From: Holosporales bacterium
GTDB lineage: Bacteria; Pseudomonadota; Alphaproteobacteria; Paracaedibacterales; CANFPP01
Reading direction: 5' to 3'
Assembly: GCA_947449005.1 (NCBI GenBank)
Contig: CANFPP010000001.1
Location: 8,442-72,441, forward strand
DNA length: 64,000 nt
Numbering within the stretch: position 1 is the first letter of the stretch; every line of letters begins with the position of its first letter. The notes under the pieces were generated by a model. The model worked only from the letters and a program-made list of their open reading frames with translations. It was not told the origin of the DNA and ran no database searches. The translations under genes were made by a program, and so were the position numbers. This document shows positions 1 to 64,000 of this stretch, one piece after another.

Positions 1-525
1 TAGTGAGCTGTCCACAAAAACTCTAGCAGGCTTTGGCACTACTTTTAAATTCGCTACTTCAGGCAATTGACGGCTAGAGGTACTACCAAAAAAATCCTCG
101 AAAGCTCCCAATGACAACAACGGTATTCCTTCACCTAACATTGCCTGCCGAACATGATCAGAAAGTTTTTCAGAAGGAGGAGAGGGCGGTGGAGAAGGCG
201 GTGGAGCAAAACAACGGAGCGCAGCAACTTCAGCATGCAAAGCATTTATCTCACACAAAGCTTCATGTTGTTGTTTCTTTAATATTTCAAGACCTTCAAG
301 CATACGAGACTTCCCACCTGAACTTGATAATTTTCCTACAACAGACTCAAAACCTGCAGTCACGAAAAATGAATCAACATCACTCGGTGACATTGATGTA
401 GTCGCTAATGCTTTTCCATCTGCAAGTTCCAAATCGCTTCCAACGATTTCAGCAGCGAATGTAAAGTCAGTTGATATTGTAAAGAAAGTTGCAATCACCA
501 GATTTTTGAAAACATTTCTTTTCAC
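1..525 (-). CDS. Partial (3' end off-window) secreted hypothetical protein with a proline-rich PPPSPPPSPPS tract
   Basis: Absent from the ORF track because no stop lies inside the window. Reading the reverse complement by hand gives GTG at 525-523, then 175 sense codons with no stop down to position 1. The N-terminus VKRNVFKNLVIATFFTISTDFTFA/AE is signal-peptide-like. This ORF supersedes the antisense ORF 111-401. Confidence 0.45.
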   Translation of the reverse strand, partial: MKRNVFKNLVIATFFTISTDFTFAAEIVGSDLELADGKALATTSMSPSDVDSFFVTAGFESVVGKLSSSGGKSRMLEGLEILKKQQHEALCEINALHAEVAALRCFAPPPSPPPSPPSEKLSDHVRQAMLGEGIPLLSLGAFEDFFGSTSSRQLPEVANLKVVPKPARVFVDSSL

Positions 526-774
526 TTACATACTCCATAATTATATTTCGTTGTTCTTAGATAAAAACTAATTCTCTATTTGATTTCATACATATAAGTA
601 CAAAATGAATATAAAACAAGATGTTTTTCTAAGTTATAACTACTATTTTTTTTATAAAGAGACCCTGCATAAGTGGCTCGCTATCCAAGATAAAACTTGG
701 ATTCGCCTACTTTCCAGGACTGACAAGCGGAGGATGGATAGATGCAAAAGAAGAGTTTGCGCTGAATATTGAAA

Positions 775-868
775 TGGCGGAGGGAGAGGGATTCGAACCC
801 TCGATACGACTTTAAGGTCGTATAACGGTTTAGCAAACCGGCGCCTTCAGCCTCTCGGCCACCCCTCC
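775..868 (-). tRNA. tRNA-Ser (anticodon GCU), CCA encoded
   Basis: The reverse complement folds as a cloverleaf. Acceptor stem GGAGGGG/TCCCTCC, T-arm GAGGG-TTCGAAT-CCCTC, 3-bp D stem, 7-bp long variable arm (ATACGAC/GTCGTAT), anticodon loop TTGCTAA. Confidence 0.9.
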
Positions 869-992
869 AGCTACATACCTCTCAAAAGCAAAGGCTGAGA
901 GATATCTTCCTTATCTAATAGATGAATATGTACTCTGTCAATTCGATAATTTTAAAAATCAATGACTAGCAGCTTTTTGTTGACTTCAACAT

Positions 993-1646
993 CTATATTT
1001 TATAGACGTTTCCCTCTAGGTCAGCCGAGCCCTTTCTCTCAATTTTAAAGCTTTTTCCATCGACAATGACTTCATTGCCTTTAATAGAAATATTATTAAT
1101 GGAGCCTAGGCGTATTTGAAAATAACTTTTAAGGACGAGACGATTATAGAGTTTAAAGTCTTTATGAGAAAGACCTTGCTCTATTTTGAACTCAAACGCG
1201 TGAAGCGTATAATTGAGCAAAAAACCATCTCTTACATTTTGAGAGATAACAATACTAAGTTCATTTTCTAAAGACCCAATAAATTTGTACTGATAAGTCG
1301 TCAAAGCTTTTTCGTCGAGAATGATATTCCAACCATCATCCACACTCGTTACATCTGAATTCGGATACTCATTGCTGTCAAACCCCATATTGAGATCATA
1401 AGAAATTCTGCACGGCTCCATTGAATTATCTTCACAAAATTCGAAATCTTTGATTATTCTCGGATGAATAGGCTTATTTCTAAAGGTGAACGATTTTTTT
1501 GCCTCAACCAGAAGCTTATCAAGCTCTATAAGATTTCTTGATAGATTAAGTTTTTCGTCATATCTAAACTTTTGAGCACTGGTTTCTGCCAAAATAATCT
1601 GACAAAAACTTAACGAGATTACAGCTATAAGGGATAATTTTGTCAT
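993..1646 (-). CDS. Hypothetical secreted protein (217 aa)
   Basis: Long ORF. N-terminus MTKLSLIAVISLSFCQIILA/ETS is signal-peptide-like. No recognisable domain. Confidence 0.6.
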   Translation of the reverse strand: MTKLSLIAVISLSFCQIILAETSAQKFRYDEKLNLSRNLIELDKLLVEAKKSFTFRNKPIHPRIIKDFEFCEDNSMEPCRISYDLNMGFDSNEYPNSDVTSVDDGWNIILDEKALTTYQYKFIGSLENELSIVISQNVRDGFLLNYTLHAFEFKIEQGLSHKDFKLYNRLVLKSYFQIRLGSINNISIKGNEVIVDGKSFKIERKGSADLEGNVYKI

Positions 1647-1833
1647 ACTTCATCTCCTCATCATAAAATGCTTGATTTGATTAAGTTGATTTTTTATTTT
1701 CTTAGTTTTCAAAGGTCTTGTTGAAGAATATTTTCCGAAGACGCTCTTTCGACGACATGGCTGATTATATTTTAGAGTTTTTTATAAAGCAACCTAAACC
1801 CACCTTAAGCTTAATATAATTTCAATTAACAGG

Positions 1834-1862
1834 TTGACACAGCCATTAAGGATGTCCATAAT
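1834..1862 (+). promoter_or_regulatory. Sigma70-like promoter, copy 1 (drives only a gene remnant)
   Basis: TTGACA (1834-1839), 17-nt spacer, CATAAT (1857-1862). Paralogous to the promoter at 2024-2052. Confidence 0.5.
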
Positions 1863-1950
1863 GCCGCCAGATAAAAACTTATCTATTAATGTCATATTGA
1901 CATTGCGTTTCTTCTACTATTTAGACAACTATTTAGAAAGGAAAAATATA

Positions 1951-2004
1951 ATGAACGAAGTTAAAATCTCCCCCACAATACAAAAACCTTTCTTTAAATT
2001 TTAG
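1951..2004 (+). pseudogene. Truncated 5' remnant (17 codons) of the LEA-like gene, within a tandem duplication
   Basis: MNEVKISPTIQKPFFKF-stop aligns with MNKVKITSPQYKKLSLI of the intact gene at 2143. The upstream 120 bp is also duplicated. Confidence 0.5.
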
Positions 2005-2023
2005 AACAATTCCACCTAAATTA

Positions 2024-2052
2024 TTGACAAAATCACTAAGAATAGCCATAAT
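2024..2052 (+). promoter_or_regulatory. Sigma70-like promoter of the LEA-like cluster
   Basis: TTGACA (2024-2029), 17-nt spacer, CATAAT (2047-2052). It is followed at the predicted transcription start by the perfect palindrome CAGATAA-AAAC-TTATCTG (2058-2075). Confidence 0.55.
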
Positions 2053-2142
2053 TCCGGCAGATAAAAACTTATCTGTTAATGTCAGCTTGGCATCATGTTT
2101 CTTCTACTATCTAGACAACCATTTAGAAAAGGGAAAGACACA

Positions 2143-2541
2143 ATGAATAAAGTCAAAATTACTTCTCCTCAATACAAAAAACTTTCTTTAATTAGCGCGC
2201 TTGCTTTAGGCATGCTTTTACCATGCGTTCATGCCTCACAAAGCACAAAAGAAAAAGCTGAAGAAATGAAGGATACAGCCGAACAAAAACTGGAAACGAA
2301 TAAAGACAGAGCACAAGTAAAAATTGATGAAGCAAAAGTAAAAGTAGATGAGGCAAAGGAGGAGGCAGGAACTCTAAAAGAAAAAGCAGCAGAGAAAACA
2401 AAGGAAATGACAGAGAAAGCAAAAGAACTCTATGAAAGCGGCAAAGAAAAAGCTGCTACTACATATGGAAATGTTAAAGAAGCAGTTAAGGAAAAAGTAG
2501 GAAACGCCGAAGCTAAAGAAAGCGATAGAAAAGACCAATAA
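2143..2541 (+). CDS. Secreted K/E/A-rich LEA-like (group-3 LEA / LEA_4-type) protein
   Basis: The track start is 2095. ATG 2143 (MNKVKIT) is preferred because a purine-rich stretch lies upstream. Signal peptide ...LLPCVHA/SQ. The mature part shows 11-residue periodicity (EKAAEKTKEMT EKAKELYESGK EKAATTYGNVK EAVKEKVGNAE). Confidence 0.65.
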   Translation: MNKVKITSPQYKKLSLISALALGMLLPCVHASQSTKEKAEEMKDTAEQKLETNKDRAQVKIDEAKVKVDEAKEEAGTLKEKAAEKTKEMTEKAKELYESGKEKAATTYGNVKEAVKEKVGNAEAKESDRKDQ

Positions 2542-2577
2542 AAAAGGCCGAATTATCTAAAATAAATAGAGAAAATG

Positions 2578-2602
2578 GTTAAGCTAAGCCTCTTAGCTTA
2601 AC
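2578..2602 (+). terminator. Hairpin after the LEA-like gene (no U-tract)
   Basis: GTTAAGCTAAG-cct-CTTAGCTTAAC, an 11-bp perfect stem. Confidence 0.3.
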
Positions 2603-2639
2603 TAGACAACGTGGATTGACTTTATTAAGGAGATAAACG

Positions 2640-3191
2640 ATGGAAAAACTATATTTAGCAGTAGCTTTGGGCCTAGGATTGTCTGCCTGTGTAGATAGAG
2701 TAGATAGCATAAGGCCAAAATATGAGACAAAATCTCCAATTCCAATCAATGCTAATGCAATTTTAGTAACTCAGGATTTTAACCCCTACCCAAAACCATC
2801 TAACTCAGACCAACTCTTCTCTAGAACATTAGTGCAAAATGTTGAAAAGTGGGCTAAAAAACGTCTATATCCTTTGAATCAATATGGCGTAGCTCAGCTC
2901 ACAATTCGAGATGCATCGTTCATTCTAATTCCGAACACGCAGATCCCAGAAGCGATGGAAGGACATTTAGATGTTGTACTTTCAGTATTGGATGATAAAA
3001 AAGCTGTCTTATCAACCACAGAAGCGAGAGTAAGACAAAAAGTCTCAGTGCCTGTAGGTATGACAGACGATGAACGTAAAACTCTGACACAAACTCTAAG
3101 TACTAAACTTATTGATGCGTTAGATATTGAGATGGAAGGACTACTTGCAAAAACAGCAAATTTTATCCCCTATCCAAAAAAGTACTCTTAA
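2640..3191 (+). CDS. Lipoprotein, unknown function (183 aa)
   Basis: Lipobox LGLGLSAC near the N-terminus. RBS aaggag lies 6 nt upstream of the ATG. Confidence 0.65.
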   Translation: MEKLYLAVALGLGLSACVDRVDSIRPKYETKSPIPINANAILVTQDFNPYPKPSNSDQLFSRTLVQNVEKWAKKRLYPLNQYGVAQLTIRDASFILIPNTQIPEAMEGHLDVVLSVLDDKKAVLSTTEARVRQKVSVPVGMTDDERKTLTQTLSTKLIDALDIEMEGLLAKTANFIPYPKKYS

Positions 3192-3268
3192 GTAAATAGC
3201 TATGAGACGGCAGTTATTTTTACAATAAAACGAAAAAATAATAGTGCCCATAAACAAGGAGAATCCCT

Positions 3269-3541
3269 ATGACTAGTTTAAAAGAAAAGACTCAAGACCT
3301 TATTCACAAAGCACGTGAAAAAGGAGATCAAATAGCGGATGCAGCTAAAGAAAAAATTAGCGAAGTAAAAGAGTATGCAGAAAACTTAAAGGATAAGGCG
3401 ACAGACAAAGCAACACATCTTAAAGACTCGGCAAAAGTAGATGTGGACAAAGCAAAGGTAAAAGCAGACGAAGCAAAAGTAGAACTAGATAAAGCAAAAG
3501 AAAAAGCCAAAGAGGCTTATGACAAGAAAATAAATCATTAA
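3269..3541 (+). CDS. Cytoplasmic K/E/A-rich LEA-like protein (90 aa), paralog of 2143-2541
   Basis: 11-mer periodicity (AAKEKISEVKE YAENLKDKATD KATHLKDSAKV DVDKAKVKADE AKVELDKAKEK). Shares a D-[EK]-A-K-V-K-x-D-E-A-K core with the upstream gene (IDEAKVKVDEAKEE versus VDKAKVKADEAKVE). RBS aaggag. No signal peptide. Confidence 0.6.
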   Translation: MTSLKEKTQDLIHKAREKGDQIADAAKEKISEVKEYAENLKDKATDKATHLKDSAKVDVDKAKVKADEAKVELDKAKEKAKEAYDKKINH

Positions 3542-3555
3542 AGTAGGAGAAATAT

Positions 3556-3855
3556 ATGGTTGATTTCCAAAGCGTAATACTGCCAGCGTTAGTTGGTGTT
3601 TTTGGTGGTTTCTTGGGGCCTCTGCTCTTAGAAAAATGGAAGGGGAGTGAGAGTAGATCCACCAAGCAAATATACATGGAGGCAGAACTTCAAAAAATAG
3701 AGGAGAGATTGAATAGCATATCGTCTGATATGGGAGAACGTGTAAATTCTCTAGACAATCGATTCAAAAGCTTGGAATTAACATTCACTCATAATACAGG
3801 AATACTAAAAGGAAAACTTCCAGATGCTCCACTGGAGTTACCCTCCTCTAACTAA
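3556..3855 (+). CDS. Small membrane-anchored coiled-coil protein (99 aa)
   Basis: N-terminal hydrophobic helix VILPALVGVFGGFLGPLLL. RBS aggag. Starts 15 nt after the previous stop. Confidence 0.5.
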   Translation: MVDFQSVILPALVGVFGGFLGPLLLEKWKGSESRSTKQIYMEAELQKIEERLNSISSDMGERVNSLDNRFKSLELTFTHNTGILKGKLPDAPLELPSSN

Positions 3856-3870
3856 GTTAAAATAAGTATT

Positions 3871-3940
3871 TTCTGAAACAATCCCCCTTTTGCACCAGCT
3901 GTCAGTTTTTGTCTCTGAAGGTGTAAAAGGGGATTCAGAA
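3871..3940. terminator. Long hairpin between convergent genes (possible bidirectional terminator)
   Basis: TTCTGAA-aca-ATCCCCCTTTTGCACC ... GGTGTAAAAGGGGAT-TCAGAA. Confidence 0.5.
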
Positions 3941-3980
3941 CTTTTGAAGACCCCTCAATAAATCATCAAGAGAAATTTCT

Positions 3981-4385
3981 TTAGTTAATTGTCACTGATT
4001 GATAAGGACTGTCTAAAGAAAATGCAGGTATCGCGACGTCAAACGATTCACCATTTTCTTTTTCCATTTTATAAGATCCAACCATTATACCTGAAGGGGT
4101 TGTAAGAGGCGTTGCGCTTGTGTATTCAAAATTTTTACCTGGCAATAGCTCGGGCTCTTCGCCAACGACTCCATCTCCCCTCACCTCATGAACGTGACCG
4201 AGAGCGTCAATTATTTTCCAATACCTGGTTTTTAAACGAATTTTTTCTGTTCCGAGATTTTCAATGTAAACATGATACGCCCAGAGATAATGACTCTTCT
4301 GTGGATCAGATTGGGTCTCGAGATAAATAGGAAAAATAGTCACTCTGATGGGACCGGTAGTCTCTGAATATTGACTTTGAATCAT
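3981..4385 (-). CDS. apaG: ApaG (DUF525) protein
   Basis: 134 aa. Family-typical segments ...YLWAYHVYIENLG...RYWKIID..G....V.G.GVVGE.P.L.PG..F.Y.S...L.TP.G.M.G.Y. Confidence 0.85.
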   Translation of the reverse strand: MIQSQYSETTGPIRVTIFPIYLETQSDPQKSHYLWAYHVYIENLGTEKIRLKTRYWKIIDALGHVHEVRGDGVVGEEPELLPGKNFEYTSATPLTTPSGIMVGSYKMEKENGESFDVAIPAFSLDSPYQSVTIN

Positions 4386-4483
4386 TCGGACCTCCTATTT
4401 TTCAGATAAGCATACTTTTTTATACTGAAATGTTGTAGGTATTGCTATAGTGCATTAAAGAAATAAATCAGGATAGAGAGAGC

Positions 4484-5194
4484 ATGGCTGAGCAATTTGA
4501 TGAATTTTTAGAAGAAGTAGAAAGTGATATCCGCCAAGAACGGTTTCTGAAACTTTGGCAAACATACGGTAAAATGGCTTCAATTGTCGTTGTTTTGTTG
4601 TTTGCAAGTTTTGCAGCTTATACATTTTGGCAAAAACATCAAGCAACACAAAGAGCACATCTGGCAGAAATGTTTCTTGGAGCTCAAGAGATGATTGCTC
4701 AAGGAAAAGTTAATGAAGCGATTAGCGTTATGCAATCTCTACATGATTCTTCTCACAGTGCATACCCAGTCCTAGCTAAACTTGTGACGGCAACTTTATT
4801 ATCAGAAGAAGGCCCACAACGTGACATGACTAAGGCAATCCAAACTTATGAATCCTTGGTAAATGACACGAGTGCAGAAAAGAACATGCGTGATTTAGCA
4901 AGAGTTTTGCTTGTTAACTTAAAATTAAATCAGATTCCGGCAGAACCGAATCAAGAGAAAACTTTCCTTAAAGGGCTATTAACTGATTTGTCCCCTCTCT
5001 TAAATACTGAGAACCCATGGTATCACCTTGCATTAGAGTTCAAAGGTATTATACAAAAGCAAAATGGTGACATCGCGGCTGCTGTAGAAACATTTACGAC
5101 CTTAGCTCAGGACCCAAGAACTCCTGAAGGGATTCGGATGAGAATACAATTATTGTCGCAACTGATTGTTAACCAGCTTGAAGATCATAAATAA
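4484..5194 (+). CDS. YfgM-like membrane-anchored TPR protein (TPR_21 type)
   Basis: Acidic N-terminus, one TM helix (ASIVVVLLFASFAAYTFW), then a helical-repeat region. The yfgM-bamB-der gene order is conserved. Confidence 0.7.
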   Translation: MAEQFDEFLEEVESDIRQERFLKLWQTYGKMASIVVVLLFASFAAYTFWQKHQATQRAHLAEMFLGAQEMIAQGKVNEAISVMQSLHDSSHSAYPVLAKLVTATLLSEEGPQRDMTKAIQTYESLVNDTSAEKNMRDLARVLLVNLKLNQIPAEPNQEKTFLKGLLTDLSPLLNTENPWYHLALEFKGIIQKQNGDIAAAVETFTTLAQDPRTPEGIRMRIQLLSQLIVNQLEDHK

Positions 5195-6519
5195 TGAAAA
5201 CACGTGCAATGAATTTACGTCAAAAAAGCAAAACTCTGCTCGGTATTTTAGCCTCTTTACTTTTAAGTAGCTGCGATACCTTTCAAGAAAAAGATCCACT
5301 TCCAGGAACGAGAGAGTCTATTATCGTTCTTGATGAAGCGCTACAACCAGATCCTGTATTGCTTCACCAAAAGGTTGTTATTGGCGCTGCAGTGAAGAAT
5401 AAAGATTGGCCACAAGTTGGTGGATCCGCTTCTCACGTTATGCCACCACTTGCTTTAGGTCAGGATCTTAAGGTCGTTTTACAAAAGAACATAGGCCTTG
5501 GATCCAATGAGGGGCAAAAACTAATCTCTGGCCCTATCGTTGTTAATGGCTGTGTTTATGCTATGGATGCAGGGGGTATTGTCAACGCAATTGATATCCA
5601 GAAACAAGAAATCCTTTGGACACAAACAACTGCTACAGAGAATGAACCAGCTGATGCTTTGGGCGGAGGTCTTGCCTTTGAAGAGGGAATGCTTTACGCA
5701 ACGACTTCATTTGGAGAAGTTATTGCTCTTCATCCAAAAGATGGAAAAATTATCTGGCGCAAATCTATTGGGACCCCTATTCGCTCCGCTCCTACGGTAA
5801 AGGACGGTCGAATCTATACAGTTACGATTAATAACGAACTTCATACTTTGAGCACAAAAACTGGTGAATCTCTTTGGATGCATTCAGGTATTACGGAGCC
5901 TGCTATTTTACTAGGGGGATCAAATCCTGCGGTAACGAGCAATGCAGTTGTAGTCACGTATTCATCGGGTGAAATCTATGCACTTCATGTTGAAAATGGT
6001 CATCCCCTGTGGTCAGATATTTTAACGTCGGCGTTGCGGGTTGACTCTGTTACGAGTATCCCTCACATTCGCGCACGTCCGATTATAGATGGAAATTTCG
6101 TTTACGTTATTAGCCATGGCGGACGCATGACAGCAATTGATATGCAAACAGGCATTCGAGCTTGGCAAAAAGATGTTGGCGGAACGCGCACGCCTGCGGT
6201 GATTGGTGATTCAATCTTCGTTCTAACGAATCAAGGCGATGTTATGTGCTTGAAAAAGGATACAGGACAGGTTCACTGGGCTGCAGCACTGCCTAAGCTT
6301 AGCGAAGAGAAAGAGCCGATCTTTTGGGCTGGGCCTGTTGTTGCTGGAGATGCTCTGCTTTTCACAAGTTCCAAGGGAGAAGTAAAATTCTTATCTCCTC
6401 AGGATGGCAAAACTTTAAAATCTTTAAAGTTTGAAGGAAGCAGCTATTTATCTGCAGTTATCGCAGATTCAACTCTATTTGTTTTAACGGATAATGCCGA
6501 TCTTATCGCATGGCGTTAA
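5194..6519 (+). CDS. bamB: Outer-membrane assembly lipoprotein BamB (PQQ-like beta-propeller)
   Basis: Lipobox LLLSSC. Repeated G.vyA.d..tG...W blades. Start overlaps the upstream stop (ATAATG). Sits upstream of der. Confidence 0.78.
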   Translation: MKTRAMNLRQKSKTLLGILASLLLSSCDTFQEKDPLPGTRESIIVLDEALQPDPVLLHQKVVIGAAVKNKDWPQVGGSASHVMPPLALGQDLKVVLQKNIGLGSNEGQKLISGPIVVNGCVYAMDAGGIVNAIDIQKQEILWTQTTATENEPADALGGGLAFEEGMLYATTSFGEVIALHPKDGKIIWRKSIGTPIRSAPTVKDGRIYTVTINNELHTLSTKTGESLWMHSGITEPAILLGGSNPAVTSNAVVVTYSSGEIYALHVENGHPLWSDILTSALRVDSVTSIPHIRARPIIDGNFVYVISHGGRMTAIDMQTGIRAWQKDVGGTRTPAVIGDSIFVLTNQGDVMCLKKDTGQVHWAAALPKLSEEKEPIFWAGPVVAGDALLFTSSKGEVKFLSPQDGKTLKSLKFEGSSYLSAVIADSTLFVLTDNADLIAWR

Positions 6520-6539
6520 TCTTTTTTGGTGTAAAGTAA

Positions 6540-7934
6540 GTGACCATTTCCTCATCTTTTACTGTAGCTCTTGTCGGGCGTCCAAATGTTGGGAAATCAA
6601 CACTTTTTAACCGATTAACTAAAAAATGTTTAGCCTTGGTGCACGAAACCCCCGGGCTAACGCGTGATCGCCGTGAAGGCGACGCGGAGCTTTACGGCCT
6701 TAACTTTACGGTTATTGATACACCTGGTTTGATTGATCCCGATACAACCTCTGCAGCGCCAGAACTGGCAGAAGGCATGAAAGAACAGACGTTGGCTGCA
6801 ATTAGGCAAGCAAATGTTGTTGTGTTTGTGGTTGATGGCAGAGAAGGCTGTACGCCTTATGACACTGATTTGGCTAATCTTTTGCGCAAACAAAAAAAGC
6901 CACTCATTGTTGTTGCCAACAAGTGTGAAGGAAAGCATGGATACCATGGTATTGCGGATGCTCTCGCGTTAGGCCTTGGAGATGTCACGGCTATTTCTGC
7001 TGAGCATGGCGAAGGCTTAGTTGATCTTCACGAGATGCTGATTGCTCATCTTCCAGAAAGCTTAAAAAAAGCTATGCAAGAAGAAGATGATGAAGATAAA
7101 GCATGGGATCGGCCATTGCATTTGGCAATTATGGGCCGTCCGAATGTTGGAAAATCAAGCATAATCAATAAAATACTTGGTGAAGAGAGACAATTAACGG
7201 CAGACATGCCTGGCGTCACGCGTGACTCTATTACAATCAAATGGGAATATGAAGGACGGCAGTTTAATCTTGTTGATACGGCAGGAATTCGTCGTCAAAG
7301 CCGTGTTGATAAACGAGATTTAGAGAAACTTGCGGTTATGGATGCTGAGCGGACTCTGAAGTATGCCGAAGTTGTCGTTTTGGTTGTTGATGGAACTGTG
7401 CCACTTAGTCAACAATTTGAAAAGCAAGATTTAAGCCTAGCAAGTGACGTCATTAAAGAAGGACGCGGCTTGATTATCGCCGTTAATAAATGGGATCTCG
7501 TTAAAGAAAAAACAGCTCTTTTGAAACACTTACAGCAAGAACTTGATTTGCATTTAACGCAGGCTAAGGGTGTGACTTGCCTTCCTATTTCAGCTGAGAC
7601 AGGATTTAATTTACCAAAACTTCTTGATGAAGTTTTAAGAGTTGAAAGAACCTGGAATAAAAGGCTGACGACGGGCGAGTTAAACCGTTGGTTGGAATAT
7701 ACAGTTACTGCTCATCCACCACCAATCTCGTGCGGTAGACGCATTCGTATTAAATATATTACGCAGATAAAAAGTCGACCGCCGACTTTCATTGCTTTTT
7801 GCTCAAAATCAGCCGATGTGCCGGATTCTTATCGCCGTTATTTGATTAATAATTTGCGTCAAGATTTCAAGCTGCCGGGCATTCCGATTCGCCTTACTTT
7901 CCGTAGCAGTGAAAATCCTTATAAGAAGAAGTAG
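6540..7934 (+). CDS. der: GTPase Der (EngA), double G-domain
   Basis: GTG start. Two P-loops GRPNVGKS (aa 13 and about 199), DTPG/DTAG and NKCE/NKWD motifs, KH-like C-terminus. Confidence 0.95.
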   Translation: MTISSSFTVALVGRPNVGKSTLFNRLTKKCLALVHETPGLTRDRREGDAELYGLNFTVIDTPGLIDPDTTSAAPELAEGMKEQTLAAIRQANVVVFVVDGREGCTPYDTDLANLLRKQKKPLIVVANKCEGKHGYHGIADALALGLGDVTAISAEHGEGLVDLHEMLIAHLPESLKKAMQEEDDEDKAWDRPLHLAIMGRPNVGKSSIINKILGEERQLTADMPGVTRDSITIKWEYEGRQFNLVDTAGIRRQSRVDKRDLEKLAVMDAERTLKYAEVVVLVVDGTVPLSQQFEKQDLSLASDVIKEGRGLIIAVNKWDLVKEKTALLKHLQQELDLHLTQAKGVTCLPISAETGFNLPKLLDEVLRVERTWNKRLTTGELNRWLEYTVTAHPPPISCGRRIRIKYITQIKSRPPTFIAFCSKSADVPDSYRRYLINNLRQDFKLPGIPIRLTFRSSENPYKKK

Positions 7935-7948
7935 ATACTCAATTTTCT

Positions 7949-7974
7949 TACAGTCATCCCCAGAGATGACTGTA
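7949..7974 (+). terminator. Hairpin after der (no U-tract)
   Basis: TACAGTCATC-cccaga-GATGACTGTA, a 10-bp perfect stem. Confidence 0.35.
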
Positions 7975-8063
7975 GAGGGCTACTTGTCATGACACTTGGT
8001 CAAAAAAAAACCCTCATTACATACATTTGGCTTATGTAATCAGAAATATTATCTTTATTATTC

Positions 8064-8092
8064 TTGAAATTAATTACATAAATTACTATATG
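8064..8092 (+). promoter_or_regulatory. Conserved promoter of the IQ/helical-repeat paralog family (copy 1)
   Basis: TTGAAA, 17-nt spacer, TATATG. The same architecture and flanks (ATCTTTATTATTCTTGAAATTA..., ...AATAAAAGAATAA before the ATG) recur at 11780-11808 and 15244-15272. Confidence 0.5.
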
Positions 8093-8131
8093 TGTAAAAT
8101 ACCCCAAATTAATTAAAGAATAACGTTCTTC

Positions 8132-9994
8132 ATGAAAAAATCTTCAGTAAAGCTAACTTTAACATTATTGATGCTGGGCTTAATGTGCACCAGTCTTAAT
8201 GCATCAACGTTATCTTCTGAGGAAGCTGCCACTATAATTCAAAGAAAAGTAAGGCTTTATTTTGATAGAAATATAGATAGAAAACTCAGTAAAATGGACG
8301 GTGAATTTTCTAAAGAAGAAATTGATATTACTGCTTTAAGTAAACTGGTGTGTGCTAGGCTTCTTTTCTTAGTATATCCTAGCATTCAAGATGGAAGCAG
8401 AGCTATCCGATTTTGCAAAAAAGGACTTTTAAATCATCCCGTCTTCAGATTTCTCGGCTTAGATTATTTGGCTACTATTTACAGTTCTAATTCAGTTCAT
8501 AAAAATTTACCAGAAGCGGCTGAATGCTACCTGGAGCTTGTGGAGTTGTATGCGGACCAGCCATTAGAGCAACTCAAAGTATTAGTAGCGTTATTGAATC
8601 TTTATAAAACTGAAGGTGATGATGATCAAACAAAAACAAAGAGCATTATTCAAAGAATTGTAGAAATGCAAATCAGTGATTCGACTGAATATTTAGAAGC
8701 TCTTCAATCATCGTCTCAACTTTTAACTGATGGAAGCGATAAAATTAAAGACATCGGAAGAGCAATACAAATTCAAGAAAGACTTCGTGAACACAGCGAA
8801 TACAAGTTATCAAGTTTGCAAAAACTATCTAGTATTTACGAACATAATCCGGATCATAAAAATCCAGAAAAATTGGTTGAATGCTACCTTGAGTTTATGG
8901 AGTTGTATGCGGACCAGCCATTAGAGCAACTCAAAGTATTAGTGAGTTTATTGAAACTCTATAACACTGAAGGAGAGACATTTAATCCAGAAGAAGCGAA
9001 TAATATTGTTCAAAGAATATTAGAAATGCAAGCTCACGAAGGACTTCGTGGAAATAATGAGTTCAAGCTACCAAGCTTACAACAATTATCTTATATTTAT
9101 GAACATGATCCGGTTCATAAGAATCCAGAAAAATTAGCTGAATGCTACCTGGAGCTTGTGGAGTTGTATGCGGGCCAGCCGTTAGAACAACTAAACATAT
9201 TAGCGCGTTTATTGAAGCTCTATATAGCTGAAGAAGCGGCATTTAATACTGAAGAAGCAAAGGCTAGAGCTCATATAATCTTGATAGATTTCGCTGCAGA
9301 TCCGACTCCATCTTTGAAAGCGCAGGTTGCCTTATCAGACTTATATTTCCTTCATTCAGACCTTTCAACACCTGAAGAAATAATACGTATAAATACGAAA
9401 ATTGTTGAGAGAGCCTCAGAATTAGAAGCGGGATCATCGGATTTGATTAATGCTCATCGACGTTTAATAGAAGTCTATAAAGCACAGCAAGATATTGAAG
9501 CAGAAAGAACAACATACCTGAGTTTATTCAATTATTGTGAAAATGCCTCTATAGCGACTGAGTGTTATCATGAGCTTGTAAAGGCAGACCAACCGTTAAT
9601 GAAACTCAATATATTAGCGCGTTTATTGAAGATTTATATAGCTAAAGAAGCGGCATTTAATACTGAAGAAGAAAAAACGACGGCTCAAGGTTTTTTGAAT
9701 TCTTTAACTGTAGATCCGACTGCATATTTGGAAACGCAGGTTGCTTTATCAGATTTATATTACCTTCATCCAGACCTTTCAACTTCTGAAGAGATAATTC
9801 GTATAAATACAGAGATTAACCGCCATGAGGAGTTAAAAGCAGGATCACAAGCCGTGATTAATGCACATAAACGTCTAATAATGGCCCATAATAAAAAAAT
9901 ACAAAAAATATACATAAGTCTGATCAAACGTTGCGGATCAGATAATAGGGCTCCTATTCTTCAAGAATACAATAAGTTCATTAAAAACAAATAA
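8132..9994 (+). CDS. Secreted IQ-motif / alpha-helical (TPR-like) repeat protein, paralog 1 (620 aa)
   Basis: Signal peptide ...LMLGLMCTSLNA/S. IQ-like IIQRKVRLYFDR at 8237-8269. Repeated module of about 120 aa (AECYLELVELYADQPLEQLKVLV.LL.LY.TEG...). C-terminal cap is shared with paralog 4. Confidence 0.8.
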   Translation: MKKSSVKLTLTLLMLGLMCTSLNASTLSSEEAATIIQRKVRLYFDRNIDRKLSKMDGEFSKEEIDITALSKLVCARLLFLVYPSIQDGSRAIRFCKKGLLNHPVFRFLGLDYLATIYSSNSVHKNLPEAAECYLELVELYADQPLEQLKVLVALLNLYKTEGDDDQTKTKSIIQRIVEMQISDSTEYLEALQSSSQLLTDGSDKIKDIGRAIQIQERLREHSEYKLSSLQKLSSIYEHNPDHKNPEKLVECYLEFMELYADQPLEQLKVLVSLLKLYNTEGETFNPEEANNIVQRILEMQAHEGLRGNNEFKLPSLQQLSYIYEHDPVHKNPEKLAECYLELVELYAGQPLEQLNILARLLKLYIAEEAAFNTEEAKARAHIILIDFAADPTPSLKAQVALSDLYFLHSDLSTPEEIIRINTKIVERASELEAGSSDLINAHRRLIEVYKAQQDIEAERTTYLSLFNYCENASIATECYHELVKADQPLMKLNILARLLKIYIAKEAAFNTEEEKTTAQGFLNSLTVDPTAYLETQVALSDLYYLHPDLSTSEEIIRINTEINRHEELKAGSQAVINAHKRLIMAHNKKIQKIYISLIKRCGSDNRAPILQEYNKFIKNK

Positions 9995-10017
9995 ATAACA
10001 CAGTGTGCAAGCTTTAG

Positions 10018-10163
10018 TAAGAGAACAGTCTGGATCCCCGCCTGCGCGAGGATGACAGGGGGGGGGAAAACGAGCGGAATTCACTCGCACAATTTTTATT
10101 GCTTTCCTCATAATCTTCGCTCTCTCCATCGTCATGCTCGCGAGGGCGGAGATCCAGGTTGTT
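10018..10163. mobile_element. MITE-like palindromic element, family A (full copy)
   Basis: Hairpin-containing terminal inverted repeats AACAGTCTGGATCCCCGCCTGCGCGAGGATGAC ... GTCATGCTCGCGAGGGCGGAGATCCAGGTTGTT. The internal part is homologous to the copy at 30008-30192. No coding capacity. Confidence 0.75.
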
Positions 10164-10324
10164 TATGGTTGAGCAGTTAAAAATGATTTCCTAGAAATCT
10201 TCACACTTTATTGAGTAAAGTTTTATTATTATTAGTGATAACTTTAAGATTGAATTTTCCATTTCTGTTTAATACATTGAATTTCCACCCTTATAAAGGG
10301 TTATTATTATTGAAAGAGAAATGA

Positions 10325-11506
10325 ATGTTTATTAAAAATACTACAATAAAATTAGCTTCAACATTCCTAACACTTAGCTTAATGTGCACATGTCTTCATG
10401 CAGCAGAATTTACTGAAGAGCACCGAGATACAGCCGCTGTTAAAATTCAAAGGCATTATAGAGGTGAAAAAGTCAGGAAACTATTTCAAGAGATTGACAC
10501 AGAAGCAGAGATCATAGCTCAAAATATGCAACAAAATCCTAACTTGGCCAAAGTAGCTTTCACTACTCATATAAAATCATTAGGAGAAAACAGCACTATT
10601 AATGATATTTTGACAGCAGAAGTGTGGTGCCAAATTGCTAGAGATCTAGCGCCAGAAAATGTAGAAGTATTTAACACTTACCTTGAGACATTGAGGATTT
10701 GTGAAGACCCAATTAAACGACAGATTGCCTCACTCATAAAAAGTTTGACCATTCAAAATATAGATAAGAAAAAAGAAGTGCTCCGGGAAATAGAAACTTC
10801 CAATTATCCTGTTTTTAAAAACGCTTACTATGGAATATTGGCTAGAGCTCTTAGGGATTCCAAAGATATAGATCAAGCTCAAGAATATCTAATGAGATTA
10901 TTGGAATTACCTAAGCAGTATCACGTCAGAGCATATAAAAACCTAGCAGATCTTAATACTTCAGATGCTGAGCGAAAATTTTATTTAAGAAGGATTATTA
11001 AAATTGGCAGACCTGAACAAGCAGTAGCAGAAGCCAAATCTGACCTTGAACAAATGGCAAAAAAAAGCCTTGAGCTTGCTGATTCATATGATAATGGATC
11101 CGACTCCAATTTTTACAACCCACAAGAAGCTTTAAGAATATACAGATCCCTTTTAGAGGACCCACAAACACTAAATACCGATGATATTAATTTTCGTATA
11201 GCTTCTATCTTGACTTCTGGTCCAGCTGACGTACAAGACAAAAGTAAAGCCATAGAAATTTATAAGGCAATTCGAAATCGAGAAGGTAATAAAGGTTCTA
11301 GCTATTATTGGAGTGCTGCATACTATCTTATAGATAACTATATAGGTCAAAATCAATATTCTGAAGCACTTGGTCTAGTAACAGAAGATTTAAATGATCC
11401 AGAATGGCAATTTAGTGAGGAATTAAAAACGATTTATCAAAATGGATCAGACGAAATTCGTGAGGCCATTGATAGTTCTGAGGCTTTAAGAAGTAAGCTT
11501 CCCTAG
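10325..11506 (+). CDS. Secreted IQ-motif protein, paralog 2 (393 aa; N-domain-only version)
   Basis: Signal peptide ...LSLMCTCLHA/A. Canonical IQ motif IQRHYRGEKVRKLF (10445-10486). The N-domain is homologous to the N-terminal 330-350 aa of paralogs 3 and 4 (DPIKRQIASLI, SNYPVFKNAYY, FYNPQEALRIYRSLL). Confidence 0.8.
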   Translation: MFIKNTTIKLASTFLTLSLMCTCLHAAEFTEEHRDTAAVKIQRHYRGEKVRKLFQEIDTEAEIIAQNMQQNPNLAKVAFTTHIKSLGENSTINDILTAEVWCQIARDLAPENVEVFNTYLETLRICEDPIKRQIASLIKSLTIQNIDKKKEVLREIETSNYPVFKNAYYGILARALRDSKDIDQAQEYLMRLLELPKQYHVRAYKNLADLNTSDAERKFYLRRIIKIGRPEQAVAEAKSDLEQMAKKSLELADSYDNGSDSNFYNPQEALRIYRSLLEDPQTLNTDDINFRIASILTSGPADVQDKSKAIEIYKAIRNREGNKGSSYYWSAAYYLIDNYIGQNQYSEALGLVTEDLNDPEWQFSEELKTIYQNGSDEIREAIDSSEALRSKLP

Positions 11507-11590
11507 CCAACAGGTGATAGAGGAATCGAATATGGATCAGATAGCGACTAGAGAAACGATACGGATCTACTGATATTTATTCATTCTCTG

Positions 11591-11682
11591 TCGTCATTCC
11601 AGCAAAAGCGGAAATCCACATAAAACACGGATTGCATTAACCTAATTAAGAAACCTGAATCCCCGCCTCCGCGGGGATCACG
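11591..11682. repeat. Two family-A hairpin arms in outward orientation
   Basis: CGTCATTCCAGCAAAAGCGGAAATCCA (11591-11617) and CCTGAATCCCCGCCTCCGCGGGGATCAC (11653-11680). Confidence 0.6.
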
Positions 11683-11779
11683 GTTAAATCCACCATATTT
11701 GCGGGATTGATCTTAAAGCCCTTCATTACGTTATATATATTTAATTTATGTAACGTATGGGAGGTTATCTTTATTATTC

Positions 11780-11808
11780 TTGAAATTATTAATACAAATA
11801 CATATATG
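11780..11808 (+). promoter_or_regulatory. Conserved promoter of the IQ/helical-repeat family (copy 2)
   Basis: TTGAAA, 17-nt spacer, TATATG. Flanks are shared with 8064-8092. Confidence 0.5.
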
Positions 11809-11845
11809 TGTAAAATATCTAAAATTAATAAAAGAATAATATCCT

Positions 11846-14800
11846 ATGAAAATGTCTATAGTCAAAACAACGTCAACGGTATTAATGCTGAGCTTAATAG
11901 GCACCAGCGTTCATGCAGCAACTACATATTTTGATGAAAAGACTACTATTAAGATTCAAAGACTTTATCGTGATAGAAAACTCAACCAAACTTTTGAAAC
12001 GTTAAACCAAACATCAAAAAATATAAAGAGAGGTGTTGTTCCTGCACCTACTGAAGCAGATTTAGAAGAAAGCATCGCATCTTTAAACGAACACAGTGAT
12101 TTTAAAAGCATGGGATTGCCTGCTGTATACTTCATCAACGCAAAGAAGGATTTAGATATCAGACCTTTTATAGAACGTTATCAAGGATATATTCAAAGTC
12201 AAATGGCAAGTCGCGATCCAATCAGGAGACAGATAGCCTCCCTTATCATGGCGGAGCTTGCAACTAAAGCTGCTGCAGAAAATGATAAATTCAATACAGC
12301 GCAGTATTTTTTGCAAGAAGCTATAAGTTCTGACTATCCATTTTTTAAACACAATGCTTATCTACAATTATCTGGGTTGGCTAGAGATTATGCGGATAAA
12401 AACCAAGCCATTAACTGTTTAAGAAAAGGACTAATTTTACCCAACAGATATCATGCTAGCATTTACAGGAAGTTAGCTTACGTTGTTGATTCTGAAGAGT
12501 ACAAACCTTCGCGGGAACGCTACTTGAAGCAGATTATTGAAATTGGAACTCCGACAGAGAAAATAAAAGCACTCATGAGTCTTGCTTATTTGTATGGTCG
12601 CAATCAATCGAATTCAGCATTTTACAGACCAAGCGAAGCTCTAGATATTTATGATTCTCTTTTAGCTAATCCACAGCTGATTTCTTTTTTAGACACAGAT
12701 AATGTTCACATACAAATTGCAATTATTCGTGCGTTTTCTCCTGATGAAGAAATAAAAAACGTAGATAGAGCAGTAGAGATTTTAGATGGTATTCTTTTAA
12801 ATAGACCTAATGACTGGAATTATTCAAATGCTGCAACCCAACTGATAAGTATTTTTATTACAAAAGATCCCGCTAGAGCTTTTAGCTTAGCACGAGAAGC
12901 TTTAAGCAATCCAAATCTTCAACAACCCTTCAAAATATACATAGAAAAAGCATTAGCGGATTTATATAGACATGGTCCGGAAGGAATTAAAAACCCTCAA
13001 GCAGCTTTGCAAATCTTAGAAAATCTAGCGGCTATGACTTTTGGCCCAACTTTTGCTCCCGATTATCATTCAATTGTGCTTTTGTCGCTGACTCATCATT
13101 TGGTGTATGGAGATGCTACAGTTAAAAACGCAGCAAGAGCAATACAGATTCACGAAGAACTTCGTAAAGACAGTAAAGTGAAGCTGGCAGCTTTAATCGA
13201 CTTAGCTCATATTTATCAACATGATGCAGAGCATAAAAATCTATTAAAAGCAATTGAATACTTTGAAGAAATTTTGCTATTGCACGAGGGTAAACCGGTA
13301 GAACAATTCAACACTTTAATCCGTTTATTATCTCTCTATACGACTGAAGGAGAGACACTTAATCTGGAAAAAGCACAAATTATCCAGCAAAGAATTTCAG
13401 AAATGCAACCTATTATTGAATCCAATAATTCGAAGGAAAGTTTCGTGGCCCTTCAAAGCCTGGCTAGTCTTTTGACATTTGGAAACGATAGAGTTAAAGA
13501 CAGAGGAAGAGCAATACAAATCCTCGAAGAACTTTCTAAACACAGAGAATCTAAACTATTAAGCTTACCGATCTTAGTTTATATTTACGAGCATATTGCA
13601 GAGCATAAAAATCCAGTAAAAGTGACTGAATGCCTTAATAAGCTTGTAGAGTTGTATGCTGACAAACCATTAGAGCAACTAAAAGCATTAACAAAATTAT
13701 TGAAGATTTATACAACTGAAGGAACAGCGTTTAGCATTGAAGAAGCGAAGGCTGCTGTTCAAAGAATTTTGACTCATTCCGCTGTCGACGGTACAGCACG
13801 TTTGGAAGTACAAGTTGCTTTATCAAAGCTTTTTCATCTACATCCTGAATCAGGCTCAACCGCAGAAATAATTGATGTAAATAATGAGCTGGCACATAAC
13901 CCTATGGCAACTCCATCGGATGTGGGAGATGCTCATCGTCGTTTGATAGCAGCTTACTTGACACAACGGAGTTTTGAACAAGTTGTTACAACATATGAGC
14001 ATTTTTTAACACGTGCTGTAGATTGGCAACGTACTGGTGTTATCCTAGATTTTATCTCCTTTCTTGAAAATCCAGATCATGCAACTGTACAAAACCCTGC
14101 ACGTGTGACTGAGCTTCGAGCGCTTCTCCCGCAACCTGCAGTATTTATGACAGAAGAACTTGTGCAGTTACCTGGTATTGTTGCTGGATTTGGTGGAGCG
14201 GGTCACGTTGATCCTTATTTTTCACCAGAGATGATTGCAAATAGAAAAGCATCACTGCTTGCATTAAGTGGAGATCATTTTGACCAAGTGAACTATCAAA
14301 CAAACTTAGAAAGAACGATAGCTGAAGTTAAAGAAGCCATTGCACAATATGGTGCACGTGACGCTGAATTTGCTGCTACAGCCGTCGTAGCTACTGAGGT
14401 TTTTGAAACAGGGAATACTCATCCTTATAGCTATCGTCCTACTGTTCAAGATCTTGATTATCAATTTTCCATTGATGATTTGGGCAGGGAGATGGCATAT
14501 GGAGAAGCTTTGGTTCGTATCTGGGCACGCATTACTCACCATCCTGATGTAAATCATTTAAAGGATTTAATAGTGTTGCAACTTGCAGCAGCGATTGATC
14601 CTGATGGCCACATTGTCTGTCCCGTTGGAAAAATAATGCGTCATTTCCAAGCAATGGAAGGTACTTTTCCTGACGTTCGTGCTGTGACATTATCGTTGGA
14701 GAATGCTTTTTCAGGTTTTGCAAAAAATGAGCAAAAACTCATTGATGCACTACCAGGAGAGCATCCTTTAAAAATCCTCGAATCCAAAATTGGAGAAATA

Positions 14801-15037
14801 AGAAAGGCAGCAGAATATAAAGTAAATACTGATACTTGGGTTAGTCCAGAGTACCAAGGAAAATTTGAATTCTTATCGAGCGATGATCAAATCTTGCTAA
14901 AGAATCATTACGAGCAGATGGTTTTGAAATTTGAACAAGATTTATTGAAATCAAGAGATACGCTTTCTGAAACTGAGAAGGCATTTGCGAGGAGAGAAGT
15001 TGGTGAATATCTGAGTGTGACTTGGTTTGTGGGATAG
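11846..15037 (+). CDS. Secreted IQ-motif / helical-repeat protein, paralog 3 (1,063 aa), with a unique C-terminal domain of about 360 aa
   Basis: Signal peptide ...LMLSLIGTSVHA/A. IQ-like IQRLYRDRKLNQTF (11954-11995). Family N-domain plus repeat modules. From about aa 700 (nt about 13943) the sequence is non-repetitive and is absent from the other three paralogs. Confidence 0.8.
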   Translation: MKMSIVKTTSTVLMLSLIGTSVHAATTYFDEKTTIKIQRLYRDRKLNQTFETLNQTSKNIKRGVVPAPTEADLEESIASLNEHSDFKSMGLPAVYFINAKKDLDIRPFIERYQGYIQSQMASRDPIRRQIASLIMAELATKAAAENDKFNTAQYFLQEAISSDYPFFKHNAYLQLSGLARDYADKNQAINCLRKGLILPNRYHASIYRKLAYVVDSEEYKPSRERYLKQIIEIGTPTEKIKALMSLAYLYGRNQSNSAFYRPSEALDIYDSLLANPQLISFLDTDNVHIQIAIIRAFSPDEEIKNVDRAVEILDGILLNRPNDWNYSNAATQLISIFITKDPARAFSLAREALSNPNLQQPFKIYIEKALADLYRHGPEGIKNPQAALQILENLAAMTFGPTFAPDYHSIVLLSLTHHLVYGDATVKNAARAIQIHEELRKDSKVKLAALIDLAHIYQHDAEHKNLLKAIEYFEEILLLHEGKPVEQFNTLIRLLSLYTTEGETLNLEKAQIIQQRISEMQPIIESNNSKESFVALQSLASLLTFGNDRVKDRGRAIQILEELSKHRESKLLSLPILVYIYEHIAEHKNPVKVTECLNKLVELYADKPLEQLKALTKLLKIYTTEGTAFSIEEAKAAVQRILTHSAVDGTARLEVQVALSKLFHLHPESGSTAEIIDVNNELAHNPMATPSDVGDAHRRLIAAYLTQRSFEQVVTTYEHFLTRAVDWQRTGVILDFISFLENPDHATVQNPARVTELRALLPQPAVFMTEELVQLPGIVAGFGGAGHVDPYFSPEMIANRKASLLALSGDHFDQVNYQTNLERTIAEVKEAIAQYGARDAEFAATAVVATEVFETGNTHPYSYRPTVQDLDYQFSIDDLGREMAYGEALVRIWARITHHPDVNHLKDLIVLQLAAAIDPDGHIVCPVGKIMRHFQAMEGTFPDVRAVTLSLENAFSGFAKNEQKLIDALPGEHPLKILESKIGEIRKAAEYKVNTDTWVSPEYQGKFEFLSSDDQILLKNHYEQMVLKFEQDLLKSRDTLSETEKAFARREVGEYLSVTWFVG

Positions 15038-15243
15038 AGATTTACCATTCGTCATTTTTTCAAACATCATCTTGATTGTTGTCTCCCCTCTCTCTGACAT
15101 TCTCACGAGGTGGGGGGATAGAGGGTAGAGATGTGAAAAACAACACTCTCCTTAGCGTGCCCCCAAGATTATCCTGGAGACCTCCCCCACACTGAATTGA
15201 ATGATTAAATAGAATAGAGGGTAAGATTATTACAGTTTCATCC

Positions 15244-15272
15244 TTGAAATCATTTTCACAAGTAATTATATA
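15244..15272 (+). promoter_or_regulatory. Conserved promoter of the IQ/helical-repeat family (copy 3)
   Basis: TTGAAA, 17-nt spacer, TATATA. Followed by ...CTAATAAAAGAATAATATCCCTATG, as in copy 2. Confidence 0.5.
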
Positions 15273-15311
15273 TGTAGAATATTCCAGCCCTAATAAAAGA
15301 ATAATATCCCT

Positions 15312-18300
15312 ATGAAGAAACCTATAATCAAAATCACGTCAACGGTATTAATGCTAAGTTTAATGAGCACTGCTCTTAATGCAGCAACGTCATTTATTAG
15401 GGATGAGGAGAGAGAAGCTGCGGCTTCTAAAATTCAGGTATTTTATTGGGACAAGAAACTACGTAGCTTAGCGGATGAATTATCTACAGAAGCACAGGAG
15501 ATGGGGAAAAGAACTGCGGGTAATCTAGCGTTGATTGCAGAAGAAATGCAAAAAAACATAGATTCGTTAAATAACTCCAATCGTTTTACAAGTACCGCCA
15601 TGCTTATGGGTATATTGCTTTCTAACCTAGAAGGTCTAGATACAGCACCTCTTTTGCAAAAATATCAAGCCTATCTTGAAAGACAAATAGCGAATGGAAG
15701 CTCCATCCAGAAACAACAAGCTTCTCTTATGAAAGTAATTATTAAAAACAAGAAGAGTAATAAAGAGGCTGAATTAAACGAGATGAGAGAGTTATTACAA
15801 GAAACAATGAATTCTCCTTACCCCGTTTTTCGGCTCTATGCTTATCATCTGCTCTTTGATGCGGCTAAAGACTCGGGAGATAAAGAAGCAGCTCTTCACT
15901 ATTTATATAAAGGAATGTTGTCATCTAAAAGAAATCACGCTCGTATTTATGAGGAATTAGCTGATTTTGACAATTCAGAAGATTATAAGCCTAAGAAGGA
16001 ACGCTATTTAAAGAAAATTATTAAAATTGGCACCCCAAAAGAAAAAGCGGAAGCACTCACTAAGCTTATTGTTTTATACGCCAATCAAAACTCAGCATTT
16101 TACAGACCGAGTGATGCTCTAAAACACTATCAAGATCTTATAAGTGATCCACAACTTGTTCGTTTTCTAGGTACAGATAATGATATTCATATACGGATTG
16201 CATGTCTCTTTGCATTTTCTCCTGATGAAACAGTAAAAAACGTAGAGAAAGCAATAGAGACTTTAGACGACATACTGTCAAAAGAACCTAATCACTGGAA
16301 TTATTCATATGCTACAAGTAGTTTGATAAGTATTTACGTTTCAAAAGATCCTGCTAGAGCGCTTAGATTAGCATTAGAAGCTCGAGAAAACCCAAATCTT
16401 CCAGAACCTTTCAAAACCTATATAGAAAGATCATTAGCAGATTTATATAGGGATGGTCCGGAAGGAATTAAAGACCCTCAAGCAGCTTTGCAAATTTTAG
16501 AAAATCTAGCGGCTATGACTTTTGGCCCAGTTTTTGCTTCCGATTATCATTCAAATGTGCTTTTGTCGCTGACTCATCTTTTGGTGTACGGAGATGCTAC
16601 AGTTAAAAACGCAGCAAGAGCAATACAGATTCACGAAGAACATCGCGAGAACGAGGCATTGAAGTCACGAAGACTGGCGGATTTAGCGTATATTTACAAT
16701 TATGATGCAGTTCATAAAAGTCCAGTGAAATTGGCTGAATGCTACCTGGAGCTTATAGAGTTCTATGCGGACCAGCCGTTAGAGAAACTCAAAGTTTTAG
16801 TAAATCTATTGAATCTCTATGACACTGAAGGAGAGACATTTAATCCAGAAGAAGCGAATAGTATTGTTCGAAGAATTTTAGAAATCCAAAGTGGTGATTC
16901 AGTGGAAGCTTTGGAAGCTCTTCAATCATGGGGTCAGCTTTTGACACAGGGGACTATTGTCGTTAAAAACATAGAAAGAACCATTCAATTTTACGAAAGG
17001 GTTCGTAGGCAGAGTGAGTTTAAATTATCAAGCTTACAAAAATTATCTTATATTTACGAACATGATTCAGTTCATAAAAATCCAGTAAAATTAGCCGAAT
17101 GCTATCTGGAACTTATAGAGTTCTATGCAGACCAGCCGTTAGAGAAGCTCAAAGTTTTAGTAAATCTATTGAATCTCTATGACACTGAAGGAGAGACATT
17201 TAATCCAGAAGAAGCGAATAGTATTGTTCGAAGAATTTTAGAAATCCAAAGTGGTGATTCAGTGGAATCCCTAGAAGCTCTTCGAGGATTAATTCAGCTT
17301 TTAGCAGACGGAACTATTGCAGTTAGAAGTGTAGAAAGAAATATTCAGCTTTACGAAGGGCTTCTTGAAAATAGTGAATTCAGGGCATTAAGTTTGAAAA
17401 AGCTTTCTAATATTTACACCACTGATCCAGTCCATAGAAATCGATCAAGAGCACTTGAATATTATCTAGAGCTTGTAGAGCTGTATGCAGATCAACAGAT
17501 AGAGCAACTCAAAGTTTTAGAGAATTTATTAGGTCTCTATGAAACTGAAGGTGATGATGATCAGGAAAAAACGAAGAGTATCATTGAAAATATTTTAGGA
17601 ATGCAATCTAGGAATTCGGTTGAATATCTAGAAACTCTTCAAAGACTTGTTCACAGTTTGATGTATGGAAACGCTAAAATTAGAGATATCGGAAAAGCAA
17701 TACAAATCCTAGAAGAGCTTTGTACGCACACCAATTTCAAAATATTAAATTTAAAGAAATTATCTAGTATTTACGAGTATTATCCTATCCACAGAAATCT
17801 ATCAAAAGCACTTGAATGCCAATTAGAGCTTGTGGAGTTGTATGCAGACCAACCGGTAGAGCAGCTTAAAGTTTTAGTAAACCTATTGAATCTCTATGAC
17901 ACTGAAGGAGAGACATTTAATCAAATCGAAGCGGATAATATTGTTCAAAAAATTATACAAATGCAAACTGGTGATTCAGTGGAAGCTTTGGAAGCTCTTC
18001 AATCATGGGGTCAGCTTTTGACACAGAGTACTATTGTCGTTAAAAATACAGAAAGAACCATTCAATTTTACGAAAGGGTTCGTAGGCAGAGTGAATTTAA
18101 ATTATCAAGCTTACAAAAATTATCTTATATTTACGAACATGATTCAGTTCATAAAAATCCAGTAAAATTAGCCGAATGCTATCTGGAACTTATAGAGTTG
18201 TATGCGGACCGCCGACTAGAACAATTGGATATCTTGGCGCGTTTATTGAAGCTCTATATAGCTGAAGGTATGACATTTAATACTGAAGAAACAAAGGCTA

Positions 18301-19121
18301 ACGCTCACAGAATTTTGACAGATTTACCTGCAGAGCCGGCTCCACTTTTAAATGTGAAAATTGCTTTATCAAACTTATATTACCTTTATCCTGACCTTTC
18401 AACACCTGAGGACATAACCAGTATAAATACGGAAATTCTTAGTCGGTCTTCAGAATTGGAAGCAAACTCATCGGACTTAATTAATGCCCATAAAAGTCTA
18501 ATAGAAAACTATCACAGACAAGGAAATGTTGAAGAAGAAAAAACAACATATCTACGTCTATTCAACAGTTGTGAAAATATTTCTATACTGACTGAATGTT
18601 ATCAACAACTTATAATATTATATGCAGATCAACCCTTAGAGCAACTCAACGTATTAGCACGCTTATTAAAGAGGTATATAACTGGAGAAACGACGTTTAA
18701 TACTGAAGAAGAAAAAGCAAGAGCTCAAGAAATCTTGACCGGTTTGTCTACAGATCAAAATGTTTTAGCCGCGGACCCGACCGCATCTTTGAAAGTACAG
18801 ATTGCTTTATCGGACTTATATTATCTTCATCCTGATCTTTCAACAATTGAGGAAATAACGAGTATAAACACAGAAATAAGTCGTTGTGAAGAATTAGAAC
18901 GAGGATCAGCAGAAGTAATTAATGCTCACCAACGTTTAATAAATATTTACAAAGCACAGCAAGACTTTGTAGCTGTTCGAAAAACATACATAAGTCTCCT
19001 CAAACGCAGTAGAGGAGATAATCAAGCCTCGGCTCTTGCAGAATACAACACCTTCATTAGGGAAAATCTTACGTTAAAAAGCACACTTACAACATCTACA
19101 GAACAGAATTTGGTCTCTTGA
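15312..19121 (+). CDS. Secreted IQ-motif / helical-repeat protein, paralog 4 (1,269 aa)
   Basis: Signal peptide ...LMLSLMSTALNA/A. IQ-like IQVFYWDKKLRSLA (15432-15473). Family N-domain, then roughly six or seven copies of the 120-aa module, two with near-identical DNA. C-terminal cap is homologous to paralog 1. Confidence 0.85.
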   Translation: MKKPIIKITSTVLMLSLMSTALNAATSFIRDEEREAAASKIQVFYWDKKLRSLADELSTEAQEMGKRTAGNLALIAEEMQKNIDSLNNSNRFTSTAMLMGILLSNLEGLDTAPLLQKYQAYLERQIANGSSIQKQQASLMKVIIKNKKSNKEAELNEMRELLQETMNSPYPVFRLYAYHLLFDAAKDSGDKEAALHYLYKGMLSSKRNHARIYEELADFDNSEDYKPKKERYLKKIIKIGTPKEKAEALTKLIVLYANQNSAFYRPSDALKHYQDLISDPQLVRFLGTDNDIHIRIACLFAFSPDETVKNVEKAIETLDDILSKEPNHWNYSYATSSLISIYVSKDPARALRLALEARENPNLPEPFKTYIERSLADLYRDGPEGIKDPQAALQILENLAAMTFGPVFASDYHSNVLLSLTHLLVYGDATVKNAARAIQIHEEHRENEALKSRRLADLAYIYNYDAVHKSPVKLAECYLELIEFYADQPLEKLKVLVNLLNLYDTEGETFNPEEANSIVRRILEIQSGDSVEALEALQSWGQLLTQGTIVVKNIERTIQFYERVRRQSEFKLSSLQKLSYIYEHDSVHKNPVKLAECYLELIEFYADQPLEKLKVLVNLLNLYDTEGETFNPEEANSIVRRILEIQSGDSVESLEALRGLIQLLADGTIAVRSVERNIQLYEGLLENSEFRALSLKKLSNIYTTDPVHRNRSRALEYYLELVELYADQQIEQLKVLENLLGLYETEGDDDQEKTKSIIENILGMQSRNSVEYLETLQRLVHSLMYGNAKIRDIGKAIQILEELCTHTNFKILNLKKLSSIYEYYPIHRNLSKALECQLELVELYADQPVEQLKVLVNLLNLYDTEGETFNQIEADNIVQKIIQMQTGDSVEALEALQSWGQLLTQSTIVVKNTERTIQFYERVRRQSEFKLSSLQKLSYIYEHDSVHKNPVKLAECYLELIELYADRRLEQLDILARLLKLYIAEGMTFNTEETKANAHRILTDLPAEPAPLLNVKIALSNLYYLYPDLSTPEDITSINTEILSRSSELEANSSDLINAHKSLIENYHRQGNVEEEKTTYLRLFNSCENISILTECYQQLIILYADQPLEQLNVLARLLKRYITGETTFNTEEEKARAQEILTGLSTDQNVLAADPTASLKVQIALSDLYYLHPDLSTIEEITSINTEISRCEELERGSAEVINAHQRLINIYKAQQDFVAVRKTYISLLKRSRGDNQASALAEYNTFIRENLTLKSTLTTSTEQNLVS
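16716..18198 (+). repeat. Intragenic 360-bp (120-aa) module repeats with near-identical stretches
   Basis: 16789-16908 is identical by eye to 17149-17268. 16894-17121 is nearly identical to 17971-18198. Confidence 0.8.
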
Positions 19122-19362
19122 TTTCGTAGGCGACAATGATACCTAAATGACAAGCCCAGAGTGATGATTAAATTGCACGATGTCATCATCCTGGGTCTTG
19201 ACACCTCCACAAAGCCCCTCATTTAACTGATGACAGTGATAGAAACAATTCAATCAATAAGATAAGTAATAAAATTGGTTATAAATTGAAATAAACTCTT
19301 GTCATTTAAAATAGAAAGATTATGATCTCGTCTAAATGTAACAATTTACCTTTGAAGAGAAA

Positions 19363-20145
19363 ATGTTCGCTGGAGCTATTGATCATAACAAAACTGAGCA
19401 AATGGTTGAAAGCTTGGGGGAAAGTAGCGATCTGAACGAGCTTAATATAAACATCAAAAAGATTTTTGAATCCTTTGATATAGAGAAATTTTCAATCGCA
19501 GGATACTGCGATAATGAGTTTCAAATTTTTGATACTTATCCCCCCGATTGGATGTCACATTACATTTCAAGCCAATATCATTTCCATGACCCAATCCTCT
19601 CATGGAATAAAATTCGACTCCCTTTTAGCTGGAGCAGCAATAAAATAAAAAATCTAACGCCAACACAGGAGCGTTTATTTTCAGAAGCTCATGATTTTGG
19701 AATTAATACAGGCATAACCTTATCTGTTCCCAGCCAGACTGGGCAAATATTTCTTACACTCTTGGATCATGAAAATCATCATCCTTTCGCACTGTATGCG
19801 CTTTCTTTAGCGGCTCAATCTTATTGGCACTTTACACAAATAACAAAAGCAAAGACTTTATTAAGCTTATTAACAGCGCGTGAACGTGAGATTATTTTTT
19901 TAAAAACAAAAGGATTGGCCATGAAGACCGTGGCCACAACTCTGAACATATCTGAATCAACTGTCGTTTTTCATTTAACAAATATCAAAAAAAAACTAAA
20001 AGTTTCAAATAGTGAACAAGCCCTTTTTCTTATTGGATTAGCAGTTAGCCAGTTACCAGGAAGTAATTTTCAAAACTTAGATAAAGAAAACTTTAATAGT
20101 AATGTTCACCCAGCTGCTCTTCGCTCTTCATTATTATCTTCTTGA
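19363..20145 (+). CDS. luxR: LuxR-family AHL-responsive transcription regulator
   Basis: Autoinducer-binding-domain residues (PPDWMSHYISSQYHFHDPIL...W). C-terminal HTH LTAREREIIFLKTKGLAMKTVATTLNISESTVVFHLTNIKKKL. Confidence 0.85.
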   Translation: MFAGAIDHNKTEQMVESLGESSDLNELNINIKKIFESFDIEKFSIAGYCDNEFQIFDTYPPDWMSHYISSQYHFHDPILSWNKIRLPFSWSSNKIKNLTPTQERLFSEAHDFGINTGITLSVPSQTGQIFLTLLDHENHHPFALYALSLAAQSYWHFTQITKAKTLLSLLTAREREIIFLKTKGLAMKTVATTLNISESTVVFHLTNIKKKLKVSNSEQALFLIGLAVSQLPGSNFQNLDKENFNSNVHPAALRSSLLSS

Positions 20146-20783
20146 GTATATGCGTAGATTGGTTTTACGTAAGATAGGAGAGGCTTTGTAAAATCATAAC
20201 CTAATTGTGCAAGTAGTTTTTCATAGCTTTGCCAAGAAAACACGTAGCTCGTTACCAACAACTGATTTCCATTGAAATTTCTTTCCACAACAGGTTCCCC
20301 AGAATATCCATACCGACTATACAGTTTTTTAAACGCAGGGAATGAAACAACAAGACACATTTTTACATTCTTTAACTCTAAAGAAAAATGTGCATAAGCC
20401 GCAGAAATACTGGCTGTAACGTGGCTGACCATTTGAGGCGTATAATTTTCATCAAAATTGTGATCAACAGCTAGTCTACTTTGTTCCCAGCACCCAACTT
20501 TCTTAAAATTTTCTAAGTTAGGGAGCAGAAACCTAAAGGGACCATCGAACATGCATGGATTTATCATCTCAATAAGACGAATACAACCTCTTACAATCCC
20601 GCGTTCATCTTTATAAATTATGTACGTGGCATGTTTCTCGTCATATTCATCTTTTTCCATACCGTGGTTACTTGTAACATCCCACTTTAGTTTTTCGAAA
20701 AAAACTTTATGCCGTAGACGATACATATTATCAAGGTCGTGCCTATGAAATTCATAATTACTTGGATCAATGAGAATTAGCAT
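20106..20783 (-). CDS. luxI: LuxI-family acyl-homoserine-lactone synthase
   Basis: MYRLRHKVFFEKLKWDV...EKDEYD...ATYIIY...RGCIRL...CWEQSRLAV matches conserved LuxI blocks (R..VF...L.W.V, E.D.YD, WE.SR). Convergent with luxR, and the 3' ends overlap by 40 nt. Confidence 0.85.
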   Translation of the reverse strand: MLILIDPSNYEFHRHDLDNMYRLRHKVFFEKLKWDVTSNHGMEKDEYDEKHATYIIYKDERGIVRGCIRLIEMINPCMFDGPFRFLLPNLENFKKVGCWEQSRLAVDHNFDENYTPQMVSHVTASISAAYAHFSLELKNVKMCLVVSFPAFKKLYSRYGYSGEPVVERNFNGNQLLVTSYVFSWQSYEKLLAQLGYDFTKPLLSYVKPIYAYTQEDNNEERRAAG

Positions 20784-20841
20784 CTTTATTTCCTTAAAAC
20801 ATATTATCTAATGGATATATCTGTATAAAAAAAACAAATTC

Positions 20842-20856
20842 AAGTACGCGGTACTT
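20842..20856. promoter_or_regulatory. Candidate lux-type box upstream of luxI
   Basis: Palindrome AAGTAC-gcg-GTACTT, extendable to 8-bp arms with one mismatch. Its centre lies 66 nt upstream of the luxI ATG. Confidence 0.3.
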
Positions 20857-21083
20857 TATTTTTATTCTCTAGAACAAATTCTTTAATTAATAATTATTGA
20901 TATGTTTTATATACTTTAAGGGGAACTTATCTGATATTGATTCATAATTCCACGCGAAAGTTCTAGAATAATTCGCATCTGATATCTCTTAAGTAGAAGA
21001 TAAACCCTTGACGAATTGGTCGTTTTTCGGGTAGGAAAGAACTAAATATAATGAATTTTAAGATGATCTAGGAGAGAATTAAC

Positions 21084-21389
21084 ATGGCTAAACGTTGCGC
21101 CATTACTGGCAAGGGTGTTTTATCAGGAAATAACGTAAGTCACGCAAACAATAAAACACGTCGTCGTTTTTTGCCAAACCTTCAAGAAGCATCTTTTATG
21201 AGTGATTCTTTGGGAAGAATGGTTCGTTTACGTCTAAGTACTAGAGGAATTCGCACGATTGAATTTCATGGTGGTATTGATGCTTACCTTTTAAAGGCAA
21301 AGACTGCACGCCTTGCTCCTGAAATTGTAAAGCTAAAAAAAGTTATTAAAAAGCGTACTATTGCAGTTGCTGCAGCTGCTACAGCTTAG
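21084..21389 (+). CDS. rpmB: 50S ribosomal protein L28
   Basis: [34 protein letters not shown] is the canonical L28 N-terminus. RBS aggagag. Confidence 0.95.
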
Positions 21390-21414
21390 TTTAAGCTTAT
21401 AAAGCTATTTAAAA

Positions 21415-21520
21415 GATCCCCGAATCAAGTTCGGGGATGATAAGAATGAAGAGTGGATTCCCGCCTACGCGGGAATGACGATAGGGTGTATCGTCATCCT
21501 GTTTCTTAATATCAGATCTC
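21415..21520. repeat. Cluster of palindromic-element arms (families A and B)
   Basis: GATCCCCGAATCAAGTTCGGGGATGAT, GTGGATTCCCGCCTACGCGGGAATGACG and CGTCATCCTG...CAGATCTC. Confidence 0.6.
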
Positions 21521-21567
21521 AAAAGTAAAAAAATACCATTGATGACTCCGAAAGTTTAGTCCTTCTC

Positions 21568-22362
21568 ATGGATAATATTATCTTTTCCATTATACATTAT
21601 CTACAAAGCCTCTCAGCTGAACTTTTATCGCTTATTTTATTCCTTACCTGCTCTGTTATCATTTTAGCTATGCTGCGCTTTTTTGGCGCTGTGGGATTAT
21701 ATGCCTACAGCACGATTGCCATTATTATGGCAAACATCCAGGTCTTAACTGTGGCAGAGTTTTCATTTTCCTCAAGGCCCATTGCCTTAGGAACAGTTGT
21801 GTTTGCAACTACTTTCCTAGTAAGCGATATCTTAACAGAGCACTATAATAAAAAAACTGCACAGACAGCTTTATGGCTAAGCGTCTGGGGGCAAATCGTT
21901 GTAACGATAGTAATGGTATTAGCTTTAGGCTATAAACCGATAGAATGTAACTCATTACCGTCTGAAGTGAGTGCCGTTTGCACAACAAACGCTTTGGCAA
22001 TGTTAAAATTGTTTTCTCCCTCCCCTCGTCTGTTAATTGCAAGTTTGCTGGCCTATGCTATCAGTCAACTTTTTGACATTTGGGTATTTCAAAAAATTAA
22101 AGATTTGAGTCATAATCGTTGGTTATGGCTGCGAGTCAATACATCAACTCTCTTGTCAGGTTTATTAGACAACACCGTCTTTAGTGTAATTGCATGGGTT
22201 ATTTTAAGCTCCACTCCTGTTGATTTTTCAACCTTAGTCTTTACGTTTATCTTAGGAACGTATCTAATGCGCGTTGTCATTAGCTTTCTTTCAACGCCGA
22301 TCATTTATTTAAGTTATTATTTTCTTCCAAAAACAGAAACATTTTATGAACACAAATTTTAA
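21568..22362 (+). CDS. yhhQ: Queuosine-precursor transporter YhhQ (VUT/DUF165 family)
   Basis: Polytopic membrane protein with family-like segments (FLVSDILTEHY, AYAISQLFDIWVFQKIK, LLDNTVFSVIAW). Overlaps tgt by 17 nt. Confidence 0.7.
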   Translation: MDNIIFSIIHYLQSLSAELLSLILFLTCSVIILAMLRFFGAVGLYAYSTIAIIMANIQVLTVAEFSFSSRPIALGTVVFATTFLVSDILTEHYNKKTAQTALWLSVWGQIVVTIVMVLALGYKPIECNSLPSEVSAVCTTNALAMLKLFSPSPRLLIASLLAYAISQLFDIWVFQKIKDLSHNRWLWLRVNTSTLLSGLLDNTVFSVIAWVILSSTPVDFSTLVFTFILGTYLMRVVISFLSTPIIYLSYYFLPKTETFYEHKF

Positions 22363-23530
22363 ATTTACAAGCCACACACCTGGTAAAACAAAGGCACGCT
22401 TAGGGACGATTACAACCCCGCACGGCACCATTGAGACACCTGCTTTTATATTCTGCGCAACCAAAGCTGCTATGAAGGCGTTAACGCCTGATGACATGGT
22501 TAATGGTGATACGCAAATCATCCTTTCAAACACCTATCACCTTCTTTTGCAACCAGGACCAGAGATTGTTGAGAAAATGGGCGGACTACATCGTTTTATG
22601 GGATGGAGTGGTCCGATGCTGACGGACTCTGGTGGTTTTCAAATCTTTAGTTTGGGACACGGATCAGTTGCGTCTGAAATCAAAGGCAGGAGAATGTCAA
22701 ATCGCAATCAAACTCTTTTAAAAATTACGGAAGACGGTGCGAGATTTAGGTCCTACATTGATGGAAATGAGCACGTTTTAACACCTGAAAAATCGATTGA
22801 TACACAGCGAAAGTTAGGCGCTGATCTTATTGTGGTTCTTGACGAATGCACTCCTTTTCACGTTGATAAGGCCTATACACAAAAATCAATGGAAATGAGT
22901 CATCGCTGGGCGGCTCGAAGCTTAGCAGAGTTCAAACGCGGAGATACGGGCGATCAACAACTCTATGGAATTATCCAAGGTGGCATTTATCCTGATTTGC
23001 GCAAAGACAGCTGCGATTTTGTAAATTCGCAAGAGTTTTTTGGACATGCGATTGGCGGCTCCTTGGGCGCAGATAAAAGCCAAATGCATGATGTGATTGC
23101 AATTGCGACTGAACACTTGTGTCCTGATCGCCCGATTCATCTCCTCGGTATTGGGGGAATTAGTGATATTTTTGTTGGCGTAGCGCAGGGCATTGATACC
23201 TTTGACTGCGTTCATCCAACGCGCATTGCACGTCACGGCAGCGCTTTGGTTAGAATGGAAAATTCAGGTTCAAGAGAGAGTGAACATATAAATCTGCGCA
23301 ATAGTCAATTCAGAGAAGACCCGACTCCTATTGAGCCAGATTGTGGATGTGCAACGTGCAAAAAATATTCAAAGGCTTACTTGCACCATCTTTTAAAGGC
23401 AAAAGAACTTTTGGCATTTACGTTGATATCGATTCATAACATAACCTTTATGAACCGCTTAATGACGGCAATCCGCCGCGCGATAAAAGATGATACGTTA
23501 GAGCAGGAGCGGAAGCATTGGTTGGGCTAG
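22346..23530 (+). CDS. tgt: tRNA-guanine transglycosylase
   Basis: TPAFIFCATKAA..., NTYHLLLQPG, LTDSGGFQIFSL, VLDECTP and the Zn site CGCATCKKYSKAYLHHL. Confidence 0.93.
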   Translation: MNTNFKFTSHTPGKTKARLGTITTPHGTIETPAFIFCATKAAMKALTPDDMVNGDTQIILSNTYHLLLQPGPEIVEKMGGLHRFMGWSGPMLTDSGGFQIFSLGHGSVASEIKGRRMSNRNQTLLKITEDGARFRSYIDGNEHVLTPEKSIDTQRKLGADLIVVLDECTPFHVDKAYTQKSMEMSHRWAARSLAEFKRGDTGDQQLYGIIQGGIYPDLRKDSCDFVNSQEFFGHAIGGSLGADKSQMHDVIAIATEHLCPDRPIHLLGIGGISDIFVGVAQGIDTFDCVHPTRIARHGSALVRMENSGSRESEHINLRNSQFREDPTPIEPDCGCATCKKYSKAYLHHLLKAKELLAFTLISIHNITFMNRLMTAIRRAIKDDTLEQERKHWLG

Positions 23531-23548
23531 GAGAGTTAAGTCTCCCCC

Positions 23549-24004
23549 CTATTCACCAGCTAATCCAGAACAAACAACTCGATTATTTTTTGGATAATAT
23601 TTGAGCACATAACTACCCTTTAAACTTTTTGTTTTTTGTACTCTTTTATTAATCAAATCAATTTGTTTGTAAACTTGAGCGATAATCAGATCGTCATGGT
23701 TTCTAATTTTAGTAAATAAATCACCTTTTATAACTAAATGGTCTTCGAAATAGACTGACTCAGTAAGATTAATATCTTGTATAGACTTAACAATCTGATC
23801 TGCTGAATAGCGAGGTGAAACATTTTCCAGCTGCATTTCCTCCGCATGCAAAGGAGAAGACAATACCCCCCCCATACTCTGAAGCATCCATGAAAACGAA
23901 AATCTAGAACCTGGTTCTGGCTTTAGTAAATCATTAGTTGCTGCTTGGCATTGCCCCATAGCTATAATAAAAAAGACGAATACACCAACTTTTCTTATTT
24001 CCAT
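23549..24004 (-). CDS. Hypothetical secreted protein (151 aa)
   Basis: Signal-peptide-like N-terminus VGVFVFFIIAMGQCQA/AT. No recognisable domain. Confidence 0.55.
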   Translation of the reverse strand: MEIRKVGVFVFFIIAMGQCQAATNDLLKPEPGSRFSFSWMLQSMGGVLSSPLHAEEMQLENVSPRYSADQIVKSIQDINLTESVYFEDHLVIKGDLFTKIRNHDDLIIAQVYKQIDLINKRVQKTKSLKGSYVLKYYPKNNRVVCSGLAGE

Positions 24005-24090
24005 TAACAGCTCCTTTACTTAATTTTCTATTTATTATACCACAAATAATAATCAAACAACATCTTTCAATAGATTTACTAAAAACTTAT

Positions 24091-25542
24091 TTATGATAGT
24101 ACGCAACAATCTCTATCACTTGCCTCTTCAATTTCTTGGCGCATTGCGATTAATCCTTTAAATGAGACATGACCAGTCTCTTGAACCAAATTAATTCCGT
24201 GCGCAACACCTAATAATCTACACCTAACTTGTGTGTTTTCTATTTGGCATTGCAGAACAGGCCCCCCACTCATCCCAGGGGCCATAGGAATTGATACCCC
24301 CAGCTTGTTAGCTAACAATGTAGCTCCATGAATATTTCCAGACATCTCCGGTGAAGGGTCATACCTATACAGTTGTTCCGAGTAATCTAATCTTCGTAGG
24401 GGATGAACCAGATTAGGGTTATTTAATATCACAGCATTTCCATTGGAAACATCTGAAACAAGACAAAAAGAATCCTTATCTGGTAAAAGTGCTTCAAAAA
24501 AATCAGCAAGCGGTTTGCCAAAAGCAAGAATACGATTTGGATTAAAATTTTCTACCCCATGATCTTCTCCTTGCAGATTTATAACCTCAGCACCTAATAA
24601 TAAATCTCTATCTCTCAAAATATCATTTAAGCTGTTATTTCTTCCTCCAGCTGCTGGTCTCTCTACTGCGATATTATTGACTTGCATGATGGCATAATCA
24701 TCTTGCTGAAATAATGCGCCCCATTCAAAACTATTCCATCTTCCAGATAAATTGTTAAGATGTCTTTGATTTAAAAGGCCAACATGTTCTCTTACCCTAA
24801 TACTGCGAACTTGAAAAAGGTTTTCACGCAATGGATCTTCACCTTTAGGAAGAAAAAACAAACTGTTAAGCTGTTTATTCCAAAATCCGTGAAAGCAACT
24901 TATGACGTTGACTACTGTGCTCCCACCTACAATTCTTTGGCCAGGCTGAATCATTCCAGAAAATTGTTCAACAAACATGCCATTATCCCACTCTCCAAAG
25001 GTTCCTGAAAGTCCACGTACCTTTAATAGGTCGTTCGATTCCACATCACCTATATCAAAAAGAGTGTTTGTAATTGGTTGTTGGCGAATAATATCCATAG
25101 TTTCCAGAATCCAACCTGCAGTCCATCTATGATCTCTGGCATGATGACGATATTCCTGTTTTATAGGTATAATCCCCGACTCCAATACTTCTCTCATATC
25201 AACATTTGTCCATTGCCAAACAAGTTCATTATTTAGGTAATTTAGATCAATGTTATTGTTCGGAATTTGAATGCCTAGATCAGGATGCCCCTCTTGATCT
25301 AGATCAGTAATTAAATCTAAATCAGTTGTTCTCCCTCGACCTTGAGAAAATCTTTCTAAGACTTTATTTCGTTGCTCTTCGGTTAACTCATGTGGCCCTT
25401 CCATTTTTTGAAGTGCTTCTAACCAATGTGTACGCCAACTCATCTGGACAAGTGCACTATGATCCCACCCTGCAGAATAAGAACCGCTAATCACAACCCA
25501 GAATAGAAAAATAATTTTGAAAAGATTCATAAAGCACAACAT
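24091..25542 (-). CDS. Secreted protein (483 aa) with a possible trypsin-fold (S1-like) serine peptidase domain
   Basis: Signal peptide (true start may be M5). The motifs QR-IVGGS, DDYAIMQV and PGMSGGPV resemble the S1 IVGG / DIAL / GDSGGP blocks, but their spacing is atypical. Confidence 0.6.
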   Translation of the reverse strand: MLCFMNLFKIIFLFWVVISGSYSAGWDHSALVQMSWRTHWLEALQKMEGPHELTEEQRNKVLERFSQGRGRTTDLDLITDLDQEGHPDLGIQIPNNNIDLNYLNNELVWQWTNVDMREVLESGIIPIKQEYRHHARDHRWTAGWILETMDIIRQQPITNTLFDIGDVESNDLLKVRGLSGTFGEWDNGMFVEQFSGMIQPGQRIVGGSTVVNVISCFHGFWNKQLNSLFFLPKGEDPLRENLFQVRSIRVREHVGLLNQRHLNNLSGRWNSFEWGALFQQDDYAIMQVNNIAVERPAAGGRNNSLNDILRDRDLLLGAEVINLQGEDHGVENFNPNRILAFGKPLADFFEALLPDKDSFCLVSDVSNGNAVILNNPNLVHPLRRLDYSEQLYRYDPSPEMSGNIHGATLLANKLGVSIPMAPGMSGGPVLQCQIENTQVRCRLLGVAHGINLVQETGHVSFKGLIAMRQEIEEASDRDCCVLS

Positions 25543-25609
25543 TAATTTTGATCCTATACAACTATTCTAGGAGTTGAAAATTAATAGAGCCTTAAATATA
25601 CCTGGCATA

Positions 25610-25642
25610 ATAAAAAACCCAGCCTAGAAAACTAGGCTGGGT
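25610..25642 (-). terminator. Rho-independent terminator of the 236-aa gene
   Basis: On the minus strand: CCCAGCCTAG-tttt-CTAGGCTGGG followed by TTTTTTATT. Confidence 0.8.
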
Positions 25643-25669
25643 CTGCAGAAATTAATATGAGTTTATTAA

Positions 25670-26380
25670 TTAATGGGCAGTAGCTTTTGGAGCATTCGTA
25701 ACAATTGCTTTTACTTCTTTAGCTGATTTGTAGCAAGCAGTACTAAGATGTCCGATTTGACGTTTATTGTCTGGAGCAGCTAGGTCAGTTAAAGCTTTTT
25801 TAAATGAGTTAGCTACAGTCAAATAAGCATCAGAAAGTGTTTTCCAGTTTCCTGAAAGGTTTGCAGCTGTAGCTGCTGCTGTCGCTTTCTCAATGTCTTT
25901 TGTACATTTTTCAACAGCAGAAGCTCTCTTTTTCGCAAGCTTTTCAGCTTTAGCAGCTGGCAACGGAGCAGCAGCAGTTTTTGGAGCATGCTTAACAAGT
26001 GACTCTACTTCTTTAGCTGATTTTTTACATGCAGTTTCAAGATGTCCGATTTGCGGTTTGTTGTCTGGAGTTGTTAGGCCAGTTAAAGTTTGCTTCAATA
26101 AATTTGCTGCATCCAAGTAAGTACCAGCAAGCATCTTCCAATTTCCAGTAAGATTTGCAGCGGTAAGTGCAGTTGTCGCTTTACCAACGACTTGAGCACA
26201 ATGCTCTAGAGCCGCAGTTCTTTTTTTCTCAAGTTTTGCTGCTTTAGGATTTACAGCAGGAGCTACAGCAGCTGGAGTTGCAGCTGAAACTGGAGCCGTT
26301 GTTGTGGATGCTGCATAGCTTGGAAGAGCAATTGCTGTGGATAAAAGAAGAGTATAAATAGCTTTTTTCATTAAAATCAC
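25670..26380 (-). CDS. Secreted Ala-rich protein built from two tandem repeats of about 95 aa (236 aa)
   Basis: Signal peptide ...AIALPSYA/AS. Halves align: ...AANLTGNWKMLAGTYLDAANLLKQTLTGLTTPDNKPQIGHLETACKKSAKEV... versus ...AANLSGNWKTLSDAYLTVANSFKKALTDLAAPDNKRQIGHLSTACYKSAKEV... Confidence 0.65.
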   Translation of the reverse strand: MILMKKAIYTLLLSTAIALPSYAASTTTAPVSAATPAAVAPAVNPKAAKLEKKRTAALEHCAQVVGKATTALTAANLTGNWKMLAGTYLDAANLLKQTLTGLTTPDNKPQIGHLETACKKSAKEVESLVKHAPKTAAAPLPAAKAEKLAKKRASAVEKCTKDIEKATAAATAANLSGNWKTLSDAYLTVANSFKKALTDLAAPDNKRQIGHLSTACYKSAKEVKAIVTNAPKATAH

Positions 26381-26522
26381 CTTTGTTTTTTGGTCAATAC
26401 GCTGCTTTTTAGAGGATAACAGCTTTTACTTAAAATTTATCATAAACTATTTTTTTTAGGTTACAATGGTATAAATGAATCAAATTCTACTTTTGTAATT
26501 TTTTAGCCTCAAAGCGAAAAAG

Positions 26523-26537
26523 TTAATAATATATTAA
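26523..26537. promoter_or_regulatory. CtrA-box-like motif TTAA-N7-TTAA upstream of ctrA
   Basis: TTAATAATATATTAA, about 105 nt upstream of the ctrA GTG. A chance match is possible in AT-rich DNA. Confidence 0.3.
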
Positions 26538-26634
26538 TTAGGCTAAAATTTTATTAAAATATTAAATTAGTGATTGTCAGATTTCTTTGATATCATGACA
26601 GATAAATGAGGAATAAATCCGTTGGAGACTTGAT

Positions 26635-27372
26635 GTGCGTATATTACTAATAGAAGATGATTCTGCAACTGCAAAAGGCCTTGAGGTTATGTTGCGTTCC
26701 GAAGGCTTTGTCTGTGACTCAACAGATCTTGGTGAAGATGGCTTGGAAATTGGAAAGTTGTATGAATACGACATCATTCTTCTTGATTTAATGCTTCCTG
26801 ATATAGACGGCTATGAAGTTTTAAGACGTCTGCGCGCAGCACAAATAAAAACCCCTATTCTTGTGCTGTCAGGCCTAAGTGAAACTGAAGATAAGGTAAA
26901 AGGACTTGGTTTTGGTGCTGATGACTATATAACCAAACCTTTTAGCAAAGTTGAGTTACTAGCCAGAATTCATGCGGTTGTACGTCGATCTAGAGGGCAC
27001 TCTGATTCGATGATTCGCACGGGTAGACTCGTTGTTAATCTTCAAAACCGCACAGCAAATGCAGATGGAATTACAATCAACTTAACAAGTAAAGAATATG
27101 CAATTCTTGAATTACTCTCCCTTCGCAAAGGAACAACGCTCACCAAAGAAATGTTTTTAAACCATCTCTATGGCGGCATGGACGAACCAGAATTAAAAAT
27201 TATAGATGTCTTTATTTGCAAACTTAGACGCAAAATTGGTGAAGCAATAGGTGATGACAGCTGTATTGAAACAGTTTGGGGCAGAGGTTATGTGCTGCGT
27301 GATCCGTCCGATATTCCAGTAACGACAGCTCCAGTCAATAGAGAGACAGCTCTCGCCTTCGGTCCAGCTTAA
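26635..27372 (+). CDS. ctrA: Cell-cycle response regulator CtrA (OmpR family)
   Basis: GTG start with GGAG RBS. Near-identical to blocks recalled from Caulobacter CtrA: [65 protein letters not shown]. Confidence 0.92.
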
Positions 27373-28070
27373 GCGCAATCCTCAATCTTTGGTTGGCCCT
27401 TGCGCTTTTTTAAACTCATCATGTTTTTAAATCGAGTAATCTTATTTACTTTTTTAAGAACGAGAGGGGAAGCACTAAGAGGAGATTGACGCCAATAACG
27501 CCAAACAACAGCTGGAGGAATGTTTAAAAAAATATGACCAAGTCTTTTTTTACGCAACCCCAGTTTCTTTGACGATAAAGGAGACATAGGACCATAGGTA
27601 AATTGCAATAAACTGCCGGTTTCTGACAATATACTAAAACAAGCCTCTGCTACACCTATTTGCTCGTCCGCTGATAGGTTTATCATTGGAATACCGGAAA
27701 TAATTGTTGTTACTGAACCAACAATTTGTGCTGGCAGTAAATTCTTTAAATCCTTTGCATCACCCTCAACAACCATCACATTCGGAAAATTCTTTCTCAA
27801 AAACACACACATTGCAGGGTCTAGCTCAACAATTACAAGCTTATCAGGAGTTACACCTGCACGCAGCAATGCCTGAGTAAAGCGCCCCGTCCCTGCTCCT
27901 ATTTCTACAATGAGATAATCAGCAACTAAATCAACGTGGCTGGTGATAAAATTAGCAAGCATATTAGAGCTAGGGAAAAGTGCCCCAAGAGATTTTGGAT
28001 TTTTCATAAGTTGACGTAGAAAAAGCAGGTTTTCGTCTCGTTTGCGAATTACTGGCTCTGGAACATTCAT
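27369..28070 (-). CDS. Class I SAM methyltransferase, phospholipid N-methyltransferase-like (COG3963 type), copy B
   Basis: Track ORF runs to 28226. The internal start MNVPEPV at 28070 is preferred because it removes the overlap with the upstream gene. Motifs [19 protein letters not shown] and [15 protein letters not shown]. Confidence 0.6.
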
Positions 28071-28080
28071 TCTGCAATCC

Positions 28081-28707
28081 TTAAGAATGAGCGTCTTGTT
28101 TATGATAACGCCAAACAAATCCTGGAGGAATATTAACCCACAAGGAGCCTTCACGAATCCCATAATAACTTGAAAGCGTCGATAAAGGAGACTTTGGGCT
28201 ATAGGTAACATGTAATATTGTGCCATCTGGCTGCATCACATCAAAGCACGCATTAATAATGTTCGAACGCACCTGCTTATCTAAGTACATCAAGGGAACA
28301 ACAGAAACAACGGTTGTAACAGCACCACTCCACCCAGAAGGTAAAAGATCGGGCAAACATGCAGCATCACCGTTAATAACAGTTAAATCAGGCAAGCTTT
28401 TACTCAAGAAATCACAAAGATCGGGATCAAGTTCAACAACAATTAGATTTTCAGGAAGCACACCAGCAGCCAACAGTGCTCGTGTAAGCCTGCCTGTTCC
28501 AGCGCCTATCTCAACGATTCGTTGCTGAGCAGGGTTTTTTAAAAGACTTGCCGCAAGCGCAGCTAAACGAGGTGTAATCGGCGCCAGGGTCCCTAACCTT
28601 GTAGGGTTAGCCAACCAACGACGAAAAAACAAACGATTCTCACGACTTCGAATGTCACGTTCCTGGACGTTTGCTAAACCCATCAAATCCCTGCAATAAA
28701 ATTTCAA
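28081..28707 (-). CDS. Class I SAM methyltransferase, phospholipid N-methyltransferase-like, copy A
   Basis: [47 protein letters not shown]. Paralog of the downstream gene. Confidence 0.6.
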   Translation of the reverse strand: MKFYCRDLMGLANVQERDIRSRENRLFFRRWLANPTRLGTLAPITPRLAALAASLLKNPAQQRIVEIGAGTGRLTRALLAAGVLPENLIVVELDPDLCDFLSKSLPDLTVINGDAACLPDLLPSGWSGAVTTVVSVVPLMYLDKQVRSNIINACFDVMQPDGTILHVTYSPKSPLSTLSSYYGIREGSLWVNIPPGFVWRYHKQDAHS

Positions 28708-28824
28708 TGCCCAATCTTACACAATCAGAGACAAAATCGCAACAAACTCTTTTTGACAAGAATCCCTTATTGCGTTTCAGTCTTGATTGTTACATCTATG
28801 TTAGGTTGAGAGATTGTAAAATTA

Positions 28825-28937
28825 TAACTACTCAGCATTTTTTTGAGATCCTGCATCAGTGGCTCGTACACCTAAGCTAAAGCTTGGATAACGAAACCAT
28901 TTATCCAGGATCTCATGTAGATTTGCTCAGTGGTTAC
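28825..28937. mobile_element. MITE-like element, family C (short copy)
   Basis: Outer inverted repeats TAACTACTCAGCAT / ATTTGCTCAGTGGTTA. The inner segment TTTTTTTGAGATCCTGCATCAGTG.CTCGT.C.C.AAGCTAAAGCTTGGA is shared with 63073-63286. Confidence 0.65.
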
Positions 28938-28957
28938 CTAAACTTAAGGTATTCAAG

Positions 28958-29983
28958 ATGGAAAAGAAAAAAGACTGTAAAATAGCTGTTGTTGGCGCCA
29001 CGGGAAATGTTGGTCAAGCAATGCTTTCTATTCTAGCAGAACGCGAATTTCCTATAGAAAACATTGCTGCTGTTGCTTCAAGCCAATCAAATGGCCGCCA
29101 AATTTCCTATGGTGAAGTAGGTGTTTTGAAAGTGCAATCTCTCGATACATTTAATTTCCAAGGTTATCAAATCGCCTTGTTTTCTCCTGGTGGAGATGTT
29201 TCAGCAATCTATGCACCAAGAGCAGCGGCTATGGGCTGCATTGTCATTGACAACACCTCTCACTTTCGCATGGATGCTGATGTCCCCCTTATTGTGCCTG
29301 AGGTCAATCTAAGTGATCTTGCCAATTTCAGAAAACGTAACATCATTGCCAACCCAAATTGCTCAACGATTCAGCTGGCTGTGGCTCTAAAGCCTTTGCA
29401 TGATTTAAGCCCAATTACGCGCGTTGTTGTTTCAACTTATCAGTCCGTATCTGGCGCAGGGAAAGAAGCGATGGATGAGTTGTTTGAGCAAACACGTGGT
29501 GTCTTGATGAACTCTTCATACGAACCGAAAAAATTCAATAAGCCAATTGCCTTTAATGTCATTCCACAGATAGATACGTTTTTAAAAGATGGTGAGACAA
29601 AAGAAGAGTGGAAAATGGCGGTAGAGATTAAAAAGATTTTATCACCCAAAATAGAACTGACAGCAACATGTGTACGTGTACCTGTGTTTATTGGCCATTC
29701 AATTGCAGCGAATATTGAATTTTCTGCGCCCATTACTTTAGAAAGCGCTTATAAAAAATTAAAATCTGCTCCTGGAATTACTATTGTGGACAATCCCGCT
29801 AAAAATATTTACACAACGCCTGTCGAATGTGTCAACGAAGACTCAGTCTTTATAAGCCGTCTTCGAATAGACAAAACCGTTCCCCACGGACTCGCCCTAT
29901 GGGTGGTTGCTGATAATATACGAAAAGGTGCAGCCTTAAATGCCATTCAAATTGCTGAGCATTTGATTAACAAGCAACTCTAA
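28958..29983 (+). CDS. asd: Aspartate-semialdehyde dehydrogenase
   Basis: VVGATGNVGQ, NPNCSTIQL (active-site Cys) and YQSVSGAG motifs. 341 aa. Confidence 0.93.
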   Translation: MEKKKDCKIAVVGATGNVGQAMLSILAEREFPIENIAAVASSQSNGRQISYGEVGVLKVQSLDTFNFQGYQIALFSPGGDVSAIYAPRAAAMGCIVIDNTSHFRMDADVPLIVPEVNLSDLANFRKRNIIANPNCSTIQLAVALKPLHDLSPITRVVVSTYQSVSGAGKEAMDELFEQTRGVLMNSSYEPKKFNKPIAFNVIPQIDTFLKDGETKEEWKMAVEIKKILSPKIELTATCVRVPVFIGHSIAANIEFSAPITLESAYKKLKSAPGITIVDNPAKNIYTTPVECVNEDSVFISRLRIDKTVPHGLALWVVADNIRKGAALNAIQIAEHLINKQL

Positions 29984-30007
29984 GATCGTACAGTATTCAA
30001 GTTTTTA

Positions 30008-30192
30008 TAAGAGAACAGCCTGGATCCCCGCCTTCGCGGGGATGACGAGGTGGGAAAACCGAGAAAAATGCACTCGCACATTTTTTGTTATTTTCTTCGC
30101 CATCTTTGTTTTCTCCATTGTCGTCCTTGCTCTCTATTGTTATCCAGCTCCCTCTACCGTCATTCCCGCGCAGGCGGGAATCCAGGCTGTTT
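30008..30192. mobile_element. MITE-like palindromic element, family A (full copy)
   Basis: TIRs AACAGCCTGGATCCCCGCCTTCGCGGGGATGACG ... CGTCATTCCCGCGCAGGCGGGAATCCAGGCTGTT. Shares the left flank AAGAGAACAG and the internal sequence with the 10018-10163 copy. Confidence 0.8.
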
Positions 30193-30228
30193 AAAATTAT
30201 ACAGCGAAGATTTTACCTGATTTCTCTT

Positions 30229-30360
30229 AGATCTCCGTCTCCACGGAGGTGACATCGATAAGAGAGATAACGACAATATTTGTTTCGTATAATCACCCTC
30301 AAGCACTCCGCTATTATGGCTATTTCGTCGTCACTCCCCTTCGTCACGCCTTATTCTCTC
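30229..30360. repeat. Degenerate family-A-like arms
   Basis: GATCTCCGTCTCCACGGAGGTGAC (hairpin) ... CGTCGTCACTCCCCTTCGTCACGCC. Confidence 0.4.
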
Positions 30361-30596
30361 TGGCCTCATTCATATCACAAAAAATCTATAAAAATTTAGT
30401 CAAAATTTAAGTTAAAAATAAATAAAATATTAGATATATTTAACTATAAAGTTTAAACATTAAATAATTGTTAACTTTATAAGAAAAATGTTGAATATCT
30501 TTGTTAATTTTACTAGTAAGTATGTAGTTGTTAACTATTACAGCTGACTTCAAGAACTAACATGAATGGGACAAATGAGATCTTTATCGACTAACT

Positions 30597-33500
30597 ATGT
30601 TTAAATATTTTTTATTCAACAGATCTTTAATATTGCTTTCAACTGTCTCTGTAGCTGCTCTCTACACTTCAGATGCGGCTGCTGCTATGCCTGCAAACGA
30701 ACCTCCGAAATGGTATCCTGAAGCGCATGTAGACCTGAAGCAGGGAACTAAACGCGGAATCGCGCAGGTTGGAACCATAACTCCTCTTGCCCAAAACGCT
30801 ACATCTCTTGCTTATCTTGATTTGCGTTTGATGTCTGACACAAACAAAGCAAAAGAAGGAAACTTTGGTGCGGGTGGAAGATGGCTAAAAGATGGTCGTT
30901 ATATCCTGGGAATGTATGCCTTTTATGATAGACGCTATACAGAGCTTAATAACGTTGTTAATCAGGTAACTGTTGGCTCTGAAATAATGAGTGATACCTG
31001 GGATTATCGCGTAAACGTGTATGTCCCTGAGAATCTTTCAAAAACAATAGTTAAAGAAACTAAGCCAGAACAGAAGACCACCTTTGCTGGTTATACCGAA
31101 ATTCAAAAAAGCACCCAATATTTAGTAAAAGAAGTTCCCCTAAGAGGTTTAGACCTTGAAATTGGGAGAGTCATCCCAGGATTCCCTGCCCTTAGAGTCT
31201 ATGGAGCTTATTATCATTTCCAAGGACGTGATGGTGTCGAGTCTGTAATTGGTGGACGTGTCCGAGCAAATCTAAAATTAAACAAATTTTTCTCATTCGA
31301 AACAGAAGTAAGTCGCGATAACGTCAGAAAAGAAGTTGCCTTCATTGGTATGAGACTGACGATTCCGCTTAGCAAAAATGGCTATAAACCATCAACACTA
31401 ACATCGCTTGAACAACGCATGGTCGAACAGCCAATGCGAGATATTGACGCTGTTACAAATACACAGAACAATACCCAAGTCAAAAAAGACGTGATTAAAG
31501 ATAATTTGCGCCACGTAAATGAAAAAGATGATCCCCTTGCCGATGGTAGCGCTGAACATCCATATCACATAGACAAAACAGATCATCTTGTAGAGTTAGG
31601 CGAGTCAAATGAAGGCGGAGGAACTCCAGAAACTATCGTATGGCAGAATGGAGTTTTAATAAGACGCGCAGACACCACAGATTTTCTTCATGAAAAATTT
31701 GGAACTTCAATAGAAACTGCTTTAGCACTTGGAAAGTTCAAGAAAATCCTAAACAGGATACGCCTCAACAAAGAGATTGAAGCGCGTAGACTGCAAGAAG
31801 TCAAATTTGCTAAAGAAGCAGCAGAACACGAAGCGTCAACAAAAACAAAAGCAGGCAGTTTTTATGAAGCTGCAAAAGCAGCAAAAGCTGCAAAGGATTT
31901 TGCTGAAGAAGAAGAGAAATTAAAATTTGAAAAAACAAAATACGAACACTTTGAAGCACAAGTAGACTTAGAAGCGGCAAAAGAAGCAACGCGAAAAGCA
32001 GCTAAAGATGCGGAACACAAGCAACAAGCTCAGGCAGAAGCAGCCGCTAAACATTGGAAAGAAACCACTAAGAAGAACCGTTTAGAGAAAGAAAGATTAG
32101 CTAGAGAGCAGGAAGAAGCTAGACACGTTAAAGAAGAAGATGAAGCAAGGCTCGCGGCGTTAAGAAAAGAATTTGCTGATGCTCAAAAAATTAAAGAAGC
32201 CGAACAAAAAGCAAGAGATTCTGCAGCAGCTGAACAAAGACTAAAAGATGAAGAAGCACAAAGAAAACTTGTTGAAGCTGCTCAAAAATTAAAAGCAGAA
32301 CAAGACGCTGAAAATATTAGACGTGCTAATGAAGCTGAAAGAATAAGACTTAAAAAAGAAGCTGATGCCCTTCAACTCGAAAAAGAAAAAGAAGTAGAAG
32401 CTCGCCGTCAAGAAATGATTCGTCGAGCAAAGAAAATTGCTGACGAAGAAGCACGAAGAGTTGAGCTGAAGAGAATCGCTGACAAACTTATTGAAGACGC
32501 GCGCATCGCTAAGGAAATCGAAGATAAGAGAATCGCTGATAAACTCATCGAAGATGCTCGTATCGCTAAGGAAATCGAAGACAAGAGAATCGCTGATAAA
32601 CTCATCGAAGATGCTCGTATCGCTAAGGAAATCGAAGACAAGAGAATCGCTGATAAACTCATCGAAGACGCACGCATCGCCAAGGAAATCGAAGATAAGA
32701 GAATCGCTGATAAACTCATCGAAGACGCCCGCATCGCCAAGGAAATCGAAGACAAGAGAATCGCTGATAAACTCATCGAAGATGCTCGTATCGCTAAGGA
32801 AATCGAAGACAAGAGAATCGCTGATAAACTCATCGAAGATGCTCGTATCGCTAAGGAAATCGAAGATAAGAGAATCGCTGACAAACTCATCGAAGATGCT
32901 CGTATCGCTAAGGAAATCGAAGACAAGAGAATCGCTGACAAACTCATCGAAGACGCTCGTATCGCTAAGGAAATCGAAGAAAAGAGAATCGCTGATAAAC
33001 TCATCGAAGACGCACGCATCGCCAAGGAAATCGAAGAAAAGAGAATCGCTGATAAACTCATCGAAGATGCTCGTATCGCCAAGGAAATCGAAGACAAGAG
33101 AATTGCTGATAAACTCATCGAAGATGCTCGTATCGCTAAGGAAATCGAAGATAAGAGAATCGCTGATAAACTCATCGAAGATGCTCGTATCGCTAAAGAA
33201 ATCGAAGATAAGAGAATCGCTGATAAACTCATCGAAGACGCACGCATCGCCAAGGAAATCGAAGAAAAGAGAATCGCTGATAAACTCATCGAAGACGCAC
33301 GCATCGCCAAGGAAATCGAAGATAAGAGAATCGCTGATAAACTCATCGAAGATGCTCGTATCGCTAAAGAAATCGAAGATAAGAGAATCGCTGATAAACT
33401 CATCGAAGACGCCCGCATCGCCAAGGAAATCGAAGATAAGAGAATCGCTGATAAACTCATCGAAGATGCTCGTATCGCTAAGGAAATCGAAGATAAGAGA

Positions 33501-36500
33501 ATCGCTGACAAACTCATCGAAGACGCTCGTATCGCTAAAGAAATCGAAGATAAGAGAATCGCTGATAAACTCATCGAAGATGCTCGTATCGCTAAGGAAA
33601 TAGAAGACAAGAGAATCGCTGATAAACTCATCGAAGATGCTCGTATCGCTAAAGAAATCGCTTCTAAAAAAACAATCGTCGATAACTTCAGATCTTTCAC
33701 TAAAGTTAAAAAAGCTAAAGCTAAACTTGCTGAGCTTAAAACGGCTGAAGTGTTAAGACTTGAAAACGTCAGAATTGAAAAAGAAACCGCAATTAATGCT
33801 CTAAAAGACAAAGTCCTTCAAGATGCTATCGCCGCAAATCTCCTTCATGAAGCTGACGAAGAGCGTAGAACTCAAATAGATCTGCAAGTCAAAGCTGAAA
33901 AAGCAAGACTCGTTGATCTCGAAGTGGCAGCCTTAGAACAACTAAGAGCAGATGAAGATAGACTCGCTAAACTTGATGCTCAAAATGAGAAAGAAACTGA
34001 ACTCGCTGAAATCGAAGATCAAAGGCTTAAAAACAAAAAACTCAAAAAAGCTGCTCAATTAGAGAGAAGAGCACAAAGAAGAGATGCTGCTGAAGCACAA
34101 AAACTCTCTCAAGAGCAAGCAAGAGAAGAACTTGAAAGAAATAATCTCGAAATTCAAGAAACACAACAAAAACAAACTGAGAAACTTAATACAGCTAAAA
34201 CAACTGTAGCTCAAAAATTACAAGATCTCATTAAAGTTAAAAAAGCCAGAAAACAACTTCAAACAGCTCGTGACGCAGCGACAACGATTCAATCCGCTTG
34301 GAGAATGAAGTCTGATCAATCTGCTTTCAGTGATCTCAAAGATGCGGTTAAAACCCTGCAAAACAAACAGAGAATGAGCTCAGCTAAAGCGGAACTTGCT
34401 AAACTTAAAGACACTAAACTCAAAGCTGACTCAGCCACAACCATCCAATCCGCTTGGAGAATGAAGTCAGACAAAACCGCTTTCAGCGATCTTAAAGATG
34501 CGGTTACAACCCTGCAAAATAAACAGAGATTGAGTACAGCTAAAGCAGATCTGAAAGCTAAGCGCGCAGAAGAGCAACAAGCATTTTTAGATTCTCTGCT
34601 CGGTGATGAAGAAACAAATACACCAGTAAGCGAAAGTCAGAGAAGACTTAGCGCTAGTCGTTCTGTAGACAAAGCAAACTTCGTTAATACCAGAAGAGGA
34701 AACAATCCCTCGATGAACTATGATGGTTCACCAATAACAAGGGGAGCAACTTTTGAAACTTTTGATTTTGGCACCGAGGATTTTGGCTATGATGGTACTT
34801 TTGGTGACGATATTGAAGGAGAAAGAGATTTTTCAGATAAGGGCACACCTAGAGATTTAAGTGATGATGAGATGTATGTAGGAGCATTACATCACGATGA
34901 TATCTACAGTGCGCCTGGTAACGAAGAATTTGCAGTTCCAAACATAATGAAAAAAGACGGTTCTAAAGAAGGTGCTGCAGAAGCTGAGATTAAAGGCACT
35001 CGCAGCGAAAAAGAAAAAACTGCTGTAGGAACGCGACGCAATTCGGTACCAGCAACACCTACTCAAGGTAAAAAGAAATTGCAAGTACGCCGTAAATCAG
35101 ATTCAACAACAATTGAGCAGCCAAGAGAACAACAAGCATCAACACCTAACACCTCAGGACAGGTTAGTGCGATGAAGAGCAAGTTGTTTGGGCCGAAATC
35201 AGTACGCAAATCTAAAGTGACTGGTAAAGACGAGGCAGCAATGTTTAAAGCTACATTGCCAGATCTTTCTACTATGGGAAGTCGTATCGCAGGAATCGAA
35301 AAATTGCCACTTGTGGACCGTCGTGCCGCGCTCACTAGACTTACTAATGAAATACACCGAGCTGAAGAAGTATTAGCCGTTGAGATAGAAACCCGGGCTT
35401 TTGAAAAGTCACTTCCTGCTGAACGAGCAGAGCTCGCTAAATTAAAAAGTGAAATCGAGAATCTGGAGAGAATAGCAAATGCAGAGGAACGCCGAGCTCT
35501 ATCTGCCGATATCCATAAAAGACTTGATGCAAAAGCAAAAGCAGTAGAGGGAACTGTAAAACGCAGAGAGAGTTTGGGTGCTCCTGCTGTTTCAAGTACC
35601 TCTATTGCTCAAAGTGCTAAACTTGCGGCTCAAACTTCTTCCGCGGAAGCGTCAATTTTTAGCCCAGGCACAGTAAAAGCAGCAGAAGATCTTGATAGAG
35701 CGGCAAAGCTCTATGATCTATCGTTGCAAGCTTATGAAGAGGCTCAACGTGTTGACGGTGAAGATCATGGAAGTCTACCGGCAGAAGGTCCTGTTACATC
35801 AAAATCATTACAGAGAGCAAAGAAAAGACTTCCACAGAATCGATTCACAAGCCCAGATGGTATTGTATTAAGCGATGCACCAACGCCAGATATGGATACC
35901 CCAAACCTCGATGATTTAACCCCTACCCCTGTTCACCAACAAAATGTTCAGAAGAGAAGAGAGTCAATAATCGGCAAAGGCTCAGCTTTAAAAGAAGCTC
36001 ATCAGGTGTTGCATCCTCAACAAGCTCCGGCGTTAAGCCTAAATGAAGAACTTGAGTTGGAAGAAGAACATTTAGAACAAGAAATTGCTGCACCTACTTC
36101 TAGGGCGAGACAACAAACACCTAGAAAACCACAGCATATTGAGGTTCGAAAAAGTATGCTCTCTCCTGATAGTCAGTTTTCTGGGCAAGTTGATGGTAGT
36201 TCAAGTGAGTCTGCTGATGAGAATGATGAATCTGGAATATTTGACCAAGGAGTGGATGATTCATTCACAAGCCCAGGTTCACTCGCAAGTCCGACTGAGG
36301 ATGTCAGATTTGGCGCCAAAGCAAGAGCTGGGTTAGCGAAAAGAAAAACATTATTTGGCCAACCTAAAACCCCAGGTCAGCACGGACAACAAGCTTCTAA
36401 TTCAGATGATGTGTACAACTATTCTCTAGGTAGTCCTGATTTTGTGATTGAAGGAACGCCCGTAAAATCAGTAGATTTTTCCGATAGCCCAAAGGTTGAA

Positions 36501-38021
36501 GAAAAGAAAAAATCAAGCATATCAAGAGCCCTGAAAGAAAAAGTTCGCGGACTCTTTTCTAACCTCGTAGGTGTTGTAAAAGAAGAAATTGCTGAGAGAG
36601 CTGCTGAAAGGGAAGCTGCTACACGTCGCGCTGAAGAGAACAGACGATATGATGCGGAAGAAATAATCCATCTACCTCTAAGTCAAGAAGTAATTGAAGC
36701 AGCTGCAAAAGCAAAAGAAAAAGGCATGACCCGTGATCAACAACTTAGAAAGCAAGGAGCTGATTTTGCAAGGCTTCATGCAGATAGTAAAATTGTTGAA
36801 AGAAAAGTTGGCTATTCTGAAGATCCAACTGATGGTCCTTTTTATAGTTTTTCTAAAGAACTTAGAGATAGTGGCGCTCAAGATAACTTTGAAGAAAGCA
36901 ATTTTCCAAGTAAAGAATTTACAGCTTCAGTATCATTTGATCCAACAGCTGAAATAGCAATAAAGCACTTTGAAAAAGCTATAGAACTTTCTCAACAAAC
37001 ACGTGAATTGTTTGAACAGCTGGCTGTGAGAGAAAAAGAATTGAAAAAAACAATGAAGACACTTCCTCCGCTTGAACAGACTAAGTTACTTATGACCATC
37101 TTGGATGAAAGAGAAGAAGTTCGGAGAACAATCAATCAAGCATACTTAGAATATGATAGAATTAAAAGCTCAATACCTACTGAGCAAAATAATCCATTTT
37201 CTTCAAACAGCAAGGCAGACGCTAGAAGAATCTCGATCATGGGAATCCCAAGTAATGGAGTAAGTTCAGATGCACAATCTACGTCATTCTCATCAGTGTC
37301 TGAAGCGGAAGAACGAGTGAATGAATTGGATAATATTGTAACTGGCTTAAGTCACTCCAGAGCTGAAACTCATGCTCCAACAGTTCGAGCTAAAGATAGA
37401 AATGATGATGCAACTTCATCAGCTTCCAGCAAACAAGAAGAACAAGTAGATGAATTGGGTGATATTGTAACTGGTTTAAATCAACACAGAGTTCAAGCTC
37501 CTTTTCCAACAGTTCATCATCAAAAAACCAAATCTACAGATGATGATGCAGCATCATCCGTTTCTAGCATACAAGAAGAACAAGTGAATGAATTGGATGA
37601 TATTGTAGCTCACTCAAATCAACACAGAGTGCAAGCTCCTGCTGCAATAGCTCATCATCAAGCAAGCAATGATGCAGATGATGATGCTTCATCCGTTTCT
37701 AGCAAAGGAGAAGAGCAGGTAGATGAATTGGGCGATATTATAACTGGCTTAAATCAACACAGAGTGCAAGCTCATGCTGCAACATCTCCTCATCAAACAA
37801 CCCAAGAAGCAGATGATGACACCTCATCTGCTTCCAGCATAGGAGAAGAACAAGTAAATGAATTGGATGACATTGTAACTCACTCAAATCAACACAGAGT
37901 GCAAGCTCCTACTCCAACGGTTCATCATCAAAAAACTGAAGATGCAGACGATGATGATGCCTCATCTGCTTCCAGCATAGGAGAAGAACAAGTAAATGAA
38001 TGGGATGATATTGTAACTTAA
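30597..38021 (+). CDS. Giant (2,474 aa) surface protein: N-terminal inverse-autotransporter-type beta-barrel plus a coiled-coil/repeat passenger
   Basis: Signal peptide ...ALYTSDAAA/A. aa about 40-290 match recalled intimin/invasin beta-domain blocks (FGAGGRWL...ILGMYAFYDRRY...VTVGSEIMSDTWDYRVNVYVP; ...RVYGAYYHFQG; linker LTSLEQRMVEQPMRDID). The remainder is K/E/A-rich coiled coil, 21 x 19-aa repeats, two IQ-like motifs, a long low-complexity region and C-terminal 45-aa repeats. Confidence 0.85.
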   Translation: MFKYFLFNRSLILLSTVSVAALYTSDAAAAMPANEPPKWYPEAHVDLKQGTKRGIAQVGTITPLAQNATSLAYLDLRLMSDTNKAKEGNFGAGGRWLKDGRYILGMYAFYDRRYTELNNVVNQVTVGSEIMSDTWDYRVNVYVPENLSKTIVKETKPEQKTTFAGYTEIQKSTQYLVKEVPLRGLDLEIGRVIPGFPALRVYGAYYHFQGRDGVESVIGGRVRANLKLNKFFSFETEVSRDNVRKEVAFIGMRLTIPLSKNGYKPSTLTSLEQRMVEQPMRDIDAVTNTQNNTQVKKDVIKDNLRHVNEKDDPLADGSAEHPYHIDKTDHLVELGESNEGGGTPETIVWQNGVLIRRADTTDFLHEKFGTSIETALALGKFKKILNRIRLNKEIEARRLQEVKFAKEAAEHEASTKTKAGSFYEAAKAAKAAKDFAEEEEKLKFEKTKYEHFEAQVDLEAAKEATRKAAKDAEHKQQAQAEAAAKHWKETTKKNRLEKERLAREQEEARHVKEEDEARLAALRKEFADAQKIKEAEQKARDSAAAEQRLKDEEAQRKLVEAAQKLKAEQDAENIRRANEAERIRLKKEADALQLEKEKEVEARRQEMIRRAKKIADEEARRVELKRIADKLIEDARIAKEIEDKRIADKLIEDARIAKEIEDKRIADKLIEDARIAKEIEDKRIADKLIEDARIAKEIEDKRIADKLIEDARIAKEIEDKRIADKLIEDARIAKEIEDKRIADKLIEDARIAKEIEDKRIADKLIEDARIAKEIEDKRIADKLIEDARIAKEIEEKRIADKLIEDARIAKEIEEKRIADKLIEDARIAKEIEDKRIADKLIEDARIAKEIEDKRIADKLIEDARIAKEIEDKRIADKLIEDARIAKEIEEKRIADKLIEDARIAKEIEDKRIADKLIEDARIAKEIEDKRIADKLIEDARIAKEIEDKRIADKLIEDARIAKEIEDKRIADKLIEDARIAKEIEDKRIADKLIEDARIAKEIEDKRIADKLIEDARIAKEIASKKTIVDNFRSFTKVKKAKAKLAELKTAEVLRLENVRIEKETAINALKDKVLQDAIAANLLHEADEERRTQIDLQVKAEKARLVDLEVAALEQLRADEDRLAKLDAQNEKETELAEIEDQRLKNKKLKKAAQLERRAQRRDAAEAQKLSQEQAREELERNNLEIQETQQKQTEKLNTAKTTVAQKLQDLIKVKKARKQLQTARDAATTIQSAWRMKSDQSAFSDLKDAVKTLQNKQRMSSAKAELAKLKDTKLKADSATTIQSAWRMKSDKTAFSDLKDAVTTLQNKQRLSTAKADLKAKRAEEQQAFLDSLLGDEETNTPVSESQRRLSASRSVDKANFVNTRRGNNPSMNYDGSPITRGATFETFDFGTEDFGYDGTFGDDIEGERDFSDKGTPRDLSDDEMYVGALHHDDIYSAPGNEEFAVPNIMKKDGSKEGAAEAEIKGTRSEKEKTAVGTRRNSVPATPTQGKKKLQVRRKSDSTTIEQPREQQASTPNTSGQVSAMKSKLFGPKSVRKSKVTGKDEAAMFKATLPDLSTMGSRIAGIEKLPLVDRRAALTRLTNEIHRAEEVLAVEIETRAFEKSLPAERAELAKLKSEIENLERIANAEERRALSADIHKRLDAKAKAVEGTVKRRESLGAPAVSSTSIAQSAKLAAQTSSAEASIFSPGTVKAAEDLDRAAKLYDLSLQAYEEAQRVDGEDHGSLPAEGPVTSKSLQRAKKRLPQNRFTSPDGIVLSDAPTPDMDTPNLDDLTPTPVHQQNVQKRRESIIGKGSALKEAHQVLHPQQAPALSLNEELELEEEHLEQEIAAPTSRARQQTPRKPQHIEVRKSMLSPDSQFSGQVDGSSSESADENDESGIFDQGVDDSFTSPGSLASPTEDVRFGAKARAGLAKRKTLFGQPKTPGQHGQQASNSDDVYNYSLGSPDFVIEGTPVKSVDFSDSPKVEEKKKSSISRALKEKVRGLFSNLVGVVKEEIAERAAEREAATRRAEENRRYDAEEIIHLPLSQEVIEAAAKAKEKGMTRDQQLRKQGADFARLHADSKIVERKVGYSEDPTDGPFYSFSKELRDSGAQDNFEESNFPSKEFTASVSFDPTAEIAIKHFEKAIELSQQTRELFEQLAVREKELKKTMKTLPPLEQTKLLMTILDEREEVRRTINQAYLEYDRIKSSIPTEQNNPFSSNSKADARRISIMGIPSNGVSSDAQSTSFSSVSEAEERVNELDNIVTGLSHSRAETHAPTVRAKDRNDDATSSASSKQEEQVDELGDIVTGLNQHRVQAPFPTVHHQKTKSTDDDAASSVSSIQEEQVNELDDIVAHSNQHRVQAPAAIAHHQASNDADDDASSVSSKGEEQVDELGDIITGLNQHRVQAHAATSPHQTTQEADDDTSSASSIGEEQVNELDDIVTHSNQHRVQAPTPTVHHQKTEDADDDDASSASSIGEEQVNEWDDIVT
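32463..33659 (+). repeat. Perfect-register tandem repeat, 21 x 57 bp (19 aa: E[DE]KRIADKLIEDARIAKEI)
   Basis: Counted directly: 1,197 bp = 21 x 57. The units differ at nine third-codon positions. Unit 1 also differs non-synonymously in codons 1-3 (ELK). Confidence 0.95.
37299..38018 (+). repeat. C-terminal tandem repeat of about 135 bp (45 aa), about 5.3 copies
   Basis: Unit EEQV[ND]EL[DG]DI[VI]T[GH].NQHRVQAP....HHQ....DDD.SS.SS.G. The last partial unit reads EEQVNEWDDIVT-stop. Confidence 0.85.
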
Positions 38022-38087
38022 TTAAAAGAATTCAAGAATAAAATTAAATACAGAATAGATTTAAAAACACAGAATGGAGAACTAAAA

Positions 38088-39572
38088 ATGAAAATTAAAA
38101 ATTTAATATTATTGATGTTATTGAGTTTAAGTTGCTCAATTGCCTCAGATGAGGATGACTCAGGGACTGAAATTGAAGGAGGAAAAGGTCATAATAGATT
38201 AGTAGCTAGAAAAGCTGCATCATCTTCATTTGATGCAGTTGACTTAACAGCGAAATCTAAAACTACATCAAAAATTAGAGGCATTGGCTTTACAAGTCCA
38301 GGGGTAAAGGTACCAAAAGCCGAAGTAACTATAGAGGAACTTGTTGAAACTATTAACTCCAATAATAGCATTCAAAGAAGATACCAACTGGCTCTTTTAA
38401 AAATATTAAAACAAAGCCGCTCAGCAGAAACTGATTGCAGAGGCATTAGATCTGAACTTCAAGCAATACAAGAAGACAATGAAAGAAAATCTGTTGAAAT
38501 AACAATGTTAAGAAAGACACAATCTGAGCATTTTCAGCTAAAGATGAAAGTAAAAGAGTTAGAAGCAAATAGCGCTAGTAATCAATCATTTTTAGATAGT
38601 CTTAAACAATCTTTAGAAGACGTGACAGAAACAAAGATAAGACTGCAGCAAGAGATATCCCAGCTAGAAATAAGAAATGCATTTCTTGAAACTAATTCTC
38701 AAGACCAACAAAAACTTATTCAACAGATAGATTTACTAAGAGGAAGAGTTGAAGAAGATGATGATGGCGAGGAAGACGGAGAAGCAATGTTTGGTTTTGA
38801 AGCTGATAGAATGTCTAATTCTACTGCTTCACGTTCCATTGCTCGCTCTCATTTCACTACTGGCCAATCTTCAAAAAAAGCTACGTTACTTTCTAATATC
38901 ACATATAGAGAGAGCTCTGTAAAACACAGAGAAGGTTCTATAAAACCTCCACGACCAGTAGCTCGTAATTTGGATGGATTTTTTGAAAGCATTATTACAC
39001 ATAGACCAGATTTATTTAATATACATAGAAAAGCAAGTGATTTATTTACAGGAGTTACTGATAGAAGAACCTTTGTATTAGAAACAGCACGAGGAATATC
39101 AGATACATCCAAAGCGACTTTACAAACAGCACTAACTGGTATTTCTGTGAACTTTTTTTCATCAAAAGGAAAACCAGAACTTTCAGGAGATGCAAAGAAA
39201 AAAGTCAAATCATTTACGGAGGCTTTACCAAGTTATCTATCAGGGGCTGATCTAGAATTCGCCACAAAATGTGTGGATCATGTTATTACATACTTCCTCA
39301 CGCAACAACAAAAAGACACAAGAATTACTCTCGATGACTTATATGACATACAAAAAAGTTCAGCAGGTTACACTCTTACTAATAGTGCAGTGCAGAATAA
39401 AGTATTTATGATATCATCAGGATCTATTAGAGAAAACATAATTTTCCAATTGTTTACTAACTCAGATTCGATGACTAGCTCTGAAACATTAAGTCGTTAT
39501 TGGGCTGATACAGCTTATCGCTTTTCAACACCGCAGCCTCAATCTGCCTCATCCGCTAAGGCAGACCTATAA
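38088..39572 (+). CDS. Secreted coiled-coil protein (494 aa), operon partner of the giant protein
   Basis: RBS ggagaa. Signal peptide MKIKNLILLMLLSLSCSIA/S. Central heptad-rich region, acidic EEDDDGEEDGE patch, C-terminal domain of about 230 aa with no recognisable motif. Followed by a strong terminator. Confidence 0.7.
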   Translation: MKIKNLILLMLLSLSCSIASDEDDSGTEIEGGKGHNRLVARKAASSSFDAVDLTAKSKTTSKIRGIGFTSPGVKVPKAEVTIEELVETINSNNSIQRRYQLALLKILKQSRSAETDCRGIRSELQAIQEDNERKSVEITMLRKTQSEHFQLKMKVKELEANSASNQSFLDSLKQSLEDVTETKIRLQQEISQLEIRNAFLETNSQDQQKLIQQIDLLRGRVEEDDDGEEDGEAMFGFEADRMSNSTASRSIARSHFTTGQSSKKATLLSNITYRESSVKHREGSIKPPRPVARNLDGFFESIITHRPDLFNIHRKASDLFTGVTDRRTFVLETARGISDTSKATLQTALTGISVNFFSSKGKPELSGDAKKKVKSFTEALPSYLSGADLEFATKCVDHVITYFLTQQQKDTRITLDDLYDIQKSSAGYTLTNSAVQNKVFMISSGSIRENIIFQLFTNSDSMTSSETLSRYWADTAYRFSTPQPQSASSAKADL

Positions 39573-39592
39573 TATATATAGATCTTTAAAAA

Positions 39593-39622
39593 GATTCCCT
39601 CTCATTTGAGGGAATCTTTTTT
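39593..39622 (+). terminator. Rho-independent terminator of the giant-protein operon
   Basis: GATTCCCTC-tcattt-GAGGGAATC followed by TTTTTT. Confidence 0.8.
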
Positions 39623-39783
39623 CTTATCACAACCATTCATCCCCCCTCTAAAAAGCATCGTTTTGCGGGTTGACATATTGTGGCAAACTTGTCACTATTA
39701 CGAAATATTACAAAATTATCATTTTATTAATCATTTTAATATTTACTAAAATGATATTAAAAACCTAAGTTGGAAGGAAAGTT

Positions 39784-41184
39784 TTGGCGCGGCATTCTCA
39801 TTACGTTAGTATTATCTGCCTTTCGCTCGCAATTATTATATCTGTGCGAGAGTACTATATTGAGCATCAGCTTCAAAATTCACTAGAAGCTCTGGCCAGT
39901 GAGTCTATTGTTTATAACGATTCTGACTACTCTGATTATGAGCCAAATTTCTCTTCTGAACCTGCCCCTGTTAGCGTTCCTGCACCTACTCCAACTGTTA
40001 ATGTTGTTCAAACTGTTTCTGCAAATCAAACTTCTGAAAAGCAGCAACTTTTGCAAGTTGGCAAAGGTGACACACTAGGGTCATTGCTAACAAATATTGG
40101 CATCACTCGCGAGGAAGCTGACAAGGCAACAAAAGCATTAAAAAAAGTTGTTAATTTGACCTCGCTTAAAATTGGCCAGGCAATCGATGTGCGATTTAAA
40201 CAAGAGAGTGACCAAGAGAACTCACACCTAATTTCCATTAGCATTAAACCTAATCTGGAGCACGAAGTTGTCTTGCAAAAAAACACGCAAGGACAATTTA
40301 ATGCAATAAAAAACACTGTGCCTCTCACTAGAACCTTGAAGCGAATCGAAGGAAATGTTCAATCTAATTTTTATTCTGCTGCCTTAAAAAGCGGTGCTCC
40401 TTCAAGCATCGTCAAAGAAGCTGTTAGCGCGCTAAGCTTCAGCATGAATTTCCAACACGGTATTCAAAAAAGTGCACCTTATGAAATCTTATTTGAAGTC
40501 TTTCACGACAAAGAAGGTAATTTTGTTAAAACTGGTGACTTGAAATATGTCGCATTAGCTTCTTCAGGAACTTTGCATCGCGTTTATCACTATAAAACAA
40601 AATCGAGCGCTGGGTATTATAATGCTAAAGGTGAAAGCGTCGCCCGTAGTCTTCTTCAAACACCTATTGATCCTTCCAAAATGCGTGTCACATCCAAATT
40701 TGGCCTTAGGCAACATCCTATAATGGGATACACATGCCAACATAAAGGTGTTGATTTTGGAGCAGCAGCAGGAACAGAAGTTATGTCTGCTGGAGATGGC
40801 GTTGTCACCAAAGCTGGATATTCAGGTAATTACGGCTTGTTAGTAAGAATTAAACATAGTGGTGGGTATGAAACTGTCTATGCTCACTTAAGTAAACTGG
40901 GAACTGGAATACGTCCTGGCGCAGTGGTTCGACAAAAACAAATTATTGGAAAAGTTGGCTCCACCGGTAGAGCGACAGGCCCTCACCTTCACCATGAAGT
41001 TATTCTCAATAATGTGCATATTAATCCACAAAGCATTAAACAACTCCCAACCTTTAAACTAGCTGGAAAAGAACTAGCGCAATTCAATCTTGTGAAAAAA
41101 GAGATCGAAACACAGATCGTTGGAATTCCTTTGAAAAATCAAATTGTTGGACAGCTTACGGATTCAGTAGTTACCGCTGGTTAA
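39784..41184 (+). CDS. M23-family (LytM-type) peptidoglycan endopeptidase with an OapA/LysM-like segment
   Basis: TTG start per track. N-terminal TM helix. VGKGDTLGSLL...IGQAIDV. Catalytic blocks HKGVDFGAAAGTEV, YAHLS, GSTGRATGPHLHHEV. Confidence 0.85.
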   Translation: MARHSHYVSIICLSLAIIISVREYYIEHQLQNSLEALASESIVYNDSDYSDYEPNFSSEPAPVSVPAPTPTVNVVQTVSANQTSEKQQLLQVGKGDTLGSLLTNIGITREEADKATKALKKVVNLTSLKIGQAIDVRFKQESDQENSHLISISIKPNLEHEVVLQKNTQGQFNAIKNTVPLTRTLKRIEGNVQSNFYSAALKSGAPSSIVKEAVSALSFSMNFQHGIQKSAPYEILFEVFHDKEGNFVKTGDLKYVALASSGTLHRVYHYKTKSSAGYYNAKGESVARSLLQTPIDPSKMRVTSKFGLRQHPIMGYTCQHKGVDFGAAAGTEVMSAGDGVVTKAGYSGNYGLLVRIKHSGGYETVYAHLSKLGTGIRPGAVVRQKQIIGKVGSTGRATGPHLHHEVILNNVHINPQSIKQLPTFKLAGKELAQFNLVKKEIETQIVGIPLKNQIVGQLTDSVVTAG

Positions 41185-41236
41185 GGACTTCTTTTCCTAA
41201 TAAAACGAACCCCTCAGTTGTTTTATGCCTTTATAA

Positions 41237-41374
41237 AACAGAGCCTGAATCCCCACCTACGCGTGGATGATGAGTGTAGAGGCTGAAAATAGTTAGCTGG
41301 TGTAACATACGTTATACTCACCATTCTTATTTCACATCGTTCTCATTCTTCGCGAAGGCGGTGTCCAGACTGTT
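41237..41374. mobile_element. MITE-like palindromic element, family A (full copy, divergent core)
   Basis: AACAGAGCCTGAATCCCCACCTACGCGTGGATGATG ... CTCATTCTTCGCGAAGGCGGTGTCCAGACTGTT. Confidence 0.7.
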
Positions 41375-41488
41375 AATAAGTCCAGACCAAAGAAATGTGA
41401 GTCGTTACAGAAAAACAATATTTTCATTTAAGAAATACAAATACATATGGTAAACTTATCAAAATACTTTTAAAGGAGAACTTTCAAC

Positions 41489-42214
41489 ATGAGCGAAAAC
41501 TATAATGACGGACCTGTCTGGCATGTAAATAGCCAACAAGCAGCGTTCAGAGATATTGATCAAGGCTTACGTAGTTACATGGTAAGTGTTTACAACTTCA
41601 TGGCTCTTGGCTTAGCACTCACTGGCTTAGTGGCTTATGGAATGTCATCTTCTCCTGAAATTATGCGTGCAATATTTGGAACGCCTCTATTTTGGGTTGC
41701 AATGATAGCTCCATTTGGTTTGGTTATGTATATTGGCGCCAGGATAAACACTCTATCCTTCGCGAAAGCACAAACTCTTTTCTGGATATATTCCGCATTG
41801 ATGGGAGTTTCTCTCTCTTCGATTTTCTTAATTTACACAGGAGAAAGCATTGCGCGCTTATTCTTCATAACAGCGTCTATCTTTGCAAGTATGAGTTTAT
41901 ACGGTTATACAACAAAGCGCGATTTAACCAGCTTTGGGTCCTTCTTAACAATGGGACTATTTGGCATCATCATCGCCAGTGTTGTGAACTTATTCCTACA
42001 TAGCAGTGCTATGCAGTTCATGATTTCTTGTATTGGTGTTTTGGTTTTCACAGGTCTAACAGCTTATGATACTCAAAAAATTAAAGAGATTTACTCCGCC
42101 AATGATAATTCTGAAACATTAGGTAAAAAGGCACTATTTGGAGCTCTACAGCTTTATCTAGACTTCGTTAATCTTTTCGTTATGTTGCTTCAAATGTTTG
42201 GCAACCGCCGCTAG
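41489..42214 (+). CDS. BAX-inhibitor-1/YccA family membrane protein
   Basis: 241 aa with about 7 TM helices. Family-typical N-terminus (...LRSYMVSVYNFMALGLALTG) and C-terminus (GALQLYLDFVNLFVMLLQMFG). Confidence 0.85.
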   Translation: MSENYNDGPVWHVNSQQAAFRDIDQGLRSYMVSVYNFMALGLALTGLVAYGMSSSPEIMRAIFGTPLFWVAMIAPFGLVMYIGARINTLSFAKAQTLFWIYSALMGVSLSSIFLIYTGESIARLFFITASIFASMSLYGYTTKRDLTSFGSFLTMGLFGIIIASVVNLFLHSSAMQFMISCIGVLVFTGLTAYDTQKIKEIYSANDNSETLGKKALFGALQLYLDFVNLFVMLLQMFGNRR

Positions 42215-42239
42215 ATTATTACACCGAAAACTTCAAGGT

Positions 42240-42268
42240 CCCCCTCTCACTTGAGGGGGTTTTTATTT
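42240..42268 (+). terminator. Rho-independent terminator
   Basis: CCCCCTC-tcactt-GAGGGGG followed by TTTTTATTT. Confidence 0.8.
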
Positions 42269-42335
42269 CACTTGACACTTCTATCAAATATATGATTCAT
42301 CAACATAATAAGATGGAATGCAATAAGGAAATAAA

Positions 42336-42851
42336 ATGGCAAACTACATTGCGCCAATCATCATAGGTTTATTAATCTGTTCTCCCGTTACTTTTGCAGA
42401 ACAAAATATCTCCTCACCAAAATTTTCTCCCGAAGCAGGTATTAGCAATATTGAGCATAAGCATGCAGATCTTGAAGAAATTAATGCAACAGGGATAGTA
42501 TCGCTTACATCGTGCACAATTAAAAAAGACCTTATCGTGAATGGCTCAGCTTCTTTAGAAAGCTCAAAAGTATATGGAAATACTGTCATTAATGGATCTT
42601 TAAATGCTAAAGGTTCGCGTTTCCAAAACATTGATATGACTGGAAGTAAGCTAACAATAGAGAATTCAGATGCAAGCGATATAGTAGTGCATAAGACTGA
42701 AGATGATTCTGCTTACACAATTGTTCATATAAAAGGCACCACTCACATCAGAGGCAACATTACCTTTAAAGGTAAGGGTGAAGCCATTGTAGATAAAACA
42801 TCAAGTCACGAAGGAAATATTATTGGGGCGCTAAAGATTACTAAGCAGTAA
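42336..42851 (+). CDS. Secreted protein with short beta-helix/bactofilin-like repeats (171 aa)
   Basis: Signal peptide ...LICSPVTFA/EQ. Repetitive V.G...L..S.V.GN..ING.L.A.GS pattern. Function unknown. Confidence 0.5.
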   Translation: MANYIAPIIIGLLICSPVTFAEQNISSPKFSPEAGISNIEHKHADLEEINATGIVSLTSCTIKKDLIVNGSASLESSKVYGNTVINGSLNAKGSRFQNIDMTGSKLTIENSDASDIVVHKTEDDSAYTIVHIKGTTHIRGNITFKGKGEAIVDKTSSHEGNIIGALKITKQ

Positions 42852-42860
42852 TAAGAAAGT

Positions 42861-43254
42861 GTCAAATGGCCTATAAGCCGGGTTTTGTCCATGAGGGTTT
42901 ATTCTCACTGGATGATCATTCATCTGGGACGTTTGTTACCAAACGCCTCTAGCAACCAACCCGAGTAATAGTACACAAACATACTTGATAAACATAAATG
43001 CCTATCGCTTACTCCTATTTGGTCTTGCTCCAGGTGGGGTTTACCCTGCCACGCCTGTTACCAGTCGTGCGGTGCGCTTTTACCGCCCCATTTCACCCTT
43101 ACCTACACTTGCGTATAGGCGGTATATTTTCTGTGGCACTTTCCCTAAAGCCGGCCTTTTGAGCCAACCCCGCCGGACGTTATCCGGCACCTTGTTTGTA
43201 TGGAGCCCGGACTTTCCTCCAGGTTTACACCCAGCGATCATCCAGCCATTTGAC
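42861..43254 (-). ncRNA. rnpB: RNase P RNA (bacterial type A)
   Basis: The reverse complement contains GGAGGAAAGTCCGGGCTCC (43202-43220) and ACAAAACCCGGCTTAT (about 42872-42887). P1 pairs GTCAAATGGC (5') with GCCATTTGAC (3'). The track ORF 42985-43350 is the familiar spurious antisense translation. Confidence 0.88.
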
Positions 43255-43345
43255 GACTTTATAACGCGTCCATTTGTACTTCTTTGTCAATGTTTATTTA
43301 TGGATTGGCAGAGCTATCATTGCTCTGCTATACATTATGTGAGGG

Positions 43346-43432
43346 GTTGAGTGGTGGACGAGTTTTTCGCCAATCCGGTCAGATTCGGAAGGAAGCAGCC
43401 GTAACGATTACAAACTCGGGTTACTGCTCAAT
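43346..43432 (+). ncRNA. ffs: Signal recognition particle RNA (4.5S)
   Basis: CCGGTCAGATTCGGAAGGAAGCAGCCGTAACG matches the conserved SRP domain IV (E. coli CCAGGTCAGGTCCGGAAGGAAGCAGCC). The flanks pair (GAGTGGTGGACGAGTTT / AAACTCGGGTTACTGCTC). Position just upstream of dnaX is typical. Ends are approximate. Confidence 0.75.
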
Positions 43433-43484
43433 CTCTCATAACAGACTCATCTAAAATGAAGATGAGCATAGAGTATATAAATTA

Positions 43485-45107
43485 ATGACTTTAGCTATTT
43501 CTTACCGCGTTCTTGCACGCAAATATCGTCCAAAAACTTTATCAGAGTTAGTTGGGCAAGATACACTCGTACAAACGCTCACGCAGAGCATTCAGCAAAA
43601 TAGAATTCCGCATGCTTTCTTGCTACATGGCATTCGCGGTGTTGGTAAAACCACCACAGCCCGTATTATCGCTAAAGCTCTTAATTGTCTAGGTGTTGAT
43701 GGCAAAGGAGAAATCACCCCTGAACCATGTGGCGTATGCTCGTCCTGCACAAGTATTACTGAAGATCGCCATCTCGATGTTATTGAAATGGATGCAGCAA
43801 GCCGAACAGGTGTTGATGATATTCGTGAAGTTATTGAATCATCACGCTATAAGGCAGTAAATGGCCGATTTAAAGTCTTTATCATCGACGAAGTTCACAT
43901 GCTTTCAAAGAGTGCGTTTAATGCGCTTTTAAAAACATTAGAAGAGCCTCCTCCTCATGTAAAGTTTATCTTTGCAACTACTGAGATTCGTAAAATCCCA
44001 GATACAATAATTTCTCGCTGCATGCGCTTTGATTTAAAACGCATGGAACCATTGACGCTTGTAAAACATTTTCAAAAAATTGCAGCACAAGAGAACATAG
44101 TCGTTGAAATCGAGGCTATGGCAGCGATTGTTCGAGCAGCTGACGGGTCTGTCAGAGATGGTTTATCTTTGCTTGACCAAGCAATTGCCCTTAGTGGTGA
44201 TCACGTAACAAGCGAGGCCGTATGCGGCATGTTAGGCCTGATGGATCGCAATTGTCTCTATCAATTAGTTCAGGCTTTATTTTCTGGAGATGTCACCAAG
44301 TCCCTTACTTTAATTCGTGACTTATTGAATCAAGGTGCAGATGCAACAACACTTCTCTTAGATATTCTTGACCTTATTTATTGGCTTACGTGCTTTAAAT
44401 CATCACCGCAGCTTGGCTTTGACCCCACATGGCCTGAAAGTGAACGTCAACAAAGCAACAAGATAGCTGCGCAATTGTCCCTGCCCGCCCTAATGCGTGC
44501 CTGGCAAATTCTATCAAAGGGATATGAAGAAGTTTCACGCGCCCCTCTCCCCAACCAAGCATTAGAAATGGTATTAGTCAGACTTTGCTATATTAGTGAT
44601 ATGCCTTCTGTTGAAGAAATTGTCCAATCTTTACAATCTTCACATAGTGATAAAGCACGCAGCGGAGCACCTACACCAACTTTTAGCTCGCCGCCTCCAC
44701 CAACACCTCCTCAGAGACAACAATCTGTTGAACCTATTCTTGCGGCGCCTGCGGTGTTACCTCAATCTTTTCAAGAGATGATAAAGTTGGTTGAGGGTGC
44801 TAAAGAGCCCCTGATGTATTCACACCTTTTGCATGACATACACCTTGTTAGCTTTAGCCCAGGTCATTTGACTATACGACTGAGCTCTCACGCACCTCAA
44901 AATTTCCCTCAATCTTTACAAAGTATTTTGGTGAAAGTGACCAAAACACCTTGGAAAATTGATGTTGTAACAACTGGCGGAAACGCTACAATGACGGAGC
45001 AAAAACAGGAACATGAGCAAAAACAAACAGAAGAAAGCTTAAACCATCCCGTTGTCAAAGAAATTATGGCTGCATTTCCAGAGGCCACTATTATTAAGAA
45101 AAACTAA
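43485..45107 (+). CDS. dnaX: DNA polymerase III subunits gamma/tau
   Basis: YRVLARKYRPKTLSELVGQ, HAFLLHGIRGVGKTTTARI, Zn module CGVCSSC, IIDEVHMLS. Confidence 0.95.
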   Translation: MTLAISYRVLARKYRPKTLSELVGQDTLVQTLTQSIQQNRIPHAFLLHGIRGVGKTTTARIIAKALNCLGVDGKGEITPEPCGVCSSCTSITEDRHLDVIEMDAASRTGVDDIREVIESSRYKAVNGRFKVFIIDEVHMLSKSAFNALLKTLEEPPPHVKFIFATTEIRKIPDTIISRCMRFDLKRMEPLTLVKHFQKIAAQENIVVEIEAMAAIVRAADGSVRDGLSLLDQAIALSGDHVTSEAVCGMLGLMDRNCLYQLVQALFSGDVTKSLTLIRDLLNQGADATTLLLDILDLIYWLTCFKSSPQLGFDPTWPESERQQSNKIAAQLSLPALMRAWQILSKGYEEVSRAPLPNQALEMVLVRLCYISDMPSVEEIVQSLQSSHSDKARSGAPTPTFSSPPPPTPPQRQQSVEPILAAPAVLPQSFQEMIKLVEGAKEPLMYSHLLHDIHLVSFSPGHLTIRLSSHAPQNFPQSLQSILVKVTKTPWKIDVVTTGGNATMTEQKQEHEQKQTEESLNHPVVKEIMAAFPEATIIKKN

Positions 45108-45123
45108 TTAGGAGAGAGACTCA

Positions 45124-45447
45124 GTGAAGAATATTAATCAAATGATGAAGCAAGCTCAACAATTGCAAACGCAAATGGCTGATATGCAACAGAAGCTTCA
45201 ACAAGTTGAAATGAGCGGAATATCCGGAGGTGGTATGGTAACAATTTCAATCAATGGCAAAGGAGAGATGAAATCTATAAAGATTGACCCAGCTCTGGCT
45301 AATGCTGAAGAAGTTGATATCCTAGAAGATCTTATCATTGCTGCATTTAATGATGCAAAAGCAAAGATTGATAATCATACAGCTGAAGAAATGAGCAAAG
45401 TGACGGGCGGTTTAAATCTTCCTGGTGGCCTTAAGCTTCCTTTTTGA
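45124..45447 (+). CDS. ybaB: Nucleoid-associated protein YbaB/EbfC
   Basis: GTG start. MMKQAQQLQTQM...GGGMVTISINGKGE...I.ID. Follows dnaX, as is typical. Confidence 0.9.
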   Translation: MKNINQMMKQAQQLQTQMADMQQKLQQVEMSGISGGGMVTISINGKGEMKSIKIDPALANAEEVDILEDLIIAAFNDAKAKIDNHTAEEMSKVTGGLNLPGGLKLPF

Positions 45448-45507
45448 GGTAGGGACGATTTAAAACTCCAGAATAGTTTTTGATCTTCATCTGAAGAAGC
45501 AGAAATA

Positions 45508-46914
45508 CTAACAACGTCCATATAGATCATCGATGCGCACAATATCATCTTCCCCAAGGTAAGATCCCGCTTGAACTTCAATTAAATGGAGCGGGATTTT
45601 TCCTGGATTTTCAACACTATGCGTACAACCAATTGGCAGATAAACAGATTCATTTTCATGAAGCATGAGAATTTCATCGTCGCGCGTCACTTTGGCTGTT
45701 CCATTAACAACGACCCAATGCTCTGCTCTATGATGGTGCATCTGTGTCGATGTTTTTGCTCCAGGATGCAGCATCAACCTTTTAACCTGAAAGCGTTCTC
45801 CTGCATCAACACTTTGGTAATAGCCCCAAGGACGATAAATGCGACTATGCATATCTAACTCTACGCGATTATTATTCTTAAGTTGATGCACAACTTCTTT
45901 AACACGCTGAGATTCACTTTTCTTCGCGATCAAAACAGCATCATCATGAACAATCACAATAAGATCATCCAATCCAATGACAGAAACTAATTTTTGATCA
46001 CTTCGAATATAGGAACCGCTAACATCTTGTATAACAACGTCACCGATTAAAACATTATCAGCATTATCTTTAACTGAAATATCCCAGAGCGCTTTCCATG
46101 ATCCAACATCTGACCATCCCATATCAACTGGAATAACAGCAGCATGGGGAGTGTGTTCCATAATCGCATAATCAATTGAGGCTTCTTGAATTTTTTCAAA
46201 AGCAACGGGATCAAGCCTCAGAAAATCTAAATCCTTCTCAGCAGCATTAAAGGCAGTTTCAGTTTGCTTCAATAAATCTGGTTGTAGTCGTTTTAACTCT
46301 TCAAGCATAACCTTCGCTTTACAGAGGAAAATTCCACTATTCCAAGAGTACTCACCGCTCGACACTAATTCTTTTGCTAATTCAAGAGTTGGTTTTTCTT
46401 GAAATTTTTGCACACAATAAATACCATATTCTATGAGAGTACCTTTTTGGATATAACCATAGCCTGTTTCAGGTTGAGTGGGATTAATACCAAATGTAAT
46501 AATTTTACCTTGTCGTGCTATCTTCTCAGCCTTAAAAACAGCCTTTAAAAAGGCCTCTTCATTCTCTATCACATGATCCGCTGGTAAAATTAGTAATAAA
46601 TCATCATCGTCTGGCCCGTGCGCCAAGCAAGCAGTCGCTACAGCTGGGGCCGTATTTCGACCAGCCGGCTCTAAAATTAAATGCTGCGGCACAATGTCAA
46701 GATGCCGTAATTGTTCTGCCACTAAAAAACGATGTTCTACATTGCAAATTACAATGGGTTGTTTAAACCGTGATTGATCGCCAACACGCAAGGCAGTTTC
46801 TTGCAGAAGCGTTTTATCACTTACAAGCGGTAAAAGTTGTTTGGGGAAAGCAGTTCGAGACATTGGCCATAAACGTGACCCACCGCCGCCACATAAAAGA
46901 ACAGGTGTAATCAT
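45508..46914 (-). CDS. manC: Bifunctional mannose-1-phosphate guanylyltransferase / mannose-6-phosphate isomerase (type II PMI-GMP)
   Basis: PVLLCGGGGSRLWPMSR N-terminus. C-terminal cupin HHRAEHWVVVNGTA. 4-nt overlap with fcl. Confidence 0.9.
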   Translation of the reverse strand: MITPVLLCGGGGSRLWPMSRTAFPKQLLPLVSDKTLLQETALRVGDQSRFKQPIVICNVEHRFLVAEQLRHLDIVPQHLILEPAGRNTAPAVATACLAHGPDDDDLLLILPADHVIENEEAFLKAVFKAEKIARQGKIITFGINPTQPETGYGYIQKGTLIEYGIYCVQKFQEKPTLELAKELVSSGEYSWNSGIFLCKAKVMLEELKRLQPDLLKQTETAFNAAEKDLDFLRLDPVAFEKIQEASIDYAIMEHTPHAAVIPVDMGWSDVGSWKALWDISVKDNADNVLIGDVVIQDVSGSYIRSDQKLVSVIGLDDLIVIVHDDAVLIAKKSESQRVKEVVHQLKNNNRVELDMHSRIYRPWGYYQSVDAGERFQVKRLMLHPGAKTSTQMHHHRAEHWVVVNGTAKVTRDDEILMLHENESVYLPIGCTHSVENPGKIPLHLIEVQAGSYLGEDDIVRIDDLYGRC

Positions 46915-47846
46915 AAGTTTCTCGCTAAAAAATCTTGATGTGCTATTTTAATGCCGTCCTTCAGCTTTGTTGTTGCGGTCCAACCGAGATTATTGATTCG
47001 TGTCGTGTCTAATAGCTTTCTTGGAGTTCCATCTGGTTTCGTACTATCATAAACAAAATCTCCCTGATACCCAACGACCTCTGCGATAATGTTTGCCAGA
47101 ACAGCTATAGAAATATCCTGCCCTACTCCGACATTAATTGGTAATCCATCTGAATAATTCTGCATCAAGAATACACACGCATCAGCGAGATCATCTACAT
47201 ACAAAAACTCACGCAGAGCTTTGCCTGTTCCCCATAAGATAACTTCTTTATATCCGCTTTTATGAGCTTGGGTAATTTTTCGAATCAATGCCGGAACAAC
47301 GTGACTATTCTCAGGGTGATAGTTATCAGCCGGTCCATATAAATTAGTCGGCATACAACTGATAAAATCGCATCCATACTGCTGGCGATACGCCTGTATC
47401 AATTTGATCCCAGCAATTTTTGCAATCGCATACCATTGATTAGTAGGCTCAAGTGGCCCGCTTAGAAGCTCTTCTTCTGAAATTGGCTGTGTTGCCTCTC
47501 TTGGATAGATGCAGGATGAACCAAGAAACAAAAGTTTTTGAACACCAACAGCATGAGCCCCACTAATAATGTTGGTCTGAATCATTAAATTATTGTAAAT
47601 AAAATCAACAGGACGCACAGAGTTTGCAAGAATTCCACCAACAGTAGCTGCTGCCAAAAATACGACTTCTGGCTTGTTGTGATTCATCCATTCATAAACT
47701 TCTGCTTGATTTTCAAGATTAACTTGAGCACGGCCCACATTCAAAATCGTACAATTTTCTCTAGATAATCGACGTACAATTGCACTGCCAACCATACCTT
47801 TGTGTCCAGCAACCCAAACACGTTTACCTTGAAGAGAATATATCAT
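46911..47846 (-). CDS. fcl: GDP-L-fucose synthase
   Basis: KRVWVAGHKGMVGSAIVRRL, SSCIYP, YAIAKIAG (catalytic Y..K). Confidence 0.9.
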   Translation of the reverse strand: MIYSLQGKRVWVAGHKGMVGSAIVRRLSRENCTILNVGRAQVNLENQAEVYEWMNHNKPEVVFLAAATVGGILANSVRPVDFIYNNLMIQTNIISGAHAVGVQKLLFLGSSCIYPREATQPISEEELLSGPLEPTNQWYAIAKIAGIKLIQAYRQQYGCDFISCMPTNLYGPADNYHPENSHVVPALIRKITQAHKSGYKEVILWGTGKALREFLYVDDLADACVFLMQNYSDGLPINVGVGQDISIAVLANIIAEVVGYQGDFVYDSTKPDGTPRKLLDTTRINNLGWTATTKLKDGIKIAHQDFLARNL

Positions 47847-48868
47847 TATAAGCTCAACTCTGATTGCATCATTTCCATCACAAGCTCATCAAAAGAAATT
47901 TTCGGAACCCATCCCATTTTTTCTTTAGCTTTCGTTGCATCCCCTAATAACAATTCAACTTCTGTCGGACGGAAATACTTGGAATCAATTGCGACGAGTT
48001 TTTTTCCTGTCTTTTCATCAACACCTATCTCATCAACGCCCTGTCCTTGCCATATAATTTTTATCTTTACATGTTCGAAACAACGCTCAACAAACTCTCT
48101 AACGGAATGCATTTCACCTGTTGCTAAAACAAAATCATCAGGAGTCGATTGTTGTAACATTAGCCACATACCATAGACATAATCCTTAGCATGACCCCAA
48201 TCACGTTTTGCATCCAGATTTCCTAGGAAAAGGCAATCTTGCTTATTCGCAATAATATTAGCAACTGCTTTGGTTATTTTACGGGTTACAAAAGTTTCAC
48301 CACGAATTGGACTTTCATGATTAAATAAAATTCCATTACATGCATACATATCATAAGCTTCACGATAATTTACGGTTATCCAATATGCGTATAACTTGGC
48401 TGCTGCATAGGGACTACGTGGATAAAATGGTGTGGTTTCTTTTTGAGGAATTTCTTGAACTTTTCCATAAAGTTCTGATGTTGATGCCTGATAAAAACGT
48501 GTGTGCTTTTCCATCTTTAAAATGCGGATTGCCTCTAATAATCTAAGCGTTCCAACACCATCAGCATTAGCTGTATATTCAGGCGTCTCAAAACTTACAG
48601 CTACATGACTTTGCGCTGCCAAGTTATAAATTTCAGTAGGTCTAATTTCACTCATTAATCGAATAAGGTTTGTTGAATCTGTCATGTCACCATAATGAAG
48701 GTGCAATTGATCAGAAAGAGAATCAATACGACCTGTATTCGGCAGTGACGATCGACGTTGAAGTCCATGAACCTCATACCCTTTATTCAATAAAAGCTCT
48801 GCAAGGTAAGCTCCATCTTGCCCTGTTATACCGGTTATAAGAGCAACTTTATTAGATTCTTGGGACAC
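47846..48868 (-). CDS. gmd: GDP-mannose 4,6-dehydratase
   Basis: [47 protein letters not shown]. Confidence 0.93.
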
Positions 48869-50639
48869 GACTAGACTCCAATAAATGATGAGATTTAACG
48901 ACTTGAGGAAGAACTGGAGAAAGAGGGTTATTCACTGCGCAAAAACATAATGTTTTTCCTTTGCTTTCTTCAAGTGCTACTTGAAACTCTTTTTTAGAAT
49001 ACACAATCATAGACTGTCCTTTGTTTAAGAAATTAAGGACAGAAGCAACAGTTACGATTCTATCGTTCTTGTTGATGTCGTTTGCTAACAAAGTCCATTC
49101 GTTAACTAACTCATTGGATGATTTTTTAAAAACCTCAAGAAAGCGAGAAATCTTAATATTAGGAGCAAGCAATGCTGAAGCCTCATCAACACGATCAGAT
49201 GAAAGATGAAAATAAGGTGAGCCAGAAAGACTTCTGACAATAAGTGCTGTTTCCCCTTCTGCACAACCATAATTATTTTTGTAATCATTGGCAGCTATCT
49301 GAGAATAACTATTTCGCAAACATGAGGGGCCAATTAGAATAATTGCCATTAAAATCAAAGAGAGAATAACTGATGGGCATCGACAAATTCTTTGAGAAAT
49401 TGCGTCCTCATCAAAACATCCTGCTTTTGATTCTTTGAAAAAACCAGAAAAAACGATCCCGGCAGCAGCGGCAATAAAAGGAAAAATTGTAACAAAAACT
49501 CGAACCTGTCCATCTTGCCAGATAACAGGAATGGACAACAAAGCTCCTGCAAAAACTGCCCACAGCAACCCTATTTTTTTGTCATTCTGACCAATTTTTC
49601 TTAAACGATTTAAACCTATAAATAGTCCACAAAAACCAATTACAGAAAAAAGCCCTTTTAAAGTGCGATTGCTTACTAAGCCTAATGAAAAAGATCGTCC
49701 TAATCCTTCAATAAACAGCCATAATCCCTTTAACAGCCCCAATACTAAGTTAAAGGGATTGCTCACAATAAGTTTAAAGGCTTCTTGATAGATAAACTGT
49801 GCACGATCCGATTGCGCACCGGGAACATTATGGACTATATAAACATAATTCCAAGATTTTCCTCCAGCAGCTAAACCGTAAAGAGTCTCTGAGAAATTTG
49901 CATGTGCAACACCGCTGCCCAACGGGTCTCCATATATTTTTAATAAGATAGAATTAAAAACAAATCCGAAAATAATAGAGAATGTAACTATCGCCATAGC
50001 TTTTAAATTTAATCGCTCTGAAGATCTAAAATGATATCCTCCCCAAAGAATTAAACAAGGTAGAATAAAAAATGGTCCTGCGCGTGTATTTAAAGCAATT
50101 GAAAAGATCAGTGCGCCAAAAGAAAATAGCCTGAGATTATTTAAAGCCGCTCCTTGCCATAAAATAGCAAAAGCTAAAGCTCCCCAAACAAACCCTAAAG
50201 ACTCAGAAAGAGTGATTGCAAGATAGGGCGAAACCGCAAAGAACAAACCAAAAAAAACAACAATAGCCGCTATTTTTCCATGCGTTCGTAAAACTGCTAA
50301 AGACGCTAATCCGCAACAAATGCCGGCTAAAATGGTTTGAATTATCAAAGCTGCATAAAAATTAAGCCCTGTAATCCCTAAACGAAAAGCATAGAAAAGC
50401 GCATTAATAGGCCTTCGCATATTCCAGCCATTAAGGTGACCTACTTCTAAAAAATTATAAGCTCCTTCGTAATACCCATTCGCGTCACTATGAGGTATAA
50501 TGCCGCCTATTGCTGAATATGCAGTCGGAAAACAATCACCAAGGGGGAAATAAGCCCAAGCATTCCAAAGAGGAACCATAAAAACAAGGCCTACCAAAAG
50601 CCACAGAAAAAATGGCCGAGAAATGCAAAGCTTCATCAA
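48852..50639 (-). CDS. Large polytopic membrane protein (595 aa), putative GT-C-type glycosyltransferase
   Basis: Roughly 11-13 hydrophobic helices, then a C-terminal soluble domain of about 170 aa. The first extracytoplasmic loop carries [14 protein letters not shown] at about aa 50, where GT-C enzymes place catalytic acidic residues. Starts immediately after the GT2 stop (TAA-TTG-ATG). The functional call is inference. Confidence 0.7.
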
Positions 50640-52079
50640 TTAGAAAGCCTTTAGTTTACGGAAAGCAAAAACAACCATTTTCAATAAGAGCCAACCATGC
50701 TGAAAGCGAGAAATGTTTGTTGTGCCATAAGTTCTCGCTGCATACCGAACAGGTATTTCAACTACTTTTAGATTTAATTTTGCCGCACCAAAAATTAAAT
50801 CAAAATCACCGAAAGGATCAAAGTCACCAAAATAATGACGGTTACGTGCAATTTCCAAATAATGTCTTTTATACAAAACCTTCGTACCACAAAGCGTATC
50901 AGTAAATCGTTGATTAAGCAGATAACTGAAAATCCAAGAAAATGCTTTATTCGCCAAGAAATTCAAAAACTGCATTGCCTGATTTTCCATCGGGTAAATA
51001 AGGCGTGTTCCATTAATAAACTCACCCTTTCCGCTAGCTAAAGCATGATAGAATTTTGGCATATCTTCTGGTGGAGTTGTCAAATCTCCATCTAAAATCA
51101 TTAAAATATCATTTTTCGCCGCATCAAAACCACAACGAACAGCATCCCCCTTACCCTTGCCTGGTTGAACAAGAACTTTAATATCGTACTGAGGGTAAGC
51201 GGAAATCACTCGGTTAATTTCTGCAAGGGTATTATCCTTACTGTGCCCTTCTACGAATAAGATTTCTAAGTCATCACAAAATCTTGGCAGGCGCTGAATT
51301 GCAGCTTCAATGTTACCCTCTTCATTTCTGCAGGTGATTAACACTGTCGTAGATGGCATTTTTTTAGCCGGCTTTGGATCAGGCCTGGCAACAATATAAT
51401 TACGCAGACATAAACGGCGAATTCCTGGCAAAGTCCCGATATAGCGGTTAATAAGCGTTCCTATTCCAAAAAAACTCTTTGGAACGAGTTGTCGCCATTC
51501 TCGTTTTATTGTTTCATAACCAGATAGATCTAATAGACCTATAATATCAGCCGTTGATAAAGAGTTTTGATTACCCGCTGCCAGCTGAGGCATCTTTTTT
51601 CCAGCTTTCTCTGCAAGCCTTAACAGAGGTTCCCAGCCTTTTGCGTAATAAGATATGATAATCCGTGTATCAGGAGTACAAAGAGAAAGTAGATTCGTAA
51701 GTGTTTGTTGGCAATCTTCAAGAAATCCTATCGTGTCCGAAAGCACAATAATATCAAAGGGTCCACTAAGTGACTCTACGAAGCTTTTATCTTCGATATC
51801 CCCTTGGTGAAACTTTAAATGAGGGAAACGTTTTTGTGAAATTTCCACCATTTTTGGACTAATATCAACACCAACACCAACGGAAGGCTCAAGAGCATTG
51901 AGGACATCTCCAGCACCACAGCCTAGATCAAGAACTCTTAGATTTTTCGGAGCTAAGAATTTCAAATACTCCCAATCTTGCTCATGAAAATATTTGTTTT
52001 TCTGAATCCAAGCTTCTCTAATTCCTGCTAACCCATTGTTAACATCGATAATTTTTTGCTTTCTTAAAGATTGTTCCAT
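50640..52079 (-). CDS. Fusion protein: class I SAM methyltransferase (N-terminal) plus family-2 glycosyltransferase (C-terminal, polyprenyl-phosphate-sugar synthase-like)
   Basis: VLDLGCGAGDVL (SAM motif I) at about aa 50. GT2 blocks TTVLITCRNEEGNI, EILFVEGHSKDNT, MILDGDLTTPPED (DxD). Confidence 0.8.
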   Translation of the reverse strand: MEQSLRKQKIIDVNNGLAGIREAWIQKNKYFHEQDWEYLKFLAPKNLRVLDLGCGAGDVLNALEPSVGVGVDISPKMVEISQKRFPHLKFHQGDIEDKSFVESLSGPFDIIVLSDTIGFLEDCQQTLTNLLSLCTPDTRIIISYYAKGWEPLLRLAEKAGKKMPQLAAGNQNSLSTADIIGLLDLSGYETIKREWRQLVPKSFFGIGTLINRYIGTLPGIRRLCLRNYIVARPDPKPAKKMPSTTVLITCRNEEGNIEAAIQRLPRFCDDLEILFVEGHSKDNTLAEINRVISAYPQYDIKVLVQPGKGKGDAVRCGFDAAKNDILMILDGDLTTPPEDMPKFYHALASGKGEFINGTRLIYPMENQAMQFLNFLANKAFSWIFSYLLNQRFTDTLCGTKVLYKRHYLEIARNRHYFGDFDPFGDFDLIFGAAKLNLKVVEIPVRYAARTYGTTNISRFQHGWLLLKMVVFAFRKLKAF

Positions 52080-52094
52080 TAAATATTTCCAGTT

Positions 52095-52295
52095 CTAGTC
52101 ACGCTCTTGTAACCAAGCCATTTGAATAGCTTCAAGAACTTTCTCATTGCTACGCAGAGGATCATCGATGAAACCTGGTAATTCTTGTACCCATTTCCAT
52201 AAATCAGTAAAGCGAATACTTAAAATATCCACGTCTGGGTACTTTTCTTCCATCGCTATCGCAATATCGTAAGTATCTGTCCACTGAAGTGACAT
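52095..52295 (-). CDS. iscX: Fe-S assembly protein IscX
   Basis: MSLQWTDTYDIAIAMEEKYPDVD...RFTDLWKWV...DDP..SNEKVLEAI...W parallels E. coli IscX. Confidence 0.85.
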   Translation of the reverse strand: MSLQWTDTYDIAIAMEEKYPDVDILSIRFTDLWKWVQELPGFIDDPLRSNEKVLEAIQMAWLQERD

Positions 52296-52299
52296 TTGG

Positions 52300-52629
52300 C
52301 TAGACCATCATGTTCCGCGTTGCAGAGGGAAGACGAACAACTAAACCATCTAGCTCGTCTGTGACAATAATCTGGCATCCCAAACGTGATGTGTGCGTTA
52401 AGCCAAAAGCTAAATCAAGCATGTCTTCTTCATCTTCAGTAGCTGTAGGCAATAGATCGTACCATTCAGAATCAACAACAACATGACAAGTTGAACAAGC
52501 TAAAGATCCTTCGCAAGCTCCCTCTAAATCAATATTATTTTGATGAGCGACTTCTAAAATTGATAGTCCAACTGGCGCATCAATCTCAATGTTTTTCCCC
52601 TCAGGGTTTATAAAATTTATTTTTGGCAT
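52300..52629 (-). CDS. fdx: [2Fe-2S] ferredoxin (ISC-type, adrenodoxin-like)
   Basis: [14 protein letters not shown] ... SRLGCQI cysteine pattern. 109 aa. Confidence 0.9.
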
Positions 52630-52669
52630 AATACTCTCTTTGTTGTTAGTAATTACTTAGCTCTTTTTT

Positions 52670-52783
52670 GAGATCCTGGTGTCTAGCACCAGGATGACAA
52701 TGCAGGAGGTGTCATCCTATGACCAAACTTTTATGTCATCCTTAACCCCGCAGTGTCATCCTAGTGCTTGACACTAGGATCTC
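52670..52783. mobile_element. MITE-like element, family B, inserted between hscA and fdx
   Basis: GAGATCCTGGTGTCTAGCACCAGGATGAC ... GTCATCCTAGTGCTTGACACTAGGATCTC. Each end is itself a hairpin. Extra GTCATCCT half-sites lie inside. Confidence 0.7.
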
Positions 52784-52851
52784 ATACATCGGATTGGCTC
52801 TTATCACACTTATGCAGGATCTCTAACAAAACTTAATAGCTACAATCATTC

Positions 52852-54576
52852 TTAAATAGTTTTACCAACTAATTGCTGATAAATGGAAGAGTTTAATCTC
52901 ATTGCAGCAAAATTTTGACTATTCTCAGATAGTTTTTTAGACGCTAATTCAATTTGATCGCGATCGTTCGTTTTCACTGTTTCTTTTAACACTTCCAGCT
53001 CTTGCCGTAAAACAGCAATTTCTTCCAGTTTTAGTAAATGGCTGTCAACTTTAAGAGCAGACTCGAGGGACATTATTAATCCTTCTGCCTCAACTCTAGC
53101 TTCAACTAGCAAACGCTGTTGCATATCCGCCGCACCTTGTTCTGAGTTATCCTTCAGCATTCTGATTAAATCATCCTCGGTAAGACCATAAGAAGGCTTA
53201 ACCTCAACTTTTTGAGAAATACCTGTCATCTTTTCTTGCGCTGATACTGTTAATAAGCCATCCGCATCAACAGCAAACATAATTTCAACACGCGCAGCGC
53301 CCGCTACCATAGAAGGAATGCCAGATAGAATAAACTCACCTAGGGATCGGCAATGATCAACAAGCTCTCTCTCTCCCTGTAACACATGAATTTTAAGAGC
53401 TGTTTGTCCCTCTTGATAGGTTGTAAATTCTTGCGCCAAAGTAATTGGGATTGGTGTATTGCGCGGAATAATTTTTTCCACAATTCCACCCATGGTTTCA
53501 ATTCCTAAAGACAGCGGGATAACATCCAACAAAAGGGTATTCGACCCTCTCGTTAGCCCATCAGCTTGCAAAGCAGCGCCTAACGCTACAATCTCATCTG
53601 GATTCATATCAGTTAAAGGATCAGTCTTAAAAAACTCTGCAACATGAGCACGAACAAGTGGCATCCGCGTTGAACCACCAACCATGACAACACCTTTAAT
53701 CTCATCTGGCCCTAAATTTGCATCGAGAAGAACTTGACTACAAATCTGAGTAGTTTTCTCAATCAAAGAAAGGCTTAGATTTTCAAGAGTTTGGAGATCT
53801 AAATGCAACTTTCCATCTGACCAAGTCTCATGATTTGACAAAGCTTCTTTAGCTTGTCGAGCGATCAATTGATGCTGCCTCCAGTTTTCTGAAGGACCAA
53901 ACCAATGATTTACAATTTTCTCATCAATATCATCACCGCCAAGGTTAGTATCACCACCCGTTGCCAGAACTTGGAACACACCATGAGTCAATTTTAATAA
54001 GGAAATATCAAACGTACCGCCACCAAAATCATAAATGGCGTAAATACCTTCTATTCCTTGATCAAGGCCATAAGCCAATGCTGCTGCCGTTGGTTCATTG
54101 ATCAATCTTAAAACCGTTAAGCCAGCGATTTTAGCAGCATCTTTTGTTGCCTGACGCGCCGTATCATCAAAATAAGCCGGCACAGTAATAACGGCATGCG
54201 TAACAGATTGTCCCAAAGATTGTTCTGCTTGTGCTTTTAAAAAGGTTAAAATATCAGCAGATATCTCAACTGGAGTTTTATCTTGATAGACAGGTTTTGA
54301 AGGAGTTGCCATAAATCGTTTAACTGAGCTGATAGCGCTTTTTGGATCCTGCTTTAATTGATCCAAGGCATCAACACCAACCGTTATTCCTTCATTATAA
54401 GAAACCACAGAAGGGATTAAACTAACCCCATTTCGCGTTTTAATAACTATAGGTTGTCCGTTTTCTGAATAAGCGACCACAGAGTTTGTCGTTCCTAAAT
54501 CAATCCCAATTGCCTTATGCACATCCTCAGCATGAGGGAGAGACGTCATTCCTGGCTCAGTTAATTGTAAAAGCAT
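52852..54576 (-). CDS. hscA: Fe-S cluster chaperone HscA (Hsp70 family)
   Basis: [21 protein letters not shown]-like [19 protein letters not shown]. Confidence 0.93.
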
Positions 54577-54588
54577 TATAAGGGCACT

Positions 54589-55095
54589 CTAATTTAGTGA
54601 GGATTGTCTTTGAGGTGTTTTTATTTCATCTTGGATTTTTGATAAATAGCTAAGACGTAAATATAATTTCATAAGTTCCTTTGAATCCTGTTGAGTCCAA
54701 GCAGTTGAAAATTGCTTGCACGCCTCATTAAATCGTTCCTTAATAACTTGATGAAAACTATTTAACTCACTCCTACCTTGAAGCGCTTCTAATTCTTCTC
54801 GCAACTCCATGATTTCCATTAAAGCCTCTGGATCTTGTACATCTGATTCACCAGACGCAGAGATATTCGCGATAGACAAAAGCGTCTCTGCCCGTTTTAA
54901 AGGATGCTTTAAGTTTTTGTAGGCTTGATTAATCTCAGCTGCCTTTGTTTGAGCAAGCTGTTTCTCTTTTTCTATTTTTAAAACAAAACGATCTGGATGA
55001 AGTGTTGATTGCAGAAAAAAATAATTCCTATCTAAAATCTCTAAATCTAAATCAAACGTGGGCTCCAGATTAAACAAAAAAAACAAGTTAGACAT
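54589..55095 (-). CDS. hscB: Co-chaperone HscB (J-domain)
   Basis: Track ORF starts at 55194. The start MSNLFFLFNLEPTFDLD (55095) is preferred because it overlaps the iscA stop by only 8 nt. HPD tripeptide in LHPDRF. Confidence 0.8.
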   Translation of the reverse strand: MSNLFFLFNLEPTFDLDLEILDRNYFFLQSTLHPDRFVLKIEKEKQLAQTKAAEINQAYKNLKHPLKRAETLLSIANISASGESDVQDPEALMEIMELREELEALQGRSELNSFHQVIKERFNEACKQFSTAWTQQDSKELMKLYLRLSYLSKIQDEIKTPQRQSSLN

Positions 55096-55423
55096 GGAAG
55101 GATTTGCCACACCCACAGCGTCCTTTTTCATTAGGATTTGTAAATACAAAACCTGACTGCATCTTATCCTCGACGAAATCCATTTCGGTTCCAAGAATGA
55201 ACATAATTGCTTTGGGATCGATCATAACGGTAATGCCCTCGTGCTCAACCAACTCATCATAAGGATTTTTCTCATCCGCATATTCAAACGTATAGGACAT
55301 TCCTGAACACCCCTTGGTGCGAATGCCGATTCGAATTCCAGCTGATGGTTTTCCGCGTTGATCAAGCAATATCTTAATACGCTCAACAGCAGCCTGAGTC
55401 ATTGTTAAAGGGGCATTCATCAT
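55088..55423 (-). CDS. iscA: Fe-S carrier IscA
   Basis: GCSGMSY ... NPNEKGRCGCGKSF C-terminal Cys motif. Confidence 0.9.
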   Translation of the reverse strand: MMNAPLTMTQAAVERIKILLDQRGKPSAGIRIGIRTKGCSGMSYTFEYADEKNPYDELVEHEGITVMIDPKAIMFILGTEMDFVEDKMQSGFVFTNPNEKGRCGCGKSFHV

Positions 55424-55430
55424 TTAGTTC

Positions 55431-55817
55431 CTAAGCTGCTTTTTGCTTCAAGCGATAATCCTGTATTGCCGCTTTGATAGCATCTTCCGCTAGAATCGAA
55501 CAATGAATTTTAACAGGAGGGAGTGCTAGGTGAGTCGCGATCTCAGTATTTCGAATTTGCTGCGCCTCGTCCAAACTTTTTCCCTTAACCCACTCTGTTA
55601 CCAAAGAGGACGAAGCAATTGCAGAACCACAACCGAAAGTTTTAAATTTAGCATCAAGAATAATACCATCATCACTAACTTGAATTTGAAGCTTCATAAC
55701 ATCACCGCACGCTGGCGCGCCAACCAATCCAGTTCCAACGTTATCTGCATTTTTATCAAGCGCCCCTACATTACGAGGATTCTCATAATGATCAACTAAT
55801 TTAGTACTGTAAGCCAT
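55431..55817 (-). CDS. iscU: Fe-S scaffold IscU
   Basis: GAPACGDVMKLQI, FKTFGCGSAIASSS, LPPVKIHCS. Confidence 0.95.
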   Translation of the reverse strand: MAYSTKLVDHYENPRNVGALDKNADNVGTGLVGAPACGDVMKLQIQVSDDGIILDAKFKTFGCGSAIASSSLVTEWVKGKSLDEAQQIRNTEIATHLALPPVKIHCSILAEDAIKAAIQDYRLKQKAA

Positions 55818-55838
55818 AATTATTTATCCCTCTTAATA

Positions 55839-57065
55839 TTAATGTGCTGCCCATTGAATTGATTTCAGATCAATTCCTTCTTGTGCCATTTCCCAAAGTG
55901 GACTCATCTCTCTTAAACGCTCCACTGCCGCCACCATTTTCTCTATCGTTTGATCGACTTCATCTATTGTTGTAAATCTTCCCAGACCAAACCGAATCGA
56001 TGTATGGGCAAGCTCAATCTCAACCCCAAGTGCCCGCAAAACATAAGATGGTTCAAGAGATGAAGATGTGCATGCTGAACCAGAAGAAACTGATAATTCT
56101 TTAATCCCCATCATCAATCCTTCTCCCTCAACATAAGCAAAGCTCAAGTTAAGATTGCCAGGAACACGTTGATCTTTATCTCCATTTAAGAAAACATCTG
56201 GCAAACGTTGCATAATTCCTTGATACAAACGATCCCTAAGTGCGCTTAGCTTAATGTTCTCATCGACCATTTCTTTTTGAGCAATTTCACAAGCCTCCCC
56301 AAGTCCAACGCACAAAGGTGTTGGCAATGTTCCTGAACGCATTCCTCGTTCTTGGCCGCCGCCATTAATAATCGCTTGCAATCGAACTCTTGGTTTGCGC
56401 CTAACGAATAACGCACCAATTCCCTTTGGACCATAAATTTTATGCCCAGAAATGCTCAATAAATCAATGTTCATTTCATTAACATCAATCGCGATTTTTC
56501 CGATAGCTTGCGCAGCATCTGTATGGAAAAATACACCTTTTTCCCGGCAAATTTTTCCGATTTCTTTTAACGGCTGGATGACCCCAATTTCATTATTCAC
56601 CGCCATAATTGAAACCAAAATCGTCTGATCCGTAATTGAGTCCTGCAGCAGATTTAAATCAATAATACCATTTTGTTGCACGGGTAAGTAGGTTATCCGA
56701 AACCCTTGTTGCTCCAGATGACGACAACTATCTAACACGCATTTATGTTCCGTAACGCACGTAATGATATGCTTTTTACGATCTTGATAAAACTGCGCCA
56801 CACCTTTGATCGCAAGGTTATTAGACTCTGTTGCACCGCTGGTAAAAACGATCTCTCTTTCATCAGCACCAATAATATTTGCAACTTGTAAGCGCGCTTT
56901 ATCTACTGCTGACTCTGCAAGCCAACCATGCGGGTGACTGCGAGAATGCGGATTCCCAAAAATCTCCGTAAAATAAGGCAACATCTTATCAAGCACTCTC
57001 GGATCACATGGAGTTGTTGCTTGATAATCTAAATAGATCTGTTGTGTCATTTCAGGTGTTGGCAT
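55839..57065 (-). CDS. iscS: Cysteine desulfurase IscS
   Basis: [20 protein letters not shown] (PLP Lys), SSGSACTS (active-site Cys). Confidence 0.93.
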
Positions 57066-58191
57066 AAATCCCCTCTTGCGTAGATTTTAAAAGGCGCTGT
57101 GGAGCGCATCTACTATAAATTTGTTTCCACATATCAATCATTGTTTCTATTTCAAAGGACCGCGTTTGCCATCCCAAACTTACGCGAATCGCAGAATTTG
57201 TCTTTGATGACGGCAATCCCATTGCCTGTAAAATTCGAGACGTTTTTACTTTACCCGAAGAACATGCAGACCCTGCACTAACAGCAATTCCACTTAAATC
57301 AAAATTCATTAATTGAACATCACTTTTAACGCCTGGCATTGTTAAATTAGAAGTGTTTGGCAGCCTTGGAATATTCTTACCAAAAACATCAACATCCAAG
57401 CAAAAAGCTTGAATTTCATCCTCGAATCGATCTCGAAGCAAGCGAATTTCATCCCATGGGTCCTTCAAACATTCTTTCAAGGCTGCTTCAAATCCCATAA
57501 TTCCTAAAATATTCTCTGTTCCTCCACGGTTAGATCTCTCCTGCCCGCCACCAATAATTTGAGCTTTTAGAGCAAGATTTGGAGAAACAATAAGCGCCCC
57601 AACGCCAGCCGGCCCGCCAATTTTATGGCTAGAAATTGACAACATATCAAAAGAAATTTGAGACCAGTCAAGTTTCAGTTTTCCAACCGCTTGCGTTGCA
57701 TCACAATGAAAAAACGCCTGATGCTTTTTTACTAAAGCTGCAATCTCTGAAATGGGCTGAATAACTCCTGTTTCATTATTAGCAGCCATAACAGACACCA
57801 AAACTTTTTCATCATGATGACTCTGCAACAAAGACTCAAGTTTTTCTAAGCTGACAACTCCATCTTCATCAACAGGGCAGCTGAGAGCATCACTACAGAC
57901 TTGATGAATAGAATCATGCTCAACCGCAGAAATAATCTTTATTCCGTCAAATCCTTTTAAGGCCAAGTTATTGGCTTCTGTCGCTCCGCTGGTAAAAACA
58001 ATCTGCTTTGGTTCTGCACTGAAGAAATCAGCGATAGTATGACGAGCCGACTCCAGATGCTGGCGAACCTTTCTGCCCCAGGCATGCACTGAAGATGGAT
58101 TCCCTGTCATATCCATAGCCTTAATCATAGCCACCTTAGCCTCTAATCGAAGAGGCGTTGTCGCATTATAATCAAGATAAATTTTTGACAT
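57052..58191 (-). CDS. Second cysteine desulfurase (NifS-like paralog)
   Basis: Start moved to [13 protein letters not shown] (58191), 2 nt after the iscR stop. [10 protein letters not shown] (PLP Lys), SAGSACSSG (Cys). Confidence 0.88.
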
Positions 58192-58193
58192 AA

Positions 58194-58679
58194 TTATAAC
58201 GACCTTGAAATTTTTGAAAGCCCTGCATCTTGAGGCATCATCCAAAAACGCCCCATTCCCATCACTCGCTGATTACAAACATCAGCCAAGGTGACTCTCG
58301 CTAAAAAAAGCTGAACAACAGCACCAAGTTCATCCCAAAGATCATGCGTCATACACCGACCACCGCCTGGCTGACATCCTACTGGCGATCCATTTTCACA
58401 GCGGGTTGCCTTCAAAGACGTATCAACAGCTGTAATAATATCAAGAATACGTATTTCTTCAGGCGTGCGAACTAAATTATAGCCTCCAGCAGCGCCTCTT
58501 GAGCTTTTCACTAAATTCGCTTTACGGAGCTTTAAAAATAATTGTTCCAAATATGCAAGAGGAAGGTTCTGGCGTTCTGCAATTGTTGTTAAAGCTACGG
58601 GGTGACCACTCGACAATATATTTTGAGAAATATCAGCCATGGCCATTACAGCGTATCTTGCTTTTGTTGTTAGCCGCAT
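58194..58679 (-). CDS. iscR: Rrf2-family Fe-S regulator IscR
   Basis: MRLTTKARYAVMAMADI N-terminal wHTH. Three-Cys cluster-ligand region CENGSPVGCQPGGGRCMTH. Confidence 0.85.
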   Translation of the reverse strand: MRLTTKARYAVMAMADISQNILSSGHPVALTTIAERQNLPLAYLEQLFLKLRKANLVKSSRGAAGGYNLVRTPEEIRILDIITAVDTSLKATRCENGSPVGCQPGGGRCMTHDLWDELGAVVQLFLARVTLADVCNQRVMGMGRFWMMPQDAGLSKISRSL

Positions 58680-58793
58680 ATTTACTCACTTTATATTTAT
58701 ATAGCTCTTAGAACAATGTCGTGCTATTCTCCCAGGAAGCCTTGAAAAAGAGGCTTACAAAGCTATTTTTCTTAAGGTTAATGAAAATTAATC

Positions 58794-58818
58794 TATCCCG
58801 ACTAATCTAGTCAAGTAT
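58794..58818. promoter_or_regulatory. Candidate IscR type-1 binding site
   Basis: TATCCCGACTAATCTAGTCAAGTAT versus the recalled consensus ATASYYGACTRWWWYAGTCRRSTAT. GACT-N5-AGTC core intact, 21 of 25 positions match. Lies in the iscR / hydrolase divergent intergenic region. Confidence 0.45.
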
Positions 58819-58907
58819 TATTTAGGGAACATCAAAAGAAAGAGGCAAATTGCAGGGATTTATTCCTACAATTTTAGTCGGAATTAATGGGTAGGAAAGG
58901 ATAAAGA

Positions 58908-59570
58908 ATGCCAGAGGTAATTTTTAACGGAGCTGCAGGTCGAATTGAAGGTCGCTATCATCAGAGCAAGCAACCTAACGCACCGATTGCTTTAGTTCTA
59001 CATCCCTACCCACCTCATGGTGGCACAATGAATAATAAAATTGTTTATGCTATTTACCGCTCTTTTATCGACAGAGGATTTAGCGCTTTGCGTTTTAACT
59101 TCCGAGGCGTTGGACGTTCAGAAGGAGTTTTCGGTGATGGCGAGGGGGAACTGAGTGATGCAGCATCAGCTTTAGACTGGCTACAATCCTTTAACCCAAA
59201 TGTGAACTCATATTGGGTGGCTGGATTTTCTTTTGGCGCCTGGATTGCCATGCAGCTTCTTATGAGGCGCCCTGAACTTGCTGGTTTCATTTCTGTAAGC
59301 CCTCCAGCTGATCGTTATGACTTTAACTTTCTTGCCCCCTGCCCTGTTTCAGGACAGATCATTCAAGGTAACCAAGATAAAACTGTTTCACACACCTCTG
59401 TAGGCAACCTAGTTACAAAATTACGCAACCAACGCGGTATTAAAATTGATTATGAAGTTATAGACGGAGCGGATCATTTCTACAAAGATCAGCTTCCAAT
59501 TCTTTGCCGTCACATAGACAATTACCTAGAAACCAATACGTCCCACCTCTCAAGACCTATTGCTGTTTAA
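58908..59570 (+). CDS. Alpha/beta-fold hydrolase (COG2945-like)
   Basis: LVLHPYPPHGGTMNNK, RFNFRGVGRSEG, nucleophile elbow GFSFGA. Confidence 0.75.
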   Translation: MPEVIFNGAAGRIEGRYHQSKQPNAPIALVLHPYPPHGGTMNNKIVYAIYRSFIDRGFSALRFNFRGVGRSEGVFGDGEGELSDAASALDWLQSFNPNVNSYWVAGFSFGAWIAMQLLMRRPELAGFISVSPPADRYDFNFLAPCPVSGQIIQGNQDKTVSHTSVGNLVTKLRNQRGIKIDYEVIDGADHFYKDQLPILCRHIDNYLETNTSHLSRPIAV

Positions 59571-59584
59571 ATAAGCACTTCGCT

Positions 59585-59621
59585 GAGATCCTGGATGGCC
59601 CCATGGCGTCACCAGGATCTC
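59585..59621. repeat. Solo family-B hairpin between convergent genes
   Basis: GAGATCCTGG-atggccccatggcgtca-CCAGGATCTC. Confidence 0.6.
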
Positions 59622-59650
59622 AAACAACTTAGTGTGAAAAACATCGCACC

Positions 59651-60577
59651 TTAAAACACATAAGTCATAGACTCAGGATTTAACTTAATAACGCTCGTTT
59701 TAATCTCACCTTCTTTAGAAAGCTTACTTAAGATAGGTAAGAAATTTGGATGAATTTTAATAGGTTCTTTATCAGGGCTTTCTGAACCATCTTTAATAAG
59801 ATACCCTTTTGCCGTTAAAATAGTTCCATTTACCATATCGATTTCAGATAGTTTGACAAATCGGCACCAAGAAATTTCTTGTTCTTCAAGCTTAATGTTA
59901 GCCACATCATTATCCGTTATGGGATGAATAAAAATGAAACTAGACAAACTAACGGGTTGCTTCTCCCCGCGATTAATCTTATGAAGAACCCCAATCAATT
60001 GCAGTTGGCTTGGGTCAATTGTTAAATTGATTTCTTCCTTGCATTCTCGAATTGCTGCAGCCTCTACAGTCTCACCGCGATCAAGATAACCGCCTGGAGG
60101 TATCAAAACAGTTTTATCAACGTCCTTAGTTAACAAAACTTCCTTTTCCCCATTGTGCGTTCGAAAGAAAATTACATTTGTTGCTAAAGATGTTGTATCT
60201 GGCTCAGGGACTTTCCTGCCATTTTTAAAAATCCATTCAATTTTTCTCTGTGAATTATCAACGTGATACATATCAAATTGAAAAACCTTCATAACTTTCA
60301 ATAATGCCGAATGATTTTTATCAACAGATAAGGAAATAATAATTGGCTTCAAATAATGATGTTGTTGCACGTGATGAATAAACTGTTCAAACTTCTTCGT
60401 GAAATTAGAAACACTCTCAAGAGTATCTCCATTAACAACAAATTTTCCATAGGCATCACGATCGACAGGGATTGTTAAAATACTATCAGGCTGTTTTTCT
60501 GGGTTTATTGCACAAGAAATCAGTACAATTCCAAAAAGAAACAGAGAAAATAATCTTAATACCCTTTTACAAGACAC
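59651..60577 (-). CDS. Lipoprotein with a C-terminal Nudix hydrolase domain (308 aa)
   Basis: Lipobox FGIVLISC at aa 15-22. Nudix box GGYLDRGETVEAAAIRECKEEINL (G-x5-E-x7-REUxEE). N-terminal domain of about 130 aa is of unknown type. Confidence 0.75.
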   Translation of the reverse strand: MSCKRVLRLFSLFLFGIVLISCAINPEKQPDSILTIPVDRDAYGKFVVNGDTLESVSNFTKKFEQFIHHVQQHHYLKPIIISLSVDKNHSALLKVMKVFQFDMYHVDNSQRKIEWIFKNGRKVPEPDTTSLATNVIFFRTHNGEKEVLLTKDVDKTVLIPPGGYLDRGETVEAAAIRECKEEINLTIDPSQLQLIGVLHKINRGEKQPVSLSSFIFIHPITDNDVANIKLEEQEISWCRFVKLSEIDMVNGTILTAKGYLIKDGSESPDKEPIKIHPNFLPILSKLSKEGEIKTSVIKLNPESMTYVF

Positions 60578-60592
60578 TAAAACACTCTATTT

Positions 60593-63016
60593 CTACATCA
60601 CCGAAGGATGAGTGGGAACATGTTTTGGATGAGTAATAACATTAATGTCTTCCTCTTCAGCATGCCATTCAATCGGCTGTGGCATTTTTACCAACGTAAC
60701 CTTTAAAACATCATCTATGGTTATCATTGGAATAATTTTCAAACCAGATTTAACATTCTCAGGAATTTCTGCCAGATCTTTTTCATTATCAAGAGGGATG
60801 AGAACTGTTTTAATTCCACCTCGATGCGCTGCCAATAGCTTTTCTTTTAAACCACCAATTTGAAGAATTCTGCCACGCAGGGTAATTTCCCCTGTCATCG
60901 CAACATCTTTTCTAACAGCTATACCAGTTAGCGCTGAAACGATCGATACACACATTGCAACACCTGCAGAAGGGCCATCTTTTGGAGTCGCTCCCTCTGG
61001 AACATGAATGTGAATATCGCGTTTTTCAAACAAGGTTGGATTAATTCCAAATTGCAAAGCTCTCGTTCGAACATAACTCAGAGCAGCCTGAATTGATTCC
61101 TGCATTACATCACCTAACTTACCGGTGATCATTGTCTTGCCTTTACCCGGCAACACAACAGCTTCGATGGAGAGTAATTCACCACCAACTTCTGTCCATG
61201 CCAAACCAGTTACGACACCAACAATATCTTCTTCTGATGCCTGACCATAATGATAACGAGGAATACCAGCATAGTCTTTTAAGTTTTCTATTGTAATGTG
61301 CACATATTTTGAGCCAGTTAACAAAATCTCTTTGATTGCTTTACGAGCAAGCTTAGCAACTTCACGTTCAAGATTTCTAACACCCGCTTCGCGTGTATAG
61401 GTGCGAATAATCATGCGAAGAACTTCATCATCAATTGTAATTTCTTCCGGTTTAAGACCATGCATCTCAAGCTGCTTAGACAACAAATGATTCTTAGCAA
61501 TCTCTAGCTTTTCATCTTCTGTATAGCCTGGAAGACGAATAATCTCCATACGATCCAATAAAGGTTGCGGCATATTCAAAGTATTCGCTGTCGTAACGAA
61601 CATCACATCAGAAAGATCATAATCAACTTCAAGATAGTGATCATTAAAGGTTGCGTTCTGCTCCGGATCCAAAACCTCTAAAAGGGCTGAAGATGGATCG
61701 CCGCGCCAGTCGCTTCCAAGTTTATCAATTTCATCAAGCAAGAATAATGGATTAGATGTTTTTGCTTTGCGCATGCCTTGGATAATTTTTCCAGGCATTG
61801 AACCAATATATGTGCGTCTATGTCCACGAACCTCTGCTTCATCACGCACGCCACCTAAGGAAATACGAACGAAATTACGGCCTGTAGCCTGCGCAATCGA
61901 TTTTCCAAGTGATGTTTTACCCACACCTGGAGGACCAACTAAGCAAAGAATTTGCCCTTTAACTTTACCAACTCGTGATTGAACAGCAATATACTCTAAT
62001 ATCCGTTCTTTAACTTTTTCCAAGCCATAATGATCGTTATTTAGAATTCCTTCAGCCTGACTTAGGTCGCGCTTAACTTTACTGCGATGTTGCCAAGGAA
62101 TGCTGATAATCCAATCCAAATAATTACGAACTACTGTAGCTTCAGCCGAAGCTTGATTCATTGTCCGTAATTTCTTAACTTCTGCATTTGCTTTTGCACG
62201 AACTTCTTTGGTTAGCTTTAGTTTTTTAAGTTTTTCTTCAATTTCTGAAACTTCATCACGACCATCTTCACCTTCTCCAAGTTCTTTATGAATCGCTTTT
62301 AATTGCTCGTTCAGATAATATTCTCTTTGAGTCTTTTCCATTTGTCGTTTTACGCGCGTACGAATGCGCTTCTCAACTTGCAAGACACTGCTTTCACTTT
62401 CTATAAACGCTAAAATCTTTTCTAGACGCTTGGTTGTATCTATAGTTTCTAGCAATTCCTGTTTTTCAGAAATTTTTAAAGTAAAATAAGAGGAGATTGT
62501 ATCAGCAAGCTTACCTGGATCACTAAGTTGATTGATAGTAACTAATACATCTGGAGGGATTTTTCTATTTAGTTTGATGTACTGTTCAAATTGAGCAACA
62601 ACAGTTCTAACCATTGCTTCAATCTCAATTTCGTCAGGTGTAACTTCTTCAATTTCCTCTGCATCTGCCTGGAAATAGTGGCTGTCTTCATAATAATGCA
62701 GGATACGAACACGCTTCACTCCCTCAACTAATACCTTAACAGTACCGTCAGGTAGTTTGAGTAGTTGGAGAATAGTTCCTAAAGTCCCAAGTGTGTAGAG
62801 ATCCTGTTTATCAGGATCATCTTGCGTAGAACTTTTCTGAGTCACAAGAATAATATGCTTCTGATCCCCACGCATTACATCTTCAAGGGCAGAAACAGAT
62901 TTCTCGCGCCCGACAAACAAAGGAACGATCATATGAGGAAATACCACAATATCGCGCAATGGCAGCACTGGGTATCTTTTTCCTGTTTTTAAAGTCAGCA
63001 TTTTTTTAATCTCCAC
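60593..63016 (-). CDS. lon: ATP-dependent Lon protease
   Basis: LPLRDIVVFPHM, Walker A GPPGVGKTS, catalytic DGPSAG...K dyad. 807 aa. Confidence 0.97.
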   Translation of the reverse strand: MEIKKMLTLKTGKRYPVLPLRDIVVFPHMIVPLFVGREKSVSALEDVMRGDQKHIILVTQKSSTQDDPDKQDLYTLGTLGTILQLLKLPDGTVKVLVEGVKRVRILHYYEDSHYFQADAEEIEEVTPDEIEIEAMVRTVVAQFEQYIKLNRKIPPDVLVTINQLSDPGKLADTISSYFTLKISEKQELLETIDTTKRLEKILAFIESESSVLQVEKRIRTRVKRQMEKTQREYYLNEQLKAIHKELGEGEDGRDEVSEIEEKLKKLKLTKEVRAKANAEVKKLRTMNQASAEATVVRNYLDWIISIPWQHRSKVKRDLSQAEGILNNDHYGLEKVKERILEYIAVQSRVGKVKGQILCLVGPPGVGKTSLGKSIAQATGRNFVRISLGGVRDEAEVRGHRRTYIGSMPGKIIQGMRKAKTSNPLFLLDEIDKLGSDWRGDPSSALLEVLDPEQNATFNDHYLEVDYDLSDVMFVTTANTLNMPQPLLDRMEIIRLPGYTEDEKLEIAKNHLLSKQLEMHGLKPEEITIDDEVLRMIIRTYTREAGVRNLEREVAKLARKAIKEILLTGSKYVHITIENLKDYAGIPRYHYGQASEEDIVGVVTGLAWTEVGGELLSIEAVVLPGKGKTMITGKLGDVMQESIQAALSYVRTRALQFGINPTLFEKRDIHIHVPEGATPKDGPSAGVAMCVSIVSALTGIAVRKDVAMTGEITLRGRILQIGGLKEKLLAAHRGGIKTVLIPLDNEKDLAEIPENVKSGLKIIPMITIDDVLKVTLVKMPQPIEWHAEEEDINVITHPKHVPTHPSVM

Positions 63017-63072
63017 CCTTTATTTTTAGCACATCCAGACAAGAATTCAAAGAATTGGTTCTTAGGAAAGCA

Positions 63073-63286
63073 GATACTCAGTATTTTTTTGAGATCCTGC
63101 ATCAGTGACTCGTTACCCAAGCTAAAGCTTGGAACTCGCCTGCTGTCAGGATGACAGCTGTGGAAGCAGTGTTTCTGCCTTTTATGAAGTTATCCTCCCC
63201 CTCCGTTCGTCATATCTTGGAAAGTCGGTTGACTCCAAGCTTATCTTGGATAATGAAGCTACTTATGTAGTCTTACTGAGTAGTTC
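63073..63286. mobile_element. MITE-like element, family C (long copy)
   Basis: GATACTCAGTATTTTTTTGAGATCCTGCATCAGTGACTCGTTACCCAAGCTAAAGCTTGGA ... CTTATGTAGTCTTACTGAGTAGTTC. Ends and inner segment are homologous to 28825-28937, with about 100 bp of extra internal sequence. Confidence 0.6.
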
Positions 63287-63316
63287 ATAAATATTAGAGG
63301 GGCTTCTCAGAGGTTT

Positions 63317-63349
63317 TGAAATCCTGGGGCCTAGCATCCAGGATTTCAA
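63317..63349. repeat. Solo family-B-like hairpin just downstream of clpX
   Basis: GAAATCCTGG-ggcctagcat-CCAGGATTTC. Confidence 0.55.
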
Positions 63350-63364
63350 GCAAAGAATACTTCT

Positions 63365-64000
63365 TTACCCTGCAGAAGAAACCGCTTCAGCAGGTTTCTG
63401 AACGACAATTTTCAAAGGGGGTTGCTGGCTATCAACAGTTTCTTTGTTGATGATAACTTCTTCAAACTTTTCACGGTAGGAAGGAAGCTCAAACATGGTA
63501 TCGAGTAGAATTGTCTCCATAATAGAGCGTAAACCTCTTGCCCCTGTCTTTCTTCCAATTGCTTTTAACGCAATCGCCTTTAGAGCCTCTTCTGTGAAGC
63601 TTAAATTAACATCTTCCATCTCAAAAAGTCGTTTGTATTGCTTAACTAACGCATTTTTTGGTTTACTTAAAATATCAACTAGCGCTGCTTCATCTAGGTC
63701 AACAAGTGTTGCAATAACTGGTAAACGGCCGATAAACTCAGGAATTAAACCAAATTTCAATAGATCTTCTGGTTCAACTTCACGAAGGATATCACCCATC
63801 ATCCGATCTTCAGGAGCACGAACATCAGCACCAAAGCCAATACCAACGCCACGTCCTCTAGCAGAAATTATTTTTTCTAAACCAGCGAAAGCTCCACCGC
63901 AGATAAAGAGGATGTTGGTTGTATCAACTTGCAAGAACTCTTGCTGTGGATGCTTGCGCCCACCTTGTGGAGGAACAGATGCAATCGTACCTTCCATGAT
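63365..64000 (-). CDS. clpX: ATP-dependent protease ATPase subunit ClpX (C-terminal part; 5' end off-window)
   Basis: ...[39 protein letters not shown]. The frame stays open to position 64000. Confidence 0.95.

Follow-up and report, generated by a model that had tools for sequence, protein, structure and literature searches.

A tandem array of four cassette-shuffled, probably exported repeat-protein genes in an uncultured alphaproteobacterium

Organization of the locus

The window analysed here, a 64-kb stretch of DNA, contains four open reading frames on the plus strand (P1–P4) of 620, 393, 1063 and 1269 aa, which together take up 17.2% of it. A sequence-only reading of this DNA had described four consecutive plus-strand genes occupying 17% of the window between der and a quorum-sensing pair, and its coordinates, lengths and placement all hold: a gene for a YfgM-like TPR_21 protein, bamB and der lie upstream of the array, and luxR and luxI lie downstream. 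The four proteins are paralogs with similarity far beyond chance, as P1 and P4 align over 587 aa with 57% identity, P3 and P4 over 669 aa with 49% identity, and P2 aligns with P3 and with P4 over ~400 aa with 31–32% identity (blastp, E 1e-39 to 1e-40). No family copies beyond P1–P4 were found in the window. The features of the array are as follows.

8025–8131, + strand: conserved proximal upstream region of ~110 nt, P1 copy (alignment)
8132–9994, + strand: P1, ORF of 620 aa (ORF list)
8132–8203, + strand: P1 signal-like peptide, aa 1–24
8225–8281, + strand: P1 IQ-like motif, aa 32–50
8333–9277, + strand: P1 modules, about three, aa 68–382 (module HMM)
9239–9934, + strand: P1 two cap units with a half-module between them, aa 370–601 (cap HMM)
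10325–11506, + strand: P2, ORF of 393 aa (ORF list)
P2 aa 1–26: signal-like peptide
10433–10489, + strand: P2 IQ motif, aa 37–55 (passes the Pfam threshold)
P2 aa ~60–393: N-domain, the sole large cassette
~11740–11845: conserved upstream region, P3 copy (alignment)
11846–15037, + strand: P3, ORF of 1063 aa (ORF list)
P3 aa 1–24: signal-like peptide
11942–11995, + strand: P3 IQ-like motif, aa 33–50
12023–13069, + strand: P3 N-domain, aa 60–408
13070–13798, + strand: P3 two modules, aa 409–651 (module HMM)
13727–14014, + strand: P3 single cap unit, aa 628–723 (cap HMM)
14216–15034, + strand: P3 unique C-terminal domain, following a linker, aa ~791–1063 (alignment, AlphaFold)
~15205–15311: conserved upstream region, P4 copy (alignment)
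15312–19121, + strand: P4, ORF of 1269 aa (ORF list)
P4 aa 1–24: signal-like peptide
15420–15476, + strand: P4 IQ-like motif, aa 37–55
15489–16550, + strand: P4 N-domain, aa 60–413
16551–18347, + strand: P4 five modules, aa 414–1012 (module HMM)
18270–19010, + strand: P4 two cap units with a half-module, aa 987–1233 (cap HMM)
8073–8100 (P1), 11789–11816 (P3) and 15253–15280 (P4): promoter-like sites (consensus matches only)

The upstream region shared by P1, P3 and P4 carries promoter-like hexamers, hence these copies appear to have been duplicated together with their own promoter. Its sole dyad, ACACA-N10-TGTGT, has two matches with at most one mismatch against 1.23 expected, which is not significant, and is absent near luxI and luxR; control of the array by luxR/luxI was rejected on these grounds and for want of lux-box evidence. 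The adjacency of P3 and luxR is kept in the relatives L007 and L008 and lost in L004 and L006. The array has a GC content of 36.2%, compared with 39.3% for the remaining window, and since this gap is modest and neither an integrase nor a tRNA lies at the array borders, a horizontal transfer island was discarded as an explanation. Pseudogenization or decay was likewise dismissed, as the frames are intact, with conserved orthologs and a dN/dS of less than 1.

Modules, cap units and predicted fold

The array genes have a cassette-shuffled architecture, as had been proposed from the sequence and as blastp, the module HMM, the module alignment and the cap HMM all indicate. The 120-aa modules align without gaps at 35–74% identity and are also found by the module HMM, with about three and a half in P1, none in P2, two in P3 and five and a half in P4, the last count being subject to the caveat that the P4 repeats are broken or 100-N-gapped in each of three assemblies made independently from short reads of the same strain (breaks or scaffold gaps at window positions 16740, 16946 and 17202). 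A 360-nt period with 4.2 copies was reported by Tandem Repeats Finder at 16689–18214 within P4, in agreement with the earlier description of ~120-aa helical modules in variable number, and modules 1, 2 and 5 of P4 share 71–74% amino acid and 86–88% nucleotide identity. The sequence-only reading had also assigned a C-terminal cap to P1 and P4 only; the sharing between these two stands, but each carries two cap units of ~100 aa rather than one, and P3 has a single unit as well (E 8e-23). The N-domain was recovered in P2, P3 and P4, as claimed, at ~350 aa instead of ~330 aa, and is lacking in P1. P2 is a short paralog in its own right rather than a truncated gene, because its orthologs are similarly long (411–416 aa in L008; the L007 frame has 449 aa with a long N-terminal extension).

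In the AlphaFold model of P3, aa ~100–760 are all-alpha (pLDDT 75–90) with six helices per module, and the predicted hairpin length of ~40 aa within the 120-aa module lies inside the 36–44 aa of Sel1-type hairpins. A Foldseek search with the model, a check suggested by the first reading, returned a TPR/Sel1-like alpha-solenoid, with matches to the TPR solenoids Ctr9, Ski3, TTC7, OGT and SEL1L. Each module is thus predicted to comprise three TPR/Sel1-like helical hairpins within a solenoid fold. At the sequence level, there is a weak match to designed consensus TPR proteins (E 2e-5), and comparison of the three ~40-aa subrepeats of the module, which is weak and made with short profiles, gave hhalign probabilities of 9, 1 and 13% (E 0.002–0.06) in a register that is consistent in the a–b and b–c comparisons.

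A Pfam and NCBIfam scan of P1–P4 and 39 family members returned nothing at threshold except the IQ motif of P2, hence membership of P1–P4 in a curated family was otherwise rejected. The gathering score of Sel1 (PF08238), 30.7 bits, was not reached, the best of the four being P4 with 15.4 bits (E 0.028), and a Sel1 match at E<0.01 was seen in only 2 of the 39 members. None of the gathering scores of TPR_1 to TPR_19 was reached either; TPR_14 came closest (19.0 bits in P2 and 18.7 bits in P4, cutoff 23.5) and matched 6 of the 39 at E<0.01. LapB-type NCBIfam matches in P3 were weak (25.5 bits, far under the cutoff of 363). Pfam, NCBIfam, Foldseek and sequence searches therefore agree with the original impression that no characterised family is recognisable beyond a generic TPR-like fold, and no clear match to a housekeeping family appeared among the Pfam and NCBIfam models.

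The N-terminal cassette

The N-termini of P1–P4 have K-rich starts followed by 12–15 uncharged residues, with the full uncharged runs spanning 15–22 aa, and small residues at −1 and −3, with LNA, LHA or VHA preceding the putative cleavage site and a maximum 12-aa Kyte–Doolittle mean of 1.8–2.3. Read by eye and by hydropathy, they have the features of type I signal peptides, although they are similar to one another and not near-identical, as had been stated. No lipobox (L-x-[GAS]-C) is present in the four signal regions; a lipoprotein reading was discarded on this basis, and because the signal regions of P3 and P4 contain no Cys and those of P1 and P2 have a Cys preceded by Met. Sec export and signal-peptide cleavage are accordingly putative, and so is any route across the outer membrane: a Sec signal by itself takes a protein to the periplasm, and the 64-kb window shows no secretion system of type II, IV or V that could carry the array proteins onward.

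Behind the signal-like peptide, an acidic patch and the motif AAxKIQRxYRxxKL occur at aa 32–37 in 18 of the 19 family members with an N-terminus, which bears out the acidic segment and IQ-like motif described at the outset as common to the paralogs. Only P2 among the four passes the Pfam IQ model (PF00612; 22.6 bits, gathering score 20.3), and only 2 of the 39 family members match it at E<0.01. Calmodulin or another EF-hand protein may dock on this N-terminal IQ-like helix; in P1, P3 and P4 the motif could simply be an N-terminal capping helix. Elsewhere in the window, an inverse autotransporter also has IQ motifs (25.8 bits; IAT_beta 62 bits).

The C-terminal domain of P3

The most unusual part of the array is a C-terminal domain of ~300 aa in P3, overlooked in the sequence-only reading and absent from P1, P2 and P4. 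It is predicted by AlphaFold to be mostly alpha-helical (pLDDT 81.7) and has the conserved core GExLxRIWxRIxxH ... DPDGH(I/L)VCxxGKxxRxxQxxEG, in which Cys925 (codon 14618–14620) is nearly invariant and, in the model, is located at a helix N-terminus. The domain recurs in distant proteins, namely P0041, which has Sel1 repeats and lacks the His of the DGH motif, and P0042 and P0043, which have signal-like N-termini. Searches against the PDB gave no fold or sequence match (best Foldseek E 1.6, NEL domains included), and borderline fold matches were obtained to uncharacterised proteins from giant viruses that infect protists and algae (best E 1e-3, TM ≤0.43), two of which are annotated as LRR proteins. 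The domain may be a payload with an enzymatic or metal-binding role, and catalysis is conjectural.

Distribution and evolution

The family is extremely rare: six matches were obtained among 5.8 billion proteins, 1.84 billion proteins yielded 42 cluster representatives, and 185,579 species genomes contained one locus. All of these come from metagenomes or MAGs. The only organism label among the family members is Alphaproteobacteria MAG, and, in line with the first reading, homologs from free-living bacteria are absent from these sets. The best named matches of the Lon protein encoded in the window are Ca. Paracaedibacter symbiosus (76%) and Ca. Odyssella (75%), followed by Stellaceae MAG proteins (73–74%). 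Paracaedibacteraceae are amoeba endosymbionts, which accords with the amoeba-symbiont affinity first suggested, yet placement and lifestyle are approximate because Lon is highly conserved and Stellaceae are nearly as close as Paracaedibacteraceae. The organism is an uncultured alphaproteobacterium related to Paracaedibacteraceae and probably lives as an intracellular protist symbiont. Genes for an ankyrin protein and a TLC ATP/ADP translocase, both hallmarks of intracellular life, also lie on the contig of a distant family member (P0023).

The array genes evolve 5–15 times faster than syntenic housekeeping genes, as judged by dN/dS, which is 0.62 for P2 and 0.44 for P3, compared with 0.03–0.06 for tgt, vut and rpmB and 0.08–0.16 for luxI and luxR; the raised values could reflect relaxed constraint instead of host-driven diversification. 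Within P3, the C-terminal domain has the lowest dN/dS (0.29). P4 is missing at the syntenic loci of L007 and L008, the P3 ortholog of L006 is about one module shorter (938 vs 1063 aa), and the P3 orthologs of L004 and L006 are situated in other contexts, so that the position beside bamB and der is not kept in all relatives.

Possible roles of the array proteins

We favour, by a modest degree, the interpretation that the array encodes lineage-specific Sec-exported alpha-solenoid scaffolds for protein binding, probably aimed at host proteins, in a probable protist symbiont. The repertoire would have diversified by tandem gene duplication with the promoter included, by duplication of the 360-nt module within genes and by recombination between paralogs. 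Beyond the bacterial cytoplasm, the products would serve as adaptors that bind other proteins, most probably those of the host, with the IQ-like helix as a possible dock for calmodulin and the solenoid bringing the candidate payload of P3 to its target. The case for host delivery, a host target and the label 'effector' is circumstantial, the label being suggested by the IQ-like motif, the fast evolution, the narrow distribution and the intracellular hallmarks on the contig of a relative.

It is somewhat unlikely that the proteins are instead periplasmic or envelope scaffolds working on bacterial targets, such as peptidoglycan or outer-membrane biogenesis. This role keeps its weight because the array directly adjoins envelope-biogenesis genes (those for the YfgM-like TPR_21 protein and BamB, with der), and a Sec-type N-terminus alone predicts the periplasm, where many bacterial SLR and TPR proteins reside; precedents are EnhC of Legionella, a binder of a lytic transglycosylase, and three TPR proteins (LapB, YfgM and BamD), and the weak LapB-type matches of P3 point the same way. 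Housekeeping scaffolds are, however, broadly conserved, whereas this family is confined to its 42 representatives, evolves far faster than the neighbouring housekeeping genes, can dispense with P4 in relatives and does not keep its place beside bamB and der. Moreover, the IQ-like motif has no obvious periplasmic partner, since calmodulin is eukaryotic. Variable surface or secreted antigens or decoys against host defence, grazers or phage, without a specific target, are a quite improbable explanation, even though modules are mosaic between paralogs and nearly identical within P4, copy and module numbers vary between relatives, dN/dS is elevated and such a role has already been proposed for the Haemophilus SlrV arrays (PMC4792463). 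Against it, dN/dS stays under 1 throughout, and even distant members keep the N-terminal cassette, the cap units and the C-terminal domain well conserved, which fits a conserved binding or enzymatic function; in addition, no phase-variation tracts are present, the 360-nt module repeat being all that Tandem Repeats Finder gives.

A further reading concerns P3, which, with the other carriers of its C-terminal domain, would be a host-activated cysteine-dependent modifying enzyme targeted by its solenoid, like IpaH, while P1, P2 and P4 would be non-catalytic adaptors or regulators. The nearly invariant Cys925 at a helix N-terminus within DGHxxCxxGKxxRxxQ, with its conserved upstream His, the strongest constraint within P3, the fusion to other repeat or exported contexts and the giant-virus fold matches, borderline as they are and with two annotated as LRR proteins, speak for it, but we regard it as unlikely: the domain matches no known enzyme in structure or sequence, its matches to viral proteins are marginal, a structural or metal-binding role would also suit the cysteine, and P0041 lacks the histidine. 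Very improbable, finally, is the boldest version, in which the domain is an unrecognised fold and family of cysteine-dependent host-modifying enzyme that giant viruses of protists and exported proteins of uncultured protist symbionts have in common; in P3, a TPR-like solenoid would target it, and an N-terminal IQ switch that binds calmodulin would restrict its activity to the eukaryotic cytosol.

Amoeba-associated bacteria interact with their hosts mainly through secreted TPR, Sel1, ankyrin and LRR repeat proteins, and nearly all knowledge of these derives from a small number of cultivable pathogens. The locus, which belongs to an uncultured Holosporales-related lineage, is a clean and self-contained case of how such a repertoire is built, with a duplicated promoter-plus-gene unit, 360-nt amplification, paralog chimeras and gene gain and loss between close relatives. 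It offers two handles, the positionally fixed IQ-like motif right after the signal-like peptide and the orphan domain, which has an almost invariant cysteine, lacks relatives among solved structures and may be linked to giant-virus proteins. If the calmodulin or enzyme hypotheses are true, a new effector module would result; if they fail, the array is a well-documented but unsurprising lineage-specific repeat-protein expansion.

Comparison with known systems

The family is a very rare, fast-evolving and probably exported version of a known type of host-interaction protein, as tandem, signal-peptide-bearing, motif-shuffled Sel1-like arrays are established, a precedent that the sequence-only reading had overlooked. 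Haemophilus influenzae SlrV/Msf are tandem arrays of modular Sel1-like-repeat genes that likewise consist of same-strand paralogs at one locus, with an N-terminal signal peptide and a conserved C-terminus, repeat numbers that vary from gene to gene, gene numbers that vary from strain to strain, and motifs mosaic between paralogs, hence duplication, contraction and shuffling (PMC4792463). The likeness is one of architecture, as P1–P4 have no Pfam Sel1 match at the gathering score. P1–P4 are also much larger (393–1269 aa), are built on a 120-aa tri-hairpin supermodule, have a ~350-aa N-domain, an IQ-like N-terminal cassette and the P3 cysteine domain, and belong to an uncultured alphaproteobacterium.

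The signal-peptide-bearing SLR proteins LpnE, EnhC, LidL and LceB of Legionella pneumophila, an amoeba-dwelling bacterium, bind host proteins and function in host interaction, and they share with the array a Sec-type signal, an alpha/alpha-hairpin solenoid and a C-terminal capping element (PMC10868440). In contrast to the array proteins, whose host role is deduced from sequence, they are bona fide Pfam Sel1 members, are dispersed and have neither the IQ-like motif nor the cysteine domain.

The IQ motif of the Legionella effector SidJ is C-terminal and is carried by a kinase-fold glutamylase delivered by a type IV system, whereas in the array the motif follows immediately on a Sec-like signal, at the N-terminus of a solenoid protein without a kinase fold. 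SidJ recruits host calmodulin through its motif (PMC6858067), and what the array has in common with SidJ/SdjA is a short IQ-type helix on a bacterial protein, for which calmodulin would be within reach only in a eukaryotic host cell (PMC6858067, PMC8546864). For the array, calmodulin binding is putative, P1, P3 and P4 being below the Pfam IQ threshold.

IpaH/SspH effectors combine an LRR repeat domain with a C-terminal all-helical NEL cysteine ligase. The cysteine context of P3 is CxxGK and not the CxD of these effectors, its repeats are TPR-like and not LRR, and Foldseek against the PDB gave no structural similarity of its C-terminal domain to NEL (best E 1.6). By analogy only, P3 resembles them in having an N-terminal repeat solenoid followed by a ~300-aa mainly helical domain with a single conserved cysteine.

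The array and its neighbourhood

The four array genes were re-found as open reading frames (ORFs) with exactly the coordinates and lengths that a sequence-only reading had given, and they span 17.2% of the window (about 17% had been claimed). The genes and the quorum-sensing pair that follows them are:

8132-9994, + strand, P1, ORF of 620 aa
10325-11506, + strand, P2, ORF of 393 aa
11846-15037, + strand, P3, ORF of 1063 aa
15312-19121, + strand, P4, ORF of 1269 aa
19363-20145, + strand, luxR (Autoind_bind and GerE), directly 3' of the array
20106-20783, - strand, luxI (Autoind_synth), convergent with luxR

The flanks are likewise as described, with BamB (PQQ_2, 186 bits) and Der (two MMR_HSR1 domains and the EngA KH domain) on the 5' side and luxR/luxI, which overlap by 40 nt at their 3' ends, on the other, and the position of luxR/luxI beside the P3 ortholog is also kept in L007 and L008, two contigs of relatives. 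No fifth copy of the family was found in a search of the 64-kb window. The proximal upstream ~110 nt is conserved among P1, P3 and P4 and contains promoter-like hexamers, so that the promoter appears to be part of the duplicated unit. A lux box was looked for 5' of the array genes and none was found, and a link between quorum sensing and the array, also looked for, could not be shown. Quorum sensing would be an unusual feature for a putative endosymbiont.

A GC-rich 25-nt palindromic element, GTCATTCCCGCGnAGGCGGGAATCC, is dispersed in the window (nine matches against 0.06 expected); most copies are intergenic and form inverted pairs with a spacing of 100-140 nt. In appearance it resembles REP or MITE elements, and it could be a recombination substrate or a terminator:

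10032-10056/10131-10155, pair in the P1-P2 spacer
11593-11617/11657-11681, pair in the P2-P3 spacer
30022-30046/30159-30183, pair
21455-21479 and 41247-41271, other copies

Cassette architecture of the paralogs

In an all-against-all blastp comparison, the C-terminal half of P4 aligns with P1 (57% over 587 aa), its N-terminal half with P3 (49% over 669 aa), and the initial ~390 aa of both P3 and P4 with P2 (31-32%), which makes the four proteins, as judged from their sequences, unambiguous paralogs. With an HMM seeded on P4, five complete 120-aa modules (aa 414-1012) plus a half-module were found in P4, about three (aa 68-382) plus a half-module in P1, two in P3 (aa 409-651) and none in P2, which bears out the variable module number claimed earlier; the count for P4 is provisional, because its repeats are interrupted in three short-read assemblies of this strain. 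In DNA, the P4 array is a tandem repeat of 360 nt with 4.2 copies. An alignment of nine modules needs no internal gaps and shows identities of 35-74%; their likeness crosses genes, as module 1 of P4 resembles module 1 of P3, module 2 of P4 resembles module 2 of P1 as well as module 5 of P4, and module 3 of P4 resembles module 1 of P1. The C-terminal cap, described as shared by P1 and P4, is indeed present in both, but consists of two ~100-aa copies separated by a half-module (aa 370-470 and 508-601 in P1, aa 987-1088 and 1127-1233 in P4), and a single unit in P3 (aa 628-723, E 8e-23) had been overlooked. The C-terminal ~300 aa of P3 have no blastp counterpart in the other paralogs. ORFs, blastp and module HMM thus confirm a modular array of four paralogous genes.

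The N-termini of P1-P4 comprise a K-containing n-region and a stretch of 15-22 uncharged residues (maximum Kyte-Doolittle mean over 12 residues 1.8-2.3) ending in LNA, LHA or VHA, and no lipobox was found in them; from sequence we infer that the four proteins are exported. The signal-like stretch is followed by an acidic patch and then by AAxKIQRxYRxxKL, whose first residue is at position 32-37 in 18 of the 19 family members with an intact N-terminus, including members just 20-30% identical overall. The Pfam IQ model passes its gathering score (20.3 bits) in P2 (22.6 bits); P1, P3 and P4 fall below it, hence the motif is termed IQ-like.

Fold and family membership

Pfam and NCBIfam scans of P1-P4 returned nothing at threshold except the IQ motif of P2, while weak matches at E<0.01 among 39 family members were to TPR_14 (six), Sel1 (two) and IQ (two). 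From five orthologs, AlphaFold predicts aa ~100-760 of P3 to be a continuous all-alpha solenoid (pLDDT 75-90), in which each module has six helices arranged as three hairpins of ~40 aa. Foldseek matched long TPR-type solenoids in the PDB (Ctr9, Ski3, TTC7, OGT, SEL1L) at low TM-scores of ~0.2, and the sole matches of a PDB sequence profile search were designed consensus TPR proteins (E 2e-5). When the three subrepeats of the module were compared by their profiles, two of the three pairs agreed in register, a signal too weak to prove homology. Because of the solenoid model, the weak TPR-type matches and the sub-threshold family scans, the family is placed, on predicted structure, within the TPR/Sel1-like structural class, as a divergent member that belongs to no curated family, in agreement with the earlier view that it resembles no characterised family beyond a generic TPR-like fold.

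The C-terminal domain of P3 is kept in every P3 ortholog, and diverged versions also occur in proteins of other architecture:

P0041, with bona fide Sel1 repeats (77 bits)
P0042, with proline-rich repeats
P0043, with DUF7024
P0026, stand-alone

In an alignment of 13 sequences a single residue is nearly invariant, Cys925 (P3 numbering), in the context DPDGH(I/L)VCxxGKxxRxxQxxEG, with GExLxRIWxRIxxH upstream. Modelled alone (mean pLDDT 81.7), the domain is predicted to consist mostly of helices, with two small beta-hairpins and with Cys925 at a helix N-terminus. Two serpin genes lie side by side at 5742-8375 on L010, the contig of P0042; serpins (PF00079) are a eukaryote-like family.

Distribution and evolutionary dynamics

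The family is extremely rare: six relatives of P3 were found among 5.8 billion clustered proteins, 42 matches at E<=1e-3 (two of them generic TPR proteins) in 1.84 billion representatives searched exhaustively with a HMMER profile, and one locus among 185,579 species-representative genomes scanned. All members derive from metagenomes or MAGs, with 'Alphaproteobacteria bacterium' as the sole organism label, and the window itself matches freshwater metagenome scaffolds and the MAG GCA_964786425.1. The Lon protease of the window is closest, among named organisms, to those of Ca. Paracaedibacter symbiosus (76%) and Ca. Odyssella (75%), a placement that is approximate because Stellaceae MAGs match nearly as well (73-74%). 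In L006, another relative, the P3 ortholog lies among flagellar genes. The contig of the distant member P0023 (L013, same freshwater metagenome project) encodes:

15153-15791, ankyrin-repeat protein
19047-20435, TLC ATP/ADP translocase

TLC ATP/ADP translocases are a hallmark of obligate intracellular bacteria, which indicates such a lifestyle for the carrier of P0023.

L007 and L008 (~84% nucleotide identity) carry P1-like, P2-like and P3 genes followed directly by luxR/luxI, and both lack the entire segment with P4 (window ~15043-19244). The N-terminal half of P4 is ~71% identical in nucleotides to P3 and its C-terminal half ~75% identical to P1; P4 therefore predates the split from L007/L008 or was imported, and we call the difference neither a gain nor a loss. 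The P3 ortholog of L006 has 938 aa against 1063, a shortening by about one module. Against L008, Nei-Gojobori dN/dS is 0.62 for P2, 0.44 for P3 (0.29 for its C-terminal domain), 0.16 for luxR, 0.08 for luxI and 0.03-0.06 for tgt, vut and rpmB.

In the same comparison (window 11846-15037 against L008 1786-4983), dS in the N-domain and modules of P3 is 0.19-0.22, about half that of tgt and vut (0.43-0.46), and dN is high; dS in the C-terminal domain is 0.50, about twice as high. The low dS could stem from exchange between lineages, by recombination or gene conversion, or from composition constraints.

Other genes of the window

The window holds an inverse autotransporter and three further sizeable ORFs:

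30597-38021, + strand, ORF of 2474 aa, IAT_beta (62.4 bits) after a signal-like peptide
38088-39572, ORF of 494 aa
24091-25542, ORF of 483 aa
48852-50639, ORF of 595 aa

The passenger of the 2474-aa ORF, which accounts for the strong AT skew at 32-38 kb, is huge, charged and coiled-coil, with ~20 near-perfect tandem 20-aa repeats KRIADKLIEDARIAKEIEDK at aa ~625-1020. The protein also has two IQ motifs 'ATTIQSAWRMKSD' (Pfam IQ 25.8 bits) and C-terminal repeats of ~50 aa, and is predicted to be a second IQ-bearing, surface-exposed protein of the window. The other three ORFs have no NCBIfam match at E<=1e-5, the 494- and 483-aa ORFs no Pfam match at E<=1e-3, and all three may be further lineage-specific proteins.

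Interpretation and known systems

We lean, somewhat beyond even odds, towards P1-P4 being Sec-exported, protein-binding alpha-solenoid scaffolds that would evolve quickly by duplication and exchange of cassettes and would most likely contact host proteins. Host contact is suggested by circumstantial evidence, namely the eukaryote-type IQ-like motif (also present on the inverse autotransporter), the rarity of the family, its fast evolution and the kinship of this organism and other carriers with intracellular lineages. The main rival, a periplasmic or envelope role, draws on the fact that a Sec signal by itself implies no more than that location and on the bamB neighbourhood, but the rarity of the family, its evolutionary rate and the dispensability of P4 speak against it, and we consider it unlikely. 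Less probable again is an enzymatic function of P3 through its cysteine domain, which would be compatible with host-contacting scaffolds, and a role of P1-P4 as variable antigens is the most doubtful of these proposals. The sequence-only reading of a candidate host-directed effector family is partly supported, in its cassette architecture and lack of a characterised family. The array would gain much in importance only with a demonstration of calmodulin binding or of a new enzyme activity of the C-terminal domain.

The array belongs with a known kind, the secreted TPR/Sel1-like repeat protein arrays of host-associated bacteria, within which the 120-aa tri-hairpin supermodule, the fixed signal-acidic-IQ cassette and the orphan cysteine domain are unusual. 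Among the closest known systems are LpnE, EnhC and LceB of Legionella, Sel1-repeat proteins with signal peptides that bind host proteins and whose export route is unclear (PMC10868440). With the SlrV/Msf tandem arrays of Haemophilus, the array has in common a signal peptide (predicted here), conserved termini, a variable repeat number and mosaic motifs (PMC4792463).

Follow-up and report, generated by a model that had tools for sequence, protein, structure and literature searches.

Do the products of a cluster of bacterial genes carry the IQ motif of eukaryotes at their mature N-terminus, and could such a motif be gripped by an EF-hand protein of a host? The question is raised by four neighbouring tandem genes on the + strand of the window, the 64 kb stretch of DNA analysed here. 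Each product begins with a Sec-type signal peptide, which is followed by an acidic linker and a segment of the form AAxKIQxxYR[D/G]xK[L/V]. The preliminary description of this DNA had reported an IQ motif in all four. The genes are laid out as follows:

8132..9994, + strand: paralog 1, an ORF of 620 aa with its signal peptide at aa 1-24, then an IQ-like segment and, towards the C-terminus, helical repeats of ~120 aa
10325..11506, + strand: paralog 2, an ORF of 393 aa with a signal peptide (aa 1-26), a long helix (aa 31-70) and an alpha-solenoid N-domain
11846..15037, + strand: paralog 3, an ORF of 1063 aa with a signal peptide, an IQ-like segment, an N-domain, helical repeats and a conserved C-terminal domain
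14051..15034, + strand: C-terminal domain of paralog 3, function unknown, with GFG.AG, ETGN.H and DPDGHIVC among its invariant stretches
15312..19121, + strand: paralog 4, an ORF of 1269 aa with a chimeric architecture

Overall identity among the paralogs is 24-33%. Paralog 4 is a chimera of an N-domain like that of paralog 3 (aa 1-664, 50% identity) and repeats like those of paralog 1 (57% identity), with a 360-bp unit present in 4.2 tandem copies (16689-18214). It is missing from the syntenic contigs L001 and L003, where the counterparts of paralog 3 show 75-79% identity, and the copy number of the cluster varies between close relatives. The C-terminal domain of paralog 3 is 56-77% identical across five members and found no match in Pfam, PDB or NCBIfam; its AF2 model (pLDDT 41) is unusable. 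No Pfam family scored above cut-off in paralog 1, and no enzyme domain was detectable with Pfam in any of the four proteins.

The IQ-like segments were confirmed by an ORF check to have the coordinates and sequences that had been claimed for them:

8237..8269, + strand: IQ-like segment of paralog 1, IQRKVRLYFDR, a variant with a 3-residue insertion (I36 = nt 8237)
10433..10489, + strand: complete IQ motif of paralog 2, TAAVKIQRHYRGEKVRKLF, aa 37-55
From 10445 (I41), + strand: IQ core of paralog 2, IQRHYRGEKVRKLF
11954..11995, + strand: IQ-like segment of paralog 3, IQRLYRDRKLNQTF (I37 = nt 11954)
15432..15473, + strand: IQ-like segment of paralog 4, IQVFYWDKKLRSLA (I41 = nt 15432)

The likely SPase I site ([LV]-x-A) occupies residues 24-26 of paralog 2 and 22-24 of the other three, and the motif follows this predicted site by 12, 15, 13 and 17 residues in paralogs 1, 2, 3 and 4, in agreement with the 10-17 residues first reported. 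The sequence A-x-x-[IK]-IQ, ascribed to each protein, is present in paralogs 1, 2 and 4, and paralog 3 reads T-T-I-K-IQ instead. Paralog 2 had been singled out as a perfect match to the canonical motif, and it is indeed one: it matches the strict consensus, which does not occur in the 283,231 aa of 1,234 non-family ORFs, and with Pfam PF00612 (gathering cut-off 20.3 bits) it scores 22.6 bits as a whole protein and 26.1 bits as an N-terminal fragment. Purpose-built IQ HMMs rank it first among 1,246 ORFs (21 bits), the sole one above ~7 bits, and the best phmmer matches of its mature N-terminus in the PDB are IQ repeats of the ciliary proteins radial spoke protein 23, SPATA17 and CFAP91. In the same Pfam scan paralog 1, which matches the relaxed expression, stays under the cut-off (13.0 bits, E 0.096), and the segments of paralogs 3 and 4 have no match. 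Paralog 3 departs from the motif with D7 and N11, while I1, Q2, Y5, R6 and F14 are retained; in paralog 4 positions 6 and 14 are W and A, and the net charge is just +1. Charge and hydrophobic moment fall inside the range of 429 canonical IQ motifs. The IQ motif that goes beyond chance is that of paralog 2, and paralogs 1, 3 and 4 are individually non-significant.

A wider sample of 13 family N-termini, comprising the four paralogs and nine relatives from other samples, was scored with the Pfam IQ model. One reaches the cut-off, so that an IQ motif in every copy is not upheld; two score below it, at 16.2 and 13.0 bits, and the remaining ten have no score, among them eight of the nine relatives. 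Syntenic counterparts of paralog 2 in genomes with a 96%-identical TGT have lost the motif (TQILYRD and IQIPYRD). Elsewhere IQ is changed to IT in P0011 and P0016 (Q to T) and I to T in P0002, R6 is replaced by W in paralog 4, by L in P0038 and by M in P0007, the copy of paralog 1 in another sample, and 3-residue indels fall within the motif in two places. The family consensus retains AA at -4/-3, I1, Q2, an aromatic residue at position 5, R6 and a hydrophobic residue at 14. In comparisons between paralogs the IQ segment (29-43% identity) is no better conserved than the remainder of the N-domain (33-48%), and the unusually conserved part of these proteins is the signal peptide (50-62%).

These observations bear on a first alternative, in which no EF-hand protein is involved and the segment is an N-terminal helix specific to the family, one that may cap or begin the solenoid or make contact with a bacterial partner. 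KIQ...D[RK]KL would be the conserved core of this helix, and paralog 2 would look perfect through chance drift to G7 and R11. The 12 of 13 members that fail the Pfam model agree with this, as do a segment conservation no higher than the domain average and the best conserved columns after the IQ, D7-x-K9-L10, which are not features of the IQ consensus. The AF2 model of paralog 2 (all-helical, pLDDT 80.5) also fits, since it places the motif within the single long helix (aa 31-70), a continuous helix of 40 residues that precedes and enters the solenoid; residues 31-50, however, have a pLDDT of 56-70, lower than that of the solenoid, which weakly suggests that this stretch is unpacked. Another objection comes from a profile of the four N-termini, which retrieved 64 matches from 1.84e9 proteins: 8 family members and 56 others, the latter aligned solely to profile positions ~27-60, in 2-18 stretches. 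All 10 of the 56 that were examined are multi-IQ proteins (105-426 bits), and with profiles lacking the paralog 2 group 46 of the 56 still outscore reversed and shuffled decoys. Since this unbiased search found only family members and multi-IQ proteins, the IQ resemblance is family-wide, yet weak beyond paralog 2. The likeness also exceeds the regular expression, as it includes AA at -4/-3, the aromatic residue at 5 and the hydrophobic residue at 14. We regard a purely family-specific helix as somewhat doubtful, though a serious contender.

The number of copies adds little to the case, and this too suits a family-specific helix. One further feature is of importance here:

7982..8131, + strand: upstream region of paralog 1, a promoter-proximal block defined by DNA alignment

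This block is common to the upstream DNA of paralogs 1 and 3 (11696-11845) and is weaker in that of paralog 4 (15162-15311); a sigma-70 consensus scan of the upstream region was not above shuffled expectation. Because promoter-proximal DNA and signal peptide can be aligned at the DNA level, the four IQ occurrences are homologous copies of one inherited 5' cassette and count as one event, not four. The segment might even be functionless and present in every copy simply because this fast-evolving family has recently gone through tandem duplication, recombination and gene conversion, as the chimeric paralog 4, the variable copy number, the similarity of promoters and 5' ends at the DNA level and the relaxed conservation of the motif would allow. 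This is very unlikely, however, as the basic stretch and the IQ, or an I with a polar residue, are kept both in P0038, the most divergent member and the one found alone in a different genomic context, and in the two genes of L049, which suggests retention across the clade and not just recent conversion.

The contrast between a signal peptide 50-62% identical and paralogs 24-33% identical overall invites another explanation, also raised in the preliminary description as a conserved targeting signal. Signal peptide and post-cleavage segment together would form an export or sorting signal for a lineage-specific post-Sec step (for example secretion through a type II-like system, delivery to the outer membrane or to vesicles, or handover to a periplasmic chaperone), and the IQ likeness would be incidental. 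The module is invariably N-terminal and invariably part of this repeat-protein family; a general tag would nevertheless be expected on unrelated cargo proteins, and among 1.84e9 representatives it is present on none. The conserved signal peptide is explained equally by a 5' end that was recently duplicated or gene-converted, since the upstream DNA is common too, and we know of no secretion signal with this post-cleavage sequence. We consider a sorting signal very unlikely.

A further argument against a helix peculiar to the family, and for mimicry of host IQ motifs, is provided by an independent exported protein ~11 kb from the cluster, within the same 64 kb:

30597..38021, + strand: giant exported coiled-coil protein of 2474 aa, unrelated to the paralogs, with a signal-peptide-like N-terminus and two IQ motifs
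34275..34319, + strand: IQ motif 1 of the giant protein (Pfam IQ), AATTIQSAWRMKSDQ, aa 1227-1241
34431..34475, + strand: IQ motif 2 of the giant protein (Pfam IQ), SATTIQSAWRMKSDK, aa 1279-1293

With Pfam IQ the full-length protein scores 25.8 bits and a 130-aa fragment 33 bits, in two stretches, and a homologue search with its IQ region found none. The genomes closest to the window are Paracaedibacteraceae-like MAGs, and searches that included 1.84e9 proteins gave no homologues of the paralog family outside one narrow clade. Known Paracaedibacteraceae-like members are intracellular symbionts of protists, and the source bacterium is probably a protist endosymbiont. A relative lives free in the host cytoplasm, has the Sec pathway and encodes many lineage-specific secreted proteins (PMC8163844). 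Both the lineage and the second, unrelated IQ protein favour the host-mimicry reading.

The eukaryotic IQ motif (PF00612) of myosin necks, neuromodulin/GAP-43, Sp17, radial spoke protein 23 and SPATA17 is the natural term of comparison. The full IQxxxRGxxxRxx[FILVWY] of paralog 2, with AA at -4/-3 and an aromatic residue at position 5, the retrieval of multi-IQ proteins by the family profile and the canonical charge and hydrophobic moment are shared with it. In contrast, the motif described here is bacterial, occurs in single copy directly behind a Sec signal peptide, has D for G at position 7 in nearly all members and varies in spacing, and its partner is hypothetical. The view that IQ motifs are in essence a eukaryotic feature has to be qualified, as Legionella pneumophila SidJ binds calmodulin through an IQ helix, its relaxed motif IQxxxRxxRK doing so at 89.6 nM without Ca2+ (PMC6858067). 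SidJ, an effector of the Dot/Icm (type IV) system, has this helix at its C-terminus (PMC6858067, PMC8546864). Like SidJ and SdjA, Dot/Icm effectors that calmodulin activates via the IQ helix, the paralogs are bacterial and putatively host-directed, with an IQ-type helix extending from a helical domain; unlike SidJ, which has a kinase-like glutamylase domain, they have no detectable enzyme domain, their motif is N-terminal behind a Sec signal peptide, and they are not homologous to it in sequence. Among intracellular bacteria, secreted or periplasmic Sel1-like/TPR proteins such as LceB, LpnE and EnhC of Legionella share the plan of a signal peptide at the N-terminus and, after it, an all-helical solenoid of hairpins, and LceB (8sxq) is among the matches of the paralog 2 model in a Foldseek search of the PDB, all of them generic (TPR/HEAT/Sel1) and with E > 1e-3. 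The repeat unit here differs, however, being ~120 aa long, and Pfam TPR and Sel1 matches are weak and all under the cut-offs. To our knowledge, no IQ-like helix has been described in LceB, LpnE or EnhC.

We therefore return to host IQ mimicry. The inherited 5' cassette encodes the signal peptide, the short acidic linker and ~20 residues of basic helix (AAxKIQxxYR[D/G]xK[L/V][R/K/N]xx[F]); in the window's paralogs 1, 3 and 4 the shared promoter-proximal DNA accompanies it. The basic helix, forming the N-terminal part of the 40-residue helix that runs into the solenoid, would be a short linear motif of the IQ type, which paralog 2 has in complete form and the others in a degenerate one ('IQxxxR'-type or weaker). 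After Sec export and putative removal of the signal peptide, the protein would be released by the bacterium inside its protist host and reach the host cytosol, where the exposed helix could be gripped by an EF-hand protein such as apo-calmodulin, a calmodulin-like light chain or centrin. This grip may tether or activate the solenoid, and in paralog 3 also the conserved C-terminal domain, by analogy with the IQ helix of SidJ. Against this stands the fact that a Sec signal peptide alone leads to the periplasm, and the window shows no route to the host cytosol. As one copy alone has a statistically solid IQ motif, hijacking of host calmodulin is plausible but unproven. Our tentative reading of the locus as a whole is that a Sec-exported family of repeat proteins with an alpha-solenoid (TPR/Sel1-like) architecture, tandemly arranged, recombining and confined to a narrow Paracaedibacteraceae-like clade of intracellular Alphaproteobacteria, may plausibly mimic host IQ motifs in the manner of Legionella SidJ, as a new single-lineage family for which binding and delivery to the host are predicted.

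Paralogs 1 to 4, which encode predicted exported helical-repeat proteins with an IQ-like segment after the signal peptide, are arranged in tandem on the + strand according to the ORF listing of the window. The cluster is preceded by BamB and Der and followed by a LuxR/LuxI pair, L28, a queuosine-precursor transporter and Tgt.

Genes of the paralog cluster
8132-9994, + strand: paralog 1, ORF of 620 aa
10325-11506, + strand: paralog 2, ORF of 393 aa
11846-15037, + strand: paralog 3, ORF of 1063 aa
15312-19121, + strand: paralog 4, ORF of 1269 aa

Directly downstream lie a LuxR-type autoinducer-binding regulator and an acyl-homoserine-lactone synthase (19363-20145, +, and 20106-20783, -), a pair that is kept in L001 and L003, the syntenic contigs of close relatives. 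Quorum sensing is unexpected for an apparent intracellular symbiont, and the pair may regulate the paralog cluster. Further along, an ORF of 236 aa without annotation (25670-26380, -) has a signal peptide, is Ala/Pro-rich and contains an internal 294-bp repeat (1.9 copies).

All four proteins start alike: a basic n-region (MKKxxxK) precedes 15-17 hydrophobic residues (LTSTVLMLSLMxTSL), after which comes [LV]-[NH]-A ahead of Ala or Ser; an acidic linker and then the IQ-like segment follow. Small residues at -3/-1 without a lipobox are the features of a Sec (SPase I) signal peptide, and by inspection of the sequences these N-termini appear to be ordinary SPase I signal peptides, which would imply export. 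Reading 'LMC' in paralogs 1 and 2 as a lipoprotein signal was ruled out, as the Cys is not conserved and no lipobox ([LVI][ASTVI][GAS]C) is present. The nucleotide positions at which the preliminary description had placed the motif are exact: I36 of paralog 1 corresponds to nt 8237, I41 of paralog 2 to nt 10445, I37 of paralog 3 to nt 11954 and I41 of paralog 4 to nt 15432. The pattern A-x-x-[IK]-IQ that it gave for all of them holds in three; paralog 3 has TTIKIQ instead.

An IQ motif had also been proposed for all four paralogs, with a perfect canonical match in paralog 2 and a scan with the Pfam IQ model (PF00612; gathering cut-off 20.3 bits) as a check. For paralog 2 this was borne out. 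It reaches 22.6 bits as a whole protein and 26.1 bits over its N-terminal 70 residues, aa 37-55 being aligned with model positions 3-21. Alone among the family N-termini, it also fits the strict form [FILV]Qxxx[RK]Gxxx[RK]xx[FILVWY], which is found 0 times in a background of 283,231 residues, drawn from 1,234 ORFs outside the family (the window plus 46 loci of related MAGs). Two HMMs built from bona fide IQ repeats and run on 1,246 ORFs both place paralog 2 first, at about 21 bits, all others remaining at or below about 7 bits. Furthermore, a phmmer comparison of its mature N-terminus (44 aa) with all PDB chains returned IQ repeats as top matches, namely those of Chlamydomonas radial spoke protein 23 (E 8.7e-4), a CDC48-subfamily ATPase, SPATA17 and CFAP91. 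The IQ motif of paralog 2 is thus clearly beyond chance.

In contrast, paralog 1 stays below the Pfam cut-off (13.0 bits, E 0.096), as does the L001 counterpart of paralog 3 (16.2 bits), and at E <= 10 there was no match in paralogs 3 and 4 or in the family proteins P0002, P0003, P0007, P0010, P0011, P0016 and P0038. Only one of the 13 N-termini scored with Pfam, a set that excludes the second gene of L049, passes. The minimal pattern IQxxxR, with a background of 0.10 per 1000 residues in the same non-family ORFs, is present in 7 of the 13 distinct N-termini compared. Paralogs 1, 3 and 4 are individually non-significant as IQ motifs, and the claim for all four should shrink to one complete IQ motif plus a family-wide degenerate IQ-like helix derived from a single cassette.

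The segment could therefore be a helix peculiar to this family, in which the IQ look of paralog 2 is merely coincidental; we consider this possible, though less likely than not. A reciprocal search bears on the question. A profile of 64 positions, made from the N-terminal sequences of window paralogs 1 to 4, was run with hmmsearch against 1.84 billion representative proteins and retrieved 64 proteins at E <= 1e-3. Eight are family members with the entire signal-peptide-plus-IQ module (P0001, P0006, P0007, P0010, P0011, P0016, P0017 and P0038). The other 56 cover profile positions ~27-60 only, in 2-18 separate stretches, and all ten of those scanned are multi-IQ proteins (Pfam, 105-426 bits). 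Because the search gave only the family and IQ proteins, the segment after the signal peptide resembles nothing but IQ repeats outside the family. With profiles built without the paralog 2 group, 46 of the 56 proteins score above reversed and shuffled decoys (median 19 bits), on targets preselected with a profile containing paralogs 1, 3 and 4; the IQ resemblance thus appears not to be due to paralog 2 alone. In addition, the net charges of the paralog segments (+4, +4, +3 and +1) lie within the range of 429 canonical IQ motifs (+4.4 +/- 1.2), and their helical hydrophobic moment, 0.01-0.25 against 0.03-0.24 in the canonical motifs, was reported as inside the range. No unrelated protein among the 1.84 billion representatives carries the signal-peptide-plus-IQ module, which argues against a general sorting tag; an export or sorting element specific to the lineage is an improbable explanation.

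Within the family, the motif is only loosely conserved.

Motif in members of the paralog family
Window paralog 2: IQRHYRGEKVRKLF
P0002: TQILYRDKKLKTLF
P0003: IQIPYRDKKLKKLF
Window paralog 3 and P0010: IQRLYRDRKLNQ..
L001 paralog 3: IQRQGRLYRDRKL
Window paralog 1: IQRKVRLYFDR
P0007: IQRKVMLYFDR
L049 second gene: IQRMVRFKIDR
Window paralog 4: IQVFYWDKKLR
P0038: IQRFYLDNKLR
P0011: ITKLFRLSVDRKL
P0016: ITRLIRLSVDKKL

Across the distinct N-termini, I is replaced by T once, Q by T twice and R6 by W, L or M, and the motif core has 3-residue indels at two places. Identity among the paralogs is 29-43% in the IQ segment, 33-48% in the rest of the N-domain and 50-62% in the signal peptide. The IQ segment is conserved no better than the remaining N-domain; it is the signal peptide that stands out. 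The best-conserved columns following IQ, D7, K9 and L10, lie outside the IQ consensus. The family consensus includes as IQ features AA at -4/-3, I1, Q2, an aromatic residue at 5, R6, basic residues at 8-11 and a hydrophobic residue at 14, and the most divergent member, P0038, still has IQ. This gene sits alone between ruvB and ccmF (L048, GCA_040384245.1, contig JAWVHA010012285.1, 3914-6739); the contig number implies at least ~12,000 contigs, and the assembly may come from a host or a metagenome that includes the symbiont, in which case it could reveal the host.

The 5' ends of the paralogs align as DNA, in paralogs 1 and 3 together with the promoter-proximal region, which matches less well in paralog 4, and the four IQ-like copies accordingly count as one event, a single inherited cassette. 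That the segment is a functionless leftover of recent duplication or gene conversion seems quite improbable to us. A near-identical block of ~70 nt (…TTATCTTTATTATTCTTGAAATTAATTACATAAATTACTATATGTGTAAAATA…) lies upstream of paralogs 1 and 3 (7982-8131 and 11696-11845) and, more weakly, in the upstream region of paralog 4 (15162-15311), which suggests a duplicated promoter and co-regulation; a promoter/terminator consensus scan over the cluster gave nothing above shuffled expectation. Paralog 4 is chimeric, with aa 1-664 like paralog 3 (50% identity) and aa 664-1250 like paralog 1 (57%), and includes a 360-bp (120-aa) unit repeated 4.2 times in tandem with 71% identity (16689-18214). It has the appearance of a recombination product, its N-half being of paralog 3 type and its repeats of paralog 1 type, and is not present in L001 and L003. 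In L003 (2328-5161), the paralog 3 counterpart is split by a frameshift near aa 126 into ORFs of 158 and 816 aa, which reflects a pseudogene or else an error of assembly. The family evolves very fast, since Tgt is 96% identical in these close relatives whereas the paralog 2 counterparts are just 49-53% identical. A JGI metagenome search for further family members returned only the L003 contig, and no member was found in the Tgt neighbourhoods of 43 related MAGs.

An AF2 model of paralog 2 (six-sequence alignment, mean pLDDT 80.5) is all-helical, with 20 helices. Residues 1-27 are of low confidence, consistent with a signal peptide, and a continuous helix (aa 31-70) holding the IQ core (aa 41-54, pLDDT ~56-79) is followed by 18 more. 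The IQ motif is thus predicted at the free N-terminus of a long helix that enters an alpha-solenoid. Sel1/TPR-like proteins with a signal peptide are common among intracellular bacteria. Foldseek against PDB placed TPR, HEAT and Sel1 proteins on top for paralog 2, including Legionella LceB, all generic (E > 1e-3, TM <= 0.3), and TPR or Sel1 repeats stay below their Pfam cut-offs in the paralogs (TPR_19 19.6 vs 25, TPR_14 19.0 vs 23.5, Sel1 15.4 vs 30.7). No kinase-like or other enzyme family was found in any paralog with Pfam and NCBIfam. Across five members, the C-terminal domain of paralog 3 (window 14051-15034, ~330 aa) shows 56-77% identity and is by far more strongly conserved than the remaining protein; it could be an enzyme because of its invariant residues, which include GFG.AG, ETGN.H, DPDGHIVC and R.H. 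It had no match in Pfam, NCBIfam or a PDB profile search, a homologue search with it was empty though homologues exist, and its AF2 model reaches a pLDDT of only 41.

A second predicted exported protein in the window, unrelated to the paralog family, also carries IQ motifs.

Giant IQ-bearing protein
30597-38021, + strand: ORF of 2474 aa with a signal-peptide-like N-terminus
~34275-34319, + strand: IQ motif AATTIQSAWRMKSDQ
~34431-34475, + strand: IQ motif SATTIQSAWRMKSDK

The two motifs jointly pass the Pfam IQ cut-off, scoring 25.8 bits on the whole protein and 33 bits when a 130-aa fragment is scanned; a search with the IQ region gave no homologues. A long coiled coil contains 21 copies of a 19-residue repeat (20.9 tandem copies of the 57-bp unit KRIADKLIEDARIAKEIED at nt 32469-33660), and the C-terminus carries acidic Ser-rich repeats (37392-38018); the repeats of this protein account for the AT-skew spike at 32-36 kb. 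The N-terminal 330 aa, with a possible barrel-like region at aa 60-260, are a candidate beta-barrel anchor; these residues matched nothing in Pfam, NCBIfam or PDB. Two unrelated predicted exported proteins above the Pfam cut-off among ~55 genes, far above a reasonable bacterial background, provide the strongest argument from context that IQ motifs mean something in this organism.

Judged by Tgt, the closest genomes belong to an Alphaproteobacteria MAG (76%) and to a Candidatus Paracaedibacteraceae MAG (74%), followed by Jidaibacter, Midichloriaceae and other endosymbiont-type MAGs; the G+C content is 34-44%. A relative, Ca. Bodocaedibacter vickermanii, lives free in the host cytoplasm, has the Sec pathway plus a type VI secretion system, while encoding hundreds of lineage-specific proteins with predicted secretion (PMC8163844).

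Mimicry of an IQ motif by the N-terminal helix of the paralogs is the reading we prefer, tentatively, giving it a little less than an even chance. After export, an EF-hand protein of the host (such as calmodulin, a light chain or centrin) would bind this helix, and binding would tether or regulate the solenoid and, in paralog 3, also act on the conserved C-terminal domain. Among bacterial effectors, SidJ and SdjA are known to hijack calmodulin in an IQ-type manner. In SidJ, a C-terminal helix of the relaxed form IQxxxRxxRK binds calmodulin (89.6 nM, without Ca2+) and activates the enzyme (PMC6858067). This relaxed IQ helix of a bacterial effector is a precedent for the mimicry proposed here; however, SidJ and SdjA combine a kinase-like glutamylase domain with a C-terminal IQ helix, whereas the paralogs have neither and their motif is N-terminal. 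Literature searches yielded nothing relevant on endosymbiont IQ motifs or on PF00612 in bacteria. What is new is the combination of a narrow-clade family, a Sec signal peptide and an IQ-like helix at the mature N-terminus in a Paracaedibacteraceae-like lineage.

In a broader and somewhat unlikely version, the exported proteins of this Paracaedibacteraceae-like protist endosymbiont would make repeated use of eukaryote-type IQ motifs and so capture host calmodulin or calmodulin-like light chains. The motif would be set at the mature N-terminus in a fast-evolving solenoid family exported by Sec and, as a pair, in the stalk of the giant coiled-coil protein, which would be surface-exposed or secreted, capture taking place on the surface of the bacterium or in the host cytosol; the IQ segment might have been acquired from the host. 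If true, IQ mimicry would be seen for the first time outside Legionella effectors, and for the first time with Sec export in place of a type IV secretion system.

Should binding fail, the family would serve as a caution that one perfect regular-expression match within a paralogous family does not make a motif. If the helix does bind a host EF-hand protein, calmodulin hijacking by IQ mimicry would extend past SidJ and SdjA to a poorly studied lineage of protist endosymbionts and to a different export route, and would provide a functional handle on an orphan, fast-evolving exported family and on the conserved C-terminal domain of paralog 3.

Follow-up and report, generated by a model that had tools for sequence, protein, structure and literature searches.

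The window analysed here is a stretch of 64,000 nucleotides (64 kb) that includes a luxR homolog and a luxI homolog lying tail to tail. Both reading frames have the coordinates and lengths of the original prediction. The 3' ends are set by stop codons, and ambiguity about the start codons is irrelevant to the overlap between the genes. The features of the locus are as follows, with the type of evidence in parentheses.

19299-19326, + strand: predicted luxR promoter, TTGTCA-16-TATGAT (promoter scan; 10/12 matches, a consensus match only)
19363-20145, + strand: luxR homolog, 260 amino acids, with an autoinducer-binding domain, a GerE/LuxR helix-turn-helix, and a tail of about 39 amino acids (Pfam, fold, conserved residues)
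20026-20142, + strand: clade-specific C-terminal extension of LuxR, residues 222-260, predicted to be disordered, with the last motif LRSSLLSS at 20119-20142 (homolog alignment, pLDDT)
20106-20145, both strands: 40-nt convergent 3' overlap, covering the final 13 codons of both genes and including the conserved C-terminal motif of LuxR (ORF coordinates)
20106-20783, - strand: luxI homolog, 225 amino acids, putative acyl-homoserine-lactone synthase (Pfam PF00765, PDB matches, conserved residues)
20815-20844, - strand: predicted luxI promoter, with -35 CTTGAA (20844-20839), an 18-nt spacer, and -10 ATATAT (20820-20815) (inferred from the hexamers)
20842-20856, both strands: perfect 15-bp palindrome, extending to 19 bp if one mismatch in 8-bp arms is allowed; candidate lux-type box (dyad symmetry, relatives)
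20954-20976, both strands: 23-nt dyad GCGAA-N13-TTCGC, lying 182 nt before the luxI ATG; candidate operator, as an alternative to the palindrome (conservation in relatives)

The synthase and the receptor

The original prediction of a complete LuxI/LuxR pair holds: both proteins pass the Pfam thresholds and both have the residues that define their families. LuxI matches PF00765 (Autoind_synth) with an E value of 1e-27 and a score of 97.2 bits (cut-off 24), and the FeeM and Acetyltransf_5 profiles score far lower. Its sequence matches in PDB include LasI (1.5e-10, phmmer) and TofI (2e-10). Residues R24, F28, W34, D45, D48, R69, E100, S102, and R103 align with the catalytic and SAM-binding residues of LasI, which in the literature numbering are R23, F27, W33, D44, D47, R70, E101, S103, and R104. 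Across 20 LuxI homologs, W34 is nearly invariant and the other eight are invariant. The acyl-ACP-dependent enzymes LasI, TofI, and EsaI (PDB 1ro5, 3p2f, and 1k4j) have all of these catalytic and SAM-binding residues in common with this LuxI; the acyl-CoA-type enzymes BjaI and RpaI are also matched, but more weakly. However, the relationship to LasI is remote, and this LuxI has an additional CMFDGPF block, which is clade-specific and invariant, and a C-terminal tail that is variable and cannot be aligned among homologs. The clade comprises 43 homologs, several of which are named acyl-HSL synthase and come from Paracaedibacteraceae or Alphaproteobacteria MAGs. As judged from the conserved catalytic residues, LuxI would use SAM and an acyl carrier to make an acyl-HSL. 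The gene is preceded by a Shine-Dalgarno sequence (AAGGA, 20795-20791).

LuxR is well above the gathering thresholds for both PF03472 (Autoind_bind; 7e-19, 68 bits) and PF00196 (GerE; 5e-14, 52 bits). Among solved structures, CviR is the nearest in sequence (9e-17, about 26% identity), and the best Foldseek matches of the AlphaFold model (pLDDT 75.7) are TraR, CviR, SdiA, QscR, and RhlR. The nine signature residues of the family, in TraR numbering, are W57, Y61, D70, P71, W85, G113, E178, L182, and G188. Eight of these are present in LuxR (W63, Y67, D76, P77, W90, G117, E174, and G184), and the position of L182 is occupied by I178, which is conservative. Y59, W63, Y67, D76, W90, G117, E174, and G184 are invariant in 16 LuxR homologs; Y59 is the counterpart of Y80, a ligand contact in CviR. 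The acyl-HSL would be held in the conserved Tyr/Trp/Asp pocket, and LuxR would then act as a dimer on DNA, as expected from family membership. Unlike CviR, this LuxR has the additional C-terminal tail. Residues 234-260 have pLDDT below 50; within them, the model places a terminal helix at 249-258 with low confidence. In 8 of 10 extended LuxR homologs the sequence finishes with L-x-x-L-L followed by 2-3 residues.

Neither protein reaches the NCBIfam equivalog cut-offs for TraI, TraR, or SdiA, so the acyl chain and the mode of regulation (activator or repressor) are not readable from homology. No further copies of LuxR, LuxI, or the ligand-binding domain alone were found in the window. An Rfam scan of the window identified only RNase P, SRP RNA, and one tRNA, and nothing at the luxR/luxI locus.

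The convergent junction

The tail-to-tail overlap follows directly from the ORF coordinates. Our scan identified no convincing terminator between luxR and luxI, so, as had been predicted, full-length transcripts must be mutually antisense. We rejected a terminator-like site on the - strand inside luxR (19675-19656) as the luxI terminator: its stem arises from conserved LTPxQ codons, its T-run is specific to the window, and the site is not conserved.

This layout is already catalogued. Gelencser et al. (2012; PMC3386692) described the R2 topology, with convergent luxR and luxI genes that overlap by 2-79 bp, in 53 genomes, and the 40-nt overlap places our locus within that definition. The cviI and cviR genes of Chromobacterium, which are of this type, overlap by 74 bp (PMC5339254), and they encode the same two-domain receptor and the same GNAT-type synthase as the pair considered here. 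The hosts of R2 circuits, including CviI/CviR, are beta- or gammaproteobacterial, whereas the host here is a Holosporales-related alphaproteobacterium.

We compared the junction with those of 14 related loci. The two genes converge in 12 of these loci and overlap in 8 (9 of 13 if the window is included). The overlaps include 37 nt in both L012 and L016, 77 nt in L013, 49 nt in L014, 29 nt in L015, 55 nt in L003, and 11 nt in L004. Other related convergent loci have gaps of 1, 5, 12, or 39 nt, so that across the 12 the extremes are an overlap of 77 nt and a gap of 39 nt. In L006-L008, luxI and luxR are co-directional and have intervening genes. The length of the overlap goes with the clade-specific C-terminal tail of LuxR. 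Among ORFs of 120 amino acids or more, the window has six convergent junctions; one other pair overlaps (26635-27372 with 27369-28226, by 4 nt), and another is separated by just 18 nt (23530/23549). Genes in this genome commonly meet tail to tail with little or no space between them.

The overlap had been proposed to form a built-in interference circuit. The antisense 3' ends on which this idea depends would be present in full-length transcripts, but the same speculation had already been made for the R2 topology, with a mechanism that "is yet to be confirmed" (PMC3386692), and the length of the overlap is not conserved. We find it doubtful that the overlap has been selected as a device for antisense regulation or transcriptional interference, in which induced transcription of luxI into luxR lowers the amount of receptor (or the reverse) and thereby shapes the switch. 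The recurrence of the convergent orientation and of the overlap, the absence of a conserved terminator between or just beyond the two genes, and the proposal in the literature would all suit such a device. However, the junction drifts from overlap to gap, L006-L008 do without the convergent arrangement, other convergent pairs in the window likewise abut or overlap, and the published proposal is itself unconfirmed. Also, the LuxI tails cannot be aligned, whereas the motif in the LuxR tail accounts for luxR running on. Physically, the two transcripts cannot escape antisense or collision effects, but these are more likely to be a tolerated by-product than a tuned circuit. The overlap looks like a by-product of the LuxR tail and of compact junctions: it would arise because luxR encodes the conserved end of this tail beyond the luxI stop codon and because no terminator lies between the genes.

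Candidate operators upstream of luxI

The palindrome (AAGTACGCGGTACTT) is centred at 20849, exactly 66 nt from the luxI ATG at 20783 as originally predicted, and it is the sole copy in the 64 kb. The proposal that it is a lux box is a reasonable one: it lies right against the -35-like CTTGAA, and in relatives the symmetry of the dyad survives substitutions on both sides. The hexamers of the predicted luxI promoter also occur, as CTTGAA-N17-[C/A/T]TATAT, before the paralog genes at 8132, 11846, and 15312, and L012-L016, L002, and L003 have all kept an ACTTGA[A/G]TTT block ahead of luxI. If CTTGAA-N18-ATATAT is the luxI promoter, then the centre of the palindrome lies at about -41 to -42. Lux boxes centred near -42.5, as for TraR, LuxR, and LasR, are in the class-II activator position. 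Like these, the candidate is a dyad over what is predicted to be the -35 region of the synthase promoter, placed before luxI as expected for autoinduction. In contrast, classical lux boxes are even dyads of 18-20 bp, while the candidate has a 15-bp core with an odd 3-bp spacer and lacks the CT-N12-AG signature. The box (AAGTAC-N3-GTACTT) is also unlike the binding site of CviR, CTGNCCNNNNGGNCAG.

Perfect inverted repeats of this class (arms of 6 bp, a spacer of 0-8, and two or more G/C in each arm) occur in 26% of 300-nt Markov shuffles of the intergenic region and 155 times in the window, so the palindrome is not significant alone. Matches with up to two mismatches are not enriched in the window (4 found versus 2.2 expected). 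Among related loci, the palindrome occurs solely upstream of luxI. The corresponding sequence is AAGTGC-AGC-GTACTT in L012 and AAGTGC-AAC-GCACTT in L016: while the spacer varies, substitution in both arms makes the dyad symmetric again. This covariation amounts to one pair of substitutions in three sequences (the window, L012, and L016), across which conservation of the palindrome does not exceed that of the remaining intergenic sequence (93% identical). At the aligned position in L013-L015 the palindrome is absent, despite conserved promoter blocks. A metagenome scan anchored near rpmB returned only one true relative, which was already among the loci compared, along with an unrelated GC-rich contig (L017).

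The second dyad, at 20954-20976, retains its outer arms and its 23-nt length in the window, L012, L016, and L013-L015. This is regardless of the divergent neighbour of luxI, which is rpmB in the window, L012, and L016 and UPF0060 in L013-L015. Its fold energies are no better than those of shuffles. Given its conservation, this dyad could be the real operator in place of the palindrome.

We see about an even chance that the palindrome is not a LuxR site. It would then have arisen by chance, be bound by a different regulator, or separate luxI from rpmB as a weak bidirectional terminator or insulator, and LuxR would act elsewhere, such as at 20954-20976 or outside the window. Besides the frequency of such repeats and the absence of the palindrome from L013-L015, where the GCGAA-N13-TTCGC dyad is common to both subgroups, other members of the clade have CTATCA-N4-TGATAG-like (CT-N12-AG) dyads upstream of luxI instead. 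That box, found in L005-L008, L010, and L011, was rejected as a clade-wide operator: it has no match in the window at up to two mismatches, which counts against its replacing the palindrome here. An A-run and T-runs flank the palindrome on both strands. As RNA, the hairpin is weak (-3.4 kcal/mol, z of -0.68) and fails the terminator scan, and we rejected an intrinsic terminator for luxR read-through or for a luxI leader as the main reading of the palindrome. A chance repeat is also at odds with its position right at the boundary of the -35-like hexamer and with the mirrored substitution in both arms in L016, with L012 as an intermediate; given about 10% divergence of sites and one mirrored base, this has a chance of roughly 0.05.

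If LuxR does bind the palindrome, it might do so as a repressor of the EsaR/ExpR type, which binds without signal and is released by the acyl-HSL, so that luxI is de-repressed rather than activated. The dyad contacts the -35 hexamer, which makes occlusion geometrically possible, and repressor-type LuxRs (EsaR, ExpR, SmaR, and YenR) are typically convergent to their luxI. But CviR, the closest solved relative, also comes from a convergent overlapping pair and activates transcription. The geometry, with a centre near -42, an overlap of only 3 bp with the -35 hexamer, and a suboptimal 18-nt spacer, fits class-II activation better. Furthermore, EsaR-type repressors have an operator that overlaps the core promoter of their own gene, and we found no dyad or half-site related to the palindrome at the luxR promoter. 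We consider a repressor unlikely.

The palindrome is a credible candidate for a LuxR box. The most likely direct target of LuxR would be the luxI promoter, via the 15-19-bp dyad that overlaps the -35-like hexamer. That LuxR binds there in the class-II position and drives positive feedback is a tentative reading of the promoter sequence, to which we give slightly less than an even chance.

It had also been suggested that the nearby IQ-motif genes belong to the LuxR regulon. The sequence lends this no support: neither the palindrome nor its half-sites are present upstream of the IQ-motif paralogs, and these genes are adjacent to luxR/luxI only in the closest relatives (L012 and L016) and not in L013 or L014.

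Host lineage and significance

The best named matches of the Lon protein in the window are from Ca. Paracaedibacter symbiosus (76%) and Ca. Odyssella (75%), which, together with the names of the LuxI relatives, suggests that the host lineage is related to Paracaedibacteraceae (Holosporales). DnaX in the window carries a C-terminal DUF3646 domain, which is mainly alphaproteobacterial. The cultured members of the Holosporales/Paracaedibacteraceae group are obligate amoeba endosymbionts. The original prediction held that the genome's content suggests an intracellular lifestyle, but nothing inside the window shows one, and the idea rests on the taxonomic affinity to Paracaedibacteraceae.

It further held that AHL signalling would be unusual in an intracellular bacterium. 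There is precedent in an endosymbiont, as Sodalis glossinidius, which is host-restricted and largely intracellular, has likewise kept a LuxI/LuxR system (SogI/SogR; PMC2568817). Sodalis, however, is a recently host-restricted and culturable gammaproteobacterium, while host association here is inferred only from relatedness to amoeba endosymbionts. What stands is that the pair is mildly unusual in an uncultured relative of Paracaedibacteraceae. Our full-text search of a library of papers found none on AHL quorum sensing in Holosporales or Paracaedibacteraceae, and nothing relevant that links Paracaedibacter, Odyssella, Holosporales, or amoeba endosymbionts with luxI or AHLs.

Overall, the locus is an intact, ordinary-looking pair of acyl-HSL synthase and receptor in an already catalogued convergent overlapping layout. 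We consider it quite probable that the full description is correct: a predicted AHL pair with a candidate box at the luxI promoter and a by-product overlap, on the chromosome of a Paracaedibacteraceae-related alphaproteobacterium. A more speculative scenario strikes us as improbable. Protist symbionts of the Paracaedibacteraceae type might have their own lineage of AHL circuits that sense confinement or density in the host cell or vacuole. Their LuxR would have gained a disordered tail with L-x-x-L-L (in some, -LLAA) as a degron or docking helix that sets turnover, and because the motif lies inside the luxI overlap, receptor stability and the evolution of the synthase's 3' end would be coupled.

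General quorum-sensing biology gains little from this locus, as its domain content, convergent overlap, and autoinduction logic are textbook or already catalogued. For these bacteria, an intact and recurrent LuxI/LuxR lineage would point either to a social, possibly extracellular phase in many uncultured members or to a build-up of signal that reports confinement in a host compartment.

The luxR/luxI pair and its chromosome

19363-20145, + strand: luxR, encoding the AHL receptor (260 aa in the ORF list)
19299-19326, + strand: promoter-like sequence of luxR, TTGTCA-16-TATGAT (sequence match)
20106-20783, - strand: luxI, encoding the AHL synthase (225 aa in the ORF list; ATG at 20783)
20795-20791: good Shine-Dalgarno sequence of luxI, AAGGA

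The luxR/luxI pair is real, intact, and largely ordinary. LuxR contains the Pfam domains Autoind_bind (7e-19) and GerE (5e-14), and its signature residues (W63, Y67, D76, P77, W90, G117, E174, and G184) are mostly invariant across 16 homologs; the equivalent of L182 of TraR is I178. Its closest solved relative is CviR (9e-17), followed by RhlR, TraR, LasR, QscR, and SdiA, and the top matches of its AlphaFold model (pLDDT 75.7) in a PDB fold search were AHL receptors only. LuxI matches Autoind_synth at 1e-27 (97 bits, versus a cut-off of 24), shares R24, F28, W34, D45, D48, R69, E100, S102, and R103 with 20 homologs, and is nearest to LasI and TofI among solved synthases. These domains and family residues bear out the original prediction of a complete pair, whose coordinates (for the ORFs, the overlap, the palindrome, and the distance to the ATG) were all exact. 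Neither protein reached the NCBIfam equivalog cut-offs for TraI, TraR, or SdiA, so the pair is a divergent member of its family, and the acyl chain is not predictable.

The window is ordinary chromosome (der, bamB, apaG, rpmB, tgt, dnaX, lon, hscA, iscS, asd, RNase P RNA, and SRP RNA), and the G+C content of the locus (35-36%) lies inside the window's range (34-44%). Among named organisms, the best Lon matches are Ca. Paracaedibacter symbiosus, at 76%, and Ca. Odyssella, at 75%; matches in unnamed Alphaproteobacteria MAGs are higher still (78-80%). There are 43 LuxI homologs at E < 1e-42, and the named ones are from Paracaedibacteraceae (a family within Holosporales) or from Alphaproteobacteria or Pseudomonadota MAGs. 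Contigs L009, L010, and L011, which carry LuxI homologs of this clade, belong to MAGs assigned to Chthoniobacterales, Ca. Pelagibacter, and Chlorobiaceae; either the contigs were mis-binned or the module was probably transferred horizontally.

Each gene is present once in the window. Two tandem luxI paralogs are frequent among the relatives, and some relatives have one or two autoinducer-binding-only proteins (~170-190 aa, without the HTH) beside a full-length luxR; the window has neither. Such paralogs or autoinducer-binding-only proteins are encoded at 5301-6705 in L003, 6001-7360 in L004, 6001-7235 in L010, 4332-5571 in L011, 2832-3389 in L014, and 7400-7951 in L005, and also in L006-L008.

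The 3' overlap and the LuxR tail

20106-20145: 40 nt common to the luxR and luxI frames
20026-20142: C-terminal extension of LuxR (residues 222-260)

The extent of the overlap is independent of start-codon choice because stop codons fix both ends. Among 14 related loci, the genes are convergent and overlapping in L012 (37 nt), L016 (37), L013 (77), L014 (49), L015 (29), L003 (55), and L004 (11); convergent with a gap in L011 (1 nt), L005 (5), L010 (12), and L002 (39); and co-directional, with genes between luxI and luxR, in L006-L008. Elsewhere in the window, one convergent pair has an 18-nt gap and another has a 4-nt overlap. A survey of 1,403 genomes reported this convergent arrangement, with overlaps of 2-79 bp, in 53 genomes (the R2 topology; PMC3386692); the window's pair is likewise convergent, and its 40 nt falls in that range. 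The overlap of cviI/cviR is 74 bp (PMC5339254).

The overlap had been proposed as an interference circuit, an idea already raised, as unconfirmed, for R2 genes (PMC3386692). Antisense 3' ends do follow from the layout, but they are more probably a tolerated by-product than a selected circuit. LuxRs from long-overlap pairs extend ~35-45 aa beyond the HTH, with an unconserved middle, and where LuxR has no tail, the overlap is at most 11 nt. The LuxI C-terminal tails are unalignable across the clade. The sole terminator-like site downstream of luxI lies inside luxR (19675-19656) and is not conserved. The overlap is thus accounted for by the LuxR tail and the lack of an intergenic terminator, which makes antisense full-length transcripts a physical consequence of the layout.

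The tail is found in LuxR from the window, L012, L016, L013-L015, L003, and L002, and in the homologs P0046 and P0049. Eight of these 10 sequences terminate in L-x-x-L-L followed by 2-3 residues (such as LRSLLLS, LHSLLGV, LNMLLAAA, or LKQLLAA; LRSSLLSS in the window), and the rest of the tail is unconserved. In the AlphaFold model of the window's LuxR, the tail is predicted to be disordered, with pLDDT < 50 from residue 234 onward, and to finish in a helix of low confidence. The final codons of the tail sit within the luxI overlap. This conserved motif is the only unexpected feature of the module. The tails of L003 and L002 end in -LLAAA or -LLAA, which in sequence resembles an ssrA-type ClpX degron.

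Candidate operators upstream of luxI

20844-20839 and 20820-20815: predicted luxI promoter (CTTGAA, 18-nt spacer, ATATAT)
20842-20856: palindrome AAGTACGCGGTACTT, centred at 20849, 66 nt upstream of the luxI ATG
20954-20976: 23-nt dyad GCGAA-N13-TTCGC

The palindrome had been proposed as a lux-type box. By itself it is not significant: a comparable inverted repeat is present in 26% of 300-nt regions after shuffling, the window contains 155 of them, and near matches to the palindrome are not enriched. Its right arm covers the first 3 bp of the predicted luxI -35 hexamer, so that on the predicted promoter the dyad would be centred around -41 to -42, the classical position of a lux box. This promoter has a suboptimal spacer; promoters of the form CTTGAA-N17-[C/A/T]TATAT precede three paralogous genes in the window, and an ACTTGA[A/G]TTT block is kept upstream of luxI in eight loci. 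The left arm, spacer, and right arm are AAGTAC, CGC, and GTACTT in the window; AAGTGC, AGC, and GTACTT in L012; and AAGTGC, AAC, and GCACTT in L016. Changes at mirrored positions in both arms thus restore a perfect dyad as the spacer drifts (one compensated pair in three sequences). Across the window and all related loci searched, the element is confined to luxI upstream regions, but it is missing from the aligned position in L013-L015. It spans 15 bp (19 bp if one mismatch is allowed), and its 3-bp spacer is odd. Its RNA hairpin is weak (-3.4 kcal/mol, z -0.68), so a role as a terminator is unlikely. Overall, we give the palindrome slightly less than an even chance of being a LuxR site.

The 23-nt dyad may be an alternative operator. 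It precedes luxI by ~160-180 nt in the window, L013 (about 4571-4593), L014, and L015, and is kept in both subgroups despite their differing divergent neighbours (rpmB versus UPF0060); in L013-L015 it is a 9-bp bulged stem. In the rpmB-side half of the luxI-rpmB intergenic region (20990-21083; 3858-3950 in L012), the window and L012 share almost 100% identity, versus 82% for LuxI. Because this half is conserved beyond coding DNA, it may hold a constrained rpmB leader or promoter.

The IQ-motif genes and the host lineage

8132-19121: array of four paralogous ORFans (620, 393, 1063, and 1269 aa)
30597-38021: ORF of 2474 aa with an IQ-motif match (25.8 bits), in very strongly AT-skewed sequence (skew up to 0.40)
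8108-8121 (+), 11824-11837 (+), and 20878-20891 (-): 14-mer ATTAATTAAAGAAT

The suggestion that the IQ-motif genes belong to the LuxR regulon was not supported. The upstream regions of six genes (at 8132, 10325, 11846, 15312, 30597, and 38088) contain neither the palindrome nor a half-site of it, and the paralogs seem to have simple consensus promoters. Only L012 and L016 conserve the neighbourhood, in which large ORFans flank the pair on one side and rpmB-Vut_1-tgt on the other; the pair's neighbours in L013 and L014 are UPF0060, dksA, and an MFS transporter.

Three promoters in the array are near-identical (CTTGAA-N17-YTATAT). The 14-mer precedes luxI by ~100 nt and recurs in two IQ-motif paralogs, in their 5' leaders (three matches at up to 1 mismatch versus 0.19 expected, two of the three stemming from paralog duplication). 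The N-terminus of the 1269-aa ORFan resembles a signal peptide, and the protein contains long internal repeats; the 393-aa ORFan barely exceeds the threshold for the Pfam IQ calmodulin-binding motif (22.6 versus 20.3 bits). Long shadow ORFs on both strands of the 2474-aa ORF (32408-33811, -; 32491-33603, +) suggest highly repetitive, low-complexity coding sequence.

We infer an intracellular life from the affinity to Paracaedibacteraceae and the nearby eukaryote-like IQ-motif ORFans; the window itself holds no proof of it. A search of a full-text paper library found no link between Paracaedibacter, Odyssella, Holosporales, or amoeba endosymbionts and luxI or AHL, and Sodalis is a precedent for AHL signalling in an endosymbiont (PMC2568817). 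The families and the topology of the module are both known already; its new element is the host lineage.
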